Shown here: positions 1-64,000 of the stretch, one piece after another | How the letters are laid out: each line of letters begins with the position of its first letter | Position numbering within the stretch: position 1 is the stretch's first letter | Source: a virus | Lineage: Duplodnaviria > Caudoviricetes | Direction: 5' to 3' (one strand) | Length of the DNA stretch: 64,000 nucleotides | IMG/VR virus record: IMGVR_UViG_3300025715_000009 | Coordinates: 192,001 to 256,000 of that record | Program-made: the position numbers and the translations under genes | Notes under the pieces: generated by a model | What the model saw: the letters and a program-made list of their open reading frames with translations, nothing else | Database searches by the model: none | Told to the model about the DNA's origin: nothing

Positions 1-800
1 TGAGCATTTGATTGTGTAGTATAAATTGATAATTTTAAATTATTATAATCATTAGTAGATGACCATAAAGTATTAGTTCTAATATTCTTTATTTCAACTC
101 TTTTCCAATCAGAAGTTGGAGAAAGTGTAATTAAAGATACTGATGAATTGACTTCCCATCTTAATCCAGATGGACTATTATTCCAATAAACTGGTTGAGA
201 TGAATCATGTTTTCCTATTATTAAAAAATTTAAATCTTTATCTGATTTATAATAAAATGATATAGATACATTTGGATTATCATCATCATCTGGAACTGGT
301 GGAAAATTGATGGCCTGCTCTATTTTTGCTTGTGATATTGCAGAAGATGTAGACAATAGAACACAATTTCCATATAAACCATCAGTTGATATAGATACAT
401 TTCCACCACCAGAATTTGTAGGGGTCCAATTATTTAAACCATCAGAAAAATCTCCATTTAATATTTCATTTATAGTTGATGTTTCTAATGCTATAGATTT
501 TCCAATAGAAAGAGGGGTTTCTTTTCTATAATTAATATTAATGGCTGTGTTTGCAGAATATTTACTATTATGAGAGACGAGAGAGTCATTAAATCCAAAA
601 TAAGCAACTGTTGGTTGTTTTGTTGTTACAAACCTTGAATTTGCTTTTATTTTTAATTTATTATCTGCATTTTCAATAAAATCATTATTATCAAAATAAA
701 TAATATTATCACTATTATAATCTTGGATAATTTTTGAAAGATTTGATGCAGTTATTGGAGTATCAGGATTGTTTTCCCATACTAGTTTAAATTTAGCCAT
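1..800 (-). CDS. Tail fibre/baseplate-associated protein with carbohydrate-binding-like domain (runs off window edge; absent from ORF track)
   Basis: Manual translation from ATG at 800 (RBS GGGGAG): MAKFKLVWENNPDTPITASNLSK...NEILNGDFSDGLNNW...VSISFYYKSD...WKRVEI; N-terminal motif shared with ORFs 1107-3158 and 5167-6789. Confidence 0.85.
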   Translation of the reverse strand, partial: MAKFKLVWENNPDTPITASNLSKIIQDYNSDNIIYFDNNDFIENADNKLKIKANSRFVTTKQPTVAYFGFNDSLVSHNSKYSANTAININYRKETPLSIGKSIALETSTINEILNGDFSDGLNNWTPTNSGGGNVSISTDGLYGNCVLLSTSSAISQAKIEQAINFPPVPDDDDNPNVSISFYYKSDKDLNFLIIGKHDSSQPVYWNNSPSGLRWEVNSSVSLITLSPTSDWKRVEIKNIRTNTLWSSTNDYNNLKLSIYTTQSNA

Positions 801-812
801 TTATCTCCCCTC

Positions 813-1097
813 TTATACTATTTCTAAAGTTCCTGTTTCTATGTTTTTTTCTATCATATATTCTAGAACTAATTTATAAATATTATCAATTACTGATAAA
901 TTAATATTTGGTTTTGATAATAGAATTTCATTAAATTTAGATTCATTGGAATTAATAGTAAATGTTTTTTCAAATAAAGTCAAAGAATCATTTTTAACTT
1001 CATAAGTTACAGCAATAGAATTATCATACAAAAATAAATTTTTGATAAAAACTTTATTATAATTTCTATATGGCAATGAAAGTTGTATATAAATCAT
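813..1097 (-). CDS. Hypothetical protein, possibly fibre assembly factor
   Basis: 94 aa, AAGGAG RBS, lies between two fibre genes. Confidence 0.65.
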   Translation of the reverse strand: MIYIQLSLPYRNYNKVFIKNLFLYDNSIAVTYEVKNDSLTLFEKTFTINSNESKFNEILLSKPNINLSVIDNIYKLVLEYMIEKNIETGTLEIV

Positions 1098-1106
1098 AAT
1101 TTCTCC

Positions 1107-3158
1107 TTATAGTTTTATGCATATTAAAAATTCTTTATATGGAGCAAAACTAGATGTAGTTCCACTATCTAAACTTGTAGGTTCACTTGTTTGCCCACTA
1201 AATGAAGTATGTCCATGTTGACCTCTTTGAGAAGCAATGCTTCCTGTATGTATATGACTAGATAAGGTAACATTTAGTGGTGTTCCTGCACCATTATATT
1301 GAATGGCTTGTCCAAGTTGTGTTGTATTAGTTGTTTGATTTGTAGAAAAAGAATCTAATTCATGTCCATGATTACTTTCTGGAGAAGCAGTTATTCTTAA
1401 ATCCCAACCAGATCCACTAGATGCATGCTTATGTGAAATAGAATGTGAGTGTTGTGTATTACCACCAATAGAACCACAACTTTCAGATGAACCACTAACT
1501 ATTGCAACAAAATTTGTATTCCCAGAAATTGCTTGCCATTTAAATGGTGGTTGTGCTACACTTTTTTCTACAGTCATATTACTTATAACAGAAAAACTTG
1601 ATTCATCAAACATTTTTATTTGTCTATTATACATATTTGGAGTTTGTACCCACCAATTGTTTTGCCATTCTATTCCAGATGGTGCTGGCATATTATCATA
1701 AACATTTGGAGAATTTCCTGTTATATCATGCCACTTACCATCACACAAAAATAAACCATCAGGACATACTGTTCCGTGAATTATATGGATACTGTTTTTT
1801 GGAACATTTGTATCAAAAGTATTTACAACAGACATTTTTTCAACATACATCTGCCCATCTGCTCTTACTCTAAATTTACCAATACATCTTGAGTTATCAA
1901 TTATTGAATACCATCCTCTTCTTGCTTGATCATTTATAAATTTTGGTGCTCCATATAAATCACTTTCTCTAAATATAATTTCTCCATTAGAATTAATATA
2001 CACCCTCCATAATCCAGGATATATTGTTGTAGAAGGAGAATCAGAATAAGGATTTCCAGGTGCACTTCCTAATTGTATTTGATCTACCAATGTAGGACAA
2101 TTATTAATTTTCATTTTATTAGATTTATCGCCCAAATATATTGGTGAAGAAATAGTTATTCTCTTGCCATCTACGTTAATATAACCAGGAGTTATTCTTA
2201 ATGGGAGGAGGAGAGAATTATTATTTAAATCTATAGGTTGGATTGCTCCATTTACTTTTGTAAAAATTGAGTATTCTAATTCTACACCGCTTCTTTCATC
2301 TGTGTAATACATGTCTTCATATAGTTGATTAACGCTAACTTTAACATCTGCTAATGCACCTTCTACATCTGTAGAAACAAAATTGCCTGCTTCATCTTTT
2401 ATAGAAATGTCAGATGCTACAAAATCTCTAACTCCTGTGTTGTCTAAAATTTTATATTTTTGTGTTATTATCTCTTTATTGTATGTTGTTAAATCCCATA
2501 GAGAATCTGGGTCTATACTTCTATCTATTGTTGTTCTAAATCCACCTATTTTTCTTATTGCAATAACTTTTGAACCAGTTGGTGAACTAAGATCTGCTAT
2601 GCCTTGTTTCCATGAAGAAGTATTATTTTCGTCATCATATTCTGAAACTATTTTAATTTGGCAATAATCACCTAATCCAATTGTATTATATAAATAAAGA
2701 TTATATCGCATGCTAGGAGAAAAATCTTGTTCTAATAAAAGTGATTCAATAGAAACAAGAGCACTCGTAGTTCCTATATCATAATTAAGATATTTTATTT
2801 GACCAGATGTATTAACATAAGACATTCCAATCTTTGTGTTTGCTTTTATTTTTAATAGTTTATTAAATGGAGTAGAAAATCCACTTGATATAAATGAAGG
2901 ACCAATTTGAGTGTTTACTCCTTTAATAAAACTATTAGAACTAGAAATATATAATATTTTATCTACGTATATTGAGGATGGAGCAGGTTGCGTTGTAAAA
3001 TTATAATCAGCCCAAGAGGAATAATCTGATATTGAATTTGTATATTCAATAAATTTAGATTCTGCTATTACATCTATTGATTTAGATAAATTTGTTGCTA
3101 CTAGTGAAGTATCTGGATTATCTTCCCAAATTACTTTAGCATTTATTTTACCAGGCAT
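1107..3158 (-). CDS. Short-tail-fibre-like protein (tail collar domain plus HxH metal-binding tip)
   Basis: Collar-like VPKNSIHIIHGTVCPDGLFLCDG...TPNM; repeated HSH/HKH/HGH/HIH motifs; terminal PYKEFLICIKL, as in T4 gp12-type fibres. Confidence 0.8.
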   Translation of the reverse strand: MPGKINAKVIWEDNPDTSLVATNLSKSIDVIAESKFIEYTNSISDYSSWADYNFTTQPAPSSIYVDKILYISSSNSFIKGVNTQIGPSFISSGFSTPFNKLLKIKANTKIGMSYVNTSGQIKYLNYDIGTTSALVSIESLLLEQDFSPSMRYNLYLYNTIGLGDYCQIKIVSEYDDENNTSSWKQGIADLSSPTGSKVIAIRKIGGFRTTIDRSIDPDSLWDLTTYNKEIITQKYKILDNTGVRDFVASDISIKDEAGNFVSTDVEGALADVKVSVNQLYEDMYYTDERSGVELEYSIFTKVNGAIQPIDLNNNSLLLPLRITPGYINVDGKRITISSPIYLGDKSNKMKINNCPTLVDQIQLGSAPGNPYSDSPSTTIYPGLWRVYINSNGEIIFRESDLYGAPKFINDQARRGWYSIIDNSRCIGKFRVRADGQMYVEKMSVVNTFDTNVPKNSIHIIHGTVCPDGLFLCDGKWHDITGNSPNVYDNMPAPSGIEWQNNWWVQTPNMYNRQIKMFDESSFSVISNMTVEKSVAQPPFKWQAISGNTNFVAIVSGSSESCGSIGGNTQHSHSISHKHASSGSGWDLRITASPESNHGHELDSFSTNQTTNTTQLGQAIQYNGAGTPLNVTLSSHIHTGSIASQRGQHGHTSFSGQTSEPTSLDSGTTSSFAPYKEFLICIKL

Positions 3159-3159
3159 T

Positions 3160-3573
3160 TTAATTCCCCTTTACAAGTAATTCTGTCAATAAAATTGGAG
3201 TCCAATAATCTCCACAACCACCTTCAAGTAATGGTCCTTTTGTTAAAATAACAAATTTGGCGCACTTTTTTTCTATACATTCTTTATCCAAATAAGGACA
3301 TGTTTTAGAATCATAAATATATCCTTTTGATAAAATTGATTGTATACCATCTTTACCCATAATATAAACATCATTATTATTTTGTTTTCCAATTAATAAT
3401 GCTGGAAATGATTTTACGCTCTTATCAAATTTTATATATCCATTCTCTGTTTTTTCATGCCATTCGTTTTCTAAACTTACTAATTCTATTGTTTCTACTT
3501 CAATTGAATTACTTACTGCCCAATCTTTCATTTCTTGGCATGATTCATCATTTAGTAAAGTATACAGTTTCAT
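3160..3573 (-). CDS. Glutaredoxin-like domain fused to a Cys4 domain
   Basis: MKLYT..DESC..MK and SFPALLIG resemble the Grx fold with CxxC degenerate to DxxC; C-terminal CPYLDKECIEKKC...GGC. Confidence 0.5.
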   Translation of the reverse strand: MKLYTLLNDESCQEMKDWAVSNSIEVETIELVSLENEWHEKTENGYIKFDKSVKSFPALLIGKQNNNDVYIMGKDGIQSILSKGYIYDSKTCPYLDKECIEKKCAKFVILTKGPLLEGGCGDYWTPILLTELLVKGN

Positions 3574-3590
3574 TTTTATCTCCTTTATAA

Positions 3591-3597
3591 TTATCTT
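3591..3597 (-). promoter_or_regulatory. AAGATAA putative phage promoter motif
   Basis: Recurrent intergenic motif; upstream of the RBS of 3160-3573. Confidence 0.5.
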
Positions 3598-3603
3598 TGT
3601 CTA

Positions 3604-4140
3604 TTATATATCTTTTGTATCGCCAAAAGTTTTTTTCATTTTAACTTGTTCATAAATTTCTTGTGTTGACTTATTAGAACAATCTACCTCTATATTAACT
3701 GCTGCTTCAATAATTCCTCTAGGTGAAGCAAGTTTTAACATATTTAATACTTCATCTTTTGATTGTTGAAAAAACAATTCACCTAATTGTAATACTATAT
3801 CTAAATCTGGAAACTCTTCTATCCAAGATTGATTAATGTATTTTTGTATATCATAAAATTCTTGATTTAATTTATTGAACTTATCATATTTAATTTTTAT
3901 CTCTTCATTGTTGTTTAAAAAATCTTGTATTGTTTCTTCTGTTTGTCCAGTTAATAACTTATTTAATTCTTTTTCTTGATTTTCTAATTCTACATTTAAA
4001 TAATCAAGAAAAAATTTAACTTTATTTTTATATAATTTTTCTCCTTCTCTATCTTGTTCAGAAAGATAAAATTTAAAATTAACTAACTGGTTAGAGTTTT
4101 CTATTTTTATATAATTATTACTATCATTTAATAATGCCAT
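3604..4140 (-). CDS. Putative tail fibre assembly/chaperone-like protein
   Basis: Follows the Gly-rich adhesin; C-terminal IYEQVKMKKTFGDTKDI resembles small fibre-adjacent phage proteins. Confidence 0.5.
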   Translation of the reverse strand: MALLNDSNNYIKIENSNQLVNFKFYLSEQDREGEKLYKNKVKFFLDYLNVELENQEKELNKLLTGQTEETIQDFLNNNEEIKIKYDKFNKLNQEFYDIQKYINQSWIEEFPDLDIVLQLGELFFQQSKDEVLNMLKLASPRGIIEAAVNIEVDCSNKSTQEIYEQVKMKKTFGDTKDI

Positions 4141-4148
4141 ATTTCCTC

Positions 4149-5180
4149 TTAATAATAAATTCTTACTTCACCTCTAGCACCAGTTCCACCATCATTATGC
4201 CCTGCTATTTGACCGCCGGCGCCGCCGCCACCACCACCTGGAGCAGTACCTGCTCCTCCTCTACCTTCATTATTTCCATTTCCTCCACGAGCTTCGGAGC
4301 CGCCTCCTCCACCACCACCACCATAATCTCCACCACCATAACCTCCACCAGATCCTGCTGATATTGAAGTATTATAATTTTCCGGTTTAATTAATTCAGA
4401 TATTGCAGCAGAAGAACCGCCAGAGCTTCCAGCACGGCCGCCACTTCCACCAGTTTGTGAAATAAGTATTCCAATATTAGAATTATTAGGAGATGTTATA
4501 CTGCAAACACCTCCAGGGCCGCCTGTTCCATCATGACCACCCCATCCAGCACCACCCCCAGATCCTCCACCAGCTATCATTGTTATGTTTTCATATGATA
4601 TTGATGAATTACCACCAGTTGAACCAACAATAATTTGATTTCCATTAGACCAAGAATTTGTTTCTATTATTTTACAATATCCAATAAGTTTTCCACCTCC
4701 GCCACCACCACCACCATCATGTCTTTGTGCTCCATTAGTATATCCACCTTGTCCACCACCTCCAATAATATGAACTAGTATTATTTTAGGAGCAAAGGTT
4801 TTTCCACTTGTTCCCAAGATATTAAAAGAATAAAGTAAAGATCCTGAACTAGTATATATTTTAACATAAGGAGGTATTATTGGATTAGCAGAAGGATTTC
4901 CTTCATCTCTAGTAATATAATAAGTTCCAGGTGTAGAAAAAGTATATCTTAATGTTGGTCTGGGTCTTTTACCAATGGTAGCACATGATATATCTATATT
5001 ATTAAGTTTATATCCTGTATTTGGTTTTTCATAAAATAAATAATCTAATGTATATGTAGCATATGCATTCATCTCAATATAAGAAGATGGAGTTCCATTA
5101 TTAACAATATATTCAGTGCCTATATTTACAGGTTCGTAAAAATCATCTAAATCTTTAGTATTATATTTATAGATGCTCAT
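4149..5180 (-). CDS. Glycine-rich tail-tip adhesin (gp38-like)
   Basis: Many GGGGG/GGxGG runs ending GARGEVRIYY; directly follows and overlaps a fibre with an intramolecular chaperone. Confidence 0.75.
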   Translation of the reverse strand: MSIYKYNTKDLDDFYEPVNIGTEYIVNNGTPSSYIEMNAYATYTLDYLFYEKPNTGYKLNNIDISCATIGKRPRPTLRYTFSTPGTYYITRDEGNPSANPIIPPYVKIYTSSGSLLYSFNILGTSGKTFAPKIILVHIIGGGGQGGYTNGAQRHDGGGGGGGGKLIGYCKIIETNSWSNGNQIIVGSTGGNSSISYENITMIAGGGSGGGAGWGGHDGTGGPGGVCSITSPNNSNIGILISQTGGSGGRAGSSGGSSAAISELIKPENYNTSISAGSGGGYGGGDYGGGGGGGGSEARGGNGNNEGRGGAGTAPGGGGGGAGGQIAGHNDGGTGARGEVRIYY

Positions 5181-6789
5181 TTTTTAATTCCTGGATCTGT
5201 TGTTGTAATTCTTGAACCGCTTTAATTAAAACACCAATACAATCTGATACACTCATTTTATCTTGAGTTGATGTTGATAATTCAGATGGTGTATCTTCAG
5301 CAATGAATCCAATATGCTCTTGATTTGAATCATCATTAATAAACTTATATTTAACAATTTTTACTTTATTTAATAAATTCAATGCACTATCCTGATAATC
5401 AACAATATCTTTTTTCATTTCTCTACTAGAAGTAGAATTAAAAGATGCAGCTTGCACTTGACCCGTTGCTGTTAGTGTAGATGTATTAATAGTTGTTGCT
5501 GTAATTGTTGGTATATTTACTTGACTGTTATTATTAGTTAATGTCAACAGTGCAGTAGTTGTTGTTCCATTCCAAGATTCAAACACTATTTTATCATTAG
5601 ATGATGTTCCTATTTGATGGTGAATAATAGTATTATCACCACTCACTTCACAATAAATTTTTGCTGAGTCACCAGTTTGTGCTTTTGGATGAAAATATAA
5701 TCCTTGACTATATAAATTTGTTGTATATAAATTAGCATCTATACCTAAACTATTTGTATTGCTTGGCGTTATTAATCCATTTGTAATATTTATCCCATTA
5801 ATTGACAAAGTATTATTAGTTGTTGATATCTTGCCATTATGTTCAACTCTTAATCTTTCAGATTGATCTAATGATCTAACAGAAAAAATAGATCCACCGG
5901 AAATTGGATTACTATCTGGTTTTATTATTATACCAGAATCAGATGGAGCAGGACTAAAAATATGTGCAATATCATCTTTATCTAAAATTTTTAATGTATC
6001 AGTCGAAGTTTGATTTATTACATTTAAATTAGCATTAATAGTAGTATTACCAGCCACAGATAATGTACCACTAATTGTAGATTCTATGCCAGCGGATTCT
6101 AAATCTGCTATTCTTAATCTACGATAAACAGGATTTGGATTAGCATACTCGTCTAAAATCATATATTGTTTTGATTTTATAGTGTGGTATTTGCCAGCAA
6201 TATCCCAAATGGAAGAAGAGATAATAACACCCAATGAATTAACCCTAAACCCACCAATTAATCTAGTATCTTTTTCAGAATAATAATCACCGGTTTCAGG
6301 AATTTGAGTGTTTTGAGGATAAGAACTGCTTTGAGATACTATTATTTGAGCAATATTTTTTCCAGTTTCAGAATTATTTATTCTAGCATCACAAAGAAAT
6401 ATAAACCAATCTTTATTTATACCCCATCCAGAAACTGAAGAGGAGGCATTATCTTTATTATCATAAGTTATCCATAAATCATCTAAACCTGTATCAAATA
6501 TTTTATATTGTCCTCTTGGATAAGTAACTTCATCAACTTGATTTATTATTGAAAAAACACATCCTCTTTTTAAAACTAATTTAATTGGACTTGGTTCACT
6601 TGGATCTGCCATTAAAATAGTTCCTTCACGATGATGAGGATTGTTGGCATCATTATATTTAAAATCTAAATATGATATTACTAAATCAGCACTTTTAGAT
6701 AATGCTGTTGCCGTAATTGGAGTATCTGGATTATTCTCCCAAATTAATTCAGGTATATGATCTGATATTGGTGTTCCTGTCAAAGACAT
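5167..6789 (-). CDS. Tail fibre with C-terminal Peptidase_S74-type intramolecular chaperone
   Basis: TSSREMKKDI...YKF...HIGFIAED...LIKAVQELQQQIQELK; WENNPDTP N-terminal motif. Confidence 0.85.
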   Translation of the reverse strand: MSLTGTPISDHIPELIWENNPDTPITATALSKSADLVISYLDFKYNDANNPHHREGTILMADPSEPSPIKLVLKRGCVFSIINQVDEVTYPRGQYKIFDTGLDDLWITYDNKDNASSSVSGWGINKDWFIFLCDARINNSETGKNIAQIIVSQSSSYPQNTQIPETGDYYSEKDTRLIGGFRVNSLGVIISSSIWDIAGKYHTIKSKQYMILDEYANPNPVYRRLRIADLESAGIESTISGTLSVAGNTTINANLNVINQTSTDTLKILDKDDIAHIFSPAPSDSGIIIKPDSNPISGGSIFSVRSLDQSERLRVEHNGKISTTNNTLSINGINITNGLITPSNTNSLGIDANLYTTNLYSQGLYFHPKAQTGDSAKIYCEVSGDNTIIHHQIGTSSNDKIVFESWNGTTTTALLTLTNNNSQVNIPTITATTINTSTLTATGQVQAASFNSTSSREMKKDIVDYQDSALNLLNKVKIVKYKFINDDSNQEHIGFIAEDTPSELSTSTQDKMSVSDCIGVLIKAVQELQQQIQELKNEHL

Positions 6790-6801
6790 ATTATTCTCCT
6801 A

Positions 6802-7779
6802 TTAAGTCAAGGTTGTACTAACCCAAGATGTTCCATTATAAATATATAATATATTAGTTGATGCATCAAATCTAACTGTTCCTGCAGTTGGTGAATCCGA
6901 TGGTGCACCTGATGTTGATGGAATTAAAATTTCATTAAATTTGGTATCAACTTCACTCTCTGTATAATATCTATCATCATGATTATGATTACCCTCTGCA
7001 AATGTTCCAGATGTTGTTCCAAATGATCCAGTTGTTACTACTCCGTCTGTAGTTGTTTTAAGAGGTAAGTTAGCTGTTGATCCAACTTTACCATCATTAG
7101 TTATATTACCATGTTCATGATCACCTTCAGCAACAGAATCTGATACAGTGCCAAAATCTTTATTAAATGCTGTGTTCTTTGTGAATACTGGTTCATAAAC
7201 ACCACTGTGGTCATGTGTTGTATCAGATTTAGATAATAACAAAGTATCAACTTGTAATTGAGTATATTTATCTAAATCAGTTATATCCGTCTCTGTATGA
7301 GTGTGTCCTGTAGGTGAATAAGACAAATCATGATTATGTGATCCTATTGCTAATTGTGTGGCTGCAGTACCAATATCTCCATTTGTTTGCAATGTTTCAA
7401 AAGTAACTGCTGCAGAAGTTATATAATTTTCTGAGTGTGATGTATTTGAGTGAGTTGTTGGATTATATAATGATGGTTTATTTATAACATTAGAAAAATC
7501 AACTTGTTTTTTACCACTACTCTCCCCTTCGAAAAATGCATCAACTTCTTCTTCTGTATAATATACATCATTGTGATCATGCACTCCAACTCCACCTGGT
7601 GTAAGTTCTAACCATGCTGAAGATCCACCAAACCATAACTTGCTTGTATCTTCAGCATGTATTACTACACCTATATAATCACTTGACCAAATTGGAAGTG
7701 TTGCTTCATGCTCAACTCCATGTGGTTTTCCATTAATCTTTATTGGCTTTTGAAAATCTATTGTTCCCTGCCATTTCAT
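6802..7779 (-). CDS. Tail fibre-like protein with His-rich phage tail repeats
   Basis: Repeats HDHNDVYYTEEEVD, HTHTETDI, HNHDDRYYTESEVD. Confidence 0.75.
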   Translation of the reverse strand: MKWQGTIDFQKPIKINGKPHGVEHEATLPIWSSDYIGVVIHAEDTSKLWFGGSSAWLELTPGGVGVHDHNDVYYTEEEVDAFFEGESSGKKQVDFSNVINKPSLYNPTTHSNTSHSENYITSAAVTFETLQTNGDIGTAATQLAIGSHNHDLSYSPTGHTHTETDITDLDKYTQLQVDTLLLSKSDTTHDHSGVYEPVFTKNTAFNKDFGTVSDSVAEGDHEHGNITNDGKVGSTANLPLKTTTDGVVTTGSFGTTSGTFAEGNHNHDDRYYTESEVDTKFNEILIPSTSGAPSDSPTAGTVRFDASTNILYIYNGTSWVSTTLT

Positions 7780-7831
7780 ACTCTATCCTCCTATATTATT
7801 TCTAAAATATTGAGCTTTGCTCATTATAGGT

Positions 7832-10800
7832 TTATTTAACTATAATCATTCTAATTATATCATTCTGTGATCTTGCTAATGTCAATACTCCATTCTCAAG
7901 TTGAACCATGTCAATACCAACTGTCTTACCAGTAGATGGATCAAAGAATGTGAATACAGCATCATATGAAGCATCAACTTGTATCAATGATATATAAGCA
8001 TTTTTTGTAGGATCCCAAGTCCATTTTTGAATATCTTTTGTTATACTATTATTTGCCTTCTTCACAATAAAGACATTCATTGTCGTAGCATTATCTGCTG
8101 TCTTTACTCTTATTGTATTGAGATCAATAAATTCTATTGATTCGGCTCCTGTAAGCCAACCAAGACCTAATGTTGTATCAATATCAAATGTTGATACCAT
8201 GAGTTTATTAGTATTAAAATTATGAACTATATCAGCATAATATCCACCTTGACCATCTGGCGTCCATTGACTTACTACTTTAGAATATTTATCAATTACT
8301 CCAAACACTGTAATATCTAAATTAAGAGAATTGTCAGCAACATAAATACGAACATTGTTTGCATCTAATCTTTCTATTTCTTCAACACCTATTACTATTC
8401 CATTTTCTGTAATAAGACAAACGACATCTGTTGTTCCTAATCCATGATTTACATCAGCATAATAATATCCATTATATTGCCCAGATCCAACTTGCCAAGC
8501 TGTATTTAATATTTCACCTTGTGATGATGTTTTGTCTTTTTGATTGAGATAAACATAATCAATTGCTGCTTGTACTGTTGTTGCTGGAATAGTAGAAGTT
8601 GTATTATTATATGATATGTCAGAAGCTTGGCCCCAATCAATATCGGCAATTTTAACCCATGCTGTTCCACTCCATACATATTGTGCTTGTCTTCCATCAC
8701 CATCATCTAATACTGTTCGAGCATTTCCAACTGTATTTCCTGATGTTGGAAGATCAGCATAAGTATTAACTGGTGATTGCCAAGATAATGCCCCTGCTAA
8801 TGCTGCTATCTTATCATCAACTTCTGCTAATGCACCTTCGACTGTTGTTGCAGTATATTTACCTGCAACATCTTGTATACTAATTAATGAAGCACCTTTA
8901 CCTACTGTTGTACTTGCTAAATCTTGTCTAATAGATAAATCACCATTTACACGATTATTAATCTCAGTTGATAGTCCAGTGCTTAATGCCCCAACAGATT
9001 GATTAAGATTAAATATGTCGTTTGAATTAACTGCAATTGCAACATTAGCAGATGATATATTTTGTGTATTTGTAGTAATTCTACTTTCATGATTCATCAA
9101 GTTTGGTTTTGTTGCTAAAGCATTCCAAGTAGAACCGTCAATACCGTCTTTCATTAATCCTAATGTATTGTTTATATTAGATATACTTGATGAATTAGAA
9201 GATGTGTTTGTTTGTAATGTTGATATGTCTGATATCATACCTTGAATTGCATTATAATTCCCAGCAACAGTCATAGAAGCATTTCTTCCTGGTCCGGCTA
9301 ATTCTTGTAGCACATCTTCAACTGTTGTTTCTATAAATAATCCATTGCCTTCTACTCCAATTAGTGATGCTCCACGATTAAGATCTTGACTCAACAAATC
9401 AGTTCTTAATGCATTTACAGTTGCTTGTCTATCATTTACTTCTTGTGTAATTCTTGATGATAGTGTAACATTATTCATTGTAGAAGCAATAAAACTAGAT
9501 CCAATAGCAGTTGCGGATGATAATGTTGCTCCTAATGAAGAAATTAAATCTAAATAAGAAATTCCAGATTGTATATTAATTGCATGACCAAGTGTATAAT
9601 CTGTTTTATCAAATATTCTAATATTATATAATGTGTTAACTCCATCGATATAAGATATTGCTTCAATACGATATGATAAAGATAGTGGAAGGCCAGATGT
9701 AGTATGTATTGCATTTGGCAAATAATTTATAATCAAATCTTCCCAAGTTATTATTGATGATGTAGTAAAATAATACTCTCCACCATTGATAATAAGAGAA
9801 TAATCACCATTAGATGAAAGAGCAGTATCATCAGCATCTACAAATCCAGTTAAAATATCTTGATAAGATTCTGCTACAGATGTTTGATTGTCTTTTATTG
9901 ATTCAACTTCTATATCAAGAGCAGTTAAATTTGTTTTAATATTATAAATATTATAACCACTTGACTGAGCCAAACTTCTAGTCCATAATCCAGAATTCCC
10001 ATCTTGCATATAATCAAGATCTTCTAATGAAGTAGAAGTTGATGATCCAATTGCAGTAATATCATCTTTTAAAGATTTCAAACTTTCAGTTGTTCTACCA
10101 GCACCTGCAATTTCTTGTAATATGTCTTCTACCGTAGTAGCAGAGTATCTAGCACCAACATCATAGACACCAATTAGTGCCGCACCTTTATTTATATCCG
10201 TAGATGCATACAAATCTTTTATTTGTTGATCTGCAATAACTCTAGCATTTATTTCATTATTCAAACCATCAGATAAAGTATCAATATTGCCATCAAGTGT
10301 ATTAACTGCATTATTAGTATTAATAAGATTATTTTGAATTGAAGTTGTTTTAATATCTAAATTTAATGCAGTTGCCTCAAGAGTTGTTATTCTATTTTCG
10401 TGATTACCAACACCAGATGGTAAAGATGAAGAATCTTGATTAAATGGCCAAGCATACCCAGTGAAATTCTTTAATTTACTAATTGCATTATCATTATTGA
10501 TTTCATTCTCTTCATATTCTGCCACTCTACTTTGTAATGAGTTGACAGTATTCACAATATCATTTGTTATATCAACATATTCATAAGTATCTTGTTTTAT
10601 GCCAAGAATTTCATTTTTCATTTCTTCTATATTAGAAGAAATAAATGATTCATTATAAAATTCATAAGTAGTATTCCAATTTAATACTTCTGAATCTGTT
10701 GTTGTATAGTCGTGAATTATTACATCTTTTACAACAATATCAGCGGCTTTTTCTGTACTTGTGTCGTATCCAATATACATATCAGCCCATATGTTGTTTG

Positions 10801-13800
10801 CAAATGGAGAATCAATGATATAATTAAAATAATCGAACCAATAAACAAATCTATTGTTGATATAATCATAAACAAAACCAATAGAATGCCATTGATTAAA
10901 GAAATCATCGGTTGTTTCAAATCTCCAAATTGATGAAGAATCATTATTTATAGAATATTCAAATATACCTCTATTTTTGTCTGAATCAAAATAATAAATA
11001 ACTTTTAATCCAAGAGATTGATTAACAATTCCAGCATCATAAGCAGGCAAAGAAATTATTGTTTTTGTTTCATTATTCTCGTATTCAAAATATGGTTTAA
11101 ATTTAAAGAATATAGTTCCTCTTTCTTTGTTAAGCAAAGATTTACCAATCTTAATTCTACCAATAGTATTATTAGTTGACTCAACAAATGGAGAAGCAAA
11201 TGTTTTTGCTTCTAATTGAACTGAATCAATATAAATACGATCAACTTCTTTTATAACAAATCCAATATTATAATCACCTGCATATTCATTTATAAATGTA
11301 TAAATTACTCTCCACCAATTATCATCAAGTTTTTCAATCTTAGTCCAATTTTTTTCTTCATTAGTAATCTTACATTGTAAATGATTAGATGTAATTCTGT
11401 CATCACTATGAATATAAGCAGATAATGTATATTTTGTATTCTCTTGTAAGAATTTTCTTTGAGTTATATAAAGAGGAACTGTGGACATCTTTTCAACAAC
11501 TAAAGAATTTTCAGAGAATTTATTATATTTTGGATTAAGATTAAAAGAGACAGTGTTATTTAATGGTGTTTCTAAAACAACTGATATATCCCAAATTTCA
11601 GAACCAGGAACTCCAACTTGTTTTAATCCAGATATTACCTGTATTGGATTAATTACACCAACATCTTCTTTAAAATCAACTTCAATAGAGGAGGCAACAA
11701 AATCATCTGTTAAGAACATTAATCTTCCATTTCTTATACCCCAAGTAATTCTTGTATTTATTCCTTCAAATGCAGCATACATCATCTTCTCTAATTCATA
11801 TTGATTAGAAATTGTTACTCTAGCATAACCATCAAATGCTGCTGGAAGAGTAGAATAATTCACACCTATTGCAGTTAACAAATCGTTCGTTTCTGTTGTG
11901 TCTGTAAATTTAACGCCTGAATTTGTGCCTTCAAAATTTGATATTGCTCTAATATCTAATCCAACTTTATTCCAAGATATACCTAAATTTAAATTGTTTA
12001 ATTTAGAAAGGATAATATCCCATCTATCATCTACTGGTGTTCCATATTGTTTTGTTTGAGTAGTTGCATCAAGTGCATCTAATAATTCACAAGTTGGATT
12101 TATTTCAACAGATGCAGTATCTCCTCTTGCTGTTGTTGTGGCTCTTAATTTGCCATTTACAATTGACCATATAAGATCGCCTGATGTAACAACATTTAAT
12201 TTATTTACAAGACTTGCAAATGTTGTATTTGCATTTGATCCTTCTTGGAAAATTAAATATCTAGCTCCAGCAGTTCCAGATCTTGGATTTATATTAACAG
12301 CACCATTTTCTATATTTGTAAATCTAACATATGGTAATTTACCTTGATAATTTACGGCTAATGTTATAACACCATTTAATGTTCCTATTGATGGATCAGA
12401 AATATAGTGTGTATCATCTGTTGTAACTATTTCAACAACTGCACCAGTCCCAGATGCATTAAATTCTGCTGCAGTATTTACCGTAGTTCTTATTGCATCT
12501 GCTATCTCTTCTTTTGTAACAAGCCCATCAATTTCAACTTTAATTCCAGTATAACCAGATGGAGAAGGATTGGTTGTTGGTTTTATACCACTTGTTATTA
12601 CACTACCAGTAAAATTAATATAAGAAAAATCAGGTGGTGAAACAGATTCTTTTACAGCATTTGTAACTGTCAATATATTATTAAGAACAGTTGAATTAAA
12701 ATCAATAACACTATTTATTCTACTATTAGTTAATGATGCTACATCGTTTGCTGACTCATTTGCAGCAATTTCAACCATATGTCCAATACCAGAACCTAAA
12801 TATGTTTTTGCTCTATAATTTTTACCCTTTACTTTAAGACTAAAAATCATATCAGAGCCAAATGTTCCATTTGAAGATTCAAGACTGGTTGCTCCTGCAG
12901 GAATAATAAATCTGGCTGTATATTCACCTTCACTGTTATAATTTCTTATCATCGAATCATTTGTAAATCCAGATACTTGAGCGGTCAATACAGCAATTGT
13001 TTTTTCTATAATAGCAATTCTCTGATCAACACCAGTTATTGAAGAATCAAGATCTACTTTAATTCTATTTTTATCAGAAGGTGGAAGTGTAACAGATTGA
13101 TTATTAACAGTATAATAAACATAATAATCTCCTGTTGGCGTTGATAACTCAAAATATTTACCTTCATAGTCTTCTTTTAATTTAATCGTATCTGTGAATT
13201 CAAGAGTAAATTGTTCTTGAACTGCAGGCTGATTTATTCCAGGATCACGGCCATCATTAGCAACATTATACCAGAAATAGTGCTCATTTCCACCGCCTGA
13301 AATGGTAAAGAATTTTTCATTAAGCATTAAATTTGGATCATTGCTTGTTGTGTCATCAGCAGAACAAGTAATTTCTGTAACTTGTTCAACGCCAGCTTGA
13401 TTAGCATCAAACCATACATAATATAATCTATCATTACCATATTGATCATTGCTCATAATAGTAAAATATTTACTATCATAATCAAGAATATTGTTTGATA
13501 GTGCTGTTATTGTGGTAGTTTCTGCTTGACCATTATGCTTGGTTGCAGTCATTTTGGTGACTGGGAACGCAGTCGCAACTTTTGTTAAAATTGCATCTTG
13601 ATTATCACCACTTGCTATTACTACCTCAACACCAGTTTTTGTGCTTGGAGAAGCAAGATTTGTATCTGGCGCAGCACCTACTTTTGTTGTTGTAATTGTA
13701 AATATTCCAATTGAATCATGATCTTCTGCTAATGAAAGAGTAGCATTTTGAGTATTTGTTATTGTAATAACATTATCAACTCTTTGAATGTTAAAATCTG

Positions 13801-16800
13801 AAATTGGAGATAATAGTGTTACTATTCTATTTGCTATTTCATTTCTTAAAACTTCAGGACCAAGAACACTATATGTTAAATTAAGCGGCAAATAAGATCC
13901 TGTATTCCCAAAATCTGGAGTACTACCAGAAACAGTTGAAACATCAATCCAAATGTTTACTGCTGTTCCATCATTTTTATATATTGTAAATCCTTTGCCT
14001 TCCCACGATGTATATCCTGGTATATCCCAATTTAAATTCACAGTAATAACTGTTGTTTGTTTTTGTCCAGCGGGGTCACGTGATCCACCATCCAGATATG
14101 TTCCATCAGAGAACCAAACATAATATTGTGTTTCGTCTCTTAAAGAAGAAATCTCAAAGAATTTATTTTTTAAATAACCAAGATCACCAACAACGGTTAT
14201 ATCTGTTATTTCTTTTGTTCCTTCAAGTTTAACAGTCTTATCAACAACAGTTGATCCAGGATAAAGAGTATATTGTAAATCATATTCTGTTTCCACACCA
14301 CTTGGATTTAAAGGAGTAGGAGATGAACCAGTGATTGAAGAAGAAAATGTTAGTTCTTGATATCCAGGATCTGCTTCTAATTCAATTGTGTGTCTCTCAG
14401 TTGGTTGGCCGTTTATATCAATATCAAATACAAATTCACCAGCACCAACTCCTGATGAAGCATTAAAATCTGTAATATTAAGACCAAGATCTTGATATCC
14501 TGCAGCGGCAGAATATTGTGGTAAATCTGGGTTCACAACGTTAATAGTTATACCAGTATTATCTGATATCAATCTTGACTCATAGGTTTTTATTCTCCAA
14601 TTAGATTCAAGAACAAGTGGTGTAGTATAATCAATAACTGTAGTTTGGGCAAGAGCATTGTGATTACCAGAGAAATTAGAGTTTTGTAATATGTTCTCTG
14701 TTGGGTTGCCAATAAACCAAGCCTGATATCCATCTTCCCAAGTCATTCTCTTGTTTGTCTCTGGCAAGAATCTATTTTTCTTAGCACCAAGATCTGAATC
14801 ACCTTTTAATGACCAATATTCTTGTAATGTACGTGGATCAAGAGTTCTAGCAAGAGGAATTTGATTTACATAAGACACAGGATCGTTGAATTGAACTTTT
14901 TTTACATTCCAAAGTTCGAATTGTTTACGATCAATGAATCTGTTATCGATTCTAAACTCATCATAATAACCAGTCATCTTATTAGAACCATCAAATGCGG
15001 CACCAATAGTTATATATTTTGTAATATCATTATAATTCCAAGCATTGTTTCCATCATCACCCCTACCAGGGATAAGTTTTCCATTTGTGTATCTTGAAAG
15101 ATCATATTTAACAAATGATTCAATTGATTCTTGATCATTATGATAGAAAATAATAATATTTTGTAATTTATTATATTCATCAAACTGTGGTTTAGAGTTA
15201 ATTATTTTTTCATAGTTGATTGTAAAAGAAAGCCTATGCCATTTTTGATATTCTTCATCAGATGTGATGTCAATTGGAGAAATTATAGAATAAGATTTTT
15301 CTTTATTAGCAACTATAACCCTAAAGTGATATGGGTCTGTTGGTGAATTGGTAGGATCTGGTTCTACTGAATGATTATCAAGAGCATTGTTGTTATAAGC
15401 CAATACAATATAATCTTCATTATCATCAGCAACTCTTGTATCAAATAAAATACCAGAGTTAGCAACTGATCCTGCTGGTTTAAATTCTAATGTAACAGTT
15501 ATTTTTTCAGAATTTATAGCCATTGCATAACGAATTGCTTCATCAATATAAGCAGTGTAATTCTTTAATTTTCTTGGGATGTCTTTTTCTGTTTGCTGTC
15601 TTATTTCTGCATAACAGCCAAGATCTAATCCACCTCTACCTTGCTCAAGAGCAGGAGAGTCTGATGTTGATCCTTTTGCAATTGACTTCAAATGATAATC
15701 ATCCTCACCAATAAACTGTGGAGATCCACCAACACCTTCAGAATAAATACAAGATTCTCTGCCCAATAAATCACCACTTCTATAGTTAAAGTTTGTATAT
15801 TCTCCAACCCCAGTAGAGAAATTTGGGAAATCAATAAAACAAGTGTCAAAATTTACTGATGAGTTTGTATTGAATGGTTTTGCTTGATCACCAAGTACTT
15901 CATTATTATTAAATAAAATTGAGTTAGAATAATTAATTATTAAATCATATTTTGGTGTAGCAAACAAACCATTATTATCTGCAATAGTACAGAAATCAAA
16001 CCCAAAACTTCCAGACCAATTTGGTTCAGGATCAAATTCAACAATATGATCTGTTGAATTGTGAATAAGACAATTTTGGAAAGTATATGATGCTGATTGT
16101 TGAACAATGTTTGTGAATACATCACCAGGCGCAATAGACTCATTATCACTTGTAGCAACAGATAATGGAGTGCCTGTAATACCATCATCTCTTTCACTTG
16201 ATTTCATATATGGGTGAATAAATGGAGATGGATATAAGATATTCTTTACACGAATCAATGAATTATGATTATATCTTGCTTCAGAATTATATATATTTAT
16301 TTTTTGTGGAGAAACACAGTTTAAAGATGTATTTTCAAACGTACAATAATAAATTGATAGTTCATTATAAGGATAAAGAGAAGTATTTTTAAAATAAATG
16401 CCTTGTAAATTAAGTTTAGTGATGTTTTGAATTGATCCAAGCCAATTACAATAAGATTTAGCAACAATGGAAACGGTAAATGGTTTATCAATTTCTATAT
16501 TTTCTGTGATGTTTGCTGGTTGAGTAATAATAATATTAGTAACATAATCATCAGTATCATTATAATACAATGCATCAAGTGCTTTTTTAACTGTTTTAAA
16601 TGCTGTTGTTTCAGATCTACCATTGTTAGTATCTAAACCAGAAATTGGGTCTACAAACACAGAGAATGATGTTCCTGGATAAGTAAATTTAGTTCTTAAT
16701 CCTAATTGATATCCATCATGCCATGCGCCAATTTCTTCAAGTTGAATAACAGAATAATTTTTAATGATAGGTATAATTTTGCTATTCTGAATAAAATTGA

Positions 16801-19800
16801 GAGGCGTGAGTCCATTTGTAGAATTAAAGTCTTTCTTAAATGGGAAGTAGGCAAGTGTTTCTGGTAATAATGAAATATTAAAATTAAGATTATCACGAGC
16901 ATCAATATAAATTCTTCTATCGTAAATATCATTGATTTGATAATCATTGTCAACAACATTTATTTCATAAAGAACATCATTATTTGTATTGTCTTCTATT
17001 TCATATATTTCAACACCGTTATAATATTGTTTTGATTCTCTTATTCCAGTTCCTACACCTGGATCATATGGTTTATATGGATTATCATAAGCAGATCTAC
17101 CACGAACAATATAAATAAAATTACCAAATCTATCTGGAGTATTACGAATTTTAATTTGATCAATTCTTGGATAATGATAATTATAAGATACCTTTATAGG
17201 ATCTTGTATTTCAAGAGACAACATTGCAAACATTTGATTGATTGCCCAAATTCTTCCTTCAGGGCGGAGTAAGAAATAATCATCTCTTGGATCATAAATA
17301 ATAGTTGTTATAGGTTTAGAATTTCCAAAATCATAAGCATTGAATATTTTTTCATATTTATATTGGAAGTAAAAATATTCATTATCAGATATTGTTTCAT
17401 GGATTGTGATCTTTCTTGTGTTTGTATCAAAAGAATAATCAATTCCTTTTTCCATTTCTTGATATTCAACAAAATCTGCCCAAACGTGCATGTTTGGATC
17501 AATACGAGAGAATCTTGATCCTTCAATAAATGGAGTTGCTGAAGCATTCTTTTCTAATTGTACTTTATCAACTAATAATTGACCTGTAGTAAGAGAATAA
17601 ATTTCTACTCTCAATTTAGTTGTTCTTGAATCTTGTACTTCATGAGATAAAGACAGTCTATGCCATTTATCATAATCTTCTACATCTTCAAAATTGTTGA
17701 ATTCACCAATTTCTTTAATTAAAACAGAAGATCTAAATACAGTATCAGTAAAAGAGTTAGATGATTTATTATATCCAAAATTATTTACATTAGAATTATC
17801 ACACTCTGAAATTCTTATTATTGCTTTTGAATAATTGTATGATTTAAGATCTAATGATAAAGTATATGTATCAGATGCAAAATCAACATCTTTTACTTGA
17901 TAAATTAATCCTATTTCTTCACCAGAAGTCTCTGGTTGTAATACAAATTCTGTTATATCGTTTCTATCATCATAGAGATCTTTTGTTTGTTTAAATCTTG
18001 TTTCTATTTCATTACCATTTAATAAATGTAAATCCCAAGAAGTTGGCACATTATCATTATAAAATTTTTCCCAAATTGTTTCTATTGTAGATCCACTTGG
18101 ATTTATGCAGCGATAATAAGTACTTTCATTAGACACAAACCAAGCATCGTTCAACACCATGCCATTGACTGGTAATTCACTTTTTAAAGATTTTTGTCCT
18201 TTATAAACATAACCAAATTTTTGGATAGCGGATTGGAAATAAGAGAAATCTGGATTAGATAACAAGTTATCTGTGTCAGATCTTATTATTTTATTGTTTG
18301 TATAATCAACAAAATAATCTTCACCTTCTGTAAATCCTACTTCTGCAACGGTGTTTGTCTTTAATCTTACTGAACCTTTGAGAAGATTATAACCTGGATC
18401 TATTGGAAGATCGATCCAAACTTTATTTATAGAAGTATCACCAAATGTTTTTTCTACGTTATCAATATGTTTATATTTTGTCAATACAACATCATCATAA
18501 ATTTTCCATTTTGTATAATATGGAATTTCAACCCAATGATCTCCAAGCCATTGATAATATGCTTTATCTAAAACATGCCAAATATCGCCAACATTAGAGG
18601 AATTGAGTGATTTTGGAAGTAATTCTTCTGTTAATACAGTTCCTTTTATGATTGGAGTGTCTGGATAAAACCCAGAACTATTCTTTAAAACATTAGGATC
18701 ATATTTGGATTGGAATATTTGCTTTCCTCTAATTATATAAAACTTTTTTGTTTGATTTTCAGGGATAAATATTTTGTGAACGTTTCCACGAATGTGTTTA
18801 GTTAAATCTTTTCTTCCTATGGAATAAAATCCATCTGTTTTAATTGAAGAAGATTCTGGAATTTTCCAATCAAAGTCTGGAGATATTGAATCTTGACCTC
18901 TCGGATCTAACCATTCTAATTTTGCTCCAGAATATATTGTTTTAATTGCTTCATATATTTGTTGAATAGTCCAAGGACCTGAATCTTCTTTTGGTGATAT
19001 AATAGTTATTTGTTCACCATCTTTTTTACCATCAACCCAAACTTCAAAACCATATCTTTCATTTGGCTTATAATAACCCAATGTTGTATCACCATTTGGA
19101 TCAATAACTTCATAGCAGTGTTCTATTCTTGTAAATTCTCTTGAAGCGGAGTCTACACCATTTGAATAAACAAATATATTCTCACCTAATAAATCCAAAA
19201 GTTGTTCACTATCATCTGTAGCAGGTTTAAATTCTATAGTATGATCATTTGCATCATCTTTATATTTTGCTTTTATTACTCTATTGTCAACTGTTCCGCC
19301 AAAAAGAATACGATCATTGAATTTTGCAATTGATTCAAACTTATAAATATTTTTTGTAAAATCAAGATCACTTTCTTTTTCACCAATATCAACAAGAGTA
19401 AATCTGTCATACGTAGTATAATTATTTAAGAAAACAAGGGAGTAAATTCTCTTATCATCTGCAACAAACATTCTATTAGAATCATCATGTAAAGCAGCAT
19501 TTACTCTTTTAATTTTACCATATTTACCATTTACATATTTTATTGCTTGTGGTCCTGTTGGGTTTTTTATATCAATAAAAGCAAATGGTGGATCTTGGGT
19601 ATTATTTGGTTGTTTTTCAAAACCAATAAAGAGATATTCATAGTTTTCAACATATTGAGATGCTTGATATAATCCTTGGATGGCAACATTGATTGAGAAG
19701 CCTTCTGGTCCTAATGTTCCTGCTTCAGCATCTACAACTTCTCCTGGCAGATCAGTCTTAACTTGAACTTTTATAGTGTTTTGAATTCTGTAAGCCACAA

Positions 19801-22099
19801 AATCTGACAAGAAGTTAATTGCAGCAGCAGTTTTATCAGCAACATTAATTGCTGTATCATTTTTATTAATTAAAACGGAAACACCGGTTTTAGTTGCTAA
19901 TTGTGGATATAATGGAAGACCACTTCCTGGAGAAGATTCTACCAATTTGGGATCAAGAGAATCACCAACACCATTAAGGTCTGTATCAACATTCATCCAA
20001 ACATAATAATCAGTAAATGGAGAATTTATAAGAAAATATTTTCCAGACAAAGAACCATTTACATCGGCAGCACAAGTTATATCTGTAATTTCTATTCCTG
20101 TATTATCTATCTCTTCTAATTGTGCTCCATCTATTTGAAGTGGTGTATTAGATTCACAATTAATATAATATTTCAAATATTTTGCATCATTAGAAGATAC
20201 CCTAAATGATAGTTCTGGTCTTATCCACGTGTTGATATTGCTTGAATCTATTGCCCAATTTTCTTCACTAAGTGTGATAATTTCATCATTTGCATTATAC
20301 TCAGCAATTCCAATTGTAGAATTTTGTGGAGCAACTGATTTTAAGAAAACAGAAAAATTATAAATTCTATTTCTTGAATTTGGCTCTAAAAGATATGTTT
20401 GCCAGACAGTAGCCTTAGAAGCAGAAACATATTTTGTAAGTACACCTTTATAATTACCCCATCTATCAGTATTAGAATTACCAGAAGAGGCTGTCATCTT
20501 GAATGTAGAAAGCATTGGGATGAGATTGTCAGTTATATTCCAGTTTGTAGGAGTATCTCCAGGAACGCCTGTTTCAAATGATCCGTTTTTTGAGAGATTA
20601 AAAATATTTTTATTGATAGATGTATCAATTATAATATTTCCTCTTGTTCTCTCTAATGTTGTAATTGTTTTTACAAGTGGATTTCCTGCTTGGTCTTTTA
20701 TTGTTGTATTTAAATCTAATGCAGTAAATGTCCAATTAAACATATCGTCTTCATCTATAACTTCACTTAAACGTTGATCAGAATGCCAAAGTGTTGTTTC
20801 ACCAGCAATCCAAATTTGATCATTCCATTCATACATAGATATAATGTTTTGATCAGTGCTAAATAATCCGAGTGTTTTTACAGCAGCCTCAGGAAATGTA
20901 TTAGTTAAATCAATTGCTCTAATAAAACCATTTGTTCCGAATACAAATAAATGATTTTTAAATCTCTTTATGCCAGTGTTAATAAATGTGGTTGATCCAC
21001 TGCTAATATCTTTTTGTTGCAATTGTATTGATACAGCGGATTTATAATATAGGTACTTTGTCTGTGTAGATCTAAGAATAAAATAGATATTATCATTAGA
21101 ATCAACATATAGATCTTGAATATCAGCATTAGAATCTAAAAGATTTTCTGCTACTGACCATTGAATGTCGTTAAAGAAGATACCATCTGTTATAACTTCA
21201 TATTCTTTTTCACCAGTTGTTAAATTTGTTGTAAATCTATTTTTTTCTAAGAATTTATCTTTTATTTCAATATCTTTTTTTATTTCGACATTAGATACAT
21301 ATGTTCCTGGAATTGTTTGACCTTCATCAGTTGGACATTTTAACCAATAGCCTTCACTACTCTGACCAAAATTGATATCATTTTGGAAGTTAACAACTTC
21401 ATTAGTAGATGCTTTTGAATCTGCTTTTAATGGTGTTATTTCTTCCCAATCTCTATATGTTTTATATACTAAAACTCTATCGTCTTGACTTGGATTAGTT
21501 GTTGATTTATTAGTAATTTTTATTTCATAAGACTCAAAATTATCCGGGAGATTTTCAGATATTGTTGTATAAACAACTCTATATTCACCAAAATAATTAT
21601 CATCTTTAAGATCAGTAAAGGCAACTCCATCTTCATATTCAGGGAAAAGAAGTGAATCATCTTCTCGCAAGAAATATAATATTTTTTGATTTCCAATACG
21701 AGTAACTTTACCATTTATAATAGAAGAGCCAGAATTAACTCTAAGAGGTGTTATAAATATTTCAGAGGATGGAACTTCAGGGTCAGTATAATAATCTTGT
21801 GTTTGTATGTCAAGTGAAAATTCGTTATATTTATTTTTAAAAACACCATGATCTACTTCAGAAGCAACATCAGAAATGTTTTTATCTAATATAACATCAT
21901 TCTCTACCAAGTTTTTGAGTGGTCTATTATCTGTAGAAGCAACAACTTCATCTTCTTCAATATAAGCCTCTACACCAGGACCAATAATTTCTCCATTGAT
22001 ATCATAGGCCAATCCTTTAGTATTTGGATTGTCTCTATCACTATGATCTGGATATGGATTTCCTATTGAACCCGTGCTCCATTTTTTGATAACGCTCAT
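7832..22099 (-). CDS. Giant (4755 aa) multidomain tail fibre/baseplate protein
   Basis: NRPLKNLVEND anchor motif, beta-propeller-like region, three CBM-like domains (N..F...IDxxQLE), beta-helix-like segment (FVDPISGLDTNNG...AFKTVKKA), LamG-like domains, coiled coil, GASLIG...TTVExxLxE repeats, C-terminal HxLxT repeats. Confidence 0.85.
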   Translation of the reverse strand: MSVIKKWSTGSIGNPYPDHSDRDNPNTKGLAYDINGEIIGPGVEAYIEEDEVVASTDNRPLKNLVENDVILDKNISDVASEVDHGVFKNKYNEFSLDIQTQDYYTDPEVPSSEIFITPLRVNSGSSIINGKVTRIGNQKILYFLREDDSLLFPEYEDGVAFTDLKDDNYFGEYRVVYTTISENLPDNFESYEIKITNKSTTNPSQDDRVLVYKTYRDWEEITPLKADSKASTNEVVNFQNDINFGQSSEGYWLKCPTDEGQTIPGTYVSNVEIKKDIEIKDKFLEKNRFTTNLTTGEKEYEVITDGIFFNDIQWSVAENLLDSNADIQDLYVDSNDNIYFILRSTQTKYLYYKSAVSIQLQQKDISSGSTTFINTGIKRFKNHLFVFGTNGFIRAIDLTNTFPEAAVKTLGLFSTDQNIISMYEWNDQIWIAGETTLWHSDQRLSEVIDEDDMFNWTFTALDLNTTIKDQAGNPLVKTITTLERTRGNIIIDTSINKNIFNLSKNGSFETGVPGDTPTNWNITDNLIPMLSTFKMTASSGNSNTDRWGNYKGVLTKYVSASKATVWQTYLLEPNSRNRIYNFSVFLKSVAPQNSTIGIAEYNANDEIITLSEENWAIDSSNINTWIRPELSFRVSSNDAKYLKYYINCESNTPLQIDGAQLEEIDNTGIEITDITCAADVNGSLSGKYFLINSPFTDYYVWMNVDTDLNGVGDSLDPKLVESSPGSGLPLYPQLATKTGVSVLINKNDTAINVADKTAAAINFLSDFVAYRIQNTIKVQVKTDLPGEVVDAEAGTLGPEGFSINVAIQGLYQASQYVENYEYLFIGFEKQPNNTQDPPFAFIDIKNPTGPQAIKYVNGKYGKIKRVNAALHDDSNRMFVADDKRIYSLVFLNNYTTYDRFTLVDIGEKESDLDFTKNIYKFESIAKFNDRILFGGTVDNRVIKAKYKDDANDHTIEFKPATDDSEQLLDLLGENIFVYSNGVDSASREFTRIEHCYEVIDPNGDTTLGYYKPNERYGFEVWVDGKKDGEQITIISPKEDSGPWTIQQIYEAIKTIYSGAKLEWLDPRGQDSISPDFDWKIPESSSIKTDGFYSIGRKDLTKHIRGNVHKIFIPENQTKKFYIIRGKQIFQSKYDPNVLKNSSGFYPDTPIIKGTVLTEELLPKSLNSSNVGDIWHVLDKAYYQWLGDHWVEIPYYTKWKIYDDVVLTKYKHIDNVEKTFGDTSINKVWIDLPIDPGYNLLKGSVRLKTNTVAEVGFTEGEDYFVDYTNNKIIRSDTDNLLSNPDFSYFQSAIQKFGYVYKGQKSLKSELPVNGMVLNDAWFVSNESTYYRCINPSGSTIETIWEKFYNDNVPTSWDLHLLNGNEIETRFKQTKDLYDDRNDITEFVLQPETSGEEIGLIYQVKDVDFASDTYTLSLDLKSYNYSKAIIRISECDNSNVNNFGYNKSSNSFTDTVFRSSVLIKEIGEFNNFEDVEDYDKWHRLSLSHEVQDSRTTKLRVEIYSLTTGQLLVDKVQLEKNASATPFIEGSRFSRIDPNMHVWADFVEYQEMEKGIDYSFDTNTRKITIHETISDNEYFYFQYKYEKIFNAYDFGNSKPITTIIYDPRDDYFLLRPEGRIWAINQMFAMLSLEIQDPIKVSYNYHYPRIDQIKIRNTPDRFGNFIYIVRGRSAYDNPYKPYDPGVGTGIRESKQYYNGVEIYEIEDNTNNDVLYEINVVDNDYQINDIYDRRIYIDARDNLNFNISLLPETLAYFPFKKDFNSTNGLTPLNFIQNSKIIPIIKNYSVIQLEEIGAWHDGYQLGLRTKFTYPGTSFSVFVDPISGLDTNNGRSETTAFKTVKKALDALYYNDTDDYVTNIIITQPANITENIEIDKPFTVSIVAKSYCNWLGSIQNITKLNLQGIYFKNTSLYPYNELSIYYCTFENTSLNCVSPQKINIYNSEARYNHNSLIRVKNILYPSPFIHPYMKSSERDDGITGTPLSVATSDNESIAPGDVFTNIVQQSASYTFQNCLIHNSTDHIVEFDPEPNWSGSFGFDFCTIADNNGLFATPKYDLIINYSNSILFNNNEVLGDQAKPFNTNSSVNFDTCFIDFPNFSTGVGEYTNFNYRSGDLLGRESCIYSEGVGGSPQFIGEDDYHLKSIAKGSTSDSPALEQGRGGLDLGCYAEIRQQTEKDIPRKLKNYTAYIDEAIRYAMAINSEKITVTLEFKPAGSVANSGILFDTRVADDNEDYIVLAYNNNALDNHSVEPDPTNSPTDPYHFRVIVANKEKSYSIISPIDITSDEEYQKWHRLSFTINYEKIINSKPQFDEYNKLQNIIIFYHNDQESIESFVKYDLSRYTNGKLIPGRGDDGNNAWNYNDITKYITIGAAFDGSNKMTGYYDEFRIDNRFIDRKQFELWNVKKVQFNDPVSYVNQIPLARTLDPRTLQEYWSLKGDSDLGAKKNRFLPETNKRMTWEDGYQAWFIGNPTENILQNSNFSGNHNALAQTTVIDYTTPLVLESNWRIKTYESRLISDNTGITINVVNPDLPQYSAAAGYQDLGLNITDFNASSGVGAGEFVFDIDINGQPTERHTIELEADPGYQELTFSSSITGSSPTPLNPSGVETEYDLQYTLYPGSTVVDKTVKLEGTKEITDITVVGDLGYLKNKFFEISSLRDETQYYVWFSDGTYLDGGSRDPAGQKQTTVITVNLNWDIPGYTSWEGKGFTIYKNDGTAVNIWIDVSTVSGSTPDFGNTGSYLPLNLTYSVLGPEVLRNEIANRIVTLLSPISDFNIQRVDNVITITNTQNATLSLAEDHDSIGIFTITTTKVGAAPDTNLASPSTKTGVEVVIASGDNQDAILTKVATAFPVTKMTATKHNGQAETTTITALSNNILDYDSKYFTIMSNDQYGNDRLYYVWFDANQAGVEQVTEITCSADDTTSNDPNLMLNEKFFTISGGGNEHYFWYNVANDGRDPGINQPAVQEQFTLEFTDTIKLKEDYEGKYFELSTPTGDYYVYYTVNNQSVTLPPSDKNRIKVDLDSSITGVDQRIAIIEKTIAVLTAQVSGFTNDSMIRNYNSEGEYTARFIIPAGATSLESSNGTFGSDMIFSLKVKGKNYRAKTYLGSGIGHMVEIAANESANDVASLTNSRINSVIDFNSTVLNNILTVTNAVKESVSPPDFSYINFTGSVITSGIKPTTNPSPSGYTGIKVEIDGLVTKEEIADAIRTTVNTAAEFNASGTGAVVEIVTTDDTHYISDPSIGTLNGVITLAVNYQGKLPYVRFTNIENGAVNINPRSGTAGARYLIFQEGSNANTTFASLVNKLNVVTSGDLIWSIVNGKLRATTTARGDTASVEINPTCELLDALDATTQTKQYGTPVDDRWDIILSKLNNLNLGISWNKVGLDIRAISNFEGTNSGVKFTDTTETNDLLTAIGVNYSTLPAAFDGYARVTISNQYELEKMMYAAFEGINTRITWGIRNGRLMFLTDDFVASSIEVDFKEDVGVINPIQVISGLKQVGVPGSEIWDISVVLETPLNNTVSFNLNPKYNKFSENSLVVEKMSTVPLYITQRKFLQENTKYTLSAYIHSDDRITSNHLQCKITNEEKNWTKIEKLDDNWWRVIYTFINEYAGDYNIGFVIKEVDRIYIDSVQLEAKTFASPFVESTNNTIGRIKIGKSLLNKERGTIFFKFKPYFEYENNETKTIISLPAYDAGIVNQSLGLKVIYYFDSDKNRGIFEYSINNDSSSIWRFETTDDFFNQWHSIGFVYDYINNRFVYWFDYFNYIIDSPFANNIWADMYIGYDTSTEKAADIVVKDVIIHDYTTTDSEVLNWNTTYEFYNESFISSNIEEMKNEILGIKQDTYEYVDITNDIVNTVNSLQSRVAEYEENEINNDNAISKLKNFTGYAWPFNQDSSSLPSGVGNHENRITTLEATALNLDIKTTSIQNNLINTNNAVNTLDGNIDTLSDGLNNEINARVIADQQIKDLYASTDINKGAALIGVYDVGARYSATTVEDILQEIAGAGRTTESLKSLKDDITAIGSSTSTSLEDLDYMQDGNSGLWTRSLAQSSGYNIYNIKTNLTALDIEVESIKDNQTSVAESYQDILTGFVDADDTALSSNGDYSLIINGGEYYFTTSSIITWEDLIINYLPNAIHTTSGLPLSLSYRIEAISYIDGVNTLYNIRIFDKTDYTLGHAINIQSGISYLDLISSLGATLSSATAIGSSFIASTMNNVTLSSRITQEVNDRQATVNALRTDLLSQDLNRGASLIGVEGNGLFIETTVEDVLQELAGPGRNASMTVAGNYNAIQGMISDISTLQTNTSSNSSSISNINNTLGLMKDGIDGSTWNALATKPNLMNHESRITTNTQNISSANVAIAVNSNDIFNLNQSVGALSTGLSTEINNRVNGDLSIRQDLASTTVGKGASLISIQDVAGKYTATTVEGALAEVDDKIAALAGALSWQSPVNTYADLPTSGNTVGNARTVLDDGDGRQAQYVWSGTAWVKIADIDWGQASDISYNNTTSTIPATTVQAAIDYVYLNQKDKTSSQGEILNTAWQVGSGQYNGYYYADVNHGLGTTDVVCLITENGIVIGVEEIERLDANNVRIYVADNSLNLDITVFGVIDKYSKVVSQWTPDGQGGYYADIVHNFNTNKLMVSTFDIDTTLGLGWLTGAESIEFIDLNTIRVKTADNATTMNVFIVKKANNSITKDIQKWTWDPTKNAYISLIQVDASYDAVFTFFDPSTGKTVGIDMVQLENGVLTLARSQNDIIRMIIVK

Positions 22100-22434
22100 T
22101 CTTTTTCCTCCGACTCTTTAAATATTATCTTTATAACTGCTTGATTATTCATTGCATTTTCTCTTTTTACTCTTGCTTGTTTATTATATTTGATTGCTAT
22201 ATCTTTTAATAATTTTAAAATATATCTTATTTTTGAATCTGTATTACTTAGCATAGCATATTCTGATTTAAGATGAAAAAGCATGTTATATCCACCTTGG
22301 CTTAAATATATTTCTCTCATTCTTAAATCACCAAAATTAGTTATTTCTTTTGTTTTATTTATTTCATCATAAAATGAATTAAATTGTTGAACTATCTCTT
22401 GAGACGCTTCTGTTATTAGATTTTTAAATTTCAT
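22096..22434 (-). CDS. Hypothetical protein, possible head-associated protein
   Basis: N-terminus MKFKNLITEA resembles T4-type prohead protease leader (L/I-x-E). Confidence 0.6.
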   Translation of the reverse strand: MKFKNLITEASQEIVQQFNSFYDEINKTKEITNFGDLRMREIYLSQGGYNMLFHLKSEYAMLSNTDSKIRYILKLLKDIAIKYNKQARVKRENAMNNQAVIKIIFKESEEKE

Positions 22435-22865
22435 ATTATTTTTCTTTTTTGGTCTTTTATACCAGAACTATTTGGTCCTGTTATTTTATATCTTCTTATA
22501 AATTTTGCCATATATGGAAATTTTTTAATAAGGGAGTCATATCTTCTTTTTCTTTCATCGATTTCCCAAGATGAAATATCTTGACCTTTATTAAAAAATT
22601 TTTTTAATCTTACTTTAGTTTCAAAACCACGAAAACCTTCTTCATTATCATTTGAATTTATATCATTTATGAGTTTATTAACATCACCAAGATAATAATT
22701 AAGATTGAGTCCTAAAACAGAAAGGCCATTATCATCTGGATTATACTTCTCATCTACCGCGACGATATATGGGTGGGAGTCATGGATTTTATAGTTTTTT
22801 CGAGTCCCAATATAATGTAATTTATATCGCTTAAATGACTCATTCAGTGCTTTTTCGAATTGCAT
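22431..22865 (-). CDS. Putative DNA end protector-like protein (T4 gp2-like)
   Basis: HDSHPYIVAV...VLGLNLNYY and IRRY resemble the gp2 DxxPL...GLNLHYL motif; leader MQFEKALNES. Confidence 0.45.
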   Translation of the reverse strand: MQFEKALNESFKRYKLHYIGTRKNYKIHDSHPYIVAVDEKYNPDDNGLSVLGLNLNYYLGDVNKLINDINSNDNEEGFRGFETKVRLKKFFNKGQDISSWEIDERKRRYDSLIKKFPYMAKFIRRYKITGPNSSGIKDQKRKII

Positions 22866-22919
22866 TGTCCCTCTATATAAATTTGAAATTTTGCTTAAAA
22901 AGCAATTAGAGGCTTTATT

Positions 22920-22926
22920 TTATCTT
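22920..22926 (-). promoter_or_regulatory. AAGATAA putative phage promoter motif
   Basis: Recurrent intergenic motif upstream of 22431-22865. Confidence 0.5.
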
Positions 22927-22951
22927 ATAGGTTTTATGAAAAAATTACAGT

Positions 22952-23209
22952 TTAAGAATCATTTTTTGTCATTATTCTAATAATTAATTCTCTACGTTGT
23001 TTTTTATTTTTTGAATCAAAAACTCTTTTAGATGATACATAATATGCTATTCTTTCAATTGTATTATTATCATAACCTGGAGATACATAAAATATTTTAT
23101 AGTTTTTAAGTTGTATACCCAAACTCTTATCTACAAAATCATCAAATGTTAAAATAACACCTTTAAAATAATCTACAGTGTCATCAAATAATATATAATA
23201 GAACCTCAT
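22952..23209 (-). CDS. Small hypothetical protein with C-terminal IxxI helix motif
   Basis: 85 aa, 4-bp overlap with upstream gene; ends QRRELIIRIMTKNDS. Confidence 0.7.
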   Translation of the reverse strand: MRFYYILFDDTVDYFKGVILTFDDFVDKSLGIQLKNYKIFYVSPGYDNNTIERIAYYVSSKRVFDSKNKKQRRELIIRIMTKNDS

Positions 23210-23781
23210 ATCAACTCCAACTTGGGAAATTCTATTTGTTTACCAAATTCTACACCATTATTCTCCAAATATAATCTTGTATTCTTTTCACAAATTATTC
23301 TTATGATTTTCTCTGCTATTTTTGGGCTTATTTTTTGCCCATTGCTTTTTTTTATCATTCTTGGTTCTTCGTTTAACAAGCCCCAATTGCTTGGTAATTT
23401 ATCCTCTGAAATCATATTATCTGGTGCTATAATATATCTATATGTTGATAATTTTAGTAATGATTCATCTAATAATTTTGTGCTTTTATCTCTTGTTTTC
23501 TTTAACTGTTTAATATATTTTTCTTTATCACAATCTATTTTAAACTGCTCTTTTAATAATTGAATTTTGGTTTTTATATCATCAGGATTATTTAATTCTC
23601 GAGTATAATCTTTTATATCTTGTTTGGCCTCTATGATGAAAACTCTTGAGCCATCTGTTCCAATTACATCAAAAATATATTTACCTATTTTTACTTCAGT
23701 AGAAATATATTGACATTCAGCATTTAAATATAGCCACTCTATTGCTTTCATCTTAAGGACTTCATGATTATGGGTTGCCAT
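23206..23781 (-). CDS. PD-(D/E)XK nuclease, MmcB-like
   Basis: TEV...FDVIG...IIEAK...D and YIIAPDNMISEDKLPSNWGLL. Confidence 0.65.
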   Translation of the reverse strand: MATHNHEVLKMKAIEWLYLNAECQYISTEVKIGKYIFDVIGTDGSRVFIIEAKQDIKDYTRELNNPDDIKTKIQLLKEQFKIDCDKEKYIKQLKKTRDKSTKLLDESLLKLSTYRYIIAPDNMISEDKLPSNWGLLNEEPRMIKKSNGQKISPKIAEKIIRIICEKNTRLYLENNGVEFGKQIEFPKLELI

Positions 23782-24031
23782 ATAGATAATCCTTGATTAC
23801 TTTATCATCTTTATATAACCTATGAATATATAGCGAGCCATCTTTTTTCCACAGTTTATATTCACCATCATAATTTTTATTTTTATAAAAACAATGCATA
23901 ACTAAACTGCCATTTTCATGCCATTCTTTATATTCACCCTCACTCTTATATCCACTAAACCATAGGCCATTCATCATTGCTCTTTGAGGATTATTAAATA
24001 AATAAACTATTTGTTCATGCATTACATTCAT
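23768..24031 (-). CDS. MORN-variant repeat protein (2 repeats)
   Basis: GEYKEWHENG / GEYKLWKKDG. Confidence 0.85.
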   Translation of the reverse strand: MNVMHEQIVYLFNNPQRAMMNGLWFSGYKSEGEYKEWHENGSLVMHCFYKNKNYDGEYKLWKKDGSLYIHRLYKDDKVIKDYLYGNP

Positions 24032-24357
24032 TTTAAATAATCCTTGACCACTTCACCATCTTTAAATAAATAATGTTTATATAATTTTCCATTATCAAAC
24101 CATGATTTATATTTGCCATCTTTTTCACCTTGTTTATAAAAACAATGTACCCATAATTGCCCATTTTCGTGCCATCTTTTATATTCACCATCTAATTCAT
24201 CATTTTTATAAAAGCAATGTCTTGTTAATTGCCCATTTTTATACCATTCTTTATATTCACCCTCACTCTTATAACCACTAAACCATAAACCATTCATCAT
24301 TGCTCTTTGAGGATTAGTAAATAAATCTTTTATTTGCTCTCTGGCTATATATTTCAT
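24028..24357 (-). CDS. MORN-variant repeat protein (3 repeats)
   Basis: GEYKEWYKNG / GEYKRWHENG / GKYKSWFDNG. Confidence 0.85.
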   Translation of the reverse strand: MKYIAREQIKDLFTNPQRAMMNGLWFSGYKSEGEYKEWYKNGQLTRHCFYKNDELDGEYKRWHENGQLWVHCFYKQGEKDGKYKSWFDNGKLYKHYLFKDGEVVKDYLK

Positions 24358-24539
24358 TCTAAATAATCCTTGATTACTTTACCATCTTTAAATAAATAAT
24401 GTTGTGTTAATTTACCTTTTTTATCCCATAATTTATATTCACCATTATACTCATAGCCACTAAACCATAAACCTATTATAAATATTGTTTTTTGAGGATT
24501 ATTAAATAAATCTACTATCTGTTTACGCATTATATTCAT
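24354..24539 (-). CDS. MORN-variant repeat protein (1 repeat)
   Basis: GEYKLWDKKG; paralogous N- and C-termini. Confidence 0.8.
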   Translation of the reverse strand: MNIMRKQIVDLFNNPQKTIFIIGLWFSGYEYNGEYKLWDKKGKLTQHYLFKDGKVIKDYLE

Positions 24540-24790
24540 TCTAAATAATCCTTGACTATTTCACCATTTTTATATAAATAATGTCTATATAATTTTCCAT
24601 TTTTATACCATGATTTATATTCACCTTCCATATTACCATTTTTATTAAAAAAACAATGTTCCCATAATTGACCATTTTCATACCATGATTTATATTCACC
24701 TTCCCACTTATATCCACTATAAAATAAACCATTGGTTATTGTTTTTTGAGGATTAGTAAATAAGTCTATTATCTGCTTATGCATTATCAT
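24536..24790 (-). CDS. MORN-variant repeat protein (2 repeats)
   Basis: GEYKSWYENG / GEYKSWYKNG. Confidence 0.85.
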   Translation of the reverse strand: MIMHKQIIDLFTNPQKTITNGLFYSGYKWEGEYKSWYENGQLWEHCFFNKNGNMEGEYKSWYKNGKLYRHYLYKNGEIVKDYLE

Positions 24791-25016
24791 ATATAGCCTT
24801 TATAAAAAACCTTTTATCATCATCTGAACAATTATAATCTACTTTTACATCAAAATTTCTAATAAATAATTTTAAATTTCCATCGTTTAAAAATACTAAT
24901 TTATTATCACCGATGAAATTATATATCATAATATAATGATCTTTGGAATTTTTAACTATTATACCATGCTTTTTATCTGTTATTATTGGTTTATACAAAT
25001 AATCACTTAGGTTCAT
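24777..25016 (-). CDS. Small hypothetical protein with C-terminal IKxIY helix motif
   Basis: 79 aa, overlaps both neighbours; ends DKRFFIKAIYDNA. Confidence 0.7.
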   Translation of the reverse strand: MNLSDYLYKPIITDKKHGIIVKNSKDHYIMIYNFIGDNKLVFLNDGNLKLFIRNFDVKVDYNCSDDDKRFFIKAIYDNA

Positions 25017-25209
25017 TTTCCCATTCTCTTAATAAAGCATATAAATCTTCTTTATTCTTAACCGCAGGTTGAAAATCATTGAGAATAATATATCCAATCA
25101 TTCTATGATAACCTTGTTCACTCTCCTCTTTTTGAATAATCAAGGCTTTATCTAATTGTTCAGAAGTAATTATTCCTCTTTGAACTAAAAATTCTCCAAA
25201 TTTTGCCAT
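25003..25209 (-). CDS. Stand-alone MshEN-like (c-di-GMP-binding motif) protein
   Basis: KFGEFLVQRGIITSEQLDKALIIQ matches RLGxxLVxxGxIxxxQLxxALxxQ; degenerate second copy RMIGYIIL...EDLYALL; AGGAG RBS. Confidence 0.7.
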   Translation of the reverse strand: MAKFGEFLVQRGIITSEQLDKALIIQKEESEQGYHRMIGYIILNDFQPAVKNKEDLYALLREWENEPK

Positions 25210-25252
25210 TTCCTACTCCTATAGTAGTAATATATTTATTCTATATTTATAC

Positions 25253-25299
25253 GTTCACCATGTGAACTCCAGAGTTCATGTAGTGAACAGCTCTGTTCA
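25253..25299. promoter_or_regulatory. Operator-like array of five alternating GTTCA/TGAAC half-sites (21-bp period)
   Basis: GTTCAccatgTGAACtccagaGTTCAtgtagTGAACagctctGTTCA; can also fold as a 17-bp imperfect hairpin. Confidence 0.55.
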
Positions 25300-25479
25300 T
25301 TTAATAAACAGCCTTATAGTATATCCTTGAAATTTTTCAAACAATAATTTAATAATTTTTTTATATGGAAGGGCCTCATAATAGTTATCATTAATTCTTT
25401 TTTTATATATATTGCATAATCCATTTGGCATGTGTTTGAGTAAACCTGCTTGATTATATGTTATATAATATTCATCCAT
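25297..25479 (-). CDS. Small hypothetical protein with IIKLLF motif
   Basis: 60 aa in a co-oriented ORFan block. Confidence 0.55.
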   Translation of the reverse strand: MDEYYITYNQAGLLKHMPNGLCNIYKKRINDNYYEALPYKKIIKLLFEKFQGYTIRLFIK

Positions 25480-25484
25480 GTCTA

Positions 25485-25739
25485 TTACCCAAAAGTAGAA
25501 ATTTCTGCCAAAAACAATGCTTTAACAATTTCATACTTATGTTCTGTATCCTCTTCTAATGATGCAAATATATGGTCAGGCATTGGTCTATATTTATATA
25601 AATAAAGATTATATAAACTACTACCATCTGAATAATGTTCAATGCTCAAATACCATTTACACATATAATTTTTTTCTTCTTTAATAGAGTAAACTACTAT
25701 ATGTTTTAAGCGTGTCTCATTGGTAAAAAATCTTATCAT
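25485..25739 (-). CDS. Small hypothetical protein with C-terminal IVKALF motif
   Basis: 84 aa, 1-bp stop/start overlap with upstream gene. Confidence 0.7.
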   Translation of the reverse strand: MIRFFTNETRLKHIVVYSIKEEKNYMCKWYLSIEHYSDGSSLYNLYLYKYRPMPDHIFASLEEDTEHKYEIVKALFLAEISTFG

Positions 25740-26005
25740 TATTCTACATCCTCAAATTTTACTTCACTTTCAAAAATTTTAATAATACAATCTTGAGGAT
25801 ATACTCTGCTATTATATTCAACTGCTGAATTTTCTAATTTTTTCTTCATATTGCCAAAATAAATAGTGTCTTTAAAAAAATTTGGATATAAGATTATACC
25901 ATAATAAGAAAAATGATTGTTATCTAATCTCTTTAAAGGACAAAAAAGAGTATAACCATAAGTGTGATATTCATCTTCAAAAGTATACCAATTATATAAT
26001 TCCAT
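25739..26005 (-). CDS. Small hypothetical protein with C-terminal IIKIFE motif
   Basis: 88 aa, first gene after terminator and AAGATAA motif. Confidence 0.7.
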   Translation of the reverse strand: MELYNWYTFEDEYHTYGYTLFCPLKRLDNNHFSYYGIILYPNFFKDTIYFGNMKKKLENSAVEYNSRVYPQDCIIKIFESEVKFEDVE

Positions 26006-26009
26006 ATAT

Positions 26010-26016
26010 TTATCTT
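26010..26016 (-). promoter_or_regulatory. AAGATAA putative promoter, 4 nt before ATG
   Basis: AAAGATAA-atat-ATG with no SD. Confidence 0.55.
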
Positions 26017-26019
26017 TAT

Positions 26020-26051
26020 AAAAAAAGACCTACTATTCAAAGTAGGTCTTT
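26020..26051 (-). terminator. Rho-independent terminator
   Basis: 11-bp stem aaagacctact/agtaggtcttt, 6-nt loop, T-run on the minus strand after 26071-26874. Confidence 0.85.
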
Positions 26052-26070
26052 AAAACTATAAATTTAATTT

Positions 26071-26874
26071 TTAAAATTGGAACGTCCAATTGAACTGAAC
26101 ATCAATTGAATCATTTTTTGTGATGCCATAAAATGTTCTATATGCCATCATTATACCTGTTCTCATTTTATTATCTATACTTCCACCATTTGTTACTTTA
26201 AGAGCAGCATCACAAAATAATCCTGCTTCAGAAATAACATATCCATCATATGGATAATTTGTTCCACCACCTGGTAATTTAACAGAAAAAGTTACTTTAT
26301 TAATTGTTCCTATACTTCCTTCTGATAAAGTAATATGGGATGTATTTGTTGCTCTTGTTCTGTCAATTGTTACAAACGGGAAAACATCTAAAACATTTTG
26401 CAAATTTGTAGCAGAAGTAGGAATTCCTGTTCTTGGATTTTGGTCAGCATCTAAACCACCAATCCCAAAACGCATTTTAGTTGGGAAAAATGGATAAAGG
26501 GGTGCTCCTAAGGTTGTGCTATCACCAACTAAATCACCATCTTCATAGGTTCTTAATTGAATAAGTCCTCTCATGGCATCAGAATAAACCCAAGGTGATG
26601 CAGTTTCTCTATCTCCAGAAGATGAACCATCAGTGTTATCCTTAAAATGTGGAATTTGATTATATGTTCCAAGATTGACATCAGTAAATACTTCACCATG
26701 ATTTCCCCATGTTGAGAATAATCTACCTGACATTAAATAAGTAAGAGCATGTCTAGCCCAATCTTGAATTTGATTGTGGTCAACATCATGTCTCAATATT
26801 TCTCCAGTTTTATAATCTGAAACTATTATTTCAAGAAAACCTTTTGGCATTTTAAATTGTTCTAAAAAATTCAT
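26071..26874 (-). CDS. Baseplate/tail-fibre attachment protein (tail-collar-fibre-like)
   Basis: G.LEI...HNQI, MRFGIGG, ISEAGLF, MAYRTF..ITK...V.FNWTFQF; follows the gp7-like gene. Confidence 0.65.
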   Translation of the reverse strand: MNFLEQFKMPKGFLEIIVSDYKTGEILRHDVDHNQIQDWARHALTYLMSGRLFSTWGNHGEVFTDVNLGTYNQIPHFKDNTDGSSSGDRETASPWVYSDAMRGLIQLRTYEDGDLVGDSTTLGAPLYPFFPTKMRFGIGGLDADQNPRTGIPTSATNLQNVLDVFPFVTIDRTRATNTSHITLSEGSIGTINKVTFSVKLPGGGTNYPYDGYVISEAGLFCDAALKVTNGGSIDNKMRTGIMMAYRTFYGITKNDSIDVQFNWTFQF

Positions 26875-26897
26875 TGTATTCTCCTTATATAATTACC

Positions 26898-29642
26898 TTA
26901 CGAAAAATTGATAGTAAATTCATATAAATTACTCCACTCTGTCCATTGATTATTTCCAACATAAGATTTTATTCTCCAATAATATTTACCATTTTCTAAT
27001 TCTACAGCAAATGAGTTATTAGTAACAAAACTATCATAAGACATATTAATGTAATAATTATTGACATCTTCTGCTGGAACATAAGAATAAAATTCATTCA
27101 AAGATTGAACAAAATAAACAGAATCTAATTCCTCAACCATGTTAATTAACTGATCTAATGTTCCTATATTTCCAAGAACATTATGCATATTATCATTCTC
27201 TTGCCATTGATTTAATGTAGATTGCCAACAATAAAATTTCTCCCTATCCAAAGTATACCAACAGTCCCCAATTTTTTGTTCAGATACCGGGAGGTTTTCA
27301 AATTTATCAATAACACTCCAAGAATCTGGTTGTGGTATTTCAACCCAATCTTGATTTATAGATTTATAAATATAAAACTTTTCTTCATCAACTACATAAT
27401 ATTCTGTCCCAAGAGGTTTATTAGTTGGTAAAGTAGAATAATCAAGATTATAGTATATGCCTTGTTTTATAGCCCAAACATAAGGTTTATTCTTCATAAT
27501 TTGAATTTTATATTGTTGTGAACCAGGGATATCTTGCCATTTTATGTTGAATTTTGCAGTTTTAAATAATCCCAATTCTCTATTTTCAGAAACGAATGCA
27601 GTTGTTTTATTTATAATTTCTCCATTATATGGAAATGGTAAAGCATTTATAGCAAATTGCCATCTATTTGACCACAAAGTCCATTGATAATCTAAAGTGT
27701 TTATTGGATTATCGCTTGGTAAATTAGGAAATGTAGCGTCATTTTTTACTTTAATTCTCCAATAATATCTATCATTTGAAAACAATTCAGATGATATATA
27801 ATTATTATTTGTCAAAGTATTATCATCTACCACTATAGTATTGAAATTTGAATCAGTAGATACTTGAAGCCAATATCCTTGATTTCCTTTTATATCTTCC
27901 CAAGAAAATGTTAAATGATTTGTAGAAATTGTTTGGCCACTATTTGGGACTGGATTAACAGGTGTTGCTGGATATGAACGATATGAATAATCATTCCACA
28001 ATATAATATCCCATCTTGATATAATTGAATTAAAACGATAATATCCAAGCAAATTATCATTTTCATCATATTTAACATAATAGATTGTGTCGTTAGGAAT
28101 ATTGCTTGGCAAGTCAGAATAATAATTTACTTGTGGTATAATATCATCATTTATATAATCTCTTATTTGCAAGGATAAAAAGTCAAAGGATATTTTTTTA
28201 TCTCCTTGATGTGTTATGTTTGAAATAAATTTAGGGTGTCCAGGTTGACGAATATATACACCATCGCGTTTTAATGTTGTTCCAATATTTTCATGACCGC
28301 CTAAATTCATATTATTAGAAACACTAAATGTCATCTTTTCACCGTTTTTATAAATTTCTAACACTTCATCACAAGGTTCATAATCATAATATATACCATC
28401 ATTATTAAATCCGTTAAACCCTAAATCTGCTGATGTTTTTCTGGTAAACGGCCATGGTTGTGGTGTTGGTCTTGGGTCTCCCAAATTTTGTATAACAGAG
28501 ATAAGCCAATCATCATTTGAATCAACAATAATATTTATATCTTCAATCCAAGGTTTAATATTAACATTAATCCAAGTAAATAGATATGTTGGTGATAAGA
28601 ATTTGACATATTTTCTTATTGTCTCATTATCACTTGCTGTAAGATTTAATTTATCAAAAAATGGATTAAGTTCATATTCTATTAAATTGGTTTTAAAATA
28701 TTTCCATGGATTAGAATGCCAAGTTGGATTATCAAGTATATTATTATATGGTTCAAAACCTAACATATATTTTATACTATTGGTACAACCTTTTGATTCT
28801 AAACTTGTAAGTTCTAATGCCCAATCATTTATATTTTTAGTTTTTTCAAGATATTTTGCTGGTTTGTTATTAGAAATATCTAATGTTGGATTTTTTGTTG
28901 TGAGATAATATTCAACTTTATTTAATTCTACTCCAGGGAAACCTTCTGGATTTTTCACATCACGATTAAAAAAGAATTCTTTTAACGATATTTCAAAACC
29001 AAGAAATTTAAAAAAGAAAGAGAAAGAATAATTAGTTCCTTTTATTTTATAAATTTCTATTATATTTTTTAATAACTCACGAAACGAAACGTTTTTTAAA
29101 GTATAATCTTCTTTTTCATAACCAATATTCTGGCCTAAATAATCTAATAGTTGTTCAGGCACAGAATCAATATCATAAATATTTTTCATTTGTGATATTG
29201 ATAGTTCTATGTTATCTAACTTCCTTCCTATTGCCTCATATAAAAGTTTTAATTTTGGTTGTGATAAAATATAATCTCTATCATATTCTGGCAAGAAATT
29301 TAAAATATTATTTTCATAAAAATTTTCAGTAGTTCCAAATTTGTATAAATAAACTGTAAAATTTAATAATTCTTGTAGTGGTGTTCCTGAAGAAGATAAT
29401 TGATCATCAAAAGGTGGAAGAAATCCATATAACTCTCCTATTTGCTCGATTAATTCTGAATAATATACTTGTTGTAAATTAGTGGATGCAATTTCATCAT
29501 GGTTTTCTAACAAGAATAATGCTACGGCCTTAATATTATCTATATCAACATTAAACTCTTCTAATAATTTATGCATTATTGGGTGATCATATAAGAGATG
29601 ATAGATTTTTATTTGTGTATCATAATAAGTTCTTAACGCCAT
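26898..29642 (-). CDS. Baseplate wedge protein (P2 gpI / T4 gp7-like) with Fn3-like C-terminal domains
   Basis: YDIDSVPEQLLDYLGQNIGY...RELLKNIIEIYKIKGT; YYWRIK Fn3-like repeats. Confidence 0.8.
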   Translation of the reverse strand: MALRTYYDTQIKIYHLLYDHPIMHKLLEEFNVDIDNIKAVALFLLENHDEIASTNLQQVYYSELIEQIGELYGFLPPFDDQLSSSGTPLQELLNFTVYLYKFGTTENFYENNILNFLPEYDRDYILSQPKLKLLYEAIGRKLDNIELSISQMKNIYDIDSVPEQLLDYLGQNIGYEKEDYTLKNVSFRELLKNIIEIYKIKGTNYSFSFFFKFLGFEISLKEFFFNRDVKNPEGFPGVELNKVEYYLTTKNPTLDISNNKPAKYLEKTKNINDWALELTSLESKGCTNSIKYMLGFEPYNNILDNPTWHSNPWKYFKTNLIEYELNPFFDKLNLTASDNETIRKYVKFLSPTYLFTWINVNIKPWIEDINIIVDSNDDWLISVIQNLGDPRPTPQPWPFTRKTSADLGFNGFNNDGIYYDYEPCDEVLEIYKNGEKMTFSVSNNMNLGGHENIGTTLKRDGVYIRQPGHPKFISNITHQGDKKISFDFLSLQIRDYINDDIIPQVNYYSDLPSNIPNDTIYYVKYDENDNLLGYYRFNSIISRWDIILWNDYSYRSYPATPVNPVPNSGQTISTNHLTFSWEDIKGNQGYWLQVSTDSNFNTIVVDDNTLTNNNYISSELFSNDRYYWRIKVKNDATFPNLPSDNPINTLDYQWTLWSNRWQFAINALPFPYNGEIINKTTAFVSENRELGLFKTAKFNIKWQDIPGSQQYKIQIMKNKPYVWAIKQGIYYNLDYSTLPTNKPLGTEYYVVDEEKFYIYKSINQDWVEIPQPDSWSVIDKFENLPVSEQKIGDCWYTLDREKFYCWQSTLNQWQENDNMHNVLGNIGTLDQLINMVEELDSVYFVQSLNEFYSYVPAEDVNNYYINMSYDSFVTNNSFAVELENGKYYWRIKSYVGNNQWTEWSNLYEFTINFS

Positions 29643-30685
29643 TGTACTATTTTCCTTAATATATTATTAATATCGAAAAACTCATCAAAAACTATAATAT
29701 TCTTTCCATTATTTATACATTCTAAAATTTTATATTCAAAATTATCATCCCAGTAGTATCTTGAATGTGGTTCAAGATATATATCATATTCTGGTAAATA
29801 AAAGTCTGGAAAATAATATTTTTGTTTTTTATTTTTATCAAAATATTTTATCCCACTAATTCCCTTATGTGCAATCCATTTTATATTATTTTCGGTTAAA
29901 AATTTTGCCACAAGTAATTCAAAACTTCCTTGTATTAATTGACCATTATATTCAATCCACTTGCATCTATTGTTAATTTTTAATTGAGCCTCTGCAGTTT
30001 GCATATAATTTTCAACTCCGTATTTTTTTAAACAAGTTTGTTTTTGTTTTTCTATATTAGTATAATTTTCATTACCATATCTTTCAAGTTTTGTTTGTTT
30101 TTGTTTTTCTATATTAGTATAATTTTCATTACCATATCTTTCAAGTTTTGTTTGCCTTCTTTTATCAAGAACAAATTTCAACTGCCCTGGGTTTTCAACG
30201 CCATACTTTTTTTTAAATCCATTGTGTCTTAAATCTTTCCATGTTTTATTATATTTAATTTTAAGTGTTTTTTCTTTTTTTTCATGTATTAACATATTTT
30301 CTGTTTTAGATTTATTTAATTTAGATTTAGATATTTTTTCTTTAATACTTCTTCTTTGAGAATTAAATTCGACACCATATTTTTTCAAATTATTTTCTTT
30401 CATTTTGTTTATTCTAACAAAAGAATTTTCTTTTTGTTCTAATGATAATGAACATTTTTTGCAAAGGTTTTTATTTTTTTTAACTCTATAGTTTGCTATA
30501 TGAATTGTTTCTTGATAAGAGCACTTATCACACTTATATTCTATTAAATCTCTTTTATTACATATTATTTTTTTATTTATTATAAAAGTAAAATACTTTT
30601 TATTATTGTAGATTGTTTCTTTCCATTCTATAAAATTTTCTAAAAACAAATATTCTTTTTCAATTTTTATTATTCTTATATTCAT
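29633..30685 (-). CDS. Putative free-standing homing endonuclease (Zn finger, KYGVEN repeats, PD-(D/E)XK/TnsA-N-like domain)
   Basis: CDKC...CKKC; KKYGVEN/ERYGNEN repeats; GSFELLVAKFL...YFPDFYLPEYDIYLE. Confidence 0.7.
   Translation of the reverse strand: MNIRIIKIEKEYLFLENFIEWKETIYNNKKYFTFIINKKIICNKRDLIEYKCDKCSYQETIHIANYRVKKNKNLCKKCSLSLEQKENSFVRINKMKENNLKKYGVEFNSQRRSIKEKISKSKLNKSKTENMLIHEKKEKTLKIKYNKTWKDLRHNGFKKKYGVENPGQLKFVLDKRRQTKLERYGNENYTNIEKQKQTKLERYGNENYTNIEKQKQTCLKKYGVENYMQTAEAQLKINNRCKWIEYNGQLIQGSFELLVAKFLTENNIKWIAHKGISGIKYFDKNKKQKYYFPDFYLPEYDIYLEPHSRYYWDDNFEYKILECINNGKNIIVFDEFFDINNILRKIVQWR
30036..30154. repeat. Perfect 57-bp tandem duplication (about 2.1 copies) within the endonuclease gene
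   Basis: Identical units start at 30036 and 30093; encode QTKLERYGNENYTNIEKQK twice. Confidence 0.9.
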
Positions 30686-30689
30686 ACTA

Positions 30690-30696
30690 TTATCTT
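30690..30696 (-). promoter_or_regulatory. AAGATAA putative promoter, 4 nt before ATG
   Basis: CAAGATAA-tagt-ATG with no SD. Confidence 0.55.
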
Positions 30697-30721
30697 GTTA
30701 AATATAGAATAATAATGAAAT

Positions 30722-32998
30722 TTAAGCGTAATTACTATCCTTGTATTTAAAAACTAAACCATGAATTTTATTTTCAATCATTGCTTCACCATCATATTCA
30801 TCATTTGATACAACATAAATTCTATTATATTTTGCGGGCATTTGCTGTTCTTCTAATTTAGAATAATTGATAGCGCCTAAATTTGATAATTGTTGTTGTG
30901 TTATTTGGTCTAAAACATATCTTTTATAAAGATGATAATTTGTTCCTAAATAATCTAATTGGAAAAATCTTACACCATCAAAATTCATTATATCACTAAT
31001 AATATCTGGAACAAGAATAGGCTTATCATATGTCATTTTATCAAGACTATATTTATTTCTAATATAATTTTCCAAATTCTCTACAACATGTGTTCTCATA
31101 TTTTTATAACAATGAACCGTTCCTGCTATGTCGAATGGTAAAAATTCACTATCTTTTATATGATTATCAACACAAATCATTTTTTTATTTTTTACTATCT
31201 CTAATAAATTATATTCTTCTGATGTTGTATTATCAGCATCATAATTATCAGCATAATATATTATAACTTTTTGATTAGTAGATATAGTGCCAGACGTTAA
31301 TCTTGTGATATTACCAGTTTGCCAATCAACTGAATAATCTTTGTCTTGTGTATATAACACATCCATTTTATTATTATAAATTTTAATGGTATAAGCAGGA
31401 TATAATATATTATTTCCTAATCCTAAATATATTTTGTCTGCTAAGTCAAATGTTTTCACTGTTTTTGTATAAAAGTCAGCAACATTTGATTTAATATATC
31501 TTACTCTTAATGTTCTGTCTCCAGATGGTATAGAACCGCCACTAACAGTTGATATACGTGTTATTTCTCCAGTTGTGCGGTTTAATGTATAATCTACTCC
31601 TTCTATATATGATTGCACGGTTAGCCAATTAGAACCTTCAGCACTATTTTCATATAAAGTAATATATAAATTATGACTATAATATTTTTTTATCTTACCT
31701 AATAAAGTTGTTTGATTGGTTGCACTAAAAATAATATCTTCATATCCATCTTCTTGCCATATATCATAAGGACGAGTTATATTAAATAAATTATTATATT
31801 CATATGGTGAATAACTTGACCATTCGTCTCTTGTTGGTGTTATATACAACCAGGTATCTAATGGTGGAAGAGAGTATCCATAATCTTGTTTTAATTCTTC
31901 TGGTTCATTCTCTGCACCTATTGCTTTAACATGCATAATTCTTGAATCATCTTCAAGATGTGTGATATAATCTTCTTCTGTAACTGTTTTATTGGCCGTT
32001 CTAAGTGATATTGGTGCAATTAATTTCTCTTCTTCAATATCATCACCATCCGCTCCTCCAACTGCTGCTTTTGGATTAGATAATATAGCAGTAACTCTTT
32101 TGCCGCCTGAAGAATAAGTTTTTGTAGTCGATATTCCCTTGGCAACAATATTTGTGTTATTGCCTCCACCAACACGATAATAAACTTTTATCTTTTCACC
32201 TTTTTCTGGTGTTTTAACAATTTGTGATGAACCCCACTTTATTGTCATTCTATTTTGAGCATCTATTTCAATCATATAGGGTGGAATTTTATCTGCCATT
32301 GATATAAGTTCTGGTTGTTGTGCTTCTGGTGAAACAAATGATTGAACTTCTATATGTTCTTTACCAGTTGTTTCTGAATATACTCGAATAGATTTTTCTA
32401 TTACAGGATAATTTATAAGCACGACCTGTTCATTGTCTACACCATCTAAAAAAATATCTGAATCTATAAATGTTCTGCCTTGATAATATGGTATATTACT
32501 TATTTCTTTTATTTTATTGTCTTCTGTTCCAGTGTTTATTAAATGTTCATAATCATAATTTGGTTTACCATCTGATGCTATTTCTAAACACTCAAATGTT
32601 ATTGCATCCCCATTTTTATCCGTTGCTTGTATAGCATCTCTCTTAGGAAGGACAAAAGATGGAACCCATTGGGTTAATTTCATTGTAACATTTGCTTTAG
32701 ATGCTTTAGGTAATGATGGTCTGTGGTTAATTAATTTTAATAGATTAATTACAGATTGTCTTTGTGTAGCAGTTGAAATAAATAATTCACGAGCAATCCA
32801 ATCTGCTCTCTCTGCAAATTTTTGTATAATAAATGATACAAGTTCAACTGTCATTCTACCAGCATTACTTTCAAGAAAGTCGTCCCACTCTTGATTATAT
32901 TCTGGATGTTCTTGTATAAGTTCTTTTATATCTTCTATTATTGTATCAAAGTCAAGCGAAGTATATGAAAATTTTGGTAATTGTATTAATTTATCCAT
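30722..32998 (-). CDS. Baseplate wedge protein (baseplate J / T4 gp6-like)
   Basis: YTSLDFDTI...WDDFLESNAG...ELFISTATQRQSV; YRVGGG...N; AVGGADG...VTEEDY. Confidence 0.9.
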   Translation of the reverse strand: MDKLIQLPKFSYTSLDFDTIIEDIKELIQEHPEYNQEWDDFLESNAGRMTVELVSFIIQKFAERADWIARELFISTATQRQSVINLLKLINHRPSLPKASKANVTMKLTQWVPSFVLPKRDAIQATDKNGDAITFECLEIASDGKPNYDYEHLINTGTEDNKIKEISNIPYYQGRTFIDSDIFLDGVDNEQVVLINYPVIEKSIRVYSETTGKEHIEVQSFVSPEAQQPELISMADKIPPYMIEIDAQNRMTIKWGSSQIVKTPEKGEKIKVYYRVGGGNNTNIVAKGISTTKTYSSGGKRVTAILSNPKAAVGGADGDDIEEEKLIAPISLRTANKTVTEEDYITHLEDDSRIMHVKAIGAENEPEELKQDYGYSLPPLDTWLYITPTRDEWSSYSPYEYNNLFNITRPYDIWQEDGYEDIIFSATNQTTLLGKIKKYYSHNLYITLYENSAEGSNWLTVQSYIEGVDYTLNRTTGEITRISTVSGGSIPSGDRTLRVRYIKSNVADFYTKTVKTFDLADKIYLGLGNNILYPAYTIKIYNNKMDVLYTQDKDYSVDWQTGNITRLTSGTISTNQKVIIYYADNYDADNTTSEEYNLLEIVKNKKMICVDNHIKDSEFLPFDIAGTVHCYKNMRTHVVENLENYIRNKYSLDKMTYDKPILVPDIISDIMNFDGVRFFQLDYLGTNYHLYKRYVLDQITQQQLSNLGAINYSKLEEQQMPAKYNRIYVVSNDEYDGEAMIENKIHGLVFKYKDSNYA

Positions 32999-33002
32999 TT
33001 AT

Positions 33003-33365
33003 TTACTCCAAATCAAAATTATAAGTCAAAATATTGGCACTTTCAGGTGGCTCGCTTTTTAAAACAAAAGATAGTTTTACTTGAATAAGATTTTCATCCT
33101 CTAATGAAATGATATCTAAACCTAAAATATTTACTCGTGGTTCATATTGAGAAATTTGGTCAGTTATGAGATTTTCAAGATAGGCCGTGGTTTCATCATC
33201 TATTTGATTAAATAAAATATTTCTTAAACCAACACCAAAATATGGTTGCCCTACTCTTTCACCTGGATTAGTCATGAGGATACGTGTTATTGATTCTGCA
33301 ATCAATTCTTTGTTTTGTTTTATGACAAAAAAATCCTTGTCATAAAAAGCGAGTCCGTTTGCCAT
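33003..33365 (-). CDS. Baseplate wedge/sheath initiator (gp25/GPW family)
   Basis: ILMTNPGERVGQPYFGVGL..LF...YEPRV. Confidence 0.92.
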   Translation of the reverse strand: MANGLAFYDKDFFVIKQNKELIAESITRILMTNPGERVGQPYFGVGLRNILFNQIDDETTAYLENLITDQISQYEPRVNILGLDIISLEDENLIQVKLSFVLKSEPPESANILTYNFDLE

Positions 33366-33370
33366 ATACT

Positions 33371-33377
33371 TTATCTT
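33371..33377 (-). promoter_or_regulatory. AAGATAA putative promoter, 5 nt before ATG
   Basis: AAAGATAA-agtat-ATG with no SD. Confidence 0.55.
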
Positions 33378-33386
33378 TATGTAAAA

Positions 33387-33980
33387 TTAGATTTGTGCGT
33401 ATAATTTATTAAATTCATCTTCTAATTGAGCATTGTTAAACACTTCATTTAATGCTTGTGGACTAACTGTAGCATAATCCATACCAGAGAGTATGGCATC
33501 AATTACTTCATGTTTTCCTCTAAATGAAGCACCTACTAATTTTATATTTGATTTGCTTATTTGTTTTAATTTATATGCTTGTTTAAACAAATCAGGGTTC
33601 TCATTTTTATGTTTATAAACCATGGTGTAGTCAACACCAAATTCTATTGCTTGATTTATTTGAACAATGTCATATATTGTAGTTGTTGCTACTTGATAAT
33701 TTTTAGATTTTAATTCTTTAATAAAATTATAATGTTTTGGATGAAGCATCACTTTAAAAATTATATTTTTATTTTTAAATTTTTCAACTTCATGCATATT
33801 AGACACTTGAATAAAAATTTTTTTATTTAATCTATTTGGTATAGAAGCAACCATATCTAAAAATTGTTCAGTTGTTATTCCTTCTTTTTCTAATAGATAA
33901 GGATTAGATGTTACACCTTCTATAACTGGAAGCCATTCAAGAATATCTTCTTTTTTAACACTGTCTAAAAAATATGTCAT
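33387..33980 (-). CDS. Transaldolase/fructose-6-phosphate aldolase family protein (FSA-like residues)
   Basis: YFLDS, GVTSNP, IFIQV, Schiff-base Lys in IFKV, GASFR, ATVSP. Confidence 0.85.
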   Translation of the reverse strand: MTYFLDSVKKEDILEWLPVIEGVTSNPYLLEKEGITTEQFLDMVASIPNRLNKKIFIQVSNMHEVEKFKNKNIIFKVMLHPKHYNFIKELKSKNYQVATTTIYDIVQINQAIEFGVDYTMVYKHKNENPDLFKQAYKLKQISKSNIKLVGASFRGKHEVIDAILSGMDYATVSPQALNEVFNNAQLEDEFNKLYAQI

Positions 33981-34711
33981 AAATCCTCCAAGTCTTGTGG
34001 TATATCAACTCCATGGCTTTTATGAACCATTTCTATTAATTTAATAGACAATCCATGTTCTAAGAAGGATATTTGTTCAAGCCCTTCTTTTTTGGCCAAA
34101 TCACTAACAAAGTAATTAATATTATTAAAGTCCATTCTTTTAAATAAACATGGGTGGAAGATAAAAATTCCAATATGCTGCTTGTATTCTTCAATTGGCA
34201 ATAAACCATTCTTTGAGTATGGAATAGGAGAACGCGAAAAATATAAAACATTATCATCATGACTTACTATCTTACAACTTCTATTTAATTCTATTCTGTT
34301 TTTATCATAAAACTTAGTATAGCAAGTTGTAATAAAATCTTCAGGACCATATTGTTTTTCAAGGTGTTTAAACCACATTTTATTTATTTCTTGATGGTCT
34401 AACATTGGTTCATCTGATGGAAATGATACATACCAATCGTAGTTAGGATATTTTTTCCAAACATGATATGACCTTTCACTTCCACATCCTACTTGTTCCC
34501 ACATATAAAAATATTCTATATTTCTATTTTTACAATGTGTTGCTACCTCTTGACTATCTGTTGCAACAATTAAATGGTCGGCTATTTGTGCTGATAAAAC
34601 ATTATTAATTACTTTATCAATTATTTTTTCACCATCTATTTCAGCAAATAACTTGTTTGGAAAACGCTCGCTCTTTAATCTTGCAGGTATAATTGCTAGC
34701 ATGTTATTCAT
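33977..34711 (-). CDS. kdsB: CMP-Kdo synthetase-like cytidylyltransferase
   Basis: IIPARLKSERFPNK, VATDS, GSER, DEPML, LYFSRSPIPY, HIGIF, EGLEQ, GVDIPQDL. Confidence 0.9.
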   Translation of the reverse strand: MNNMLAIIPARLKSERFPNKLFAEIDGEKIIDKVINNVLSAQIADHLIVATDSQEVATHCKNRNIEYFYMWEQVGCGSERSYHVWKKYPNYDWYVSFPSDEPMLDHQEINKMWFKHLEKQYGPEDFITTCYTKFYDKNRIELNRSCKIVSHDDNVLYFSRSPIPYSKNGLLPIEEYKQHIGIFIFHPCLFKRMDFNNINYFVSDLAKKEGLEQISFLEHGLSIKLIEMVHKSHGVDIPQDLEDL

Positions 34712-35450
34712 ATATTTGTTGTATTACCTCTTTTAGTTGATTTGATGGTATCATAACTTGACCATCACATAAAGCATTTTCACAATCTGGATGTGTTTCT
34801 AAAAATATACCATCTGCTCCAGCAGCAATATATGCTCTACCTAATGTTATGGCATTATCTACTTTATCTCCAGGATAGTTTTTATTAGGGTGAGTAATAT
34901 CACATAAAACAGGAAAAGAACATCTTTTCATAATAGGGACATGACGTGGGTCCATGAATACTTGGTTATATCCTAACTGTGTTCCTCTATCTGTTATTAT
35001 AATTTTATCAGCACCATATTTCCAGGCATTATTGGCTATATTAATCATATCTTCAGGGCCTACAAATTGAGGTTTTTTAATATGCATGCCTAAATTATGT
35101 TTAGAGCAGAAAGCGGCGGCCTCTTTTAATAAAGAGTGTTGTTTGGCTAAATAGGCAGGAATTTGAATTAAATCAATTTGTGAAAAATCATATTTTATAA
35201 AGTCTTCTGGTGTATGAACATCAGTGCATATTTTTATTTTATATTCGTATTTTATATCTAATAGGAAATCAATTGCTTGTTGTGGGTTTATGCCAGAAAA
35301 TCCAGTAGTTGTTGTTCTATTATCCTTTCTCCAAGAAGACTTAAAATAAAAATCAACATTTAAATCAGAAATTGATTTGAGTAAATCATTTATTGTTTTT
35401 TGTAATATGTCTTTGCTCTCTATTACGCAAGGTCCTGCTATTAAAATCAT
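34704..35450 (-). CDS. kdsA: Kdo 8-phosphate synthase-like protein (divergent; metal-type Cys)
   Basis: IAGPCVIES, FKSS..KDNRT, TDVH, QIPAYL, KKPQF, DRG, DITH, FLETHPD...ALCDG. Confidence 0.9.
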   Translation of the reverse strand: MILIAGPCVIESKDILQKTINDLLKSISDLNVDFYFKSSWRKDNRTTTTGFSGINPQQAIDFLLDIKYEYKIKICTDVHTPEDFIKYDFSQIDLIQIPAYLAKQHSLLKEAAAFCSKHNLGMHIKKPQFVGPEDMINIANNAWKYGADKIIITDRGTQLGYNQVFMDPRHVPIMKRCSFPVLCDITHPNKNYPGDKVDNAITLGRAYIAAGADGIFLETHPDCENALCDGQVMIPSNQLKEVIQQIYE

Positions 35451-35459
35451 ATTATTTAT

Positions 35460-35487
35460 AAAAATGGTCAGACTTAGAGTCTGACCA
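35460..35487 (-). terminator. Rho-independent terminator closing the CXXX/radical SAM cluster
   Basis: 10-bp stem tggtcagact/agtctgacca followed by TTTTT on the minus strand. Confidence 0.75.
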
Positions 35488-35504
35488 AATATAATTTTTA
35501 ATAA

Positions 35505-35777
35505 TTATTTTATAAGTTGTAGTTTTTTCTTATCAAAATCCACATTCCAAGAATTTTCTGATGTAGTTATAATATTATTTTCTTTTTGCATTTTTTCAAA
35601 CCATGCATCATAATTAATTTGTGCATTGGTCAATTCTTGTATTAATTTTTCAAACACAAATTTGTTGTCTTGTGGTGTAAAATCTTTAATTAAAGATTTT
35701 ATTGCTAAAAGACCTGTATTTAGCATTCTTATTTCTTGTGCTTGTTGTTCAGATAAATCGATTTCTTTTATTATCAT
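35505..35777 (-). CDS. CXXX-repeat modification system accessory protein
   Basis: About 90 aa, helical, ending YDAWFEKMQKENNI...WNVDF, adjacent to the maturase. Confidence 0.75.
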   Translation of the reverse strand: MIIKEIDLSEQQAQEIRMLNTGLLAIKSLIKDFTPQDNKFVFEKLIQELTNAQINYDAWFEKMQKENNIITTSENSWNVDFDKKKLQLIK

Positions 35778-35805
35778 ATTTACTCCTTTATATAAAGTAT
35801 GCTTT

Positions 35806-36960
35806 TTATAAACTATTATCTAGTTCATTATATTTTTTCCAATAAATTTCTGCCCATTTTGATTGAATTTTATGAATTTCACAAATATTAGTTTGACGAT
35901 AAAACTTTCCACATTCAGCATAAGCTGATCCTATACACCATGCACAATTAGACTCAACGGGGCATGATATGCATTCTGGTTTACTTATATTGGCCCTTGT
36001 TTGATCTCTAATAAGTTTAAATCTATCTTTATGATAAAATCCATTAAAAACATCACCAACATAAAAATCTAATTCTTTTGAAGACATAGTATGTGGCATA
36101 AATCTAAAACATGGATATATTTTACCATTTATACTAAGTGCTGGCATTGCACCAGAACCACACCATCCTTTATCTGGTTCTTGCATAGGTTTACCTACGC
36201 CAAATTCTTTACTTATAATTGACCAATATAAATCATTTTTGTGTTGTAAAACAAAATCAACACATTTTTCCATTTGTTCATCTAAAATACTTAAATCTTT
36301 TTCTTCTAAGTATAATGGTTCAAAAATAAAGTTTTGATTTATATTGCGCAATCCTAAGTCCAAATGCATAAATTTTAAAGAATCATATAAATATGGAATG
36401 CTTTCTTTATTAAGAGTAGATTTAGTTGTTGCATTTTCCAATCCAACATATTGTATATACCAATCCCAATATTTTAAAATATCATCCATGCTATTACTTC
36501 TATTTAGATTATGTATTGTTGGGCTTCCATCTACAGATATTCCAAGAGAAATATTTCCTTTAAATTCTTCTAAAAAATCTCTTACATTCGGGTCACCAAA
36601 TAAAGTTCCATTTGTAGAAATAGAACTTCTCCATCGTGTAGCCCATCTATGATTTTTTATTGTAGATGCAAAAATAAAATATCTTAATATGTCTCTTGTT
36701 AAAATTGGGCGCATTAATGCATCACCACCAATGAAATCTAAAATCAAACCTTGTTTCATTATCCATGCTTCTGATGTTCCCATAACTCCAATTGGATCTG
36801 GATCATCTAAAATAAGATCAATAAATTTTTTTGCATATTCTAAAGGTAAATCACCTGGTTTTTTATTTAATTCATAACAATATTTACATCGTAAATTACA
36901 ATCTTCTGTAACATTAAAAGTAATATTAAATCCAGCATATTGTGGTTGTGGTTCAATCAT
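35806..36960 (-). CDS. Radical SAM/SPASM peptide maturase, CXXX-repeat target type
   Basis: ITFNVTEDCNLRCKYCY, LDFIGG, STNGT, ISVDG, SPASM Cys CGSG...YPCFRF...CISC...C..C...C; start moved from 36996 to ATG 36960 (RBS GAGG). Confidence 0.9.
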   Translation of the reverse strand: MIEPQPQYAGFNITFNVTEDCNLRCKYCYELNKKPGDLPLEYAKKFIDLILDDPDPIGVMGTSEAWIMKQGLILDFIGGDALMRPILTRDILRYFIFASTIKNHRWATRWRSSISTNGTLFGDPNVRDFLEEFKGNISLGISVDGSPTIHNLNRSNSMDDILKYWDWYIQYVGLENATTKSTLNKESIPYLYDSLKFMHLDLGLRNINQNFIFEPLYLEEKDLSILDEQMEKCVDFVLQHKNDLYWSIISKEFGVGKPMQEPDKGWCGSGAMPALSINGKIYPCFRFMPHTMSSKELDFYVGDVFNGFYHKDRFKLIRDQTRANISKPECISCPVESNCAWCIGSAYAECGKFYRQTNICEIHKIQSKWAEIYWKKYNELDNSL

Positions 36961-37240
36961 TTTTACCTCTATGCACAATAAGAGCTGAGTTTTCAAAATC
37001 TAATGAGATGTTTCTTTCTGATATATTGTATTTTTCTATAATCATATTCCACCACTTTTGTTCAAGCCATAAACTTTCACCTCTTGCAGTTATAACTGAA
37101 TTTACGTATTTATTCATTGTTTCTTGATCAATATTAAGTGGAATAGTTTTGATCATCTGTCTAGTTGTTTCTAATTTGTTTAATATAATGTTCATAGAAT
37201 CAATTTCTTCTTTTTCTATTTGTATTGAAGTGATCATCAT
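36953..37240 (-). CDS. Second CXXX-system accessory protein (paralogue of 35505-35777)
   Basis: EQKWWNMIIEKYNI...ISLDF; AAGGAG RBS. Confidence 0.7.
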   Translation of the reverse strand: MMITSIQIEKEEIDSMNIILNKLETTRQMIKTIPLNIDQETMNKYVNSVITARGESLWLEQKWWNMIIEKYNISERNISLDFENSALIVHRGKND

Positions 37241-37248
37241 TTTCTCCT

Positions 37249-38202
37249 TTAGTATTTAAAATATCCAAGACATGGTTTTTCACACTCTTTTTCATATTTA
37301 CATTTAGAACAAATTTCTGGAATTGGTATATTGTTTTTTATTATTTGAGCTTTATTAGATAAAGCATTTTCTATTTCTGATAATGTTTTATATTGATTTT
37401 GTTTTATAGTAATTTTAGAATTGGAATAACAATATATCACTTCTCCGCTTGGAAGAAAATCAGTTGGTATAAATGTATGGCCACAAATTTTATCTTGTTT
37501 ATTGTATTGTTTAACAAACAAATACTGATCTTTAGTACTATACATGCATTTATATAATATATTATCTACACCAACATTTAATCCTAATTTTAGGATAAAA
37601 GAAATTAATTTAATCATATTTTCACCAATTATTGTATTTCCCAAAAAGTTTATATTTTTCTGTTCATCATTAGATGGACATGCAGTGCTTATTCTAATTG
37701 TTGATATATTGGGAACTTGTTTATGTAAAAAATCTATATATTTTATATATTCCTCCACATTAAAATCAATTGGGAATGTAATCCTTACAGGCATAAAATC
37801 ACAACCAAATGGTTGTTTTTTATTTAAGACAGCATAGATATCATTATAATTCTTTTTAAAAATAAAAATTCTATCTAAAACATCTAATTCACTAGCATTT
37901 ATTAAAAATGCCAATGAATTATTTTGTATATATTTTATTAACAAATTTTTTACGTTTTCTGAAAAAAGAAAATTTGTTATAAGAAATGGATCATTTTCTT
38001 TTTTTAAAGAATTTAAAATTATATCAAAATTTGGATGAAGTGTGGGTTCACCACCCATGATAGGTGCTATTGGATCTTTTATTAAAATATCATTAAATGT
38101 TTCTATATCCATATGTTGTTTTATTTCTAGATTTCTAGTTATTTTAGCAAAACAAAAAGAGCAATTTTTGTTACATGCGTTAGTTAATACAATATGAGAC
38201 AT
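37249..38202 (-). CDS. Radical SAM protein with SPASM/Twitch-like C-terminus
   Basis: LTNACNKNCSFCF, GGEPTLHP, TN, C-terminal CGH...YCY...CSKC...CEKPCLG. Confidence 0.88.
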   Translation of the reverse strand: MSHIVLTNACNKNCSFCFAKITRNLEIKQHMDIETFNDILIKDPIAPIMGGEPTLHPNFDIILNSLKKENDPFLITNFLFSENVKNLLIKYIQNNSLAFLINASELDVLDRIFIFKKNYNDIYAVLNKKQPFGCDFMPVRITFPIDFNVEEYIKYIDFLHKQVPNISTIRISTACPSNDEQKNINFLGNTIIGENMIKLISFILKLGLNVGVDNILYKCMYSTKDQYLFVKQYNKQDKICGHTFIPTDFLPSGEVIYCYSNSKITIKQNQYKTLSEIENALSNKAQIIKNNIPIPEICSKCKYEKECEKPCLGYFKY

Positions 38203-38210
38203 TATTTACC

Positions 38211-38771
38211 TTAGTTTAATAATATATATGCAGAATGATTACCATTTTTTCTTTTATGTAAAATAAATCTTTTAGAATTATTTTCTTTTAATCTATTGAC
38301 CAAATTATCATATAATTTTATTTTATTCTGTTTATTAAAATAATAATATATATGTTCAAGATTCATATCAAAATTTTCAGGACAATCACACCAATAGAAT
38401 ATACTTTCAACTTTATTTTCTAATGTCATTTTAGACATAACAATATAACTTGTCTGTTTTAAATCTTGATCCAATGGATATTCAGCTTCAAATTCATATT
38501 TTTCAATAGAAGAAAATGTTATATAATAACTTTCAAGAACATTGTTTATAAAAGCAACATAGCATCCATTTAAAAATACGTCAAGATTGAAAACAAAATC
38601 TTTAATAGATTGTGGAATTAAATTAAATTTAGATGAAAATAAAAAATATTCAGCATCTATTTTGCCAGTATTAATTTCTGTTTTTATAATATGATCTCTA
38701 GGTGGAGATAAAATATCTTCGCGCCAAACTAATTCGTTTTCATCTAAATTATAAACTAAATCATATGACAT
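38211..38771 (-). CDS. Hypothetical protein (paralogue of 38772-39290)
   Basis: YDLVYNL...YYFNKQNKIKLYDNLVNRL...AYILLN. Confidence 0.75.
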   Translation of the reverse strand: MSYDLVYNLDENELVWREDILSPPRDHIIKTEINTGKIDAEYFLFSSKFNLIPQSIKDFVFNLDVFLNGCYVAFINNVLESYYITFSSIEKYEFEAEYPLDQDLKQTSYIVMSKMTLENKVESIFYWCDCPENFDMNLEHIYYYFNKQNKIKLYDNLVNRLKENNSKRFILHKRKNGNHSAYILLN

Positions 38772-39290
38772 TTAATTAATTAAAATCCATGCAAAATATT
38801 CATCATTTGTTTTAGATAATAAATAAAAAATCATGTCTTTTGAATTTAGCAAATCAACTAAATTATTATATATTTGAATATTATTTTTTTTATTAAAATA
38901 ATCATATAACTCTGATGATTTATAATAACGATATAGTAATTCAGTTTTTTCTAAATCTGTTTTTGCAATTATTAAATCACTTAATTTAAATAATTCTGGA
39001 TCAATTTCAACATTAAAATTATAATTTTCTTTTGGATCAAAAACTAAATAATATTCTATATGAGAATTACCATCCATCATAATTATTGAAGAATTTTCAT
39101 GAAAATTGAATTTTTCTATGATAGAAAGATGATCTGATGTTATTAGAGATTTTTTATTATTATATTGATATCCATTATAAATTAATTCTTTTGAATTAGA
39201 ATCAATTATTTCAAAATTAGTATTATCATTTTTAAATAAAATTTCATATATAAAATTTTTTGTACCAAGATTATAACATAAATATTTCAT
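38772..39290 (-). CDS. Hypothetical protein (paralogue of 38211-38771)
   Basis: YLCYNL...DYFNKKNNIQIYNNLVDLL...AWILIN. Confidence 0.75.
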   Translation of the reverse strand: MKYLCYNLGTKNFIYEILFKNDNTNFEIIDSNSKELIYNGYQYNNKKSLITSDHLSIIEKFNFHENSSIIMMDGNSHIEYYLVFDPKENYNFNVEIDPELFKLSDLIIAKTDLEKTELLYRYYKSSELYDYFNKKNNIQIYNNLVDLLNSKDMIFYLLSKTNDEYFAWILIN

Positions 39291-39299
39291 ATTTTCCTC

Positions 39300-40229
39300 C
39301 TAAGCTCTTCCTGAAGCATCAGCACCTTGTCTAGCAGAATTAGCACATCCACTACTACATGATGAAAGACATGTAGCATTACAGCCACTAAGACATAAAT
39401 TATTACATACGGTGTTACAACTGGTTAAACAAGTATTGGAACATCCAATACCACATGTTCCAGTACAATTGATAGATGCACATGTTGATGTGCAACTGTT
39501 TGTACATGTTCCAACTGTACATGTATTTGCGCATGTTCCAACTGTGCAAACATCACCACATGTAGCAGAACAAGATAATCCACATGGTGAACATGACCAA
39601 CCAGATCCAGAAACGTATCCCTTACAACCATTAGAACAGCCACCACCACAACGCCCAGTACAATCAACTTTACAACCAGTTTGACAATTTACACCACAAT
39701 AGTTTTTACAACCATTTTGACAATTTCCAGTACATAAAGTACCACATACATTATCACATGCAGTAGAACAAGTTCCACTACACCCATTGCATCCATTTTT
39801 ACATGTAGCAGTACAATCAAAGGCACATGAGACACCACATGTTGATAAACAAACAGATGCACATGTTATTGAACAGCCAACACATTTTGCTCCATTAGCT
39901 GCATCATCAACAACTTGACGAACTTCTTCAAGGTGTTTATTTAGAATAAATGTTGGACTTGGAAATGTTGTATTTGTAAAGTTAAAATTTATTCCGGTGC
40001 TTCCGATAGCATTACTATAATCAACTAATCCATTGACACCATTTCTTAAATCTATTATTACTTGTGGACTTGCTTTTGATCCCTCGGTTGGCAATGTAGT
40101 CCACGAAACAGTTGATAAATCTCTTTTAGGTCTTTCAACGTTTATATGGTTCATTGTTTCTGTTAAATCAATATCATTAATTGGTTTTTCAAAAAGAGGT
40201 TTGTTTGAATAGGTTTTTTCATTAGACAT
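39300..40229 (-). CDS. Cys-x-x-x repeat protein (44 Cys), predicted radical SAM substrate
   Basis: About 115-aa Cys-free N-domain, then Cys at nearly every fourth residue; AGGAG RBS. Confidence 0.9.
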   Translation of the reverse strand: MSNEKTYSNKPLFEKPINDIDLTETMNHINVERPKRDLSTVSWTTLPTEGSKASPQVIIDLRNGVNGLVDYSNAIGSTGINFNFTNTTFPSPTFILNKHLEEVRQVVDDAANGAKCVGCSITCASVCLSTCGVSCAFDCTATCKNGCNGCSGTCSTACDNVCGTLCTGNCQNGCKNYCGVNCQTGCKVDCTGRCGGGCSNGCKGYVSGSGWSCSPCGLSCSATCGDVCTVGTCANTCTVGTCTNSCTSTCASINCTGTCGIGCSNTCLTSCNTVCNNLCLSGCNATCLSSCSSGCANSARQGADASGRA

Positions 40230-40240
40230 ATTAATTCTCC

Positions 40241-40293
40241 TAATTGAATCTAGTTATTATTATCTTAAGTATTTTAATAACTAGATTCAATTA
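40241..40293. promoter_or_regulatory. Perfect 19-bp inverted repeat with AAGATAA in its loop, abutting the RBS
   Basis: taattgaatctagttatta (40241-40259) and taataactagattcaatta (40275-40293); loop contains ttatctt at 40260-40266. Confidence 0.75.
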
Positions 40294-40319
40294 TTTGTTA
40301 AAATTATTATATATTATAA

Positions 40320-42605
40320 CTATGCCATTAATATCATTACCCATACTCTTGATGGGGTGGAATCTTCTTTTTTCTCCATAACTTTTGCGAATATTTTTCC
40401 TTGACCATCTTCACCGGCTCGCTTAACAGTAGCAAAACCTATTTTGCTTGATGTAATTAATAAATCACCAATTTTACAAGGCTCATCAATCCAAACTTTT
40501 ACTCTTCCAGATATTCCCACTGGGAGTTTATTCTCTTGATTTTCTGCACCAAGAGCATAACCAAATGTATCAGAATAAACACCAACCACCGCTGCATCTC
40601 CTCTATTAGAACAAGGAGCTACACCATATTCTGTTTGAACCAAAACCATACCAGGTTCTGCATCTAATGCTTTTGGCATAAATTCTGCCAAATCGTTCCA
40701 CACTGCATTATATACTCTTGTGGCATATAAATAGCCATCTAAATTTAATCTATCTGTTGCTGTAGGATCGGTTGTACCAGAATAAAATTCACCAGTTGTT
40801 TTAGAAGTAAATTTTCTCATTAGTTCTGCTGTACTACCAACTTTTCCAGCTTCCCATTTATCTGTTGTTTCATTCCACTTAAGCTGAGCATCATTATCAC
40901 CTTCAGTAGTTGTTTTTGCTCTTCTTACAGAGACCGTGGCATCACCATCTGCTCCTGGGTTTGCAAATTTAATTAAAACATCAGAATCAGATACTTGACT
41001 GTTTTGTGAATCAATATATACTGTTGTCCCACTTACAGTTAAATTACCAGGGATAGTAACATTACCATCACCAGAAATAGTTAATAAAGAAGAAGTAGAT
41101 GACCCATTATTTGCTGCAAATATAATTTGGTCCCCTGCATCTCTACCAATTTCATGTCTAACAATTGTATTTGATCCGCTTGTTTCACAAACAATTTGAG
41201 CAAAATCATCTACTTCTGCTAATGGTTTAAATAAAACTTCATTGGTATATATTCTGGCAAGTTCTTTGGTTGAAGATCCTATTTCCATGGAATCATTATT
41301 AAGAGGTATAATATTACCAGACATAATCATATTATTTTCAACAGAAATTTTTCCTGTTCCAGATGTGCTTAACACAATGTCTTGATTTGTAGTTGCTGTT
41401 ATAGAAGTATTTGTACTTGGAAGACTTGCTTGAACAATTTCACCATATGTTACCCCATCATTAGAAACTTTAAGTTTTCCACTGTCTACTTTTATAATAT
41501 GACTTGTTCCTAAATAAATTGTAGATTCATCAAAATGTCCAGTTTGTGCATAAACATTACCAAATTTGTGTGTTGCATCTCCTAAATCTACTTGCCCATT
41601 ATTTGCTGGAATTAAATCTTTTCCATTTTGAATAGCAGATACATTTTGTAAGTAATTAAAATCAACAACAGCATTTCCTGAAACATAATCTTCTACCCAT
41701 ATTTTTGATGCATATTGAGAAAGAGATGCTGATTTATAGACAAGTAATGTAACTCTATCGGTTGCCACCATACCAGTAGTATAACTGACATCTAATTCGA
41801 TTGTACTTGTATCAATAATTGTATAATCATCTCCAAGTGCTAATAAAAGACCATTATAATAAACAAACAAATCAGACCCATCTAATGAAAACTGTTCATC
41901 TGAAATAAATCTATATTTTGCTGGTGCAACAAGAGGGAAGCCAGATACATCACCTGCAAGTCTTAATGTTGTTACACCATCCCAAGAACCATCTACTGGA
42001 ATAATTTGATAATATGGATCTACTTTTGTAGCTATTCTTAATTGATCATTTGTTGAATCATAAAATAATCTACCAGCTAAAGAAGCAGCCCAAGTTATTC
42101 CTGTTCCTGAAACTGGAGTATCAAATGCTGTAAATCCTGTTAAATGATCATGTAGTCGATGTCTTGAACAATTTGGATTTATTATAACATTTTTATCAAA
42201 ACCAGTATTAGCATTTGTAATTCTTATATCACCACTTACCAAACTAATTGATAATGATGCTGGAAGAGCAGCATCCATAAGTGAAATAACTGTGTTATAA
42301 GATATTGGTTCACTTTGTCCTGTTGTATTAATAGAGTACTCTACCCCATTAACATCAAAATAATAAATAGTGGTTGGTTTTAATCCAGAATTGCCTGATC
42401 CATCTCCTATAGAAAGACCAAATTCTTGATAACCAGCAGCAAATGTATCAAAATCTTCTACTACTGTAACTGTACCTTTTGTAATCCATCCAGTTGGATC
42501 AGCAGCTGCATTTGCTATTTTTGATTGTTTAATTGCAGCATTAACTGCAATTTGTAAGTCACTTAAACTTTGACTTTGTATTTGTTCAGCTCGTAATTTG
42601 GGCAT
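40320..42605 (-). CDS. Tail fibre with C-terminal autoproteolytic intramolecular chaperone (Peptidase_G2-like)
   Basis: AVWNDLAEFM...PGMVL...VVGVYS...PVGISGRVKV...GDLLITS; internal modules shared with other fibres. Confidence 0.8.
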   Translation of the reverse strand: MPKLRAEQIQSQSLSDLQIAVNAAIKQSKIANAAADPTGWITKGTVTVVEDFDTFAAGYQEFGLSIGDGSGNSGLKPTTIYYFDVNGVEYSINTTGQSEPISYNTVISLMDAALPASLSISLVSGDIRITNANTGFDKNVIINPNCSRHRLHDHLTGFTAFDTPVSGTGITWAASLAGRLFYDSTNDQLRIATKVDPYYQIIPVDGSWDGVTTLRLAGDVSGFPLVAPAKYRFISDEQFSLDGSDLFVYYNGLLLALGDDYTIIDTSTIELDVSYTTGMVATDRVTLLVYKSASLSQYASKIWVEDYVSGNAVVDFNYLQNVSAIQNGKDLIPANNGQVDLGDATHKFGNVYAQTGHFDESTIYLGTSHIIKVDSGKLKVSNDGVTYGEIVQASLPSTNTSITATTNQDIVLSTSGTGKISVENNMIMSGNIIPLNNDSMEIGSSTKELARIYTNEVLFKPLAEVDDFAQIVCETSGSNTIVRHEIGRDAGDQIIFAANNGSSTSSLLTISGDGNVTIPGNLTVSGTTVYIDSQNSQVSDSDVLIKFANPGADGDATVSVRRAKTTTEGDNDAQLKWNETTDKWEAGKVGSTAELMRKFTSKTTGEFYSGTTDPTATDRLNLDGYLYATRVYNAVWNDLAEFMPKALDAEPGMVLVQTEYGVAPCSNRGDAAVVGVYSDTFGYALGAENQENKLPVGISGRVKVWIDEPCKIGDLLITSSKIGFATVKRAGEDGQGKIFAKVMEKKEDSTPSRVWVMILMA

Positions 42606-42632
42606 ATTAAACCCTCCATTTTTAGATTTAAT

Positions 42633-42639
42633 TTATCTT
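42633..42639 (-). promoter_or_regulatory. AAGATAA putative phage promoter motif
   Basis: Recurrent intergenic motif upstream of the RBS of 40320-42605. Confidence 0.5.
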
Positions 42640-42707
42640 TCAAGCATATTTTATAAAAGTTCATTATATGAAAACAAAATGTATATTTATATACAAATAA
42701 AGGATAT

Positions 42708-42860
42708 ATGGAAAAATATAAAACAATAAGAATGCGAGAAGCATTTTGGAAAGAGATTAGTCATTTATCTGTTGAGTTAGATAAAACAATGGGTGAGACT
42801 ATTAAATATCTTTATGATTATTATAAGACTAACGGTGGCAAAGGCATAATGAAAAAATAA
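42708..42860 (+). CDS. Putative ribbon-helix-helix DNA-binding protein (50 aa; absent from ORF track)
   Basis: MEKYKTIRMREAFWKEISHLSVELDKTMGETIKYLYDYYKTNGGKGIMKK; AAGGA RBS; fills the otherwise largest gap and ends at a hairpin. Confidence 0.7.
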   Translation: MEKYKTIRMREAFWKEISHLSVELDKTMGETIKYLYDYYKTNGGKGIMKK

Positions 42861-42883
42861 ATGGGGCTCGTTACGAGCCCCAT
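42852..42883 (-). terminator. Rho-independent terminator between convergent genes
   Basis: GC-rich 10-bp stem atggggctcg/cgagccccat; TTATTTTTT follows on the minus strand. Confidence 0.85.
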
Positions 42884-42902
42884 CTAATTAAGTTAATTTA
42901 AC

Positions 42903-45900
42903 TTATTTAACAACTCTAACTTCAACCATCACTTTATCACCGCTTACCAATGTAATATCATCAGTTCCATTAAATGTAAGTCTCTTTTCACCACCAGTAT
43001 AGTTATAGTTCCATTCAGTATCAGCTAATCTTAAACCGTTGAGATATGCAGCAACGTGATAACCAGCAGCTCTCATTGTAGATGGAGATGCAGGGAAAGA
43101 ACCAGTTGTTGGAAGCTCAGCAAGAGTAAGAACAACATAATCATTAGTAACATCACCAGAAGTTGCAGTTTTTTCTTCATATCCAATGTCAATAGATCCT
43201 TCATAAGCAACTTTCAATGCACCAAGGATAGATGTTGCTCCACCAGGAAGAGAAGTAGCACCAGCATCAGAGAATGGAATAGCAGCAGTTCTACTATCTT
43301 TGAGTGTTAATTCACCAGCAGCAGAGAGAATAACATTACCACTGCTTGCAGTGGAAAGAGTTAAGTTATTTCCTGTGACTGTGAAATGAGAAGCAGCTGT
43401 ACCATCAATTGCAATCACTGCACCATCAACATCAACTCCTGTTACACCAGTTACTACAACACTACCAGAAGTAGTTGTCTTAAGAGTAAGGTCTGCGGAA
43501 TTAACATTGAGATAAGATGCAGAACTGCCATCGAGTTCAAATGCTCCAGATGCATTAACATCAAGTTTTGTAGCACTAACAACAACATCTTTTCCTGAAG
43601 TAAGATTAACATCATATGCTCCAGTTGTAGAGAGAGTAAGAGCAGCACCAGCTACTGTGAAATTAGAAGCAGCAGTTGCATCCAAGCTAATGCCAGCAGC
43701 ATCAACTGTGAAAGCACCAGAAGCATCAAGATCCATAACTCCAGTAGCATTAAGGATTACTGTTCCACCAGATTGAGCTAAATTACCAGCTACTGTTGTA
43801 GCATCAAGTGTTGTATCACCAGTTACATCAAATTTGGCAACTACATCAACTCTATCACCAGTTGCAAGAGCCTTAATAGAGAGAATATCAGCACCAGCAG
43901 CTTCAGTAACATTAAATTCATAATTGTCTGTTACTTGCCATTCAACTGAACCATTATCCATTGTGACAACTCTTGTTCCTGTCTCACCATCATAAATCTC
44001 ATCAAGAGTATCAGATCCTGTCATTTCAGCTCTTAATTCATTCAATGCACCAACAATTGATGTACCGGTGCTGAATCCAGAAAGACCAGTTACACCAGTT
44101 TGAGAAAGAGCAAGACCAGAAGAGAGATATTGATCTTTGAGTGTCAATGCACCAGCAGAAGAGAGAGCAAGAGCACCAGAAGTAATTGTAGAGAGAGTAA
44201 GATTTCCACCAGTTACAGAAACATTAGAAGCAGCCAAACCATCAATAGAGAAACCAGCAGCAGCTCCAGTATCTACAGTAACAGCACCAGCAGAAGAGAT
44301 AATTACTCCACCAGAAGTTGTTGTAGAAAGAGTAAGAGAAGCTTCTGTAACATTAATTAAAGAAGCAGCATCTGCTTGAGCAGTAAGAGCACCTGTTCCA
44401 GCTTCAAGAGTAAGACCAACAGCTGTAATAGATGCGGCATCTGCAGAAGAAAGTTGTAAGTGTGTTCCACCTGTTCCAGAGGCAGCAAGATTAATATCAG
44501 CACCATCAGCATCAATTGAACCATCAAGATTCATTGCACCAATTACTTGTGTTGCACCAGTTTGTACAAGAGAACCAGTTGTATTAATGTTTGCAGCATT
44601 GAGAGCGAATGTTCCAGCAGCATCAACATCAACACCACCAGCAGTATTAATTCTTAAACTGTCAACAGCAGTTGCTGTTGTATCAACTTTGAATGTATAA
44701 TTACCAGTTTGATCAAAATCACCATCAAGATTTACATCACCAATAATTTGAGCATCACCAGTTTGTGTAAGAACACCAGTTGTATTAATTGCAGGAGAGT
44801 CAATTGTTACTGAAGTTGTAGCATCAACGTCTAATGTTGCAGCAGCAGAAACATTAACATCACCAGAAGTAATTGTAGAAAGAGTAAGATCAGCACCAGT
44901 TACAGAAACATTAGATGCTAATACACCATCAATTGAGAATGAACCAGAATCAATAGTAATTGGTTTTGTAGCAGCAGCATCAATATCAATACCACCAACA
45001 GTTGAATTAATCTTAACTGAATCATTTGCTGTTCCTGTTAATGATGTAATTATTGCTTTGCCTGTGAGCAACATAACAGAACTACTTGAGTCAACATCTT
45101 CTATAATAATAGATTTTGTTGAAGCAGCTTTAAGATATACATCTCCAGATGTATTCATATTAAATGTTGAACCAGAATTTTCATCAATAGTAAATCCTGC
45201 ATCTACATCAATATCTACTCCACCAGTTGTATCAATCTTAACTGAATTAGCACCAGAACCTGCAGAAACTACGAACTTGGAAGCATCTGTTCCGTCTGCA
45301 AGAGCGAATGACTTAGAAGCAGCCATTGTGAAAACAACATTTGTGTTATCAACTGCAACTGTAGATCCACCATCATAAGCACTATCCATAGAAAGAGCAC
45401 CAGTTCCACCACCAGCAGTAACAATCTCATAGAAGTTTGAACCATCATTTGTAAGTTCCCACTTGTCAGAGCTTTCATTCCATCTAAGAGAAGTATCTGC
45501 AGATGTTCCTCTTTCAACTGTAATAAGAGCATCAAGAGAAGGAGCACCAGTAACTCCAGAGTTAAGAACTATTTGATTATCTGCTACTAACAACTCTTGT
45601 GAATTAACAGTTGTTGTTGTACCAGAAACGTTAAGGTTACCAAGAATCTCAACAGTAGATTGATTAATTCTAACCAAATCTTTTGTTGTTGTTCCTGCAG
45701 AACGCATAACAATTTGATCATTATCTTCATCACCAATTGTGAATACTAATCTTGAATAATATTCGCTAAAGAAATCAATTGGTGTTGAACCTTGTGCTAA
45801 TGTAACGGCATCAATGTAGAAATCATAGTCTTCTGATCCAGTACCATCAGCAATAATCTTAAAGTCACCAGAAGCACCATTATCTGCGCCAAGAGTTGCT

Positions 45901-48900
45901 GTAACTAATGTCCAAGAAGTATATGTTTGTGGGCCATTAATAATTGTAACTTGAGCACCAGCATTTAATTGAACATAAATATCACCTGGAATTGTTCCCT
46001 TAACATAGAAAGAAACAGAGTGTGCTGTTGCAGCTGTAAGACCAGATGTTGCTTGTACTAACAAATCTCTATCAGAAGCAAGATCAAGAGCAGAGAATTT
46101 TATTGAATAAGAACCATAGTACTTATCAGAATCTACTCTTGTAACCCCAGTGCCTTCTGTCCAAGAATCTGCATTTGTACCAGAACCAGCTTCAAAACCA
46201 GGGTTTGTAAGCTTGTTATTTACGTTTAATGTACCACCTCTTGCACCTGTAATTGTTGCATGATCTGTTGGATCTACTGATGTAATCTTAATATTACCAA
46301 CAGAGAGCCAATCAGTATCAGGAATAACCACATCACCTGTAAATTCAGCAACTGGTGTATCAAACCAAACTTTATGATCAGAATTAAAAACAACATCACC
46401 ATTACCAGTTGTATTAAGAGTAATATCTTGATCAACTGGAGCTGTTATTGTTGTTGTTCCATCAATTGTAACTACTGTTGCATCAAGGTCAAGTAAGGCT
46501 CCACCATTGATTTGAACTTCAGTATCAGATGAAATATCAACTAATTGACCAGTTGCAGCAGCAACAGATACTTTACCATCAGTGTTAAGACCAACAGAAG
46601 CACCAGATGCTGTAAGATCAACAGTATCACCACCAATATCGACATCGCCAGTTGCTGCAACAGTAAATGCTCCAGAAACTGTAGAATTGAAAGATGCGCC
46701 ATCATGGTCTACTGCTCCATTGAAGTCAAGTGTTGTAGCAGTAAGATCAACTTCTACGCCACCTGCAAGAGCAACAAGAGTGTCTGAGTCAACAGTAACT
46801 GACTTGCCTGCACCTGCATTAATGTCAACATCACCACCATTAATCTCAACTTCAACAGCAGATGTTGTTGTAACTTTTGTATCAGAATCGATTGTTACTG
46901 TATATCCTGTACCAGCATTGATGTCAATTGCTCCACCAGTAAGATCAATTTCATCAGCTGATGAAAGTTGAACTTCACCAGTTCCAGATGTTGTAACAAT
47001 CATATTAGTATCAACACTTGTAGTAATAAAAGAATCTGCGTTTGCTTTAATTTGCATTGCTGCACTATCAGAAGTAATACTAAAATCACCATTGATTACA
47101 GTTTCAGCATTAAGTGTAATTAATTCAGAAGTAGCTGTTATTTCTTCACCTCTAGAACTGTCAAAAACTATCACGCTTTCATCAGAACGACCTAAAACTA
47201 CTTGACTACCAATAGTTAATCCATTTGCAGTTGTAGGATCTCCTAATTCTATGGAAGAAGCATTAATATAATATGATGATCCAGTTATTGGTCTAACAGA
47301 TCCACCAACATAATCAAAATCTGTGCCTTCAACAACACCGGTACCAGAAGTTAATACAATAACCCATCTATTTGTATCAAGAATAAAAACTGGTTCATTT
47401 GTCTTAAAATAAGTTCCGCCAGCCTTTGCTGTTGTAAATGCAGCTTCATCTGCAAATGTTTTTCCACCACCAGCACCCATTGCAATACCTTCAAGCATAG
47501 CTTGTAAGTTAGAATTTCCACCAAGAGAACCACCAGTAGGAATAACACCAGTAATACCATCAACACCAATAAGGTTTGCACCTGCTGCTGTTCCGAGAGC
47601 AACACCTTGAGTTCTTAATAATTCAACATATTCATACAAGTCTTCACGGTTTGCATTAACAGCAGCAATAACAGAAGTTGGTGCTGTGTTGCCAATAGCA
47701 CGTCCAGTCCAATTGAAATCTGTTTGAGCATCATAAGCAAATTTTGCAGTTGCGAGTGCTGTAGAATTTGTTTGAGAAAGAGGAATAGCAGATGTAAGAT
47801 ATTGATCTTTGAGTGTTAATCCAGCAGTTGAAGCAAGAGCGATTGAAGAACCATCAACTGTGACTGCTCCACCATCAATATCTACTGCATTTGATTCAGC
47901 ATTAAGAGTAACCGATCCACCAGATTGGCCAAGATTTCCAACCATTGTTACACCATCAAGAGTAGATGCACCAATTACTTCAAAAGCGCCAGTTACTGTT
48001 GTTGCACCAGTAATTCCCGTTACACCAGTAATTGTAGTTGCTGCATTAACTGCCAATGTATCACCTGCTGCAAGAGCAGAAACATCAACAATTGCTGCAC
48101 CAGTTGAATCACCAACAATAAATTTCTTGGTATCAGTAAGATTGAAACTTACATTTGAACTATCAACTGCAATAGTTGATCCATCATCATAGGCATCATC
48201 AAGAGAGTGAGTAATATCCAACCCACCAGATACAAGACTATTAATATCACCTTGTAATTCTGCAAGAGCTCCTTGAACTGTTGTTGCTGCAAGACCATCA
48301 CCTGCGGTTACACCAATTAAGCTAGCACCAGAAGAACCAGATGCTGTTGAGGAGAGCTCTGTCTCTCTAAAATAACGAGCATCAAGAACGTTAGCTCCAG
48401 TTGTTTCAGCTGATGGACTTAATTCAGTTTCTGTGTAATAACGAGTGTCTAATTGACCATTATTTAACTCTGTTTCTGTGTAATAACGATTATCTAATTG
48501 ACCTGCATCTAATTGTGTTTGTGTGTAGTAAAGATCATGGTGATTATGTGATCCAGAAATACCAACAACATCAGCAAAACCAACGCCTGCAATGAATCCT
48601 TTTACTGGAGCTGTCAAGTAAGAGAAAACTTCCAAGAAAAGAATGTCAATGTTTGTGTTTGATGCAAATGTATAAGCACTTCCATCTGACTTGAAGAAAT
48701 AGAGGGTGAAATCTGTTCCATCATGTCTTAATTCACCATAGACAGTTGCTGCATTTGCCGCAGCACCTGGATCAGAATCTGTACCATCAGCAATTGGTTC
48801 ACCTGTTGCTGAATTTCTGATTTGTACTTTGTAATTTGTAATACCAGCTCCATTTGTTCCAGAGCCGGTAAGTAAAACACCCTTAGCAGTTGCTGCTGTT

Positions 48901-49175
48901 TGAGGTGTATCTGTTGCCGCTGCTCCTTGGACTGCAGTTGTTACTGTTACTGAAGATCCAGTTCCTGATGCTACACCAGTTACCATATCCCAGAGAGTAA
49001 TCAACTTTGAGTCAAGTGCGGCATTTTCAACAGATTTGTTGGCATTAAGATCTGATGCCACAATTTGACCAGCTAAATTAAGCTTAGAATAAGCTATAGC
49101 TGCAGTTGCGGAAATGTGACTGTCTTTAATAATACCGTCACGGATCTGTTCGCCACGAATTTGTGTTAAAGCCAT
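42903..49175 (-). CDS. Long Ala/Gly/Thr/Asp-rich fibre protein (2090 aa) with a CBM-like domain
   Basis: LDxRYYTETEL, LDxxYDG and LTLSTxxSG repeats; NKLTNPGFE...FYIDAV CBM-like domain; C-terminal YLNGLRL domain. Confidence 0.8.
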   Translation of the reverse strand: MALTQIRGEQIRDGIIKDSHISATAAIAYSKLNLAGQIVASDLNANKSVENAALDSKLITLWDMVTGVASGTGSSVTVTTAVQGAAATDTPQTAATAKGVLLTGSGTNGAGITNYKVQIRNSATGEPIADGTDSDPGAAANAATVYGELRHDGTDFTLYFFKSDGSAYTFASNTNIDILFLEVFSYLTAPVKGFIAGVGFADVVGISGSHNHHDLYYTQTQLDAGQLDNRYYTETELNNGQLDTRYYTETELSPSAETTGANVLDARYFRETELSSTASGSSGASLIGVTAGDGLAATTVQGALAELQGDINSLVSGGLDITHSLDDAYDDGSTIAVDSSNVSFNLTDTKKFIVGDSTGAAIVDVSALAAGDTLAVNAATTITGVTGITGATTVTGAFEVIGASTLDGVTMVGNLGQSGGSVTLNAESNAVDIDGGAVTVDGSSIALASTAGLTLKDQYLTSAIPLSQTNSTALATAKFAYDAQTDFNWTGRAIGNTAPTSVIAAVNANREDLYEYVELLRTQGVALGTAAGANLIGVDGITGVIPTGGSLGGNSNLQAMLEGIAMGAGGGKTFADEAAFTTAKAGGTYFKTNEPVFILDTNRWVIVLTSGTGVVEGTDFDYVGGSVRPITGSSYYINASSIELGDPTTANGLTIGSQVVLGRSDESVIVFDSSRGEEITATSELITLNAETVINGDFSITSDSAAMQIKANADSFITTSVDTNMIVTTSGTGEVQLSSADEIDLTGGAIDINAGTGYTVTIDSDTKVTTTSAVEVEINGGDVDINAGAGKSVTVDSDTLVALAGGVEVDLTATTLDFNGAVDHDGASFNSTVSGAFTVAATGDVDIGGDTVDLTASGASVGLNTDGKVSVAAATGQLVDISSDTEVQINGGALLDLDATVVTIDGTTTITAPVDQDITLNTTGNGDVVFNSDHKVWFDTPVAEFTGDVVIPDTDWLSVGNIKITSVDPTDHATITGARGGTLNVNNKLTNPGFEAGSGTNADSWTEGTGVTRVDSDKYYGSYSIKFSALDLASDRDLLVQATSGLTAATAHSVSFYVKGTIPGDIYVQLNAGAQVTIINGPQTYTSWTLVTATLGADNGASGDFKIIADGTGSEDYDFYIDAVTLAQGSTPIDFFSEYYSRLVFTIGDEDNDQIVMRSAGTTTKDLVRINQSTVEILGNLNVSGTTTTVNSQELLVADNQIVLNSGVTGAPSLDALITVERGTSADTSLRWNESSDKWELTNDGSNFYEIVTAGGGTGALSMDSAYDGGSTVAVDNTNVVFTMAASKSFALADGTDASKFVVSAGSGANSVKIDTTGGVDIDVDAGFTIDENSGSTFNMNTSGDVYLKAASTKSIIIEDVDSSSSVMLLTGKAIITSLTGTANDSVKINSTVGGIDIDAAATKPITIDSGSFSIDGVLASNVSVTGADLTLSTITSGDVNVSAAATLDVDATTSVTIDSPAINTTGVLTQTGDAQIIGDVNLDGDFDQTGNYTFKVDTTATAVDSLRINTAGGVDVDAAGTFALNAANINTTGSLVQTGATQVIGAMNLDGSIDADGADINLAASGTGGTHLQLSSADAASITAVGLTLEAGTGALTAQADAASLINVTEASLTLSTTTSGGVIISSAGAVTVDTGAAAGFSIDGLAASNVSVTGGNLTLSTITSGALALSSAGALTLKDQYLSSGLALSQTGVTGLSGFSTGTSIVGALNELRAEMTGSDTLDEIYDGETGTRVVTMDNGSVEWQVTDNYEFNVTEAAGADILSIKALATGDRVDVVAKFDVTGDTTLDATTVAGNLAQSGGTVILNATGVMDLDASGAFTVDAAGISLDATAASNFTVAGAALTLSTTGAYDVNLTSGKDVVVSATKLDVNASGAFELDGSSASYLNVNSADLTLKTTTSGSVVVTGVTGVDVDGAVIAIDGTAASHFTVTGNNLTLSTASSGNVILSAAGELTLKDSRTAAIPFSDAGATSLPGGATSILGALKVAYEGSIDIGYEEKTATSGDVTNDYVVLTLAELPTTGSFPASPSTMRAAGYHVAAYLNGLRLADTEWNYNYTGGEKRLTFNGTDDITLVSGDKVMVEVRVVK

Positions 49176-49204
49176 TTATAATCCTCCTATAAGATTTGTG
49201 TATA

Positions 49205-52200
49205 TTACCAATTTATCGAAATCTCTTCAATTGGAGGTGCATAAGCACTGCTCATTGTAACTCGTAGAATAATCATATATCCCGAGAGAGCTGTGCTATA
49301 TCCGCCACTTGTCCATTTAAAGTTATTTCCACTATATTCAACAAGGCATCCATCATTGTCTGCCCCATGAAAATCAGCTTCATTGTAAGGTTTTTTCAAA
49401 TCAAGCCATCCTGTTTGTCCGGACAGCTTCATCATTATCTTTATATATTGGTTATCAAAAATGTTATCTTTTATTGTAAAAATTCCGTTATTATGAGGTT
49501 CTCCACTATCAATAAATGCACGAATATAATGTCTTTCTCCTGTTAGGCCAGAATAGTTGATTGTTTGATTTGGGTAATAACCAGAAAGAAAATTAATGCC
49601 TGGATATGCCAGTTTTTTATCATATAATAACAAATCTTTATTTCCAAGAATAATTCTACTATTCCACAGATCTTGATAATTGGCAGGAGTGGTATTATAT
49701 TCTTCTACTGGAAGACGATACTTCTCATCAATAAAATATTCATGTTTATCATCCGCTGCTTTTGTCCATGTATTTATTAATACATTTTGGAACAATTTAG
49801 TATTTTCTATAGAACGATGGGGTTGATTTCCTTTTAATTTAATTATAGGGCTTGTAGAATATATATTTATTTGATTTAATGAAATTGAATTTTTATATAT
49901 AATAGGCATTAATGTATTAGGAGTAACTGGTGCTATTCCATCAGTTGTAGTATATTGACTTGTATAATCAAAAGAGAATGGAGTCACTCCTAATTCTGAA
50001 CAATTTGCCTCTATTTGTGCTCCTTTTATATAGGTATTGTTAAATAATGATTGAGCAGTAAATTGTAAATTAAGTTTATCACCAATAGAATAATATCTAA
50101 CACCAGATAAATATTTTTGTGATCCCAATAAAGATTCTGTCAATACATAATTATCAAAAAATATGTTAGTAGGAGTTGCATCCCAGAAAAATATAAAATC
50201 AGGAACAGATCTTGTTTCTCCATTTACTATATGATACAGATTTATTTTATTTTCACCAGGAGTAAGAGAGGTTTTAGATATATTTAATTTAAAATCACAT
50301 TTTTGATATTGTCCAAAATTATTATATGGTGCAATTGATATGATTTCTATTTTACCAAGCGGTGAAATATAAGGCGTCCAAGATTGTTGCTGACCTCTTT
50401 CTGATTCTATAAATCTATCTCCAAGATTTATGCTATCTGCTAAAGTGTCATTAATATATAGAGAAAAAACACCTTTATCAGCATCAGAAAACTCAGCAGA
50501 TTTATTAGTAGATTCTAAGACAAATAAATCTCCTACAACTATTTTATTATATTGTTGATAAGCGGATAATGTTCTAAATGTGTTTACTTGACCTCCAGAT
50601 AAATATCCAGTATAATATGGAGTATTAGTTATTGTTAAATGGGCAGTTAATGGGATAGCATTATCTGGTATAAGATAAGACAAATTATCAAGTTGAGTTT
50701 GTAAAGTTGATAATAGAGTATTTACTTCCTCTCTCCTTGGATAACGAGCATCATGATCTGCATTTAATCCATTGGTATCTGGCATATCAGATAAATCAGT
50801 ATGTGTAAGTGATGAACCTGCTCCTTTTATTTCATACCATTGTCCTTCTGATTCATCCCAAGAATATAATGTATTGTTTTCTAATACAAGAATGACATCT
50901 CCATCATTATTATTTATTGATGGTCTTTGTGCCATTGTTGCTACTGGGGCTTTCCAAGACCCTGAACCAGATGATGATCCAAAATATACTATTAAAGTAA
51001 TTTTATCCGTAGGATTAGTTGGAGTTAGAAATTGTATATCTGTTGAATTGAGAATTATATAATCATCTGTTTTATGTTTTAATACTCCATTCACAAATAC
51101 TTCAAGATTAGATCCAATTGAGTCAAACTCTACATCTGATTTATATGTTTTATTTATTGGAGAATCAGTTGATTGACTTCCTAATTTAATTGTAGCATAT
51201 TTAAATAAATAATCTGGCAATTCATCTGGTCTTGCAGGAGGTGGTCCTGACATACCAGGTATATTGGTTCCAGATGACGGTGTTGATATAAAATCATCTG
51301 CTGATTTTGCATCTGATATTTCAGATGTTGCTCCATACCACCACCAATTATTTGTTGCTTTTTGACCAATATCAAATGCTTGGACTTTATAATAAGGATT
51401 TTCCTCTGCCTCAAAATCAACATCATAATCAATATAATAAGACAAAACTTTACCAGTATTAATATCTATATTTTCTATTGTATAAGTTTGTCCAGATGGA
51501 ATTAAAGCAATCCAGGTTCCTGTTCCTGAAATAGGATCATAATCATTGGATTTATATACAGTATAAGCAGTAGCATGTGCTGTTTCTTCCCAGGCAAGAA
51601 TTAAACCATCTGGAATCATTTGTAAATAATCTTCGTTTACAATAGTTTGTTCATCATCAAGATATTGTCTTTGATCAAGAGACATATGCGTTTCAATTCC
51701 ACCAATAATGGGTGTTGCTATGCCTTTATCCCAATATTTTTGAGTTGAGAAAGAATCTTCCTTTAAAGTAACACCTATTATTCCAAATGATTCTTCGGTT
51801 TGGGCTATTTTTTTATCTGCATCTTCTATAGATGATCCAATAGATACAAGAGTTATTTTTGATCCACCGTTTTGAACATCAATAAGATTTTTAATCCACA
51901 ATGTTCTAAATCCATATAATGTTGATGCATCAGATACATCATTACCAAAAACAGTATCTATTTGGGAAGCCATTGTAGATAATGTTGTTATTATATTATT
52001 TAAAGATGTTTTTAATCCAATAATTAAAGCATCTAACTCCAATCTATTTTTACCAACTTTATCTGTCAAATAAGTATCAATAATAGAAATCATATTTGTA
52101 ATACTTGCTTGCCATCCTACCTGTTGTGACCAATTATCATCTCTACCTGGGATGACACTTGGATTCATAAAAAAGTTATCATAATTTACTTTTGTATATT

Positions 52201-53149
52201 CAATGAATTGCCATACTTCTTGTAATTTATTTTTTATATCTTGTAAAAGAGTATCTAAATTAGAATCATAATAATCTCTGTGGATATATTGATATCCTGG
52301 TGGTCTTGTTCCGCCTGTTGCTTGATCTTGGGCAATAGTTAAATTATTTTCAAAATCATATGATCCATTACCAAAACTATAACTACCATTTTGCCATTCA
52401 CCTTCAGTTCCATATCCTCCAGATGTAGAAGAATAATTAATAACATCAGCGAATCTATTTCCTAAAATTGTATCTGGTATAATAGTTGTATAAGATGGAG
52501 CAGATCCTCCTTCTTCTATTTCACCAGTAATTGGTCCTAATGGTGATTTATCCCCAATAATAGATAATGCATCATTTATCTTCCCAATTGTTTGATTAGT
52601 ATCATTTGGCGGATAAGAATAAGATCCACCTATTAAAACTTTATCTCTATTATCTAAAAATGTAGAAGATGTATAATCATATTCACCCTTGGCTGCCTGT
52701 TGATTTATTGTTATCCCAGATTCTGCTTTGCCTTCAAAACCAGCAGCATTACCCACAAAATATCCAGATTTATATGCTGTTCCAGACATTACTTGTTCTG
52801 CTGTTGTTGTTAAATCAGATCTTTTATATGCTGTATTTTGAGCAGCGCCTCCATTAGGGATTTCTTCGTTATTAGTTATTGGGTTATTTCTTACTTTGCC
52901 ATTGATCTTATATATAATTTCATAATAGCAGCGTATCAATCCTTCAACACCTAATTGTGTCCAATCTATTTGAGAAGATTTAGATCCACCAAAGAGTTGA
53001 GATAAGTTAAAATCATCTTCTTCAGAAGATGATTCAATTTCAGGGGATGCGCTTCCATCTCGAGCCCATAAGAGATTTATTTTTTGTTGGACTGCTCGTG
53101 AACGAGTTTCTTTGATCTTTCTTTTTTTCTCTTCTATACTAATCGCCAT
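49205..53149 (-). CDS. Large virion structural (baseplate/tail-associated) protein
   Basis: VFVNGV...DDY domain, WKAPVAT...GD repeat, HDARY motif; start moved from 53161 to ATG 53149 (RBS GGAG). Confidence 0.7.
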   Translation of the reverse strand: MAISIEEKKRKIKETRSRAVQQKINLLWARDGSASPEIESSSEEDDFNLSQLFGGSKSSQIDWTQLGVEGLIRCYYEIIYKINGKVRNNPITNNEEIPNGGAAQNTAYKRSDLTTTAEQVMSGTAYKSGYFVGNAAGFEGKAESGITINQQAAKGEYDYTSSTFLDNRDKVLIGGSYSYPPNDTNQTIGKINDALSIIGDKSPLGPITGEIEEGGSAPSYTTIIPDTILGNRFADVINYSSTSGGYGTEGEWQNGSYSFGNGSYDFENNLTIAQDQATGGTRPPGYQYIHRDYYDSNLDTLLQDIKNKLQEVWQFIEYTKVNYDNFFMNPSVIPGRDDNWSQQVGWQASITNMISIIDTYLTDKVGKNRLELDALIIGLKTSLNNIITTLSTMASQIDTVFGNDVSDASTLYGFRTLWIKNLIDVQNGGSKITLVSIGSSIEDADKKIAQTEESFGIIGVTLKEDSFSTQKYWDKGIATPIIGGIETHMSLDQRQYLDDEQTIVNEDYLQMIPDGLILAWEETAHATAYTVYKSNDYDPISGTGTWIALIPSGQTYTIENIDINTGKVLSYYIDYDVDFEAEENPYYKVQAFDIGQKATNNWWWYGATSEISDAKSADDFISTPSSGTNIPGMSGPPPARPDELPDYLFKYATIKLGSQSTDSPINKTYKSDVEFDSIGSNLEVFVNGVLKHKTDDYIILNSTDIQFLTPTNPTDKITLIVYFGSSSGSGSWKAPVATMAQRPSINNNDGDVILVLENNTLYSWDESEGQWYEIKGAGSSLTHTDLSDMPDTNGLNADHDARYPRREEVNTLLSTLQTQLDNLSYLIPDNAIPLTAHLTITNTPYYTGYLSGGQVNTFRTLSAYQQYNKIVVGDLFVLESTNKSAEFSDADKGVFSLYINDTLADSINLGDRFIESERGQQQSWTPYISPLGKIEIISIAPYNNFGQYQKCDFKLNISKTSLTPGENKINLYHIVNGETRSVPDFIFFWDATPTNIFFDNYVLTESLLGSQKYLSGVRYYSIGDKLNLQFTAQSLFNNTYIKGAQIEANCSELGVTPFSFDYTSQYTTTDGIAPVTPNTLMPIIYKNSISLNQINIYSTSPIIKLKGNQPHRSIENTKLFQNVLINTWTKAADDKHEYFIDEKYRLPVEEYNTTPANYQDLWNSRIILGNKDLLLYDKKLAYPGINFLSGYYPNQTINYSGLTGERHYIRAFIDSGEPHNNGIFTIKDNIFDNQYIKIMMKLSGQTGWLDLKKPYNEADFHGADNDGCLVEYSGNNFKWTSGGYSTALSGYMIILRVTMSSAYAPPIEEISINW

Positions 53150-53399
53150 TATTTTCTCCAAAAATTGTCATAACCATATCTCTATATTGTAATGGAGTTA
53201 AATTTCCCATTGTTATTTTTTGTAATCCATCTGGTTTTTGTTTTACAACTTCATAGCGCCATACATTCCATGCTTCACTATAATAAAGATATATAATTTT
53301 ATTATTTATTATATAGTAATGATGAACCATATCATCTAATTGAGGATCGCCATAATTATCAGGGCTTACTATGTCTTCTTTTTCATAATAAATTGTCAT
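53139..53399 (-). CDS. Small hypothetical protein with C-terminal VMTIF motif
   Basis: 86 aa; ends QYRDMVMTIFGENNGD. Confidence 0.7.
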   Translation of the reverse strand: MTIYYEKEDIVSPDNYGDPQLDDMVHHYYIINNKIIYLYYSEAWNVWRYEVVKQKPDGLQKITMGNLTPLQYRDMVMTIFGENNGD

Positions 53400-53401
53400 T
53401 A

Positions 53402-53653
53402 TTACATCAAAATCCTATATTCAAATAAGTGTTTTATAACCATACTATAAAAATCTTGAGATAAAGAACTCAGATCCAACTCCTTACAAGTTTCATCCAT
53501 AACAGGTCTTGATAATTCATTAGTATATATACTTACATTTTCAAGATGTTTTAATGGTTTTGACATTTTTAAAAAACCGAGAACTTTTTCGCCTAAGAAT
53601 ATATAATAAATATCAAAACCATATTTGCTAATTTGTTTAAAATATACTTTCAT
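53402..53653 (-). CDS. Small hypothetical protein with C-terminal IKHLFE motif
   Basis: 83 aa; ends FYSMVIKHLFEYRILM. Confidence 0.7.
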   Translation of the reverse strand: MKVYFKQISKYGFDIYYIFLGEKVLGFLKMSKPLKHLENVSIYTNELSRPVMDETCKELDLSSLSQDFYSMVIKHLFEYRILM

Positions 53654-53657
53654 AAAA

Positions 53658-53664
53658 TTATCTT
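53658..53664 (-). promoter_or_regulatory. AAGATAA putative promoter, 4 nt before ATG
   Basis: CAAGATAA-tttt-ATG with no SD. Confidence 0.55.
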
Positions 53665-53675
53665 GCTGGTTTTTA

Positions 53676-54653
53676 TTAAATTAAACCAGCACCTTGTAAA
53701 ATACTCACATCGGCTGATGATTCTAATTTTGCGGCTAATTTTGGTGATGCTGTACTCATTGATTGAATATATAAAAGAGTAGCACAAAGTGGAATACCAA
53801 GAGGTAAAATAGTGGGTGTTACAACCCATTTAGTATATGCTTTACGCATTGCCTTTATAAACTCACTTTCTTTTGGGATAGGTGGAGTATTTGGCAGTTC
53901 TGGAGATAAAGGAAGATCTGGATAAGGCGGAACTGCTACTTCAAATAGATCGGCCAATTCTACATCTTGATCCCAATCATTTGGGATAGTCATACTTGCT
54001 AATTCTTTTTTTTCATCTATTTCTCTTTTCAGTGGAGTTTGACGTAATTCAATGGTTATAATCTCAACAGATATTTTTATTATTTCTGCAAGCCAATTAT
54101 CGTGTATAGAAATGGATTCTAACAATCTATCTCTTTCTATTATATTACCTTCTGTCTCTGCGATTTTTGCTTTATTTCTAATTTCAAATATAACGTTGTT
54201 ATATTTTTTCATTTCGCTTTCTTGTTTTGCCTGTAATTCTGGAATTGTTTTGCTATTAGTATCATATTCTGCTTGTAAATCTTTTAATTCATCTTTTATC
54301 TCTTGTTGTCTATCTTGTAAATCAGAATATAATTTATCAGCTGATATTCTTCTTTGATTTTCTGCCTTGGTTTTTTCTGCCTCATATTTTTGCATTAATG
54401 ATTGAGATAACTTGGATAAGTCCTCAAAACTCTTGAACATCATTGCCTCTATCTTAGTCATAGTAATTGATAATGCTATGCCAAATGGAATGACAGGTAA
54501 AACACCAGGTAAAAATGGAATTGGCTGAAGAGAGGAACTTGCCACTTGAGCCTGGGAGATGGCATCAATCGTGGCAGACGGTTTTGCAGGCATACCCCTT
54601 GAGGATGTCTTGCCCATTTTAATCGATTGACTTACTTGTGGAATTATTGGCAT
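53676..54653 (-). CDS. Coiled-coil protein with Pro-rich hydrophobic ends, near the spike gene
   Basis: 325 aa; central heptad-like charged region. Confidence 0.7.
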   Translation of the reverse strand: MPIIPQVSQSIKMGKTSSRGMPAKPSATIDAISQAQVASSSLQPIPFLPGVLPVIPFGIALSITMTKIEAMMFKSFEDLSKLSQSLMQKYEAEKTKAENQRRISADKLYSDLQDRQQEIKDELKDLQAEYDTNSKTIPELQAKQESEMKKYNNVIFEIRNKAKIAETEGNIIERDRLLESISIHDNWLAEIIKISVEIITIELRQTPLKREIDEKKELASMTIPNDWDQDVELADLFEVAVPPYPDLPLSPELPNTPPIPKESEFIKAMRKAYTKWVVTPTILPLGIPLCATLLYIQSMSTASPKLAAKLESSADVSILQGAGLI

Positions 54654-54807
54654 TTTGCTCCCTTATTTTATAATCAATTTCTTGTTTCCAATATTCTATA
54701 GCATTACACAGATTATTATCTGTTATAATAAAAGATGGCTCTATATTTTCAATCATCCATAAATTATTCTGTTGATATATTTTACAAACAAAGTTTCTAT
54801 AGTTCAT
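54619..54807 (-). CDS. Small hypothetical protein (weak HicB-like pattern)
   Basis: 62 aa overlapping both neighbours; beta-beta-beta-alpha pattern. Confidence 0.45.
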   Translation of the reverse strand: MNYRNFVCKIYQQNNLWMIENIEPSFIITDNNLCNAIEYWKQEIDYKIREQNANNSTSKSID

Positions 54808-55036
54808 AATTATAATTAAATAAAGAATCTATAATACTATGTTTATATTTATTTTCTATAAAATCTAATGATATTTCTTTACTTACTGCTTTTAACATAT
54901 TTAAAAGAAATGCATCATAAGTTCTAATTATAGGAACTTGATAAGATGTATATATTATTATATATAATGATTTATTCTTTGTAAAAAGAGGAATAATAAT
55001 TTCATCAGCCAGATCATTTCTTTTATATGCTATCAT
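54797..55036 (-). CDS. Small hypothetical protein with C-terminal IIDSLF motif
   Basis: 79 aa, 4-bp overlap with the spike gene. Confidence 0.7.
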   Translation of the reverse strand: MIAYKRNDLADEIIIPLFTKNKSLYIIIYTSYQVPIIRTYDAFLLNMLKAVSKEISLDFIENKYKHSIIDSLFNYNYEL

Positions 55037-55947
55037 TCTAACTTTACCTTTTTAGAATCTATTTTAACTCTTGCTCTTGGTGGTGGTCCTGATGGGCCTG
55101 ATGGTGTTGGATGTGTATGTGAGGCATATGTCTGATTTATGAAATCTCTTAATGGTTCAAATAAAACTGCCTTGTTAGAGTTGCCACCTAACTCTATTTT
55201 ATCGGCATCAACAACCATCTTCTTGCCTGTTATTTTTATATTACCATTTTTGTCAATTAATATAGATGTTTCACCACTTGAATCTATATTTACACCATCT
55301 TGATTTATTGTAATAAAAGATTCTTTACCGCCATAATTGGCAATCAATTGACTTTCGCTCTCTGTCATATTCAATTCTGAATAATCTTCAGCATTAGAAT
55401 TAAATCTTATAGTTATTTTATCATCTGTTAAAGTTATAATCTGATAATTAGGTTCTGCTTTTACATCATAATTTTCTTTCTTGTATTCATAATTATCACC
55501 TTGTTTGACCTTAGCAAGAGTAAATTCGCCTTTACTCATTTTTAATATATTTTCTACTTTATTTTCAGGATCATCCAAATCCTGATTTTCAAAACTATTA
55601 TTTTGTGTCTTAATAATAAAATCATTTATTGGATTATCTGCTTCAACTACTCCTGCTACAACATCTGCATCACCTATATTATCTGCTTTAGATTTATCCC
55701 AAGGCATTAATTTAGATCCAACCCAAACTGGTCTTTTACTGTCTCCACCTTTATACATAATATAACCAGATGCCCCAATTGGAGGGACCCATTGCATAGC
55801 CATATTAGGAAGCCCGCCTATTGGAGTGAGTATTTCTGCGAATGCTGGTGTTCTCATTTCTGAGACTTGAACCTTTATTTCTCCTGTTTCTGCAAATTTT
55901 GAATTATCAATAACATAAGCAGGAACAATATACGCTTTTTCTTGCAT
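55033..55947 (-). CDS. Baseplate central spike (gp5/gpV-like)
   Basis: OB-fold VIDN...GEIKV...VPPIG...GD..RPVWVG; beta-repeat stalk; terminal HTHPTPSGPSGPP. Confidence 0.85.
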   Translation of the reverse strand: MQEKAYIVPAYVIDNSKFAETGEIKVQVSEMRTPAFAEILTPIGGLPNMAMQWVPPIGASGYIMYKGGDSKRPVWVGSKLMPWDKSKADNIGDADVVAGVVEADNPINDFIIKTQNNSFENQDLDDPENKVENILKMSKGEFTLAKVKQGDNYEYKKENYDVKAEPNYQIITLTDDKITIRFNSNAEDYSELNMTESESQLIANYGGKESFITINQDGVNIDSSGETSILIDKNGNIKITGKKMVVDADKIELGGNSNKAVLFEPLRDFINQTYASHTHPTPSGPSGPPPRARVKIDSKKVKLE

Positions 55948-56279
55948 TATACCTCATTTAGTTTGCTGTGATGCGGAATTAATATTTTTTTACCAGCAGT
56001 AACATCTTTAATTGGATCTTCTATATTATTATATTGTGCTATTACCCAATCATATACTGCTGTTCCATAAAACTTAATGCTAACTAAATCAAGACGATGT
56101 TCCATGCCTTTTGGTATTACAAAATATTCATCTTGAGCATCAGATATAATATTATCAATTGGTGAAAAATTATAAAATGCTACTCTATTTTGATTAATTG
56201 ATTCATCAAAAATAATACCATAGTGTTTCATTCTACTTGTTTTACTATATGATGGAACTTTAGATTTACTATCAATCAT
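55947..56279 (-). CDS. LysM-like baseplate wedge protein (gp53/gpX-like)
   Basis: RLDLVSIKFYGTAVYDWVIAQYNNIEDP...AGKKILIP. Confidence 0.85.
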   Translation of the reverse strand: MIDSKSKVPSYSKTSRMKHYGIIFDESINQNRVAFYNFSPIDNIISDAQDEYFVIPKGMEHRLDLVSIKFYGTAVYDWVIAQYNNIEDPIKDVTAGKKILIPHHSKLNEV

Positions 56280-56281
56280 AA

Positions 56282-59200
56282 TTATCCTCTTTGTGCATTA
56301 TAATTACCTATATTATCTATAACAGAAGTACGAATATCTTGATAATCTCCCCAATCGTGGAAGATTTCTTTTAGTGTCATTGATATATCAAATCCTCTTG
56401 GGAAGTTAGATGCAGTATATCCTAATTCTTGTATTGGATCAATTGATATATCTTCACAAACCCATCTTGAGAAGAGTGTTCTATTAGCATCTTCTTTGCC
56501 ATCTTCATTATATGTATGAATTGCTCCTTTTTTAGTATGACGAACAAATAAACCATTAAAATCAATAATGATTACAGGTGGGACTGCTAAATTAGGATTA
56601 GACATATCCATAGGGAGGACAAGTGATCTATATTTTTCTACTGTTTTATGAACATATGATGCTGTCCATTGACTTAACCAAGTATCATAAACAGGATTAT
56701 TTTCTAACTTAGGAATATTTTTTGTAGGTCTTGAACTATCTCTAACATCAGGACCACTTGTTACAATATAAGATGTTTTTAAATTAATTTGTCTTGATGA
56801 AGTGTTTGTCCAAATAAAGAATTCATTTGTTCTACCATATCCAGTATGTGAAGACCAAGATGCTTGACGAGATTCAGCTGTTATTTCTGGATTAAATTGA
56901 AGTGGAATGATAAATAATGTTTTTTCAAGAGAAGGATCAGATTTTGCGTGTGTGCTACTTAACCATCTATTTTCACCGTTTGGAGCTGGTACATATGGAT
57001 TTGGATTGACAATAATTCTACCAATACTATTCTCCATTTTATTCTTTAAATCTTGCTTCCACTTATCAATATCATCTCTTTGTCTGATGTCGTGTCTATT
57101 AGTTGTTGTAAATATTTCTTTGTTAAAAGTTATATTTTTTTGATCTACTCTTGGTGAGAAATCAGTTATTTCAAGCTCATTTTTATTTAAACCTGGACCT
57201 TTAGCTGGATTAAGAGTATTTGCGATATCTTTAACAATACTATCATAAATTCCATATGATTGAATTGTTCCATCGGCGAGAAAATCATTTAAATTTCTAT
57301 TATCTGTGTTATGCCCATTTAAATTATAACTTCCATAATTTGTATATAAATCTGGTAGTGGTCCATATTTATACCACTCATTATCATTTGCTATTTTTTC
57401 ATCAAAATAAGCATCTTTTATAAGTGGATTTATATTTGCTTTTATTTCTGTATCACCAACATCATAATATTCTTGATAGACTGATGGTTCTATTGAAATA
57501 GAGTTATCAATATTATGAGCATTAATTCCAGAATATGATTCGATAATAGTTTTATATTTATCCCAATTCCAAGCAAAAATTGAATTACTTGAATCTCTTG
57601 CAGAATAATCTTCTTGTTTATATTCAGCTTTATATTTTGCCCAAATATCTTTTATTTGAGAACTTGATTCTACTTTAATTAAATCTGATAAAGAATAAGT
57701 TTTTCCGTCTTTAGTAAAAGTATCATCTGTATAATAAACATTGGTTTTATTTATTTCTCCATATCCTTCTAATGTTTTTATATTACTTTTGATTGAGCCT
57801 TCAATAAAAAATCTACTTTTTTTTGATATATTTGATATATTATCATTAAATGCTTTTTTAGCACTTCTTTGAGTAACTGAAAAATCATATCCATTCACAT
57901 TTGTTTCATTAATTAAAGCTGAAGATATATGTGGATCATTAAAATTATCATTAGAATATTTTTTTAAATTTTTATTTTGTATGTCAAAAACAGTTCTTTG
58001 ATCACTGAAAGATGTAGAATATGAATATATACCACTTTGAGAAGAATATGGTAAATAATTTGATTTTGATATGTTTTCATTCAACTTCTTCTCAAAATCT
58101 ATCATCTGCCCAATCATTATTTTTAATTGATTTTCTTGAGCATTTGATGTATTTAATTGATTATATCTGGATAATAGTTTTTCATTTAATTCATTCTCAT
58201 CAAATTTTGTTTTATCAGAAAGTATATCACTTATACCTGCAATTTGAATTTTTAAAGTATTAATATAATCACCATAACTTTTATATTTTGCAGCAGGTGA
58301 ATAAGAAATAGGTTGATTTGAATATGGATATAAGGCATTAATAAATTGATCTTTTTTTATTTCACCACGAATATTTTCATCAATTGAACCTTTAGTAAAT
58401 GCAGGTATATTTTGTCCTGCAGAATCAGCAATGTTTTTAAGTTGTGGAGAATTAACTGCTCTTAATGTTTGATCTTTATCTGATGAATTAATTTTACCAT
58501 TTATAAAAACAGTATCTAAAACATTATTAGCCACGGCTCTAAATGCATTGATTGCTAAATGTCTTGCTATATTAGTATTATCATCAGCATTAGTCCCAGC
58601 TTGTTTGTTATCTCGTGGCGTTAGAGATATAGCAGCATTAGATCCTTTTATAGCATTTGTAAGATTAGTATTATCAAAATTGTTTGTAAGTGGTAAAGCA
58701 TTGTTGAAAGCAACAGATAAAAGATCTGAATTAAGACCAAGGCGTTTTTCTTGGATTTTTAATAATCCAATTGGTCGTGCTAATGAATAAATTGAAGCCC
58801 AGTTTATACCTCTAATTTTTTCTTTGTCTGTATCTTGTCTGTCTGGTCTATATGCAATAGTAGCATCTTCTAATTCTGTTATAATAACTGGTTCTTGTGC
58901 TTCACCAAACTCATCAGATATTTTTCTATCTCTTTCAGTGGGTCCTAATTCTCTTGTAGAGAAATCAATATTTAAATTAATATCTTTTTGACCATCTTCA
59001 ATTGTATGCTCTGATAAATCGGATCTATCTTGTGATGTTCTATTATTAATATTGTCTGGTTGATAATAAATAGGATCTTGTGTTTTCTTTGGTCTTTCTG
59101 TATTAGTAAAAGATCTTGTTGTATGATCTGATTCTGATTGTTGTGCTTTATCATTTTGATCAAGTGTATTAGAAGAAAATTCAATATCTGTTTTTATGCT

Positions 59201-60442
59201 ATTTTCAAATTCTTGTAATATATTATTATATGATAAATTATTATTTTGTTTAATAGAAGATTTGGTTGTAATTTTACCATTGTTATATTCTAAATTTGTA
59301 TCAATGAAAGATATATTTTCTACTTTTAATGGATCTATTGTAGATTCAGCGGTTATTCCATCTATACCAGATTTTAATTTTCTATTTGGATCAAAATCTT
59401 TTTCACTTTCTTTTTCTATATTTGTAGTATTATATTGAATAGATTTTTCTGATTTTTGCAAATCAGGGAAATATACATCCCCAATTGTTTGTTGTATTGG
59501 CTTTTCTGAATTTTGTAAACCAGGAAGATAAGTATCCCCTATGGTTTGCTCCCACTCTTTATATTGTCTTACACCAGATCCAAATGCTGACTTCTCATCT
59601 TTATTTGGATTTGAAATAGACATTTCTTTTTCTATCTCTTGTTTTTTATTAAGTCTTTCATTTGATATAATTCTTTGCTCTTGTTTTTTAGACTCAACAA
59701 GCGGAATATATTCTTTTGTTGTTTTTTGTGAAATTGGATTATTTGTTGTTATTTCATCTTCTTGTTTTGTAAATCCAGGATCTTGAATATTGGTATTCAC
59801 TTCTTGTTTTTTAACGGAAGATGGTGTAGAAGTCTCAACTTCTTGTTTAATATTACGAGTATTATCATCCTCCACTTCTACATTTGCTTTTGTATTATGA
59901 TCAAGATTGTTAAAAACATTCATTTCTAATTTAGAAGTATGAGATCTATTTTTCAATTGCAATTCTATTTTGCGTCTTTGTGCTTCTGGAGTATTTACAT
60001 TATTCTCTTGTTTTTGTGAATGTAAAGAAGTAGCATCAATATTTGCGTCAACTTTGCTTGCTAATCTTGAAATATCCTCTTCTAATTCTTTATGTTTAAT
60101 TGCTCTATCATATGAAGTTGAGACTTCTGCACCATCTTTATATTTTCTATTATCTATTTCTTGCAATGTAGATATAGATTTTTGTTGTGCTTCATTATTT
60201 AATAAAATATCGTTTAATTCTTTTTGTTGTTTTTGTCCAATTGAATTAATGTCAACTATACTTTTTTCTTTTCTCACACCAAATGAGCCTATTGTTCTAA
60301 GAGTTTTTTTATTGCCTGTATCAAGAGGTGTTATTGGAGACAGATCTTTATTTCTATGTTTTTCTGGTAGAGTATTTTCTATTCTCTTATATTCACTATC
60401 TGTTCCTACAATATCACCAGGTTTTGTCTCTTGATTAGACAT
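56282..60442 (-). CDS. Tail tube initiator-like protein with very long N-terminal extension
   Basis: C-terminal QFNPEITAESRQASW...GRT...SRQINL...LVLP...PPVIII...PRGFDISMTLKE; lies between tape measure and LysM genes. Confidence 0.6.
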   Translation of the reverse strand: MSNQETKPGDIVGTDSEYKRIENTLPEKHRNKDLSPITPLDTGNKKTLRTIGSFGVRKEKSIVDINSIGQKQQKELNDILLNNEAQQKSISTLQEIDNRKYKDGAEVSTSYDRAIKHKELEEDISRLASKVDANIDATSLHSQKQENNVNTPEAQRRKIELQLKNRSHTSKLEMNVFNNLDHNTKANVEVEDDNTRNIKQEVETSTPSSVKKQEVNTNIQDPGFTKQEDEITTNNPISQKTTKEYIPLVESKKQEQRIISNERLNKKQEIEKEMSISNPNKDEKSAFGSGVRQYKEWEQTIGDTYLPGLQNSEKPIQQTIGDVYFPDLQKSEKSIQYNTTNIEKESEKDFDPNRKLKSGIDGITAESTIDPLKVENISFIDTNLEYNNGKITTKSSIKQNNNLSYNNILQEFENSIKTDIEFSSNTLDQNDKAQQSESDHTTRSFTNTERPKKTQDPIYYQPDNINNRTSQDRSDLSEHTIEDGQKDINLNIDFSTRELGPTERDRKISDEFGEAQEPVIITELEDATIAYRPDRQDTDKEKIRGINWASIYSLARPIGLLKIQEKRLGLNSDLLSVAFNNALPLTNNFDNTNLTNAIKGSNAAISLTPRDNKQAGTNADDNTNIARHLAINAFRAVANNVLDTVFINGKINSSDKDQTLRAVNSPQLKNIADSAGQNIPAFTKGSIDENIRGEIKKDQFINALYPYSNQPISYSPAAKYKSYGDYINTLKIQIAGISDILSDKTKFDENELNEKLLSRYNQLNTSNAQENQLKIMIGQMIDFEKKLNENISKSNYLPYSSQSGIYSYSTSFSDQRTVFDIQNKNLKKYSNDNFNDPHISSALINETNVNGYDFSVTQRSAKKAFNDNISNISKKSRFFIEGSIKSNIKTLEGYGEINKTNVYYTDDTFTKDGKTYSLSDLIKVESSSQIKDIWAKYKAEYKQEDYSARDSSNSIFAWNWDKYKTIIESYSGINAHNIDNSISIEPSVYQEYYDVGDTEIKANINPLIKDAYFDEKIANDNEWYKYGPLPDLYTNYGSYNLNGHNTDNRNLNDFLADGTIQSYGIYDSIVKDIANTLNPAKGPGLNKNELEITDFSPRVDQKNITFNKEIFTTTNRHDIRQRDDIDKWKQDLKNKMENSIGRIIVNPNPYVPAPNGENRWLSSTHAKSDPSLEKTLFIIPLQFNPEITAESRQASWSSHTGYGRTNEFFIWTNTSSRQINLKTSYIVTSGPDVRDSSRPTKNIPKLENNPVYDTWLSQWTASYVHKTVEKYRSLVLPMDMSNPNLAVPPVIIIDFNGLFVRHTKKGAIHTYNEDGKEDANRTLFSRWVCEDISIDPIQELGYTASNFPRGFDISMTLKEIFHDWGDYQDIRTSVIDNIGNYNAQRG

Positions 60443-63285
60443 TAAGTTGCTCCTCCAGCAGTTGTTAATCCAATTGATGTTCTTACTCTTGTTACTTTTA
60501 TTAAATCATAAATTAATTCATTCGTTCTGCCAGTATTAGTTTCAATGGCACTTAGGTGTTGATTTGTTGTTTCTAATGTTTTTGTATAATCTTTTGTCTC
60601 TATTGTTTTTTGTGCATCATTTTCGCCTGTTATCTTGGTCTGGATTTTTGTAACAATATCAGCAACCATTCCCTTACCAACCAAATTATTCATTTCATTT
60701 AGTTTTATGTTAATATTTTCAATTTCAGAAATAACTCCACTGGATATTCCTTTCCAATTACCACCTAATTGTTCTTTAAATAATTTTATTCCATCAGCTG
60801 CTTGAACACCATATTGTGCTATTAATTGAACGCCTTCACCCATTGTTTTATATGACTCTTGTAGTTTTGAAATAGAATTAACAACAAGTGCTATACCAGC
60901 ACCCATTAACAGAAATGCTGCACCTACTGCCAAAATTCCAACTGCACCTACACTACCTGCAGCCCCAATTGCTGTAATTATTGGCGGTAATAATGCTAAC
61001 ATACCCATAAATCCACCAAACACTGGCAATAAAATAAGTGCTATTCCTGCAAGTTGATTAAATGATAACCCTGCTTCGCCAACTGCTTTTACTAATTGAG
61101 TAATTGATAATATGATTATTGCAATTCCAGCTGCAAGCATTAACATAGCAGCACCAACAGCTAATATTTGTTTTGGGCTAGGAAAACTTTTCATTGCTTC
61201 ACCAATACCTTTTAATTTATTTGGTGCTTTATCATCTATTTTAGAAGTAGCATCTCCTATTTTTTCTATTCCTTTTGCTTCAGGAGCTCCTTTTCTTGTA
61301 GACCAAGCATGTTTTATTTTTTGGGTTAATGTTGCACCACCATCTGTTTTCATAGCTTGACCAAGATTTTTAGCAAAAGTCCAAGCTTGTTTTACACCTT
61401 CTTTTAATCCACCAACCCACCCAAAAATATTTTTACCTATTCCACTTGTTAATCCACCAATAATTTTCAAATTCATAATAAATGCTAATAGACCAACAGA
61501 AATAAGAACTTTTAGTGCTGTTCCTAAACCAGCAACAAATTTATTACTACTTGTAGACATTTTATTTATATATGTCAATACAATATTAAATGCTTCTGCA
61601 ATTCCACCAATGATTTTTAAAATTGGCAAAAGAGTGGTTTGCATCATTACTAACAATGAATTTTTTATTCTTGTTAGTTGATCAGTTAATCCTTGGCGAG
61701 CTGCGGCTGCTGCTTCTTCTAATGCTACAGTTTCCTTTGTATCTTTTAATCTTTGAGCATCATATTGTGATAATGATTGAACTTGTTCTAAGTTTAATCC
61801 ATGGGCTTCTGCCATTGCTTTTAAGGCATAAATATTTCCACCATATTGTGCCTTCAAATCTTTGGCAACTTTAACCATTTTAGCAGTCATACCTTCCATA
61901 TTCTTACCTTCACCTTGCATCATAGCAAATCCTTCTGCTGCTGTCATTCCCATAGATGACCATAATAAAACTGATTTTTGAACATTTTCAGGATCCATCA
62001 TTTTATTAATAATTCCAGCGGCATCTTGTGCTTCAAGACCTACAGATGTAAAGGCTGCTGTCATTTTAGCCACTTCTTTAGTAACAACTTTAACATCTTT
62101 AGAAGATCCACCACCAAATGCTTTGAATTGTCTCATTAAACTACCCACAGTGGATCCAACAACCCCAGCTTCAGCATCTGATAATCCGAGTTGTTGTTGA
62201 ACATTTGATAATTCTTGGGCAGCAACTCTTATATCCTTAGACCCAACACCACCTATTAAACTTAAACTTTTAACAAATTCATTAGCAATACCTGGAGACA
62301 TTGAGAGTGCTTTTTGCATCAACATAGAGGTTTCTGTTAACTCTTTAAAATCAGTTTTACTTCCAGCTCCAACACGCATTTTCATCAACTCACTCATTGT
62401 TTCACCAACTTCACTTAAAGATGCTTGTGTTGTTGTTGCTATTTCAGCATTCATCTTCATATAATCAAAAGCAGTATCTCTTACAGCTTTTCTTAAATTC
62501 CAATTTGCAGATGCTGCTTTATCTGTAGAATATTCTACATTATTCCAAGATTCACTTATTTTTTGACCCATCATCCAAGATGTTCTGGCAAGTTCATTTT
62601 GTGTTTGAATTATTTCAGTAAATATTGAGTATGCTGTTCCTAAGCCAATAGTATATTGCATAAAGCTTCTTACTTGATTAGCTACATTTTCTATTTTTCT
62701 TTTTGTTTCTTCATAAGGAGCTGATGTTATTTTTTCTATTTGTTTAACCAACTCTTGTGTTTTCTTTGGATCATGTTCTTTTGACAAAGCATTAATCATA
62801 TCTATTACTGCTTTTGTTTGTTTTGGAGAAAAATCACTTATATTAGTAGAAAATTTTTCCATGGATTTAGTAAATATATCCATTGATTTTAAATCCATAC
62901 TAGCAACATTTTTATTTAAATTATTAAACATTGTTTGAAGTTTATTTACGCCTTCTGCACCGTCTAACTTACCAACATTAAAAATATGTTTAAGGTTTTC
63001 TTGAATACTACTAAGAGAACCAGCAACACCTGCTAATGTTTTATTTTTAATAAATTCTGCTCCTAAAGATTTTCCAAATATTCCCATTTGTTCTGTAGCA
63101 TATCTTACTTTTTCACTTATTTCTTTTACTTGACCAGCTCTAAATTTAAAACTGCTGTCCCAGGCTTTAGAATTTTCTTTAAATGACTGTGTAAAATTAA
63201 TAAATGCAGCATTAGCCCCTGCTATTCCACGAGTAAACATTGCCGTGTTCGATGAGAAGTTAAGTGCAAAATTAATTCCTAACAT
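60442..63285 (-). CDS. Tape measure protein
   Basis: 947 aa, helical and Ala/Gly/Met-rich with hydrophobic C-terminal segments; next to baseplate genes. Confidence 0.85.
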   Translation of the reverse strand: MLGINFALNFSSNTAMFTRGIAGANAAFINFTQSFKENSKAWDSSFKFRAGQVKEISEKVRYATEQMGIFGKSLGAEFIKNKTLAGVAGSLSSIQENLKHIFNVGKLDGAEGVNKLQTMFNNLNKNVASMDLKSMDIFTKSMEKFSTNISDFSPKQTKAVIDMINALSKEHDPKKTQELVKQIEKITSAPYEETKRKIENVANQVRSFMQYTIGLGTAYSIFTEIIQTQNELARTSWMMGQKISESWNNVEYSTDKAASANWNLRKAVRDTAFDYMKMNAEIATTTQASLSEVGETMSELMKMRVGAGSKTDFKELTETSMLMQKALSMSPGIANEFVKSLSLIGGVGSKDIRVAAQELSNVQQQLGLSDAEAGVVGSTVGSLMRQFKAFGGGSSKDVKVVTKEVAKMTAAFTSVGLEAQDAAGIINKMMDPENVQKSVLLWSSMGMTAAEGFAMMQGEGKNMEGMTAKMVKVAKDLKAQYGGNIYALKAMAEAHGLNLEQVQSLSQYDAQRLKDTKETVALEEAAAAARQGLTDQLTRIKNSLLVMMQTTLLPILKIIGGIAEAFNIVLTYINKMSTSSNKFVAGLGTALKVLISVGLLAFIMNLKIIGGLTSGIGKNIFGWVGGLKEGVKQAWTFAKNLGQAMKTDGGATLTQKIKHAWSTRKGAPEAKGIEKIGDATSKIDDKAPNKLKGIGEAMKSFPSPKQILAVGAAMLMLAAGIAIIILSITQLVKAVGEAGLSFNQLAGIALILLPVFGGFMGMLALLPPIITAIGAAGSVGAVGILAVGAAFLLMGAGIALVVNSISKLQESYKTMGEGVQLIAQYGVQAADGIKLFKEQLGGNWKGISSGVISEIENINIKLNEMNNLVGKGMVADIVTKIQTKITGENDAQKTIETKDYTKTLETTNQHLSAIETNTGRTNELIYDLIKVTRVRTSIGLTTAGGAT

Positions 63286-63293
63286 TTTATTCC

Positions 63294-64000
63294 TTATTGT
63301 TCAACTGCAGATCCAGTTGCTTGTGCTTTTCTTCTTTGCATAACCTGTCTCTCAGCTTCTAATCCTTCTTCTGGACTTATTTTTCTAACATAAGCCTGTA
63401 GTGTCATTTTAGTTTTATATGACCCATCACTTGTAAAATCATGTTCACTTTCTAATAAAATCCATTGTCTACTAAACATTTGAATTAGTGGATCACGTAT
63501 TATTCCACTTATTTCTTTTCCATCCAAATCAAATACTTTTCTAAGATAACCTTCTTCACCAGCAAAAGAGAAATCTGTTGTCATTATTGTTCTGCCACCT
63601 TCTAATATAGTTCCTATATCTGGATCACCCATAATTTCTACTGTTGCTTTAAATGTATTTTGTGCTATAATTGAAGATAATGTTTGATCCCTTGATGGAA
63701 TGTCATTGCTCATATTACCAGCTTGTAATTGTTCAGCTAATTCTCTTGCACCACCATAATTCTCAATAACTGAATCATATTCTTTTGTGACTGCACCAAA
63801 CGATGTTACTTTCTGCCACCAATTTGGTTTTTTACCCATAAAATCTTGAACTGCTTCAAAAGTATCAAATTTCTTGAGTGTTTCAAGAAATTTTTCCCAA
63901 TTTTTATTTTCTTTTAAATTGGCATATTTTTCTGCTAATTTATCTTTAAACATTCTAAATAATTGTTCGTAAGAATTAAGATCACTTTCCCAATTTAATA
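63294..64000 (-). CDS. Baseplate hub protein (gp27/gpD-like), C-terminal part; start lies beyond the window
   Basis: ATVEIMGDP...G and FSRQWILLESEHDFTSDGSYKTKMTL; frame stays open upstream of 63953 to the edge. Confidence 0.7.
   Translation of the reverse strand, partial: LNWESDLNSYEQLFRMFKDKLAEKYANLKENKNWEKFLETLKKFDTFEAVQDFMGKKPNWWQKVTSFGAVTKEYDSVIENYGGARELAEQLQAGNMSNDIPSRDQTLSSIIAQNTFKATVEIMGDPDIGTILEGGRTIMTTDFSFAGEEGYLRKVFDLDGKEISGIIRDPLIQMFSRQWILLESEHDFTSDGSYKTKMTLQAYVRKISPEEGLEAERQVMQRRKAQATGSAVEQ

What the first reader, a model, noticed from the sequence alone, without database searches (positions are those of the whole stretch)
25003..25209. Stand-alone MshEN-like protein: possible phage c-di-GMP sponge or pilus-ATPase decoy
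Seen: a 68-aa protein consisting almost entirely of one well-matching 24-residue MshEN motif (RL changed to KF) and a degenerate second copy. Known: MshEN is a high-affinity c-di-GMP-binding module of PilB/MshE/GspE ATPases; c-di-GMP controls pili, motility and biofilm and activates bacterial STING in some CBASS systems; phages encode small nucleotide sponges. Inference: it sequesters c-di-GMP or interferes with pilus/T2SS assembly. The Arg-to-Lys change makes binding uncertain.
Basis: partly seen in the sequence, partly recalled or inferred. Interest (0 to 1): 0.72.

Follow-up and report, generated by a model that had tools for sequence, protein, structure and literature searches.

The report
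Phage stand-alone mini c-di-GMP receptor
A 388-kb uncultured phage carries a conserved 68-residue protein that is only the four-helix c-di-GMP-binding part of bacterial pilus and secretion ATPases, and the same phage also encodes a c-di-GMP synthase, so it probably brings its own sensor for this bacterial signal, which has not been described for a virus.

Summary
ORF 25003-25209(-) is a real 68-aa gene under purifying selection (dN/dS 0.23-0.63). It is kept in at least two related phage contigs.

Residues 3-26 match the extended MshEN half-site consensus, and this is the only such match in all six frames of the 388-kb genome. Residues 37-63 are a remodelled second half-site. The evidence that it is a stand-alone MshEN_N (ND0) four-helix module:
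- hhalign against canonical stand-alone MshEN_N: 98% probability, E 7e-14.
- All 11 PDB profile hits are MshE, PilB or PilF.
- The 10 best Foldseek hits are c-di-GMP-bound MshEN or PilF domains.

It scores 34.3 bits against NCBIfam NF053729 (cut-off 38). The Arg-to-Lys worry is answered: PilF GSPII-B has Lys natively and binds at 6 nM, and isolated four-helix subdomains bind at 54-350 nM.

New context:
- The phage also encodes an intact TM-GGEEF cyclase and a REC-HD-GYP enzyme.
- It has no PilZ, EAL or c-di-GMP riboswitch.
- The gene overlaps a conserved 79-aa partner gene by 14 nt.
- Its nearest cellular relatives are 57-68-aa proteins of Spirochaetota.

Best reading (about 0.5): a phage-borne c-di-GMP mini-receptor or buffer. 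A pure sponge or a pilus-ATPase decoy is less likely. Binding is untested. The scan had already read this same stretch in an overlapping window (e1-5467256).

The parts
25003..25209 (-). Gene for the 68-aa stand-alone MshEN_N (ND0)-like four-helix protein
   Evidence: ORF. Homologues of 64-69 aa. dN/dS 0.23-0.63. AF2 model with four helices, pLDDT 77. The 10 best Foldseek hits are c-di-GMP-bound PilF GSPII-B or MshE, TMq 0.58-0.65. hhalign 98.1%, E 7e-14 against canonical MshEN_N. NCBIfam NF053729 at 34.3 bits, E 1.5e-8, below the 38-bit cut-off.
25132..25203 (-). Motif I (residues 3-26, KFGEFLVQRGIITSEQLDKALIIQ): the canonical c-di-GMP half-site
   Evidence: Fits the extended consensus (R/K/L)LGxx..Q of PMC11731258, apart from L->F at position 2, and fits the relaxed motif of PMC5013675. 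It is the only such match in the six-frame genome. It aligns to profile positions 1-27 of NF053729. K3, F4, G5, L19, L23 and Q26 are invariant in the closest homologues.
25102..25131 (-). Ten-residue spacer (residues 27-36) ending in the invariant G33-Y-H35-R36. The canonical spacer is 5 residues.
   Evidence: Alignments A1 and A3. A 5-residue insertion relative to canonical proteins. 'G-x-H-R-x-(I/L)-G' recurs in a bacterial subclass: P0011, P0012, P0019, P0052, P0094 and P0107. Spacers of 3-14 residues occur among the profile hits.
25021..25101 (-). Motif II (residues 37-63): the remodelled second half-site. M37 takes the Arg position. I38, G39, L56 and L60 are kept. F46 replaces the turn Gly, the loop is 3 aa longer, and W63 replaces Gln.
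   Evidence: hhalign and MAFFT alignments to canonical two-motif proteins. NF053729 does not recognise it in this protein. It does recognise it in the family member P0008, which scores 40.0 bits over profile positions 1-51.
24777..25016 (-). Downstream 79-aa partner gene, overlapping the MshEN_N gene by 14 nt (25003-25016)
   Evidence: The same 14-nt overlap and a homologous 75-85-aa gene are found in L002 and L065. No family match. AF2 model pLDDT 63, four strands plus two helices.
25216..25220 (-). Shine-Dalgarno AGGAG
   Evidence: Read directly from the sequence.
25219..25312 (-). 94-bp regulatory cassette: three TGAAC/GTTCA palindromes, then a sigma70-like promoter (TTCACA-17-TAGAAT, 25238-25266) that overlaps a TATAAATA box
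   Evidence: Three near-identical copies lie in the genome, each ending at the ribosome-binding site of a different small gene. Promoter scan gives 10 of 12 matches. RNA fold z-score -3.7. It resembles the PeSL cassettes of T4-type phages (PMC2839356, PMC4122927).

Best explanation
The ORF encodes a stand-alone MshEN_N (ND0) four-helix module. This is the 53-residue-type c-di-GMP-binding core of MshE/PilB/GspE-type ATPases, without the ND1 subdomain or any output domain.

It most likely binds one c-di-GMP across two half-sites:
- Half-site 1: K3 stacks on guanine 1. The backbone amides of G5/E6 read O6/N7. L19, L23 and I38 form the hydrophobic triangle. Q26 contacts the ribose-phosphate.
- Half-site 2 is remodelled: M37 (or the invariant R36) stacks, with G39/Y40 and the triangle F4/L56/L60. 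W63 stands in place of Gln.

The phage also carries a membrane-anchored GGEEF cyclase with an RxxD I-site and a REC-HD-GYP enzyme. It has no PilZ, EAL or c-di-GMP riboswitch. So this protein, and possibly a second, more degenerate 60-aa paralogue, would be the phage's own receptor or buffer for c-di-GMP. Output would go through protein-protein contact, most plausibly with the translationally coupled 79-aa partner.

The gene was probably acquired from a host lineage in which such mini-proteins exist (Spirochaetota). It sits behind a mobile promoter cassette inside the tail-gene block.

Shown: homology, fold, conservation, gene coupling and the phage's c-di-GMP enzymes. Inferred: ligand binding, the partner interaction, timing and physiological effect.
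For: Homology and fold:
- phmmer and hmmsearch against PDB return only MshE, PilB and PilF chains.
- Foldseek ranks 1-10 are c-di-GMP-bound PilF GSPII-B or MshE, probability 0.72-0.99, rmsd about 2.5 A over 60-65 columns.
- hhalign gives 98.1%, E 7e-14 over residues 3-64.
- NF053729 gives E 1.5e-8.
- The profile search finds 402 proteins, mostly tandem RLG-motif proteins.

Ligand plausibility:
- All 12 contact positions are invariant in the close family.
- Lys at position 1 and a large hydrophobic residue at position 1 of motif II are native to PilF GSPII-B, Kd 6 nM.
- Isolated four-helix subdomains bind c-di-GMP: MshE 1-62 at 350 nM and PilF159-221 at 54 nM.

Context:
- TM-GGDEF, E 8e-45, with GGEEF, the DxD-type metal site and RxxD intact.
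- REC-HD-GYP, E 9.5e-35, with the HD and GYP motifs intact.
- No PilZ, EAL, Pfam-MshEN or GEMM riboswitch.
- The related phage record G001 has the same gene pair, the second mini-protein and a GGDEF.
- The 14-nt overlap with a homologous partner gene is conserved in three phages.
Against: - No binding data exist.
- The protein and its five closest homologues tested score 32.8-35.4 bits against NF053729, below the 38-bit cut-off. Only motif I is recognised.
- Motif II deviates from the consensus: Q->W, no turn Gly, a longer loop and a 10-aa spacer.
- PilF GSPII-A shows that a few such deviations, plus an extended capped helix, can abolish binding (PMC12002112).
- In the AF2 model helix 3 starts at residue 31, so the G39 amide would be buried unless that helix unwinds. 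pLDDT there is only about 69.
- HD-GYP enzymes of jumbo phages have been read as counter-defence against CBASS/CRISPR signals rather than as c-di-GMP regulators (PMC7824862).
- Co-occurrence with GGDEF rests on only two phage records.
- The partner's function and fold remain unknown.
Confidence: 0.5

Rival explanations
1. It is a c-di-GMP sponge. The protein is made in bulk and titrates host c-di-GMP. That would push the cell to a low-c-di-GMP state or blunt a c-di-GMP-dependent defence such as CdnE/STING CBASS.
For: It has the same binding-site evidence as the best explanation. It is small, has no output domain, and has a strong SD and its own promoter cassette. Phage nucleotide sponges are an established strategy.
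Against: The phage encodes its own apparently active cyclase, and already has an HD-GYP enzyme to lower the signal. A phage cyclase would be self-defeating in a host with c-di-GMP-activated STING. The protein has no similarity to Acb2, Tad1, Tad2 or Acb4 in the PHROGs, Pfam or Foldseek results. Conserved translational coupling to a partner is not needed for a sponge.
Confidence: 0.17
2. It is a ligand-free adaptor or decoy. The ND0 bundle has lost nucleotide binding and acts only by protein-protein contact. It could mimic the N-terminus of host MshE/PilB/GspE-type proteins towards their regulators, or bind only the 79-aa partner.
For: Degenerate ND0 domains that do not bind c-di-GMP but do bind partners are known: Xanthomonas PilB ND0-ND1 with PilZ (PMC8389850), and PilF GSPII-A. 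Motif II is divergent and the score is below the NF053729 cut-off. Phage peptides that target PilB or PilZ are known: Tip, Aqs1 and Zip (PMC11656802).
Against: Motif I is a perfect half-site, and every contact position including G39, L56 and L60 is invariant. That is unexpected if ligand binding were lost. The protein lacks ND1, the GspL/EpsL docking subdomain. The likely host phylum (Spirochaetota) is not known for type IV pili (own knowledge).
Confidence: 0.2
3. It binds a different cyclic dinucleotide, for example 3'3'-cGAMP or another G-containing hybrid, through one canonical guanine half-site and one remodelled half-site. It would then act in counter-defence together with the HD-GYP enzyme.
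For: The two half-sites are asymmetric: motif I is canonical, and motif II has Q->W, M and a longer loop. HD-GYP enzymes of jumbo phages are predicted to act against nucleotide signals.
Against: MshEN reads guanine O6/N7 through backbone amides of the Gly and the next residue in both motifs. G39 is invariant, so the second site still looks guanine-type. No precedent was found.
Confidence: 0.06
4. It is a chance ORF or a decaying gene fragment with no function.
For: It is small, sits in an AT-rich genome, and has no Pfam or PHROG hit.
Against: Homologues exist at 43-91% identity. dN/dS is below 1. SD, overlap geometry and synteny are conserved in three phages. The motif is unique in the genome.
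Confidence: 0.02

Closest known systems
MshEN_N / ND0 subdomain of MshE, PilB and PilF (V. cholerae MshE 5HTL; T. thermophilus PilF GSPII-B 8PDK; NCBIfam NF053729 'c-di-GMP_motif')
   Same: Four-helix bundle made of two tandem 24-residue motifs. Motif I matches the extended consensus. The Gly of both motifs, both hydrophobic triangles and the first Gln are kept. Lys at position 1 and a hydrophobic residue at position 1 of motif II are as in PilF GSPII-B.
   Different: It stands alone, with no ND1 and no ATPase. The spacer is 10 aa with an invariant G-x-H-R instead of 5 aa. There are 3 extra aa and no Gly in the alpha3-alpha4 turn. Trp replaces the second Gln and Phe replaces Leu at position 2. 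The NF053729 score is 34.3, below 38. It is encoded by a virus.
Stand-alone mini-MshEN_N proteins of Spirochaetota: Spirochaeta (Winmispira) thermophila STHERM_c15060 (68 aa), the 65-aa gene between glpK and ilvE in Leptospirales/Spirochaetia MAGs, and the 57-aa protein of MAG JAKSBL01
   Same: Same size and single-module architecture. They start with the same 'M(K/R)FGEFL'. They are the nearest cellular relatives, at 40-48% identity. They pass the NF053729 cut-off with 48-67 bits.
   Different: The cellular proteins have a canonical or near-canonical motif II and mostly a 5-aa spacer. They have no overlapping partner gene. As far as I could find, none has been studied experimentally.
Single-domain c-di-GMP receptors that act by protein-protein contact (stand-alone PilZ proteins such as MapZ or spirochaete PlzA; own knowledge)
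   Same: A small receptor without an output domain, whose effect must come from ligand-dependent binding to a partner.
   Different: Unrelated fold and binding motif (RxxxR/DxSxxG). Bacterial, not viral.
Phage nucleotide sponges (Acb2, Acb4, Tad1, Tad2) and phage PilB/PilZ-binding peptides (Tip/Aqs3, Aqs1, Zip)
   Same: Small phage accessory proteins that intercept host nucleotide signalling or pilus motors.
   Different: No sequence or fold similarity was detected. The known sponges are oligomers that target defence signals. None uses the MshEN binding mode.
PeSL promoter/stem-loop cassettes of T4-type phages (PMC2839356, PMC4122927)
   Same: A repeated unit of about 94 bp, made of stem-loops plus an early-type promoter, placed directly before small accessory genes.
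   Different: The sequence is unrelated. There are three copies only. The TGAAC/GTTCA half-sites could equally be an operator array.

Membership tests
MshEN_N (53-residue c-di-GMP-binding domain; Wang 2016; NCBIfam NF053729) | First 24-residue motif (R/K/L)LGxx(L/V/I)(L/V/I)xxG(L/V/I)(L/V/I)xxxxLxxxLxxQ | tested here: met
   Residues 3-26 fit except for L->F at position 2. They fit the authors' relaxed motif fully. The match is unique in the genome.
MshEN_N (53-residue c-di-GMP-binding domain; Wang 2016; NCBIfam NF053729) | Second 24-residue motif of the same consensus | tested here: inconclusive
   I38, G39, I42-L43, L56 and L60 align to the consensus. However, position 1 is Met, the turn Gly is Phe with 3 extra aa, and the last Gln is Trp. 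NF053729 does not align it.
MshEN_N (53-residue c-di-GMP-binding domain; Wang 2016; NCBIfam NF053729) | Five-residue spacer between the two motifs | tested here: not met
   The spacer is 10 residues (27-36). Spacers of 3-14 residues occur among the 150 best profile hits, with peaks at 5-6 and 10.
MshEN_N (53-residue c-di-GMP-binding domain; Wang 2016; NCBIfam NF053729) | Compact four-helix bundle (ND0 fold) | tested here: met
   The AF2 model has helices 4-10, 16-28, 31-45 and 53-65, pLDDT 77. The 10 best Foldseek PDB hits are c-di-GMP-bound MshEN-type domains, TMq 0.58-0.65. This is a predicted structure, not a solved one.
MshEN_N (53-residue c-di-GMP-binding domain; Wang 2016; NCBIfam NF053729) | Score at or above the curated NCBIfam cut-off (38 bits) | tested here: not met
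   34.3 bits, E 1.5e-8, profile positions 1-27 only. Five close homologues score 32.8-35.4 bits. The more distant family member P0008 reaches 40.0 bits over positions 1-51.
MshEN_N (53-residue c-di-GMP-binding domain; Wang 2016; NCBIfam NF053729) | Statistically supported homology to canonical two-motif proteins over both motifs | tested here: met
   hhalign of A3 against A6: probability 98.1%, E 7e-14, residues 3-64. All 11 PDB profile hits are MshE, PilB or PilF.
MshEN_N (53-residue c-di-GMP-binding domain; Wang 2016; NCBIfam NF053729) | High-affinity, specific binding of monomeric c-di-GMP | not testable with these tools
   Needs ITC, DRaCALA or NMR. Literature shows that isolated ND0 subdomains can bind, and that near-consensus domains can fail to bind.
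Pfam PF05157 (MshEN; full N-terminal domain of T2SS/T4P ATPases) | Match to the Pfam model, which mainly covers the ND1 alpha/beta subdomain | tested here: not met
   No hit even at E<=10, and none anywhere in the phage genome. In control proteins the model aligns after the motif pair, so this miss reflects the absence of ND1.
Phage cyclic-nucleotide sponges (Acb2/Acb4/Tad1/Tad2) | Sequence or fold relationship to a known sponge family | tested here: not met
   No PHROG or Pfam hit. No sponge structure appears among the Foldseek PDB hits. Only one weak BFVD neighbour.
Phage PilB/PilZ inhibitors (Tip/Aqs1/Zip) | Sequence or fold relationship to Aqs1-type peptides | tested here: not met
   No such chain is among the Foldseek PDB hits. 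tblastn against 50,697 phage records gives nothing significant.

The most novel reading that the evidence does not exclude
A virus carries a self-contained c-di-GMP signalling circuit. It has a synthase (TM-GGEEF), a phospho-regulated hydrolase (REC-HD-GYP) and its own minimal MshEN-type receptor with a dedicated partner protein. It would use this circuit to reprogram a (probably spirochaete) host or to time its own cycle. This would be the first viral c-di-GMP receptor. The two mini-proteins have complementary degeneracy: one has an intact motif I, the other a better motif II. They might even work as a pair.
Probability: 0.3. Interest if true: 0.85.

Novelty: new variant of a known kind. Interest (0 to 1): 0.68.

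Why it matters
c-di-GMP controls motility, adhesion, biofilm and surface structures, which are the traits that decide phage adsorption and release. Phages are known to interfere with host cyclases or pilus motors through small peptides, and to soak up defence nucleotides. I found no report of a phage-encoded c-di-GMP receptor: the MshEN literature search returned 327 papers and none of the 25 listed concerned a phage-encoded MshEN, the jumbo-phage overview PMC7824862 mentions none, and 50,697 GenBank phage records hold no homologue.

A 68-residue natural MshEN_N with a remodelled second half-site would also be a compact test case for what the binding motif tolerates. It could be a ready-made minimal c-di-GMP binder for biosensors. 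Finally, it points to a family of unstudied stand-alone mini-receptors in Spirochaetota.

Tried and rejected
Searches and scans that gave nothing:
- Pfam and PHROGs scans of the protein gave nothing useful. The Pfam miss is explained by the model covering ND1.
- The peptide-pattern scan of IMG/VR found no relative. This was a false negative: the homologue in IMGVR_UViG_3300002026_002465 was later reached through the neighbouring gene.
- blastn and tblastn against GenBank phages found no homologue.
- An Rfam scan of the gene and its leader found nothing, so the upstream cassette is not a known riboswitch.
- GEMM-I and GEMM-II, PilZ and EAL were not found in the phage genome.
- PADLOC and NCBIfam gave no credible hit for the partner or the neighbouring genes.

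Tests that did not settle the question:
- A T4-type late promoter: TATAAATA is only mildly enriched (32 against 19.4 +/- 4.6) and is not positioned before genes. Expression timing stays open.
- The partner protein's AF2 model is poor (pLDDT 63), and its Atlas neighbours carry no functional signal.
- Host inference from the cyclase: the best identities to two Spirochaetota genomes were 38-43%, against 40% in an acidobacterial genome, which is not discriminating.

Tool problems:
- The pdb_via and pdb_via_wide libraries were not available.
I stopped that call, fetched the regions as loci and used references instead.
- The first genome contigs attempt failed because the alignment was too diverse.
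Full report
OBSERVATION

The window is bases 192,001-256,000 of a 388,268-bp, 29.7% G+C, CheckV-98%-complete IMG/VR phage record. The ORF at 25003-25209 on the minus strand is 68 aa, starts with ATG, and has AGGAG 7 nt upstream.

Residues 3-26 (KFGEFLVQRGIITSEQLDKALIIQ) fit the 24-residue MshEN motif RLGxx(L/V/I)(L/V/I)xxG(L/V/I)(L/V/I)xxxxLxxxLxxQ, with R->K and L->F. They fit the relaxed search motif of the original paper without exception (PMC5013675). A pattern for the extended consensus occurs exactly once in all six-frame segments of the phage genome (332,321 residues) and never in 20 shuffles.

Six close homologues of 64-68 aa (66-91% identity) exist in metagenomes. In their alignment every residue that corresponds to a c-di-GMP contact in MshE is invariant: K3, F4, G5, L19, L23, Q26, M37, I38, G39, L56, L60 and W63. 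Against the homologues in two related phage contigs, dN/dS is 0.23-0.63.

WHAT IT IS

Pfam and PHROGs give nothing. Pfam's MshEN model (PF05157) aligns to the alpha/beta ND1 subdomain that follows the motif pair in control proteins, not to the motif pair itself. A protein made only of the four-helix part is therefore expected to be missed.

Other tests agree with each other:
- phmmer and a family profile against all PDB sequences return only MshE, PilB and PilF chains (12 hits with one exception, then 11 of 11; best E 3.8e-4).
- NCBIfam NF053729, the 53-position 'c-di-GMP_motif' model, hits at E 1.5e-8 and 34.3 bits. That is just below its 38-bit cut-off, and it aligns to profile positions 1-27 only.
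- Five close homologues score 32.8-35.4 bits. The more distant family member P0008 (43% identical) reaches 40.0 bits over positions 1-51.
- Profile-profile comparison of the phage family with canonical stand-alone two-motif proteins gives 98.1% probability, E 7e-14, over residues 3-64. It needs a 5-residue insertion in the spacer and a 3-residue insertion in the alpha3-alpha4 loop.
- An AF2 model (pLDDT 77) has four helices. Its ten best Foldseek PDB matches are all c-di-GMP-bound PilF GSPII-B or MshE N-domains (probability 0.72-0.99, TM by query 0.58-0.65, rmsd about 2.5 A over 60-65 columns).
- An exhaustive profile search of 1.84 billion representatives finds 402 proteins at E<=1e-3, mostly with 3-7 tandem RLG motifs.

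The protein is therefore a stand-alone MshEN_N (ND0) module with a canonical first half-site and a remodelled second one.

IS c-di-GMP BINDING PLAUSIBLE?

- PilF GSPII-B natively has Lys at this position and Leu at position 1 of motif II. It binds c-di-GMP at 6 nM.
- K167R weakens binding, and K167L strengthens it to 2 nM.
- Dg-PilB2 (13.5 nM) and Ct-PilB (53 nM) also have Lys. The consensus was extended to (R/K/L)LG... (PMC11731258).
- The isolated four-helix subdomain is sufficient: MshE 1-62 binds at 350 nM and PilF159-221 at 54 nM.

In the phage protein, M37 sits where PilF has L196, and G39, L56 and L60 are kept.

Against this, PilF GSPII-A shows that a handful of deviations plus a stabilised, extended helix can abolish binding (PMC12002112). 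The deviations there were Gln->His/Arg, Gly->Ala and Leu->Ile. The phage protein has W63 for Gln, no Gly in the second turn, a 10-residue spacer with an invariant G-x-H-R, and a modelled helix 3 that starts eight residues before G39 (pLDDT about 69 there).

Spacers of 3-14 residues, Phe at position 2 (51 of 350 motif pairs) and Lys at position 1 (76 of 350) are all within the natural range of the profile hits. The 'G-x-H-R-x-(I/L)-G' spacer defines a bacterial subclass. I found no binding data for that subclass. I put ligand binding at roughly 0.6.

CONTEXT

The gene lies in a variable patch of small genes inside the tail/baseplate block. All of these genes are on the minus strand. Four points bear on function.

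1. A conserved partner gene. The stop codon region overlaps the start of a 79-aa gene by 14 nt (24777-25016). The same overlap and a homologous 75-85-aa gene are present in two related phage contigs: L002 (JFJP01046952.1; homologue 75% identical) and L065 (IMGVR_UViG_3300002026_002465; P0007, 58% identical). This is a conserved, translationally coupled pair. The partner has no family match, and its model is poor.

2. The phage's own c-di-GMP enzymes. The phage encodes a 224-aa protein with two predicted TM helices and a GGDEF domain (E 8e-45). GGEEF, the metal-binding Asp residues and an RxxD I-site five residues upstream are intact. It also encodes a REC-HD-GYP protein (E 9.5e-35) with the HD and GYP motifs intact. 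It has no EAL, PilZ, Pfam-MshEN or c-di-GMP-I/II riboswitch. The related 178-kb record also has a GGDEF (E 8e-46). HD-GYP was not found in that 74%-complete fragment.

3. A second mini-protein. A 60-aa mini-protein at genome position 178,405-178,587 is conserved in the related phage. It aligns without gaps to canonical MshEN_N (hhalign 87.6%, E 3.5e-6). It has lost the Gly of motif I while keeping a fair motif II.

4. Nearest cellular relatives. These are stand-alone 57-68-aa proteins of Spirochaetota: a 57-aa protein beginning MRFGEFL (L018), a 65-aa gene between glpK and ilvE in six Spirochaetota/Leptospirales MAGs, and Spirochaeta thermophila STHERM_c15060. These pass the NF053729 cut-off at 48-67 bits. 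This gives some independent support to the spirochaete-host hints in earlier notes of this scan. My attempt to test the host through the cyclase was not discriminating.

REGULATION

Directly upstream lies a 94-bp cassette (25219-25312). It has three TGAAC/GTTCA palindromes followed by TTCACA-17-TAGAAT (10 of 12 matches), which overlaps a TATAAATA box. It occurs three times in the genome, almost identically, and each copy ends at the ribosome-binding site of a different small gene. The other two genes (179 and 114 aa) have no family match.

This resembles the PeSL promoter/stem-loop cassettes that shuffle accessory genes in T4-type phages (PMC2839356, PMC4122927). It could equally be an operator array. 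TATAAATA is not convincingly enriched before genes, so expression timing is unresolved. No Rfam family matches.

MECHANISM

Best reading (confidence 0.5): the protein is a phage-borne mini-receptor or buffer for c-di-GMP. It binds one molecule across the two half-sites and acts through protein contact, most plausibly with its co-translated partner. It does so in a phage that makes, and probably degrades, the same messenger.

Rival readings:
- Pure sponge (0.17). This fits poorly with a phage cyclase and is redundant with the HD-GYP enzyme.
- Ligand-free decoy or adaptor (0.20). This is possible because degenerate ND0 domains do bind partners (PMC8389850). But the invariance of every contact residue argues for ligand binding, and the protein lacks ND1, the GspL/EpsL docking subdomain.
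- A different dinucleotide (0.06).
- Chance ORF (0.02).

A caveat for the circuit idea: HD-GYP enzymes of jumbo phages have been interpreted as counter-defence against CBASS/CRISPR signals (PMC7824862).

NOVELTY

Phage-annotated GGDEF proteins are already in GenBank (Bacillus phage G gp350, SP-15), and HD-GYP enzymes are known in jumbo phages. Phage peptides that target a host cyclase, PilB or PilZ, and phage nucleotide sponges, are also known.

I found no report of a virus-encoded MshEN-type or any other c-di-GMP receptor. There is no homologue in 50,697 GenBank phage records, and only one weak structural neighbour in BFVD.

I class this as a new variant of a known kind: a known binding module that is stand-alone, has a remodelled second half-site, is virus-encoded and is paired with an unknown partner. 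The same stretch had already been flagged in an overlapping window of this scan (e1-5467256). The cyclase/HD-GYP pair and the second mini-protein had been noted by other first readers, and I verified them here.

Noticed in passing
window 25219-25312 (also genome 104,2xx and 266,3xx; L069, L070): A 94-bp cassette occurs three times, almost identically. It has three TGAAC/GTTCA palindromes plus a sigma70-like promoter and a shared 5' leader. Each copy sits directly before a different small gene (179 aa, the MshEN_N gene, 114 aa). The centre of one palindrome is inverted (ATG against CAT) between copies. It is either PeSL-like or an operator array.
   Followed up: partly
genome 336,096-336,770 (L004:1483-2157, minus strand): A 224-aa protein with two TM helices and a GGDEF domain. 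GGEEF and the RxxD I-site are intact. A tRNA-Leu(CAA) lies immediately upstream.
   Followed up: partly
genome 367,146-368,111 (L006:1435-2400, minus strand): A REC-HD-GYP (RpfG-like) protein of 321 aa. The phospho-acceptor Asp, HD and GYP motifs are intact.
   Followed up: partly
genome 178,405-178,587 (L071:506-688, minus strand); L067:1495-1677 in the related phage: A second 60-aa mini-protein, conserved in the relative. It aligns without gaps to canonical MshEN_N (hhalign 87.6%). It lacks the Gly of motif I and keeps a fair motif II, which is the reverse of the pattern in the protein studied here.
   Followed up: partly
window 23768-24790: Four tandem paralogous genes (61-109 aa) of MORN_2 repeat proteins sharing an N-terminal 'L/DLF(T/N)NPQ(R/K)' stretch. 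They are absent from the syntenic relatives L002 and L065.
   Followed up: no
window 23206-23781: A 191-aa gene with a D...(E)xK-type nuclease-like motif (FDVIG...IIEAKQ) and a PHROG_631 hit. It is conserved next to the MshEN_N/partner pair in the relatives, and is split into two ORFs in L002.
   Followed up: no
L026:5001-5198, L011:5001-5198, L018:2681-2854; P0063: Spirochaetota genomes carry unstudied stand-alone 57-68-aa MshEN_N proteins that pass NF053729. One is a 65-aa gene conserved between glpK and ilvE. Another is Spirochaeta thermophila STHERM_c15060.
   Followed up: partly
window 7832-22099: A single 4,755-aa ORF (giant fibre-like protein) lies downstream of the accessory patch.
   Followed up: no
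The peptide-pattern scan of IMG/VR reported no relative of the 68-aa protein. Yet IMGVR_UViG_3300002026_002465 encodes one (P0007, 58% identity). Pattern scans can miss short, diverged genes.
   Followed up: yes

Follow-up and report, generated by a model that had tools for sequence, protein, structure and literature searches.

Organization of the fibre and CXXX genes

The locus lies within a window of 64 kb, the whole stretch of DNA that was analysed, taken from the 388-kb genome of a phage from sludge. It comprises a gene for a tail-fibre-like protein of 761 aa (P0002, 40320–42605) followed by seven cassette genes, all on the minus strand. In order, the cassette encodes a CXXX-repeat substrate protein of 309 aa (P0001, 39300–40229), two paralogous proteins of 172 aa (38772–39290) and 186 aa (38211–38771), a second radical SAM enzyme of 317 aa (37249–38202), a TIGR04116-like helper of 95 aa (type A, 36953–37240), a CXXX-type radical SAM/SPASM maturase (35806–36996) and a further TIGR04116-like helper of 90 aa (type B, 35505–35777).

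Two terminator-like hairpins on the minus strand enclose the fibre gene together with the cassette. One of them (42858–42886, 13 bp with 7 GC pairs and a T run) closes the upstream gene for a 2090-aa protein. The other, found by sequence scan at 35465–35487, closes the unit itself and confirms the terminator given in the preliminary description. A T4-type late-promoter motif, TATAAATA, is located on the minus strand at 42684–42691, about 80 nt 5′ of the fibre start codon, and a second copy (35453–35460) lies after the terminator and before a KdsA-like gene. The window contains 32 copies of the motif where 19 would be expected, and its presence alone is weak evidence; the arrangement is best explained by a single late transcription unit comprising the fibre gene and the cassette. 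The gap between the fibre and CXXX genes contains a perfect 19-bp RNA hairpin (40241–40293, minus strand; ΔG −24.4 kcal/mol, z −5.95), which none of 200 shuffled sequences matched in folding and whose extended stem touches the translation start of the CXXX gene, including its Shine-Dalgarno sequence.

The cassette had been placed inside the virion tail module, and this is only partly so. Genes for gp25-like (33003–33365) and gp6-like (30722–32998) baseplate proteins are found downstream, but KdsA-like, KdsB-like and transaldolase-like genes sit between these and the cassette, and the upstream proteins of 2090 and 1318 aa matched no PHROG family. With three sugar-metabolism genes in between, the stretch is therefore not purely structural. 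Moreover, the KDO-pathway neighbours bear a similar late-promoter motif, and late expression is thus no mark of a structural protein. A profile search of the whole 388-kb genome gave no match to ABC_tran or Peptidase_C39, in agreement with the earlier remark that exporter and peptidase genes are absent from the window.

Residues 412–501 of P0002 form a module in common with the fibre encoded at 5167–6789 (37% identity over 97 aa, E = 8e-14), so that the two fibres do share an internal module as proposed. The C-terminal domain of P0002 (residues about 620 to 761) resembles the phi29 gp12 autochaperone, with Foldseek matches to 3suc and 3gqh at probability 1.0, a target-normalised TM-score (TMt) of 0.52, 17% identity and borderline E-values of 2–3e-3; Pfam Peptidase_G2 matched weakly (E = 0.043). 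The C-terminal chaperone predicted for this fibre is consequently retained as a candidate autochaperone of the phi29 gp12 type, whereas its assignment as S74 was rejected. A Peptidase_S74 match is found instead in the fibre at 5167–6789 (E = 1.7e-9), next to a gene for a Gly-rich product (4149–5180). This pair was thought to mirror the fibre and CXXX genes. The S74 fibre and its Gly-rich partner were found, but the Gly-rich protein and the N-domain of P0001 are not similar in sequence (E = 0.69).

The Cys ladder and its candidate maturase

P0001 consists of a three-helix N-domain (residues 1–115), a ladder with 44 Cys (residues 116–295) and a conserved C-terminal cap, GCANSARQGADASG. The Cys count and CXXX character reported previously were reproduced, with 36 of the 43 Cys-to-Cys gaps being exactly 4 and the others 3 (three gaps), 5 (three) and 11 (one). 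The N-domain is conserved and confidently modelled by AlphaFold (pLDDT 75–90); the ladder has no predicted fold (pLDDT about 30) and is scarce in Asp and Glu. The ladder comprises 26 to 59 Cys in those family members that were counted and up to about 120 in Margulisiibacteriota targets, which have the same conserved N-domain and cap. That the ends are conserved while the ladder between them varies in length points to a rod or spacer, not to a compact effector. P0001 lacks a signal peptide, and neither signal peptide nor lipobox was found in the phage-type CXXX targets. The helical-repeat module most similar to the N-domain terminates many bacterial extracellular proteins and is not phage-specific.

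Pairwise comparison with a sibling contig revealed that all 44 Cys of P0001 are retained, with a dN/dS of 0.12 at the non-Cys positions of the ladder. Each of the seven cassette genes has a dN/dS of 0.10–0.37 and the cassette is under purifying selection.

The best NCBIfam match of the maturase is TIGR04115 (E = 9e-74), spanning profile positions 4–354 of 359 with 249 bits, below the cut-off of 350 bits. The next-best family is PapB (E = 8e-34), and the QhpD-type family also matches (E = 8e-17). Eight homologues share, without exception, a CxxxCxxC motif and another seven Cys spaced in a SPASM-like pattern; because these homologues align from residue 13, translation probably begins at the ATG at 36960. 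Among solved structures, CteB is closest (5WGG, E = 4.6e-37), compared with 4.6e-11 for an anaerobic sulfatase-maturing enzyme. As the alignment begins at CteB residue 98, the phage maturase lacks the N-terminal RiPP recognition element (RRE) domain. Helpers matching TIGR04116 (type A, E = 2e-8; type B, E = 1e-8) are found on both sides of the maturase, here and in the related phage L010.

The profile check proposed earlier gave a divided answer: TIGR04115 and TIGR04116 both matched below their curated cut-offs and the TIGR04114 repeat model did not match P0001, which weighs against the explanation favoured below. Nevertheless, the genes at 36953–37240, 35806–36996 and 35505–35777 and the target are supported as a genuine CXXX-repeat target/maturase/accessory cassette by family relations and gene content.

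Two enzymes of SPASM type had been described, and this applies to the maturase; the second radical SAM enzyme (Pfam Radical_SAM, 32.9 bits) matched no specific family beyond the generic one, and bears CxxxCxxC at residues 10–17 and a Cys cluster at its C terminus. The four accessory genes are all present, as the two helpers and the two paralogues. The latter are related to each other (E = 9e-11) and belong to no known family; the protein at 38772–39290 is kept in the sibling L175 (81% identity, dN/dS 0.23) and that at 38211–38771 gave weak Imm-like leads only. The second radical SAM enzyme and the paralogue pair are retained alongside the cassette in the sibling phage, and the family of the former is also present in multi-radical-SAM and sugar clusters with no CXXX target. 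All three genes belong to families that also occur outside CXXX systems, and they are not general components of CXXX cassettes.

CXXX cassettes in other phages and in bacteria

Maturase relatives are encoded by 446 stretches in IMG/VR, and a CXXX target adjoins the maturase in about 65 of the best 80 loci from this set. This maturase clade was absent from the cultured phages of the phage collection searched, and a literature search found no paper on phage CXXX cassettes. In P0019, P0024 and P0025, the N-domain, ladder and cap are fused downstream of repeats whose matches are to the C-terminal ends of minor-tail-protein PHROGs. P0028 bears a Lcl_C lectin-type domain (Pfam), and P0020, P0027 and P0030 have inserted domains that are lectin-like by eye only. 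In siphophages the CXXX module comes after tape-measure or fibre genes. In one of these, L011, the fusion occupies the position of the receptor-binding protein, between the tape measure and the lysis genes; the gene order there is tube, tape measure, 1539 aa, 123 aa, CXXX fusion and maturase, and L015 and L054 also have a tape measure upstream of the target. A tail-fibre protein (E = 8e-49) is encoded immediately upstream of the target in L042, and the C-terminal domain of P0002 recurs in the gene at this position in both L041 and L042. Taken together, these comparisons support a linkage of phage CXXX targets to tail genes in unrelated lineages.

A linkage to fibre genes in particular had been predicted, and holds in L041 and L042 but not throughout. 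L010 is the closest giant-phage relative (gp6-like protein 47% identical) and has a CXXX fusion, helper, maturase (66% identical) and second helper directly before gp25/gp6, with no fibre gene ahead of the target; it also contains a large sugar-modification cluster. Two cassettes are located among lysins in L007. The syntenic relatives L092 and L093 keep the fibre, but other genes come next, with no CXXX gene after the fibre within the part sequenced; six other radical SAM genes fill this slot in the sequenced part of L092.

Bacterial homologues are secreted or surface proteins with Tat signals, lipoboxes and Lcl_C domains, and the Bacteroidales genomic targets sampled mostly start with the twin-arginine (Tat) signal SRREFFKK. 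A1-type targets are found in Margulisiibacteriota and Termititenax genomes, where the maturases are 58–61% identical and no recognisable phage genes are nearby. The CXXX module can therefore probably function outside a virion.

Proposed role and comparison with known systems

The explanation that we favour, at about even confidence, is that the late-operon cassette makes a stapled part of the tail apparatus and not a secreted product. The maturase would act in the cytoplasm before lysis, stapling the P0001 ladder through intramolecular thioether links from Cys sulfur to carbon, probably with the assistance of the two TIGR04116-type helpers. The result would be a rigid rod, resistant to reduction and proteases, which would not be exported as a peptide and would most likely be incorporated into the tail apparatus, serving as a fibre accessory or as a component of adhesin type. 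The least supported step is the attachment site, where the rod may cap the neighbouring fibre P0002. The structural role suggested in the preliminary description thus gains from the tail linkage and fusions of other phages, but nothing was found for capping of this fibre in particular. Also weighing against a tail part are the fibre-bearing syntenic relatives whose sequenced portion contains no CXXX gene, the A1-type bacterial targets and the occurrence of N-domain-like modules outside phages; the few Asp and Glu of the ladder, the known acceptors of PapB, weigh against thioether stapling.

The modified protein could alternatively act outside the particle, remaining cytoplasmic or being released by lysis, with its gene near the tail genes only as an accessory (“moron”) gene. 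It might then, for example, serve as a signalling or bacteriocin-like protein, buffer redox state or metals while the infection proceeds, or counter host defences. This is unlikely but deserves serious weight, given that the slot hosts non-structural genes both here and in L010, that L007 has its cassettes among lysins, that L092, as far as it is sequenced, has radical SAM genes and no CXXX target after the fibre, and that bacterial A1-type targets have no phage neighbours; the immunity-protein-like leads of the paralogue pair, weak as they are, point the same way. It is less easily reconciled with fusions that put the module behind domains matching minor-tail-protein tips, with the receptor-binding-protein position in a siphophage, with the rod- or spacer-like conservation pattern and with a genome that has no leader peptidase (Peptidase_C39) or ABC exporter match.

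It is distinctly less probable that the ladder works through its thiols (binding metals or Fe-S clusters in the manner of metallothionein, or forming disulfides after lysis), with radical SAM chemistry of another kind, such as epimerisation, methylation or oxidation of Cys to formylglycine. SPASM enzymes do include the anaerobic sulfatase-maturing enzymes, and the shortage of acidic acceptors and a foldless AlphaFold ladder, as expected for a structure dependent on cofactor or modification, would agree with this. However, the characterised enzymes most closely related to the maturase, by far, are the thioether synthases CteB and PapB, and the strict Cys-x-x-x spacing, with every Cys kept in the sibling, fits a repeated unit of enzyme recognition. 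More improbable still is a role in remodelling the surface of the infected host, by analogy with the Tat-exported Bacteroidales CXXX lipoproteins, which presumably remodel the surface of the cells that make them: the bacterial homologues are surface or secreted proteins and genes for the cell-envelope sugar KDO are adjacent, but export signals are missing from the phage-type targets and an ABC exporter match from the phage genome.

The TIGR04115 maturase, TIGR04116 associated protein and TIGR04114/Pfam PF27846 target repeat constitute a family system defined by comparative genomics, for which the literature search found no experimental paper. The phage cassette has the same adjacent, single-strand triad of Cys-x-x-x target, radical SAM/SPASM enzyme and ~90-aa helpers, and its maturase matches TIGR04115 best over the full length. 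It differs in that none of its three scores reaches the curated cut-off, in its phage late operon with a tail fibre, and in having two helper types, an extra radical SAM enzyme and a paralogous gene pair. Unlike the mostly Tat-bearing Bacteroidales members sampled, its target has a folded N-domain and no signal peptide. CteB (the SCIFF maturase, PDB codes 5WGG and 5WHY) and PapB (the freyrasin maturase) are ranthipeptide thioether synthases that share with the phage maturase a radical SAM core and a SPASM-like Cys pattern for two auxiliary clusters. The RRE in approximately the first 97 residues of CteB is absent, however, and the substrate is a 44-Cys protein rather than a ~45-aa peptide with a leader, with an Asp-poor ladder and no protease or exporter match in the cassette.

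As in the gp37-gp38 pair of T2/S16 phages, the gene for a fibre with a candidate removable chaperone is followed immediately by one for a small repeat-rich protein, although the chaperone-like domain here is of the phi29 gp12 type and relatives have the fibre but, as far as they are sequenced, no CXXX gene. The top fold match of the last ~140 residues of P0002 is the autochaperone of the phi29 gp12 pre-neck appendage (3SUC, 3GQH). QhpD is a radical SAM/SPASM enzyme that cross-links QhpC, the gamma subunit of quinohemoprotein amine dehydrogenase. The substrate, complex and number of links (three) in that case are unrelated to those proposed here, and QhpC is exported to the periplasm; QhpD nonetheless provides a precedent for the installation of several Cys thioethers in a protein that then remains permanently as a structural subunit within a larger complex.

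Genomic setting and transcriptional organization

The source record (388,268 bp, CheckV completeness 98%) is the genome of a giant T4-like myovirus, with a G+C content of 25–38% across the window, all long ORFs on the minus strand, and the DNA runs containing the stretch originating from anaerobic digesters and activated sludge. Recognizable baseplate genes include a gp25-like gene (33003–33365, −; Pfam GPW_gp25, E = 5.5e-15) and a gp6-like wedge subunit (30722–32998, −). Three sugar-metabolism genes (33387–35450, −) separate the cassette from gp25, namely a KdsA-like gene (−; DAHP_synth_1, E = 3e-40), a KdsB-like cytidylyltransferase (−; E = 6e-35) and a short transaldolase/FSA-like gene (−). 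These could serve glycan modification of the host envelope or of virion proteins, and a far bigger sugar-modification cluster occupies the matching position in the giant relative L010. A 350-aa homing-endonuclease-like gene (29633–30685, −; PHROG endonuclease families, E = 1e-9 to 2e-10) separates the gp6-like gene from the following baseplate gene, a match to the Tail_P2_I gene of L010. Elsewhere in the window, a single 4755-aa ORF (7832–22099, −) immediately precedes the fibre-like genes at 6802–7779 and 5167–6789. The large neighbouring proteins of 2090, 1318, 1386, and 947 aa have no PHROG match, and their structural role is therefore an assumption only.

The gene for the 761-aa fibre (40320–42605, −) and the seven cassette genes that follow it look like one late unit, as judged from two terminator-like hairpins and a TATAAATA motif. 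A strong hairpin (42886–42858, −) ends the upstream gene for the 2090-aa protein, the motif (42691–42684, −) stands about 80 nt before the fibre start, and the second hairpin (35487–35465, −) follows the last cassette gene. Directly after the latter, ahead of the KdsA-like gene, lies another TATAAATA motif (−), giving the sugar-metabolism genes a motif of their own. The 90-nt gap between the fibre and CXXX genes contains a perfect 19-bp hairpin (40241–40293, −; dG −24.4 kcal/mol, z −5.95) that extends to the ribosome-binding site of the CXXX gene and may be an RNA processing, stabilizing, or translational control element. Window-identical contigs of sludge RNA libraries from three runs cover the CXXX gene, a coverage that does not by itself imply transcription; no listed RNA-library contig bridges the hairpin gap, and one DNA-run contig does.

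All seven recur in unchanged order on a 4.9-kb sibling contig from a different sample (L175), at 62–92% amino-acid identity, with dN/dS values of 0.10–0.37 for each gene relative to the window. These low values indicate that all seven genes are real and constrained. All 44 cysteines of the ladder, the Cys-repeat region of the target, are retained in L175, and a dN/dS of 0.12 at its non-Cys positions rules out diversifying selection on the ladder.

The enzymes and the CXXX target

The maturase (35806–36996; 396 aa as called) has TIGR04115, the 'radical SAM peptide maturase, CXXX-repeat target family,' as its best family (249.1 bits, E = 9e-74, profile positions 4–354 of 359), a result repeated by the genome search, with PapB as a distant next best (117 bits, E = 8e-34). 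Both helper genes adjoin the maturase gene, and their products of 95 aa (36953–37240, −) and 90 aa (35505–35777, −; the last cassette gene) match TIGR04116 over nearly the full profile with 34.1 and 35.1 bits, respectively (E = 2e-8 and 1e-8). Since all three scores lie below the curated cut-offs (350 bits for the TIGR04115 equivalog and 50 bits for TIGR04116), these proteins are divergent relatives rather than equivalogs. The membership in the CXXX-repeat families suggested in the preliminary description survives for the enzyme and helpers in this weaker form. For the target, P0001, the picture is mixed: its Cys-x-x-x periodicity is plain, and the TIGR04114 repeat model failed to match it even at E = 10. 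Homologues of P0001 score 15–22 bits against that model (cut-off 20), and several have precomputed PF27846 matches.

Within the maturase, Cys21, Cys25, and Cys28 (CxxxCxxC) as well as Cys267, Cys284, Cys330, Cys333, Cys339, Cys342, and Cys360 are invariant in eight homologues. By eye the C-terminal pattern resembles that of a SPASM domain, which would hold two auxiliary clusters; the Pfam SPASM model did not reach E = 0.01 against the protein. Homologues align from residue 13, which probably places the true start at the ATG at 36960 and would give an 8-nt overlap with the helper gene. Among solved structures, CteB (5WGG, E = 4.6e-37) is nearest in sequence; the alignment begins at CteB residue 98, so that the N-terminal substrate-recognition (RRE) domain of CteB is absent from the phage enzyme. 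No solved relative was found with the helper-protein profile; a conceivable identity for the helpers is that of stand-alone RRE-like domains. In the phage collection, a DNA search produced no match, and a protein search with the maturase returned uncultured gut phages (31% identity), generic radical SAM enzymes of giant phages (26%), and nothing else. The only matches to the target by tblastn were mycobacteriophage ORFs, in the repeat region, and these were discounted as composition-driven.

The second radical SAM enzyme (37249–38202; 317 aa) has a CxxxCxxC motif at residues 10–17 and a C-terminal Cys cluster, matches generic radical SAM models only, and has its relatives elsewhere in multi-radical SAM or sugar clusters without CXXX genes. 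The 172-aa (38772–39290) and 186-aa (38211–38771) proteins are paralogous (E = 9e-11) and have no family match above threshold, the immunity-type leads being weak (Imm33, E = 0.46; Atlas Imm11/Imm43, a sub-threshold score of 0.83 for the 186-aa protein). Among the fetched loci their homologues occur in L175 only, with dN/dS values of 0.10–0.23.

The target (39300–40229, −) contains 44 cysteines in 309 aa, all between residues 116 and 295, with a Cys-to-Cys spacing of exactly 4 in 36 of 43 cases. It has no signal peptide, and it is the only CXXX ORF, with the only N-domain, in the whole phage genome; the sole PHROG match is phrog_6085 (E = 8e-4), a family of no assigned function. Close homologues share an N-domain of 113 positions followed by the ladder, with Arg33, Arg62, His99, Gln105, and Asp108–Asp109 among the invariant positions. 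The N-domain is predicted by AlphaFold as three helices (pLDDT 75–90), and the ladder is left unmodelled by AlphaFold2 (pLDDT about 30). A fold search with the N-domain was uninformative, the best VIA-align hits (Z = 5.3) being generic helical bundles, and BFVD gave nothing at E = 0.001, with the top two rows resembling other Cys-repeat phage proteins.

A profile of the N-domain retrieved 362 proteins at E up to 1e-3 from 1.84 billion representative proteins; the domain is a double copy of a unit of ∼40 aa (W-T-D ... T-x-I-R-A-x-H-I-x-E-L-R). This unit is also located at the ends of many bacterial extracellular proteins with β-propeller, fn3, FG-GAP, or LamG domains and is a module of exposed proteins that is not specific to phages. 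Two or three copies are present in P0045, P0050, P0059, P0105, and about 300 others; no Pfam family is reported over this stretch in the Pfam copy searched, and the repeat may be an uncatalogued C-terminal module.

At the other end of the protein, a C-terminal cap (GC-A-N-S-[SA]-R-x-G-x-D-[AP]-G) is common to many members of the CXXX clade. The ladder between varies from 26 to 59 cysteines among the members counted, with about 120 in targets of Margulisiibacteriota. Three fusions of 633–688 aa (P0019, P0024, and P0025) begin with repeats of about 100 aa each; in P0019 and P0024 these resemble the C-terminal ends of phrog_3285 and phrog_3639 (minor tail protein) and that of phrog_5339 (virion structural protein), and in P0025 they likewise match the C-terminal ends of minor tail or virion structural families. 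The phage genome itself has no counterpart of these tail-tip-like N-terminal domains, as judged by phmmer against all of its ORFs. P0028 starts with an Lcl_C lectin-type domain, and P0020, P0027, and P0030 have domains of 170–480 aa inserted between N-domain helices one and two, which by eye look discoidin-like or LamG-like. The rod or stalk of a binding apparatus would be expected to show such features: ends that are conserved, a middle that varies in length, and domains that appear exchangeable.

Cassettes in other phages and in bacteria

An earlier single-sequence scan of viral contigs found almost nothing; a scan of IMG/VR with the maturase profile revealed at least 446 stretches that encode relatives, and of the 80 top-scoring loci about 65 have a same-strand CXXX-repeat ORF beside the enzyme. 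The 69 loci in which the ORF caller recovered the maturase form 22 clusters at 70% identity, and 10 of the 14 clusters having at least 6 kb on each side include a same-strand ORF of at least 600 aa within 8 kb upstream, a crude proxy for tail linkage. In a PHROG search of the upstream neighbours, the gene immediately preceding the target in L042 matched a tail-fibre protein (E = 8e-49), L015 and L054 were found to have tape-measure proteins upstream, and L012 and L025 gave weak host-specificity or fibre matches. Moreover, the C-terminal domain of the window's own fibre recurs directly upstream of the target in L041 (E = 9e-9) and L042 (E = 2e-5), in line with the linkage to fibre genes that the preliminary description proposed to look for in other phages.

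The 732-kb contig L010, with gp6-like and gp25-like proteins 47 and 53% identical to those in the window, carries in order a 688-aa CXXX fusion, a maturase (66% identical) placed between two helpers, a 626-aa gene, gp25, gp6, and Tail_P2_I, with the sugar-modification cluster on the other side of the cassette. The two giant phages thus have in common a cassette slot next to the baseplate wedge genes. In the 53-kb siphophage contig L011, the tail tube and tape measure genes are followed by genes for a 1539-aa protein, in which fibre residues 58–184 recur (E = 1e-10), a 123-aa protein, a CXXX fusion (633 aa), and a maturase (60% identical), and then by small genes and a Peptidase_C39_2-family gene. 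The fusion is here in the usual position of receptor-binding proteins.

Two further phages have arrangements of their own. On the 165-kb contig L007, two separate cassettes are interspersed with CHAP and amidase lysins in the interval from a 1200-aa protein to the tape measure (3971–12786); both cassettes comprise a target, a 96-aa helper, and an approximately 430-aa maturase. Salmonella phage SPN3US (L174, NC_027402) has two ORFs of ∼130 aa with 16–17 Cys-x-x-x steps each (3112–3925), flanked by a 'virion structural protein' gene on one side and two radical SAM genes on the other. They are without such annotation, RefSeq gp100 being called in another frame over the second. SPN3US offers a cultured system with CXXX ORFs next to radical SAM genes.

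The maturase profile also detected at least 294 loci in bacterial genomes, and three types of target were distinguished in the 80 loci examined. Targets of Bacteroidales mostly begin with a twin-arginine signal (SRREFFKK...), often together with a lipobox, and on this sequence evidence are exported surface proteins. Clostridia-type targets begin with a helical 'LKAAVKAEMLRR' domain. The closest bacterial maturases (58–61% identical) are those of Margulisiibacteriota and Termititenax, where the A1-type targets of 495–667 aa have no evident signal peptide save one weak heuristic match and the loci have no recognizable phage neighbours. Several of the Clostridia-type loci (L100, L104, L112, L113, and L130) look like prophages, since their neighbouring genes are shared with viral contigs. 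Targets of the twin-arginine type have no N-domain and yet keep the enzyme and helper, so it is improbable that the N-domain serves as a leader required for recognition; it would have a separate function, for example in docking or oligomerization.

The neighbouring fibre and the nature of the product

The 761-aa fibre has no Pfam or PHROG family match, although it has many homologues, most of which match mainly its C-terminal ∼150 aa, and it shares a 97-aa module with the fibre at 5167–6789 (E = 8e-14). An AlphaFold model of residues 400–761 has a pLDDT of >90 over most of the C-terminal domain, and its best Foldseek matches are 3suc and 3gqh (probability 1.0, TMt 0.52, E = 2–3e-3), pre-mature φ29 gp12 and its C-terminal autochaperone fragment, with weaker matches to T4 gp34 and other fibres. 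Pfam Peptidase_G2 (PF11962) scored 13.7 bits (E = 0.043, cut-off 25), and Peptidase_S74 (PF13884) was matched neither by the whole protein at E = 0.01 nor by parts of it at E = 5; the fibre at 5167–6789 does match Peptidase_S74 (E = 1.7e-9). The autoproteolytic C-terminal chaperone previously ascribed to the 761-aa fibre is consequently plausible as a φ29 gp12-like fold with a putative cleavage, but is not of the S74 type.

The syntenic contigs L092 and L093 both encode a counterpart of the 2090-aa protein as well as a small membrane protein and a fibre 43–51% identical to that of the window. The genes after the fibre differ and include no CXXX target within the fetched stretch. Those of L092 encode a 218-aa protein and a His-rich S74 protein, with six radical SAM genes in a row behind them, one with a product 36% identical to the second radical SAM enzyme of the window and two with SPASM domains, which looks like a different radical SAM-rich system in the same tail-fibre slot. 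The same region (L092, 5959–13924) also encodes a 70-aa protein with 4 cysteines.

Judged by sequence, the target is modular, evolves as a structural or adhesin element would, and is tail-linked in several unrelated phage lineages. The best-supported model, which we put at about even chances, is that of a rod stapled in the cytoplasm and associated with the virion. The preliminary description had seen no exporter or peptidase gene in the window, and this extends to the whole phage genome, where neither the ABC transporter ATPase (ABC_tran) nor Peptidase_C39 was matched, control genomes being matched in both searches. A product that is not part of the virion is a serious rival, albeit with a rather low probability; the weak immunity-type leads of the paralogous pair speak for it, and the fusions of the CXXX module to tail-tip-like domains speak against it.

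A narrower version of the rod model, in which the CXXX protein would cap the adjacent fibre, appears unlikely. The arrangement in L092 and L093, the contexts of the second radical SAM enzyme, and an N-domain unlike the Gly-rich protein make a fibre plus cap one option among others; a short fibre or accessory protein that is independent of the 761-aa fibre accounts for the observations just as well. The proposed parallel with the Gly-rich adhesin (4149–5180) did not hold, given that P0001 is unrelated to it (BLASTP, E = 0.69). A complex prediction of three copies of fibre residues 440–610 with the N-domain returned a score of 0.01, a 'no answer' that weighs neither way on binding.

Returning to the stapled rod, it is possible, though we hold it tentatively, that many tailed-phage lineages, from siphophages of 40 kb to giant phages of 400 kb and more, staple a Cys ladder of variable length by a dedicated radical SAM enzyme into a cross-linked tail or receptor-binding rod. 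Covalent reinforcement of phage particles is familiar from capsids (the isopeptide chainmail of HK97) and from disulfides; full-text literature searches returned no paper on enzymatic thioether stapling of a tail component and none on the CXXX-repeat radical SAM system. If correct, RiPP-type thioether chemistry would be a tool for building virions, radical SAM RiPP chemistry would reach large structural proteins, and the catalogued 'CXXX-repeat peptide' family would be a structural protein module in phages, giving a function to a widespread, computationally defined system (at least 446 phage and at least 294 bacterial loci). It would also suggest how phages of anaerobic, reducing habitats such as sludge and guts, where disulfides are unreliable, stabilize exposed fibres. 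The layout of a variable-length ladder between conserved ends, with seemingly exchangeable binding domains, may be of interest to protein engineers.

Compared with known systems, the fibre may resemble the φ29 gp12 autochaperone in the fold of its C-terminal domain, and the cassette differs from a classical RiPP cluster in several respects. The latter has a short leader-bearing precursor, a maturase carrying an RRE, and a leader peptidase and/or exporter, whereas the phage has a 309-aa substrate with a folded N-domain, a maturase without an RRE, and a genome without ABC_tran or Peptidase_C39 matches. CteB and PapB, the closest characterized enzymes in a comparison by sequence, make Cys thioethers. 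Overall, the cassette is a genuine though divergent relative of the CXXX-repeat radical SAM system and resembles a member of it.
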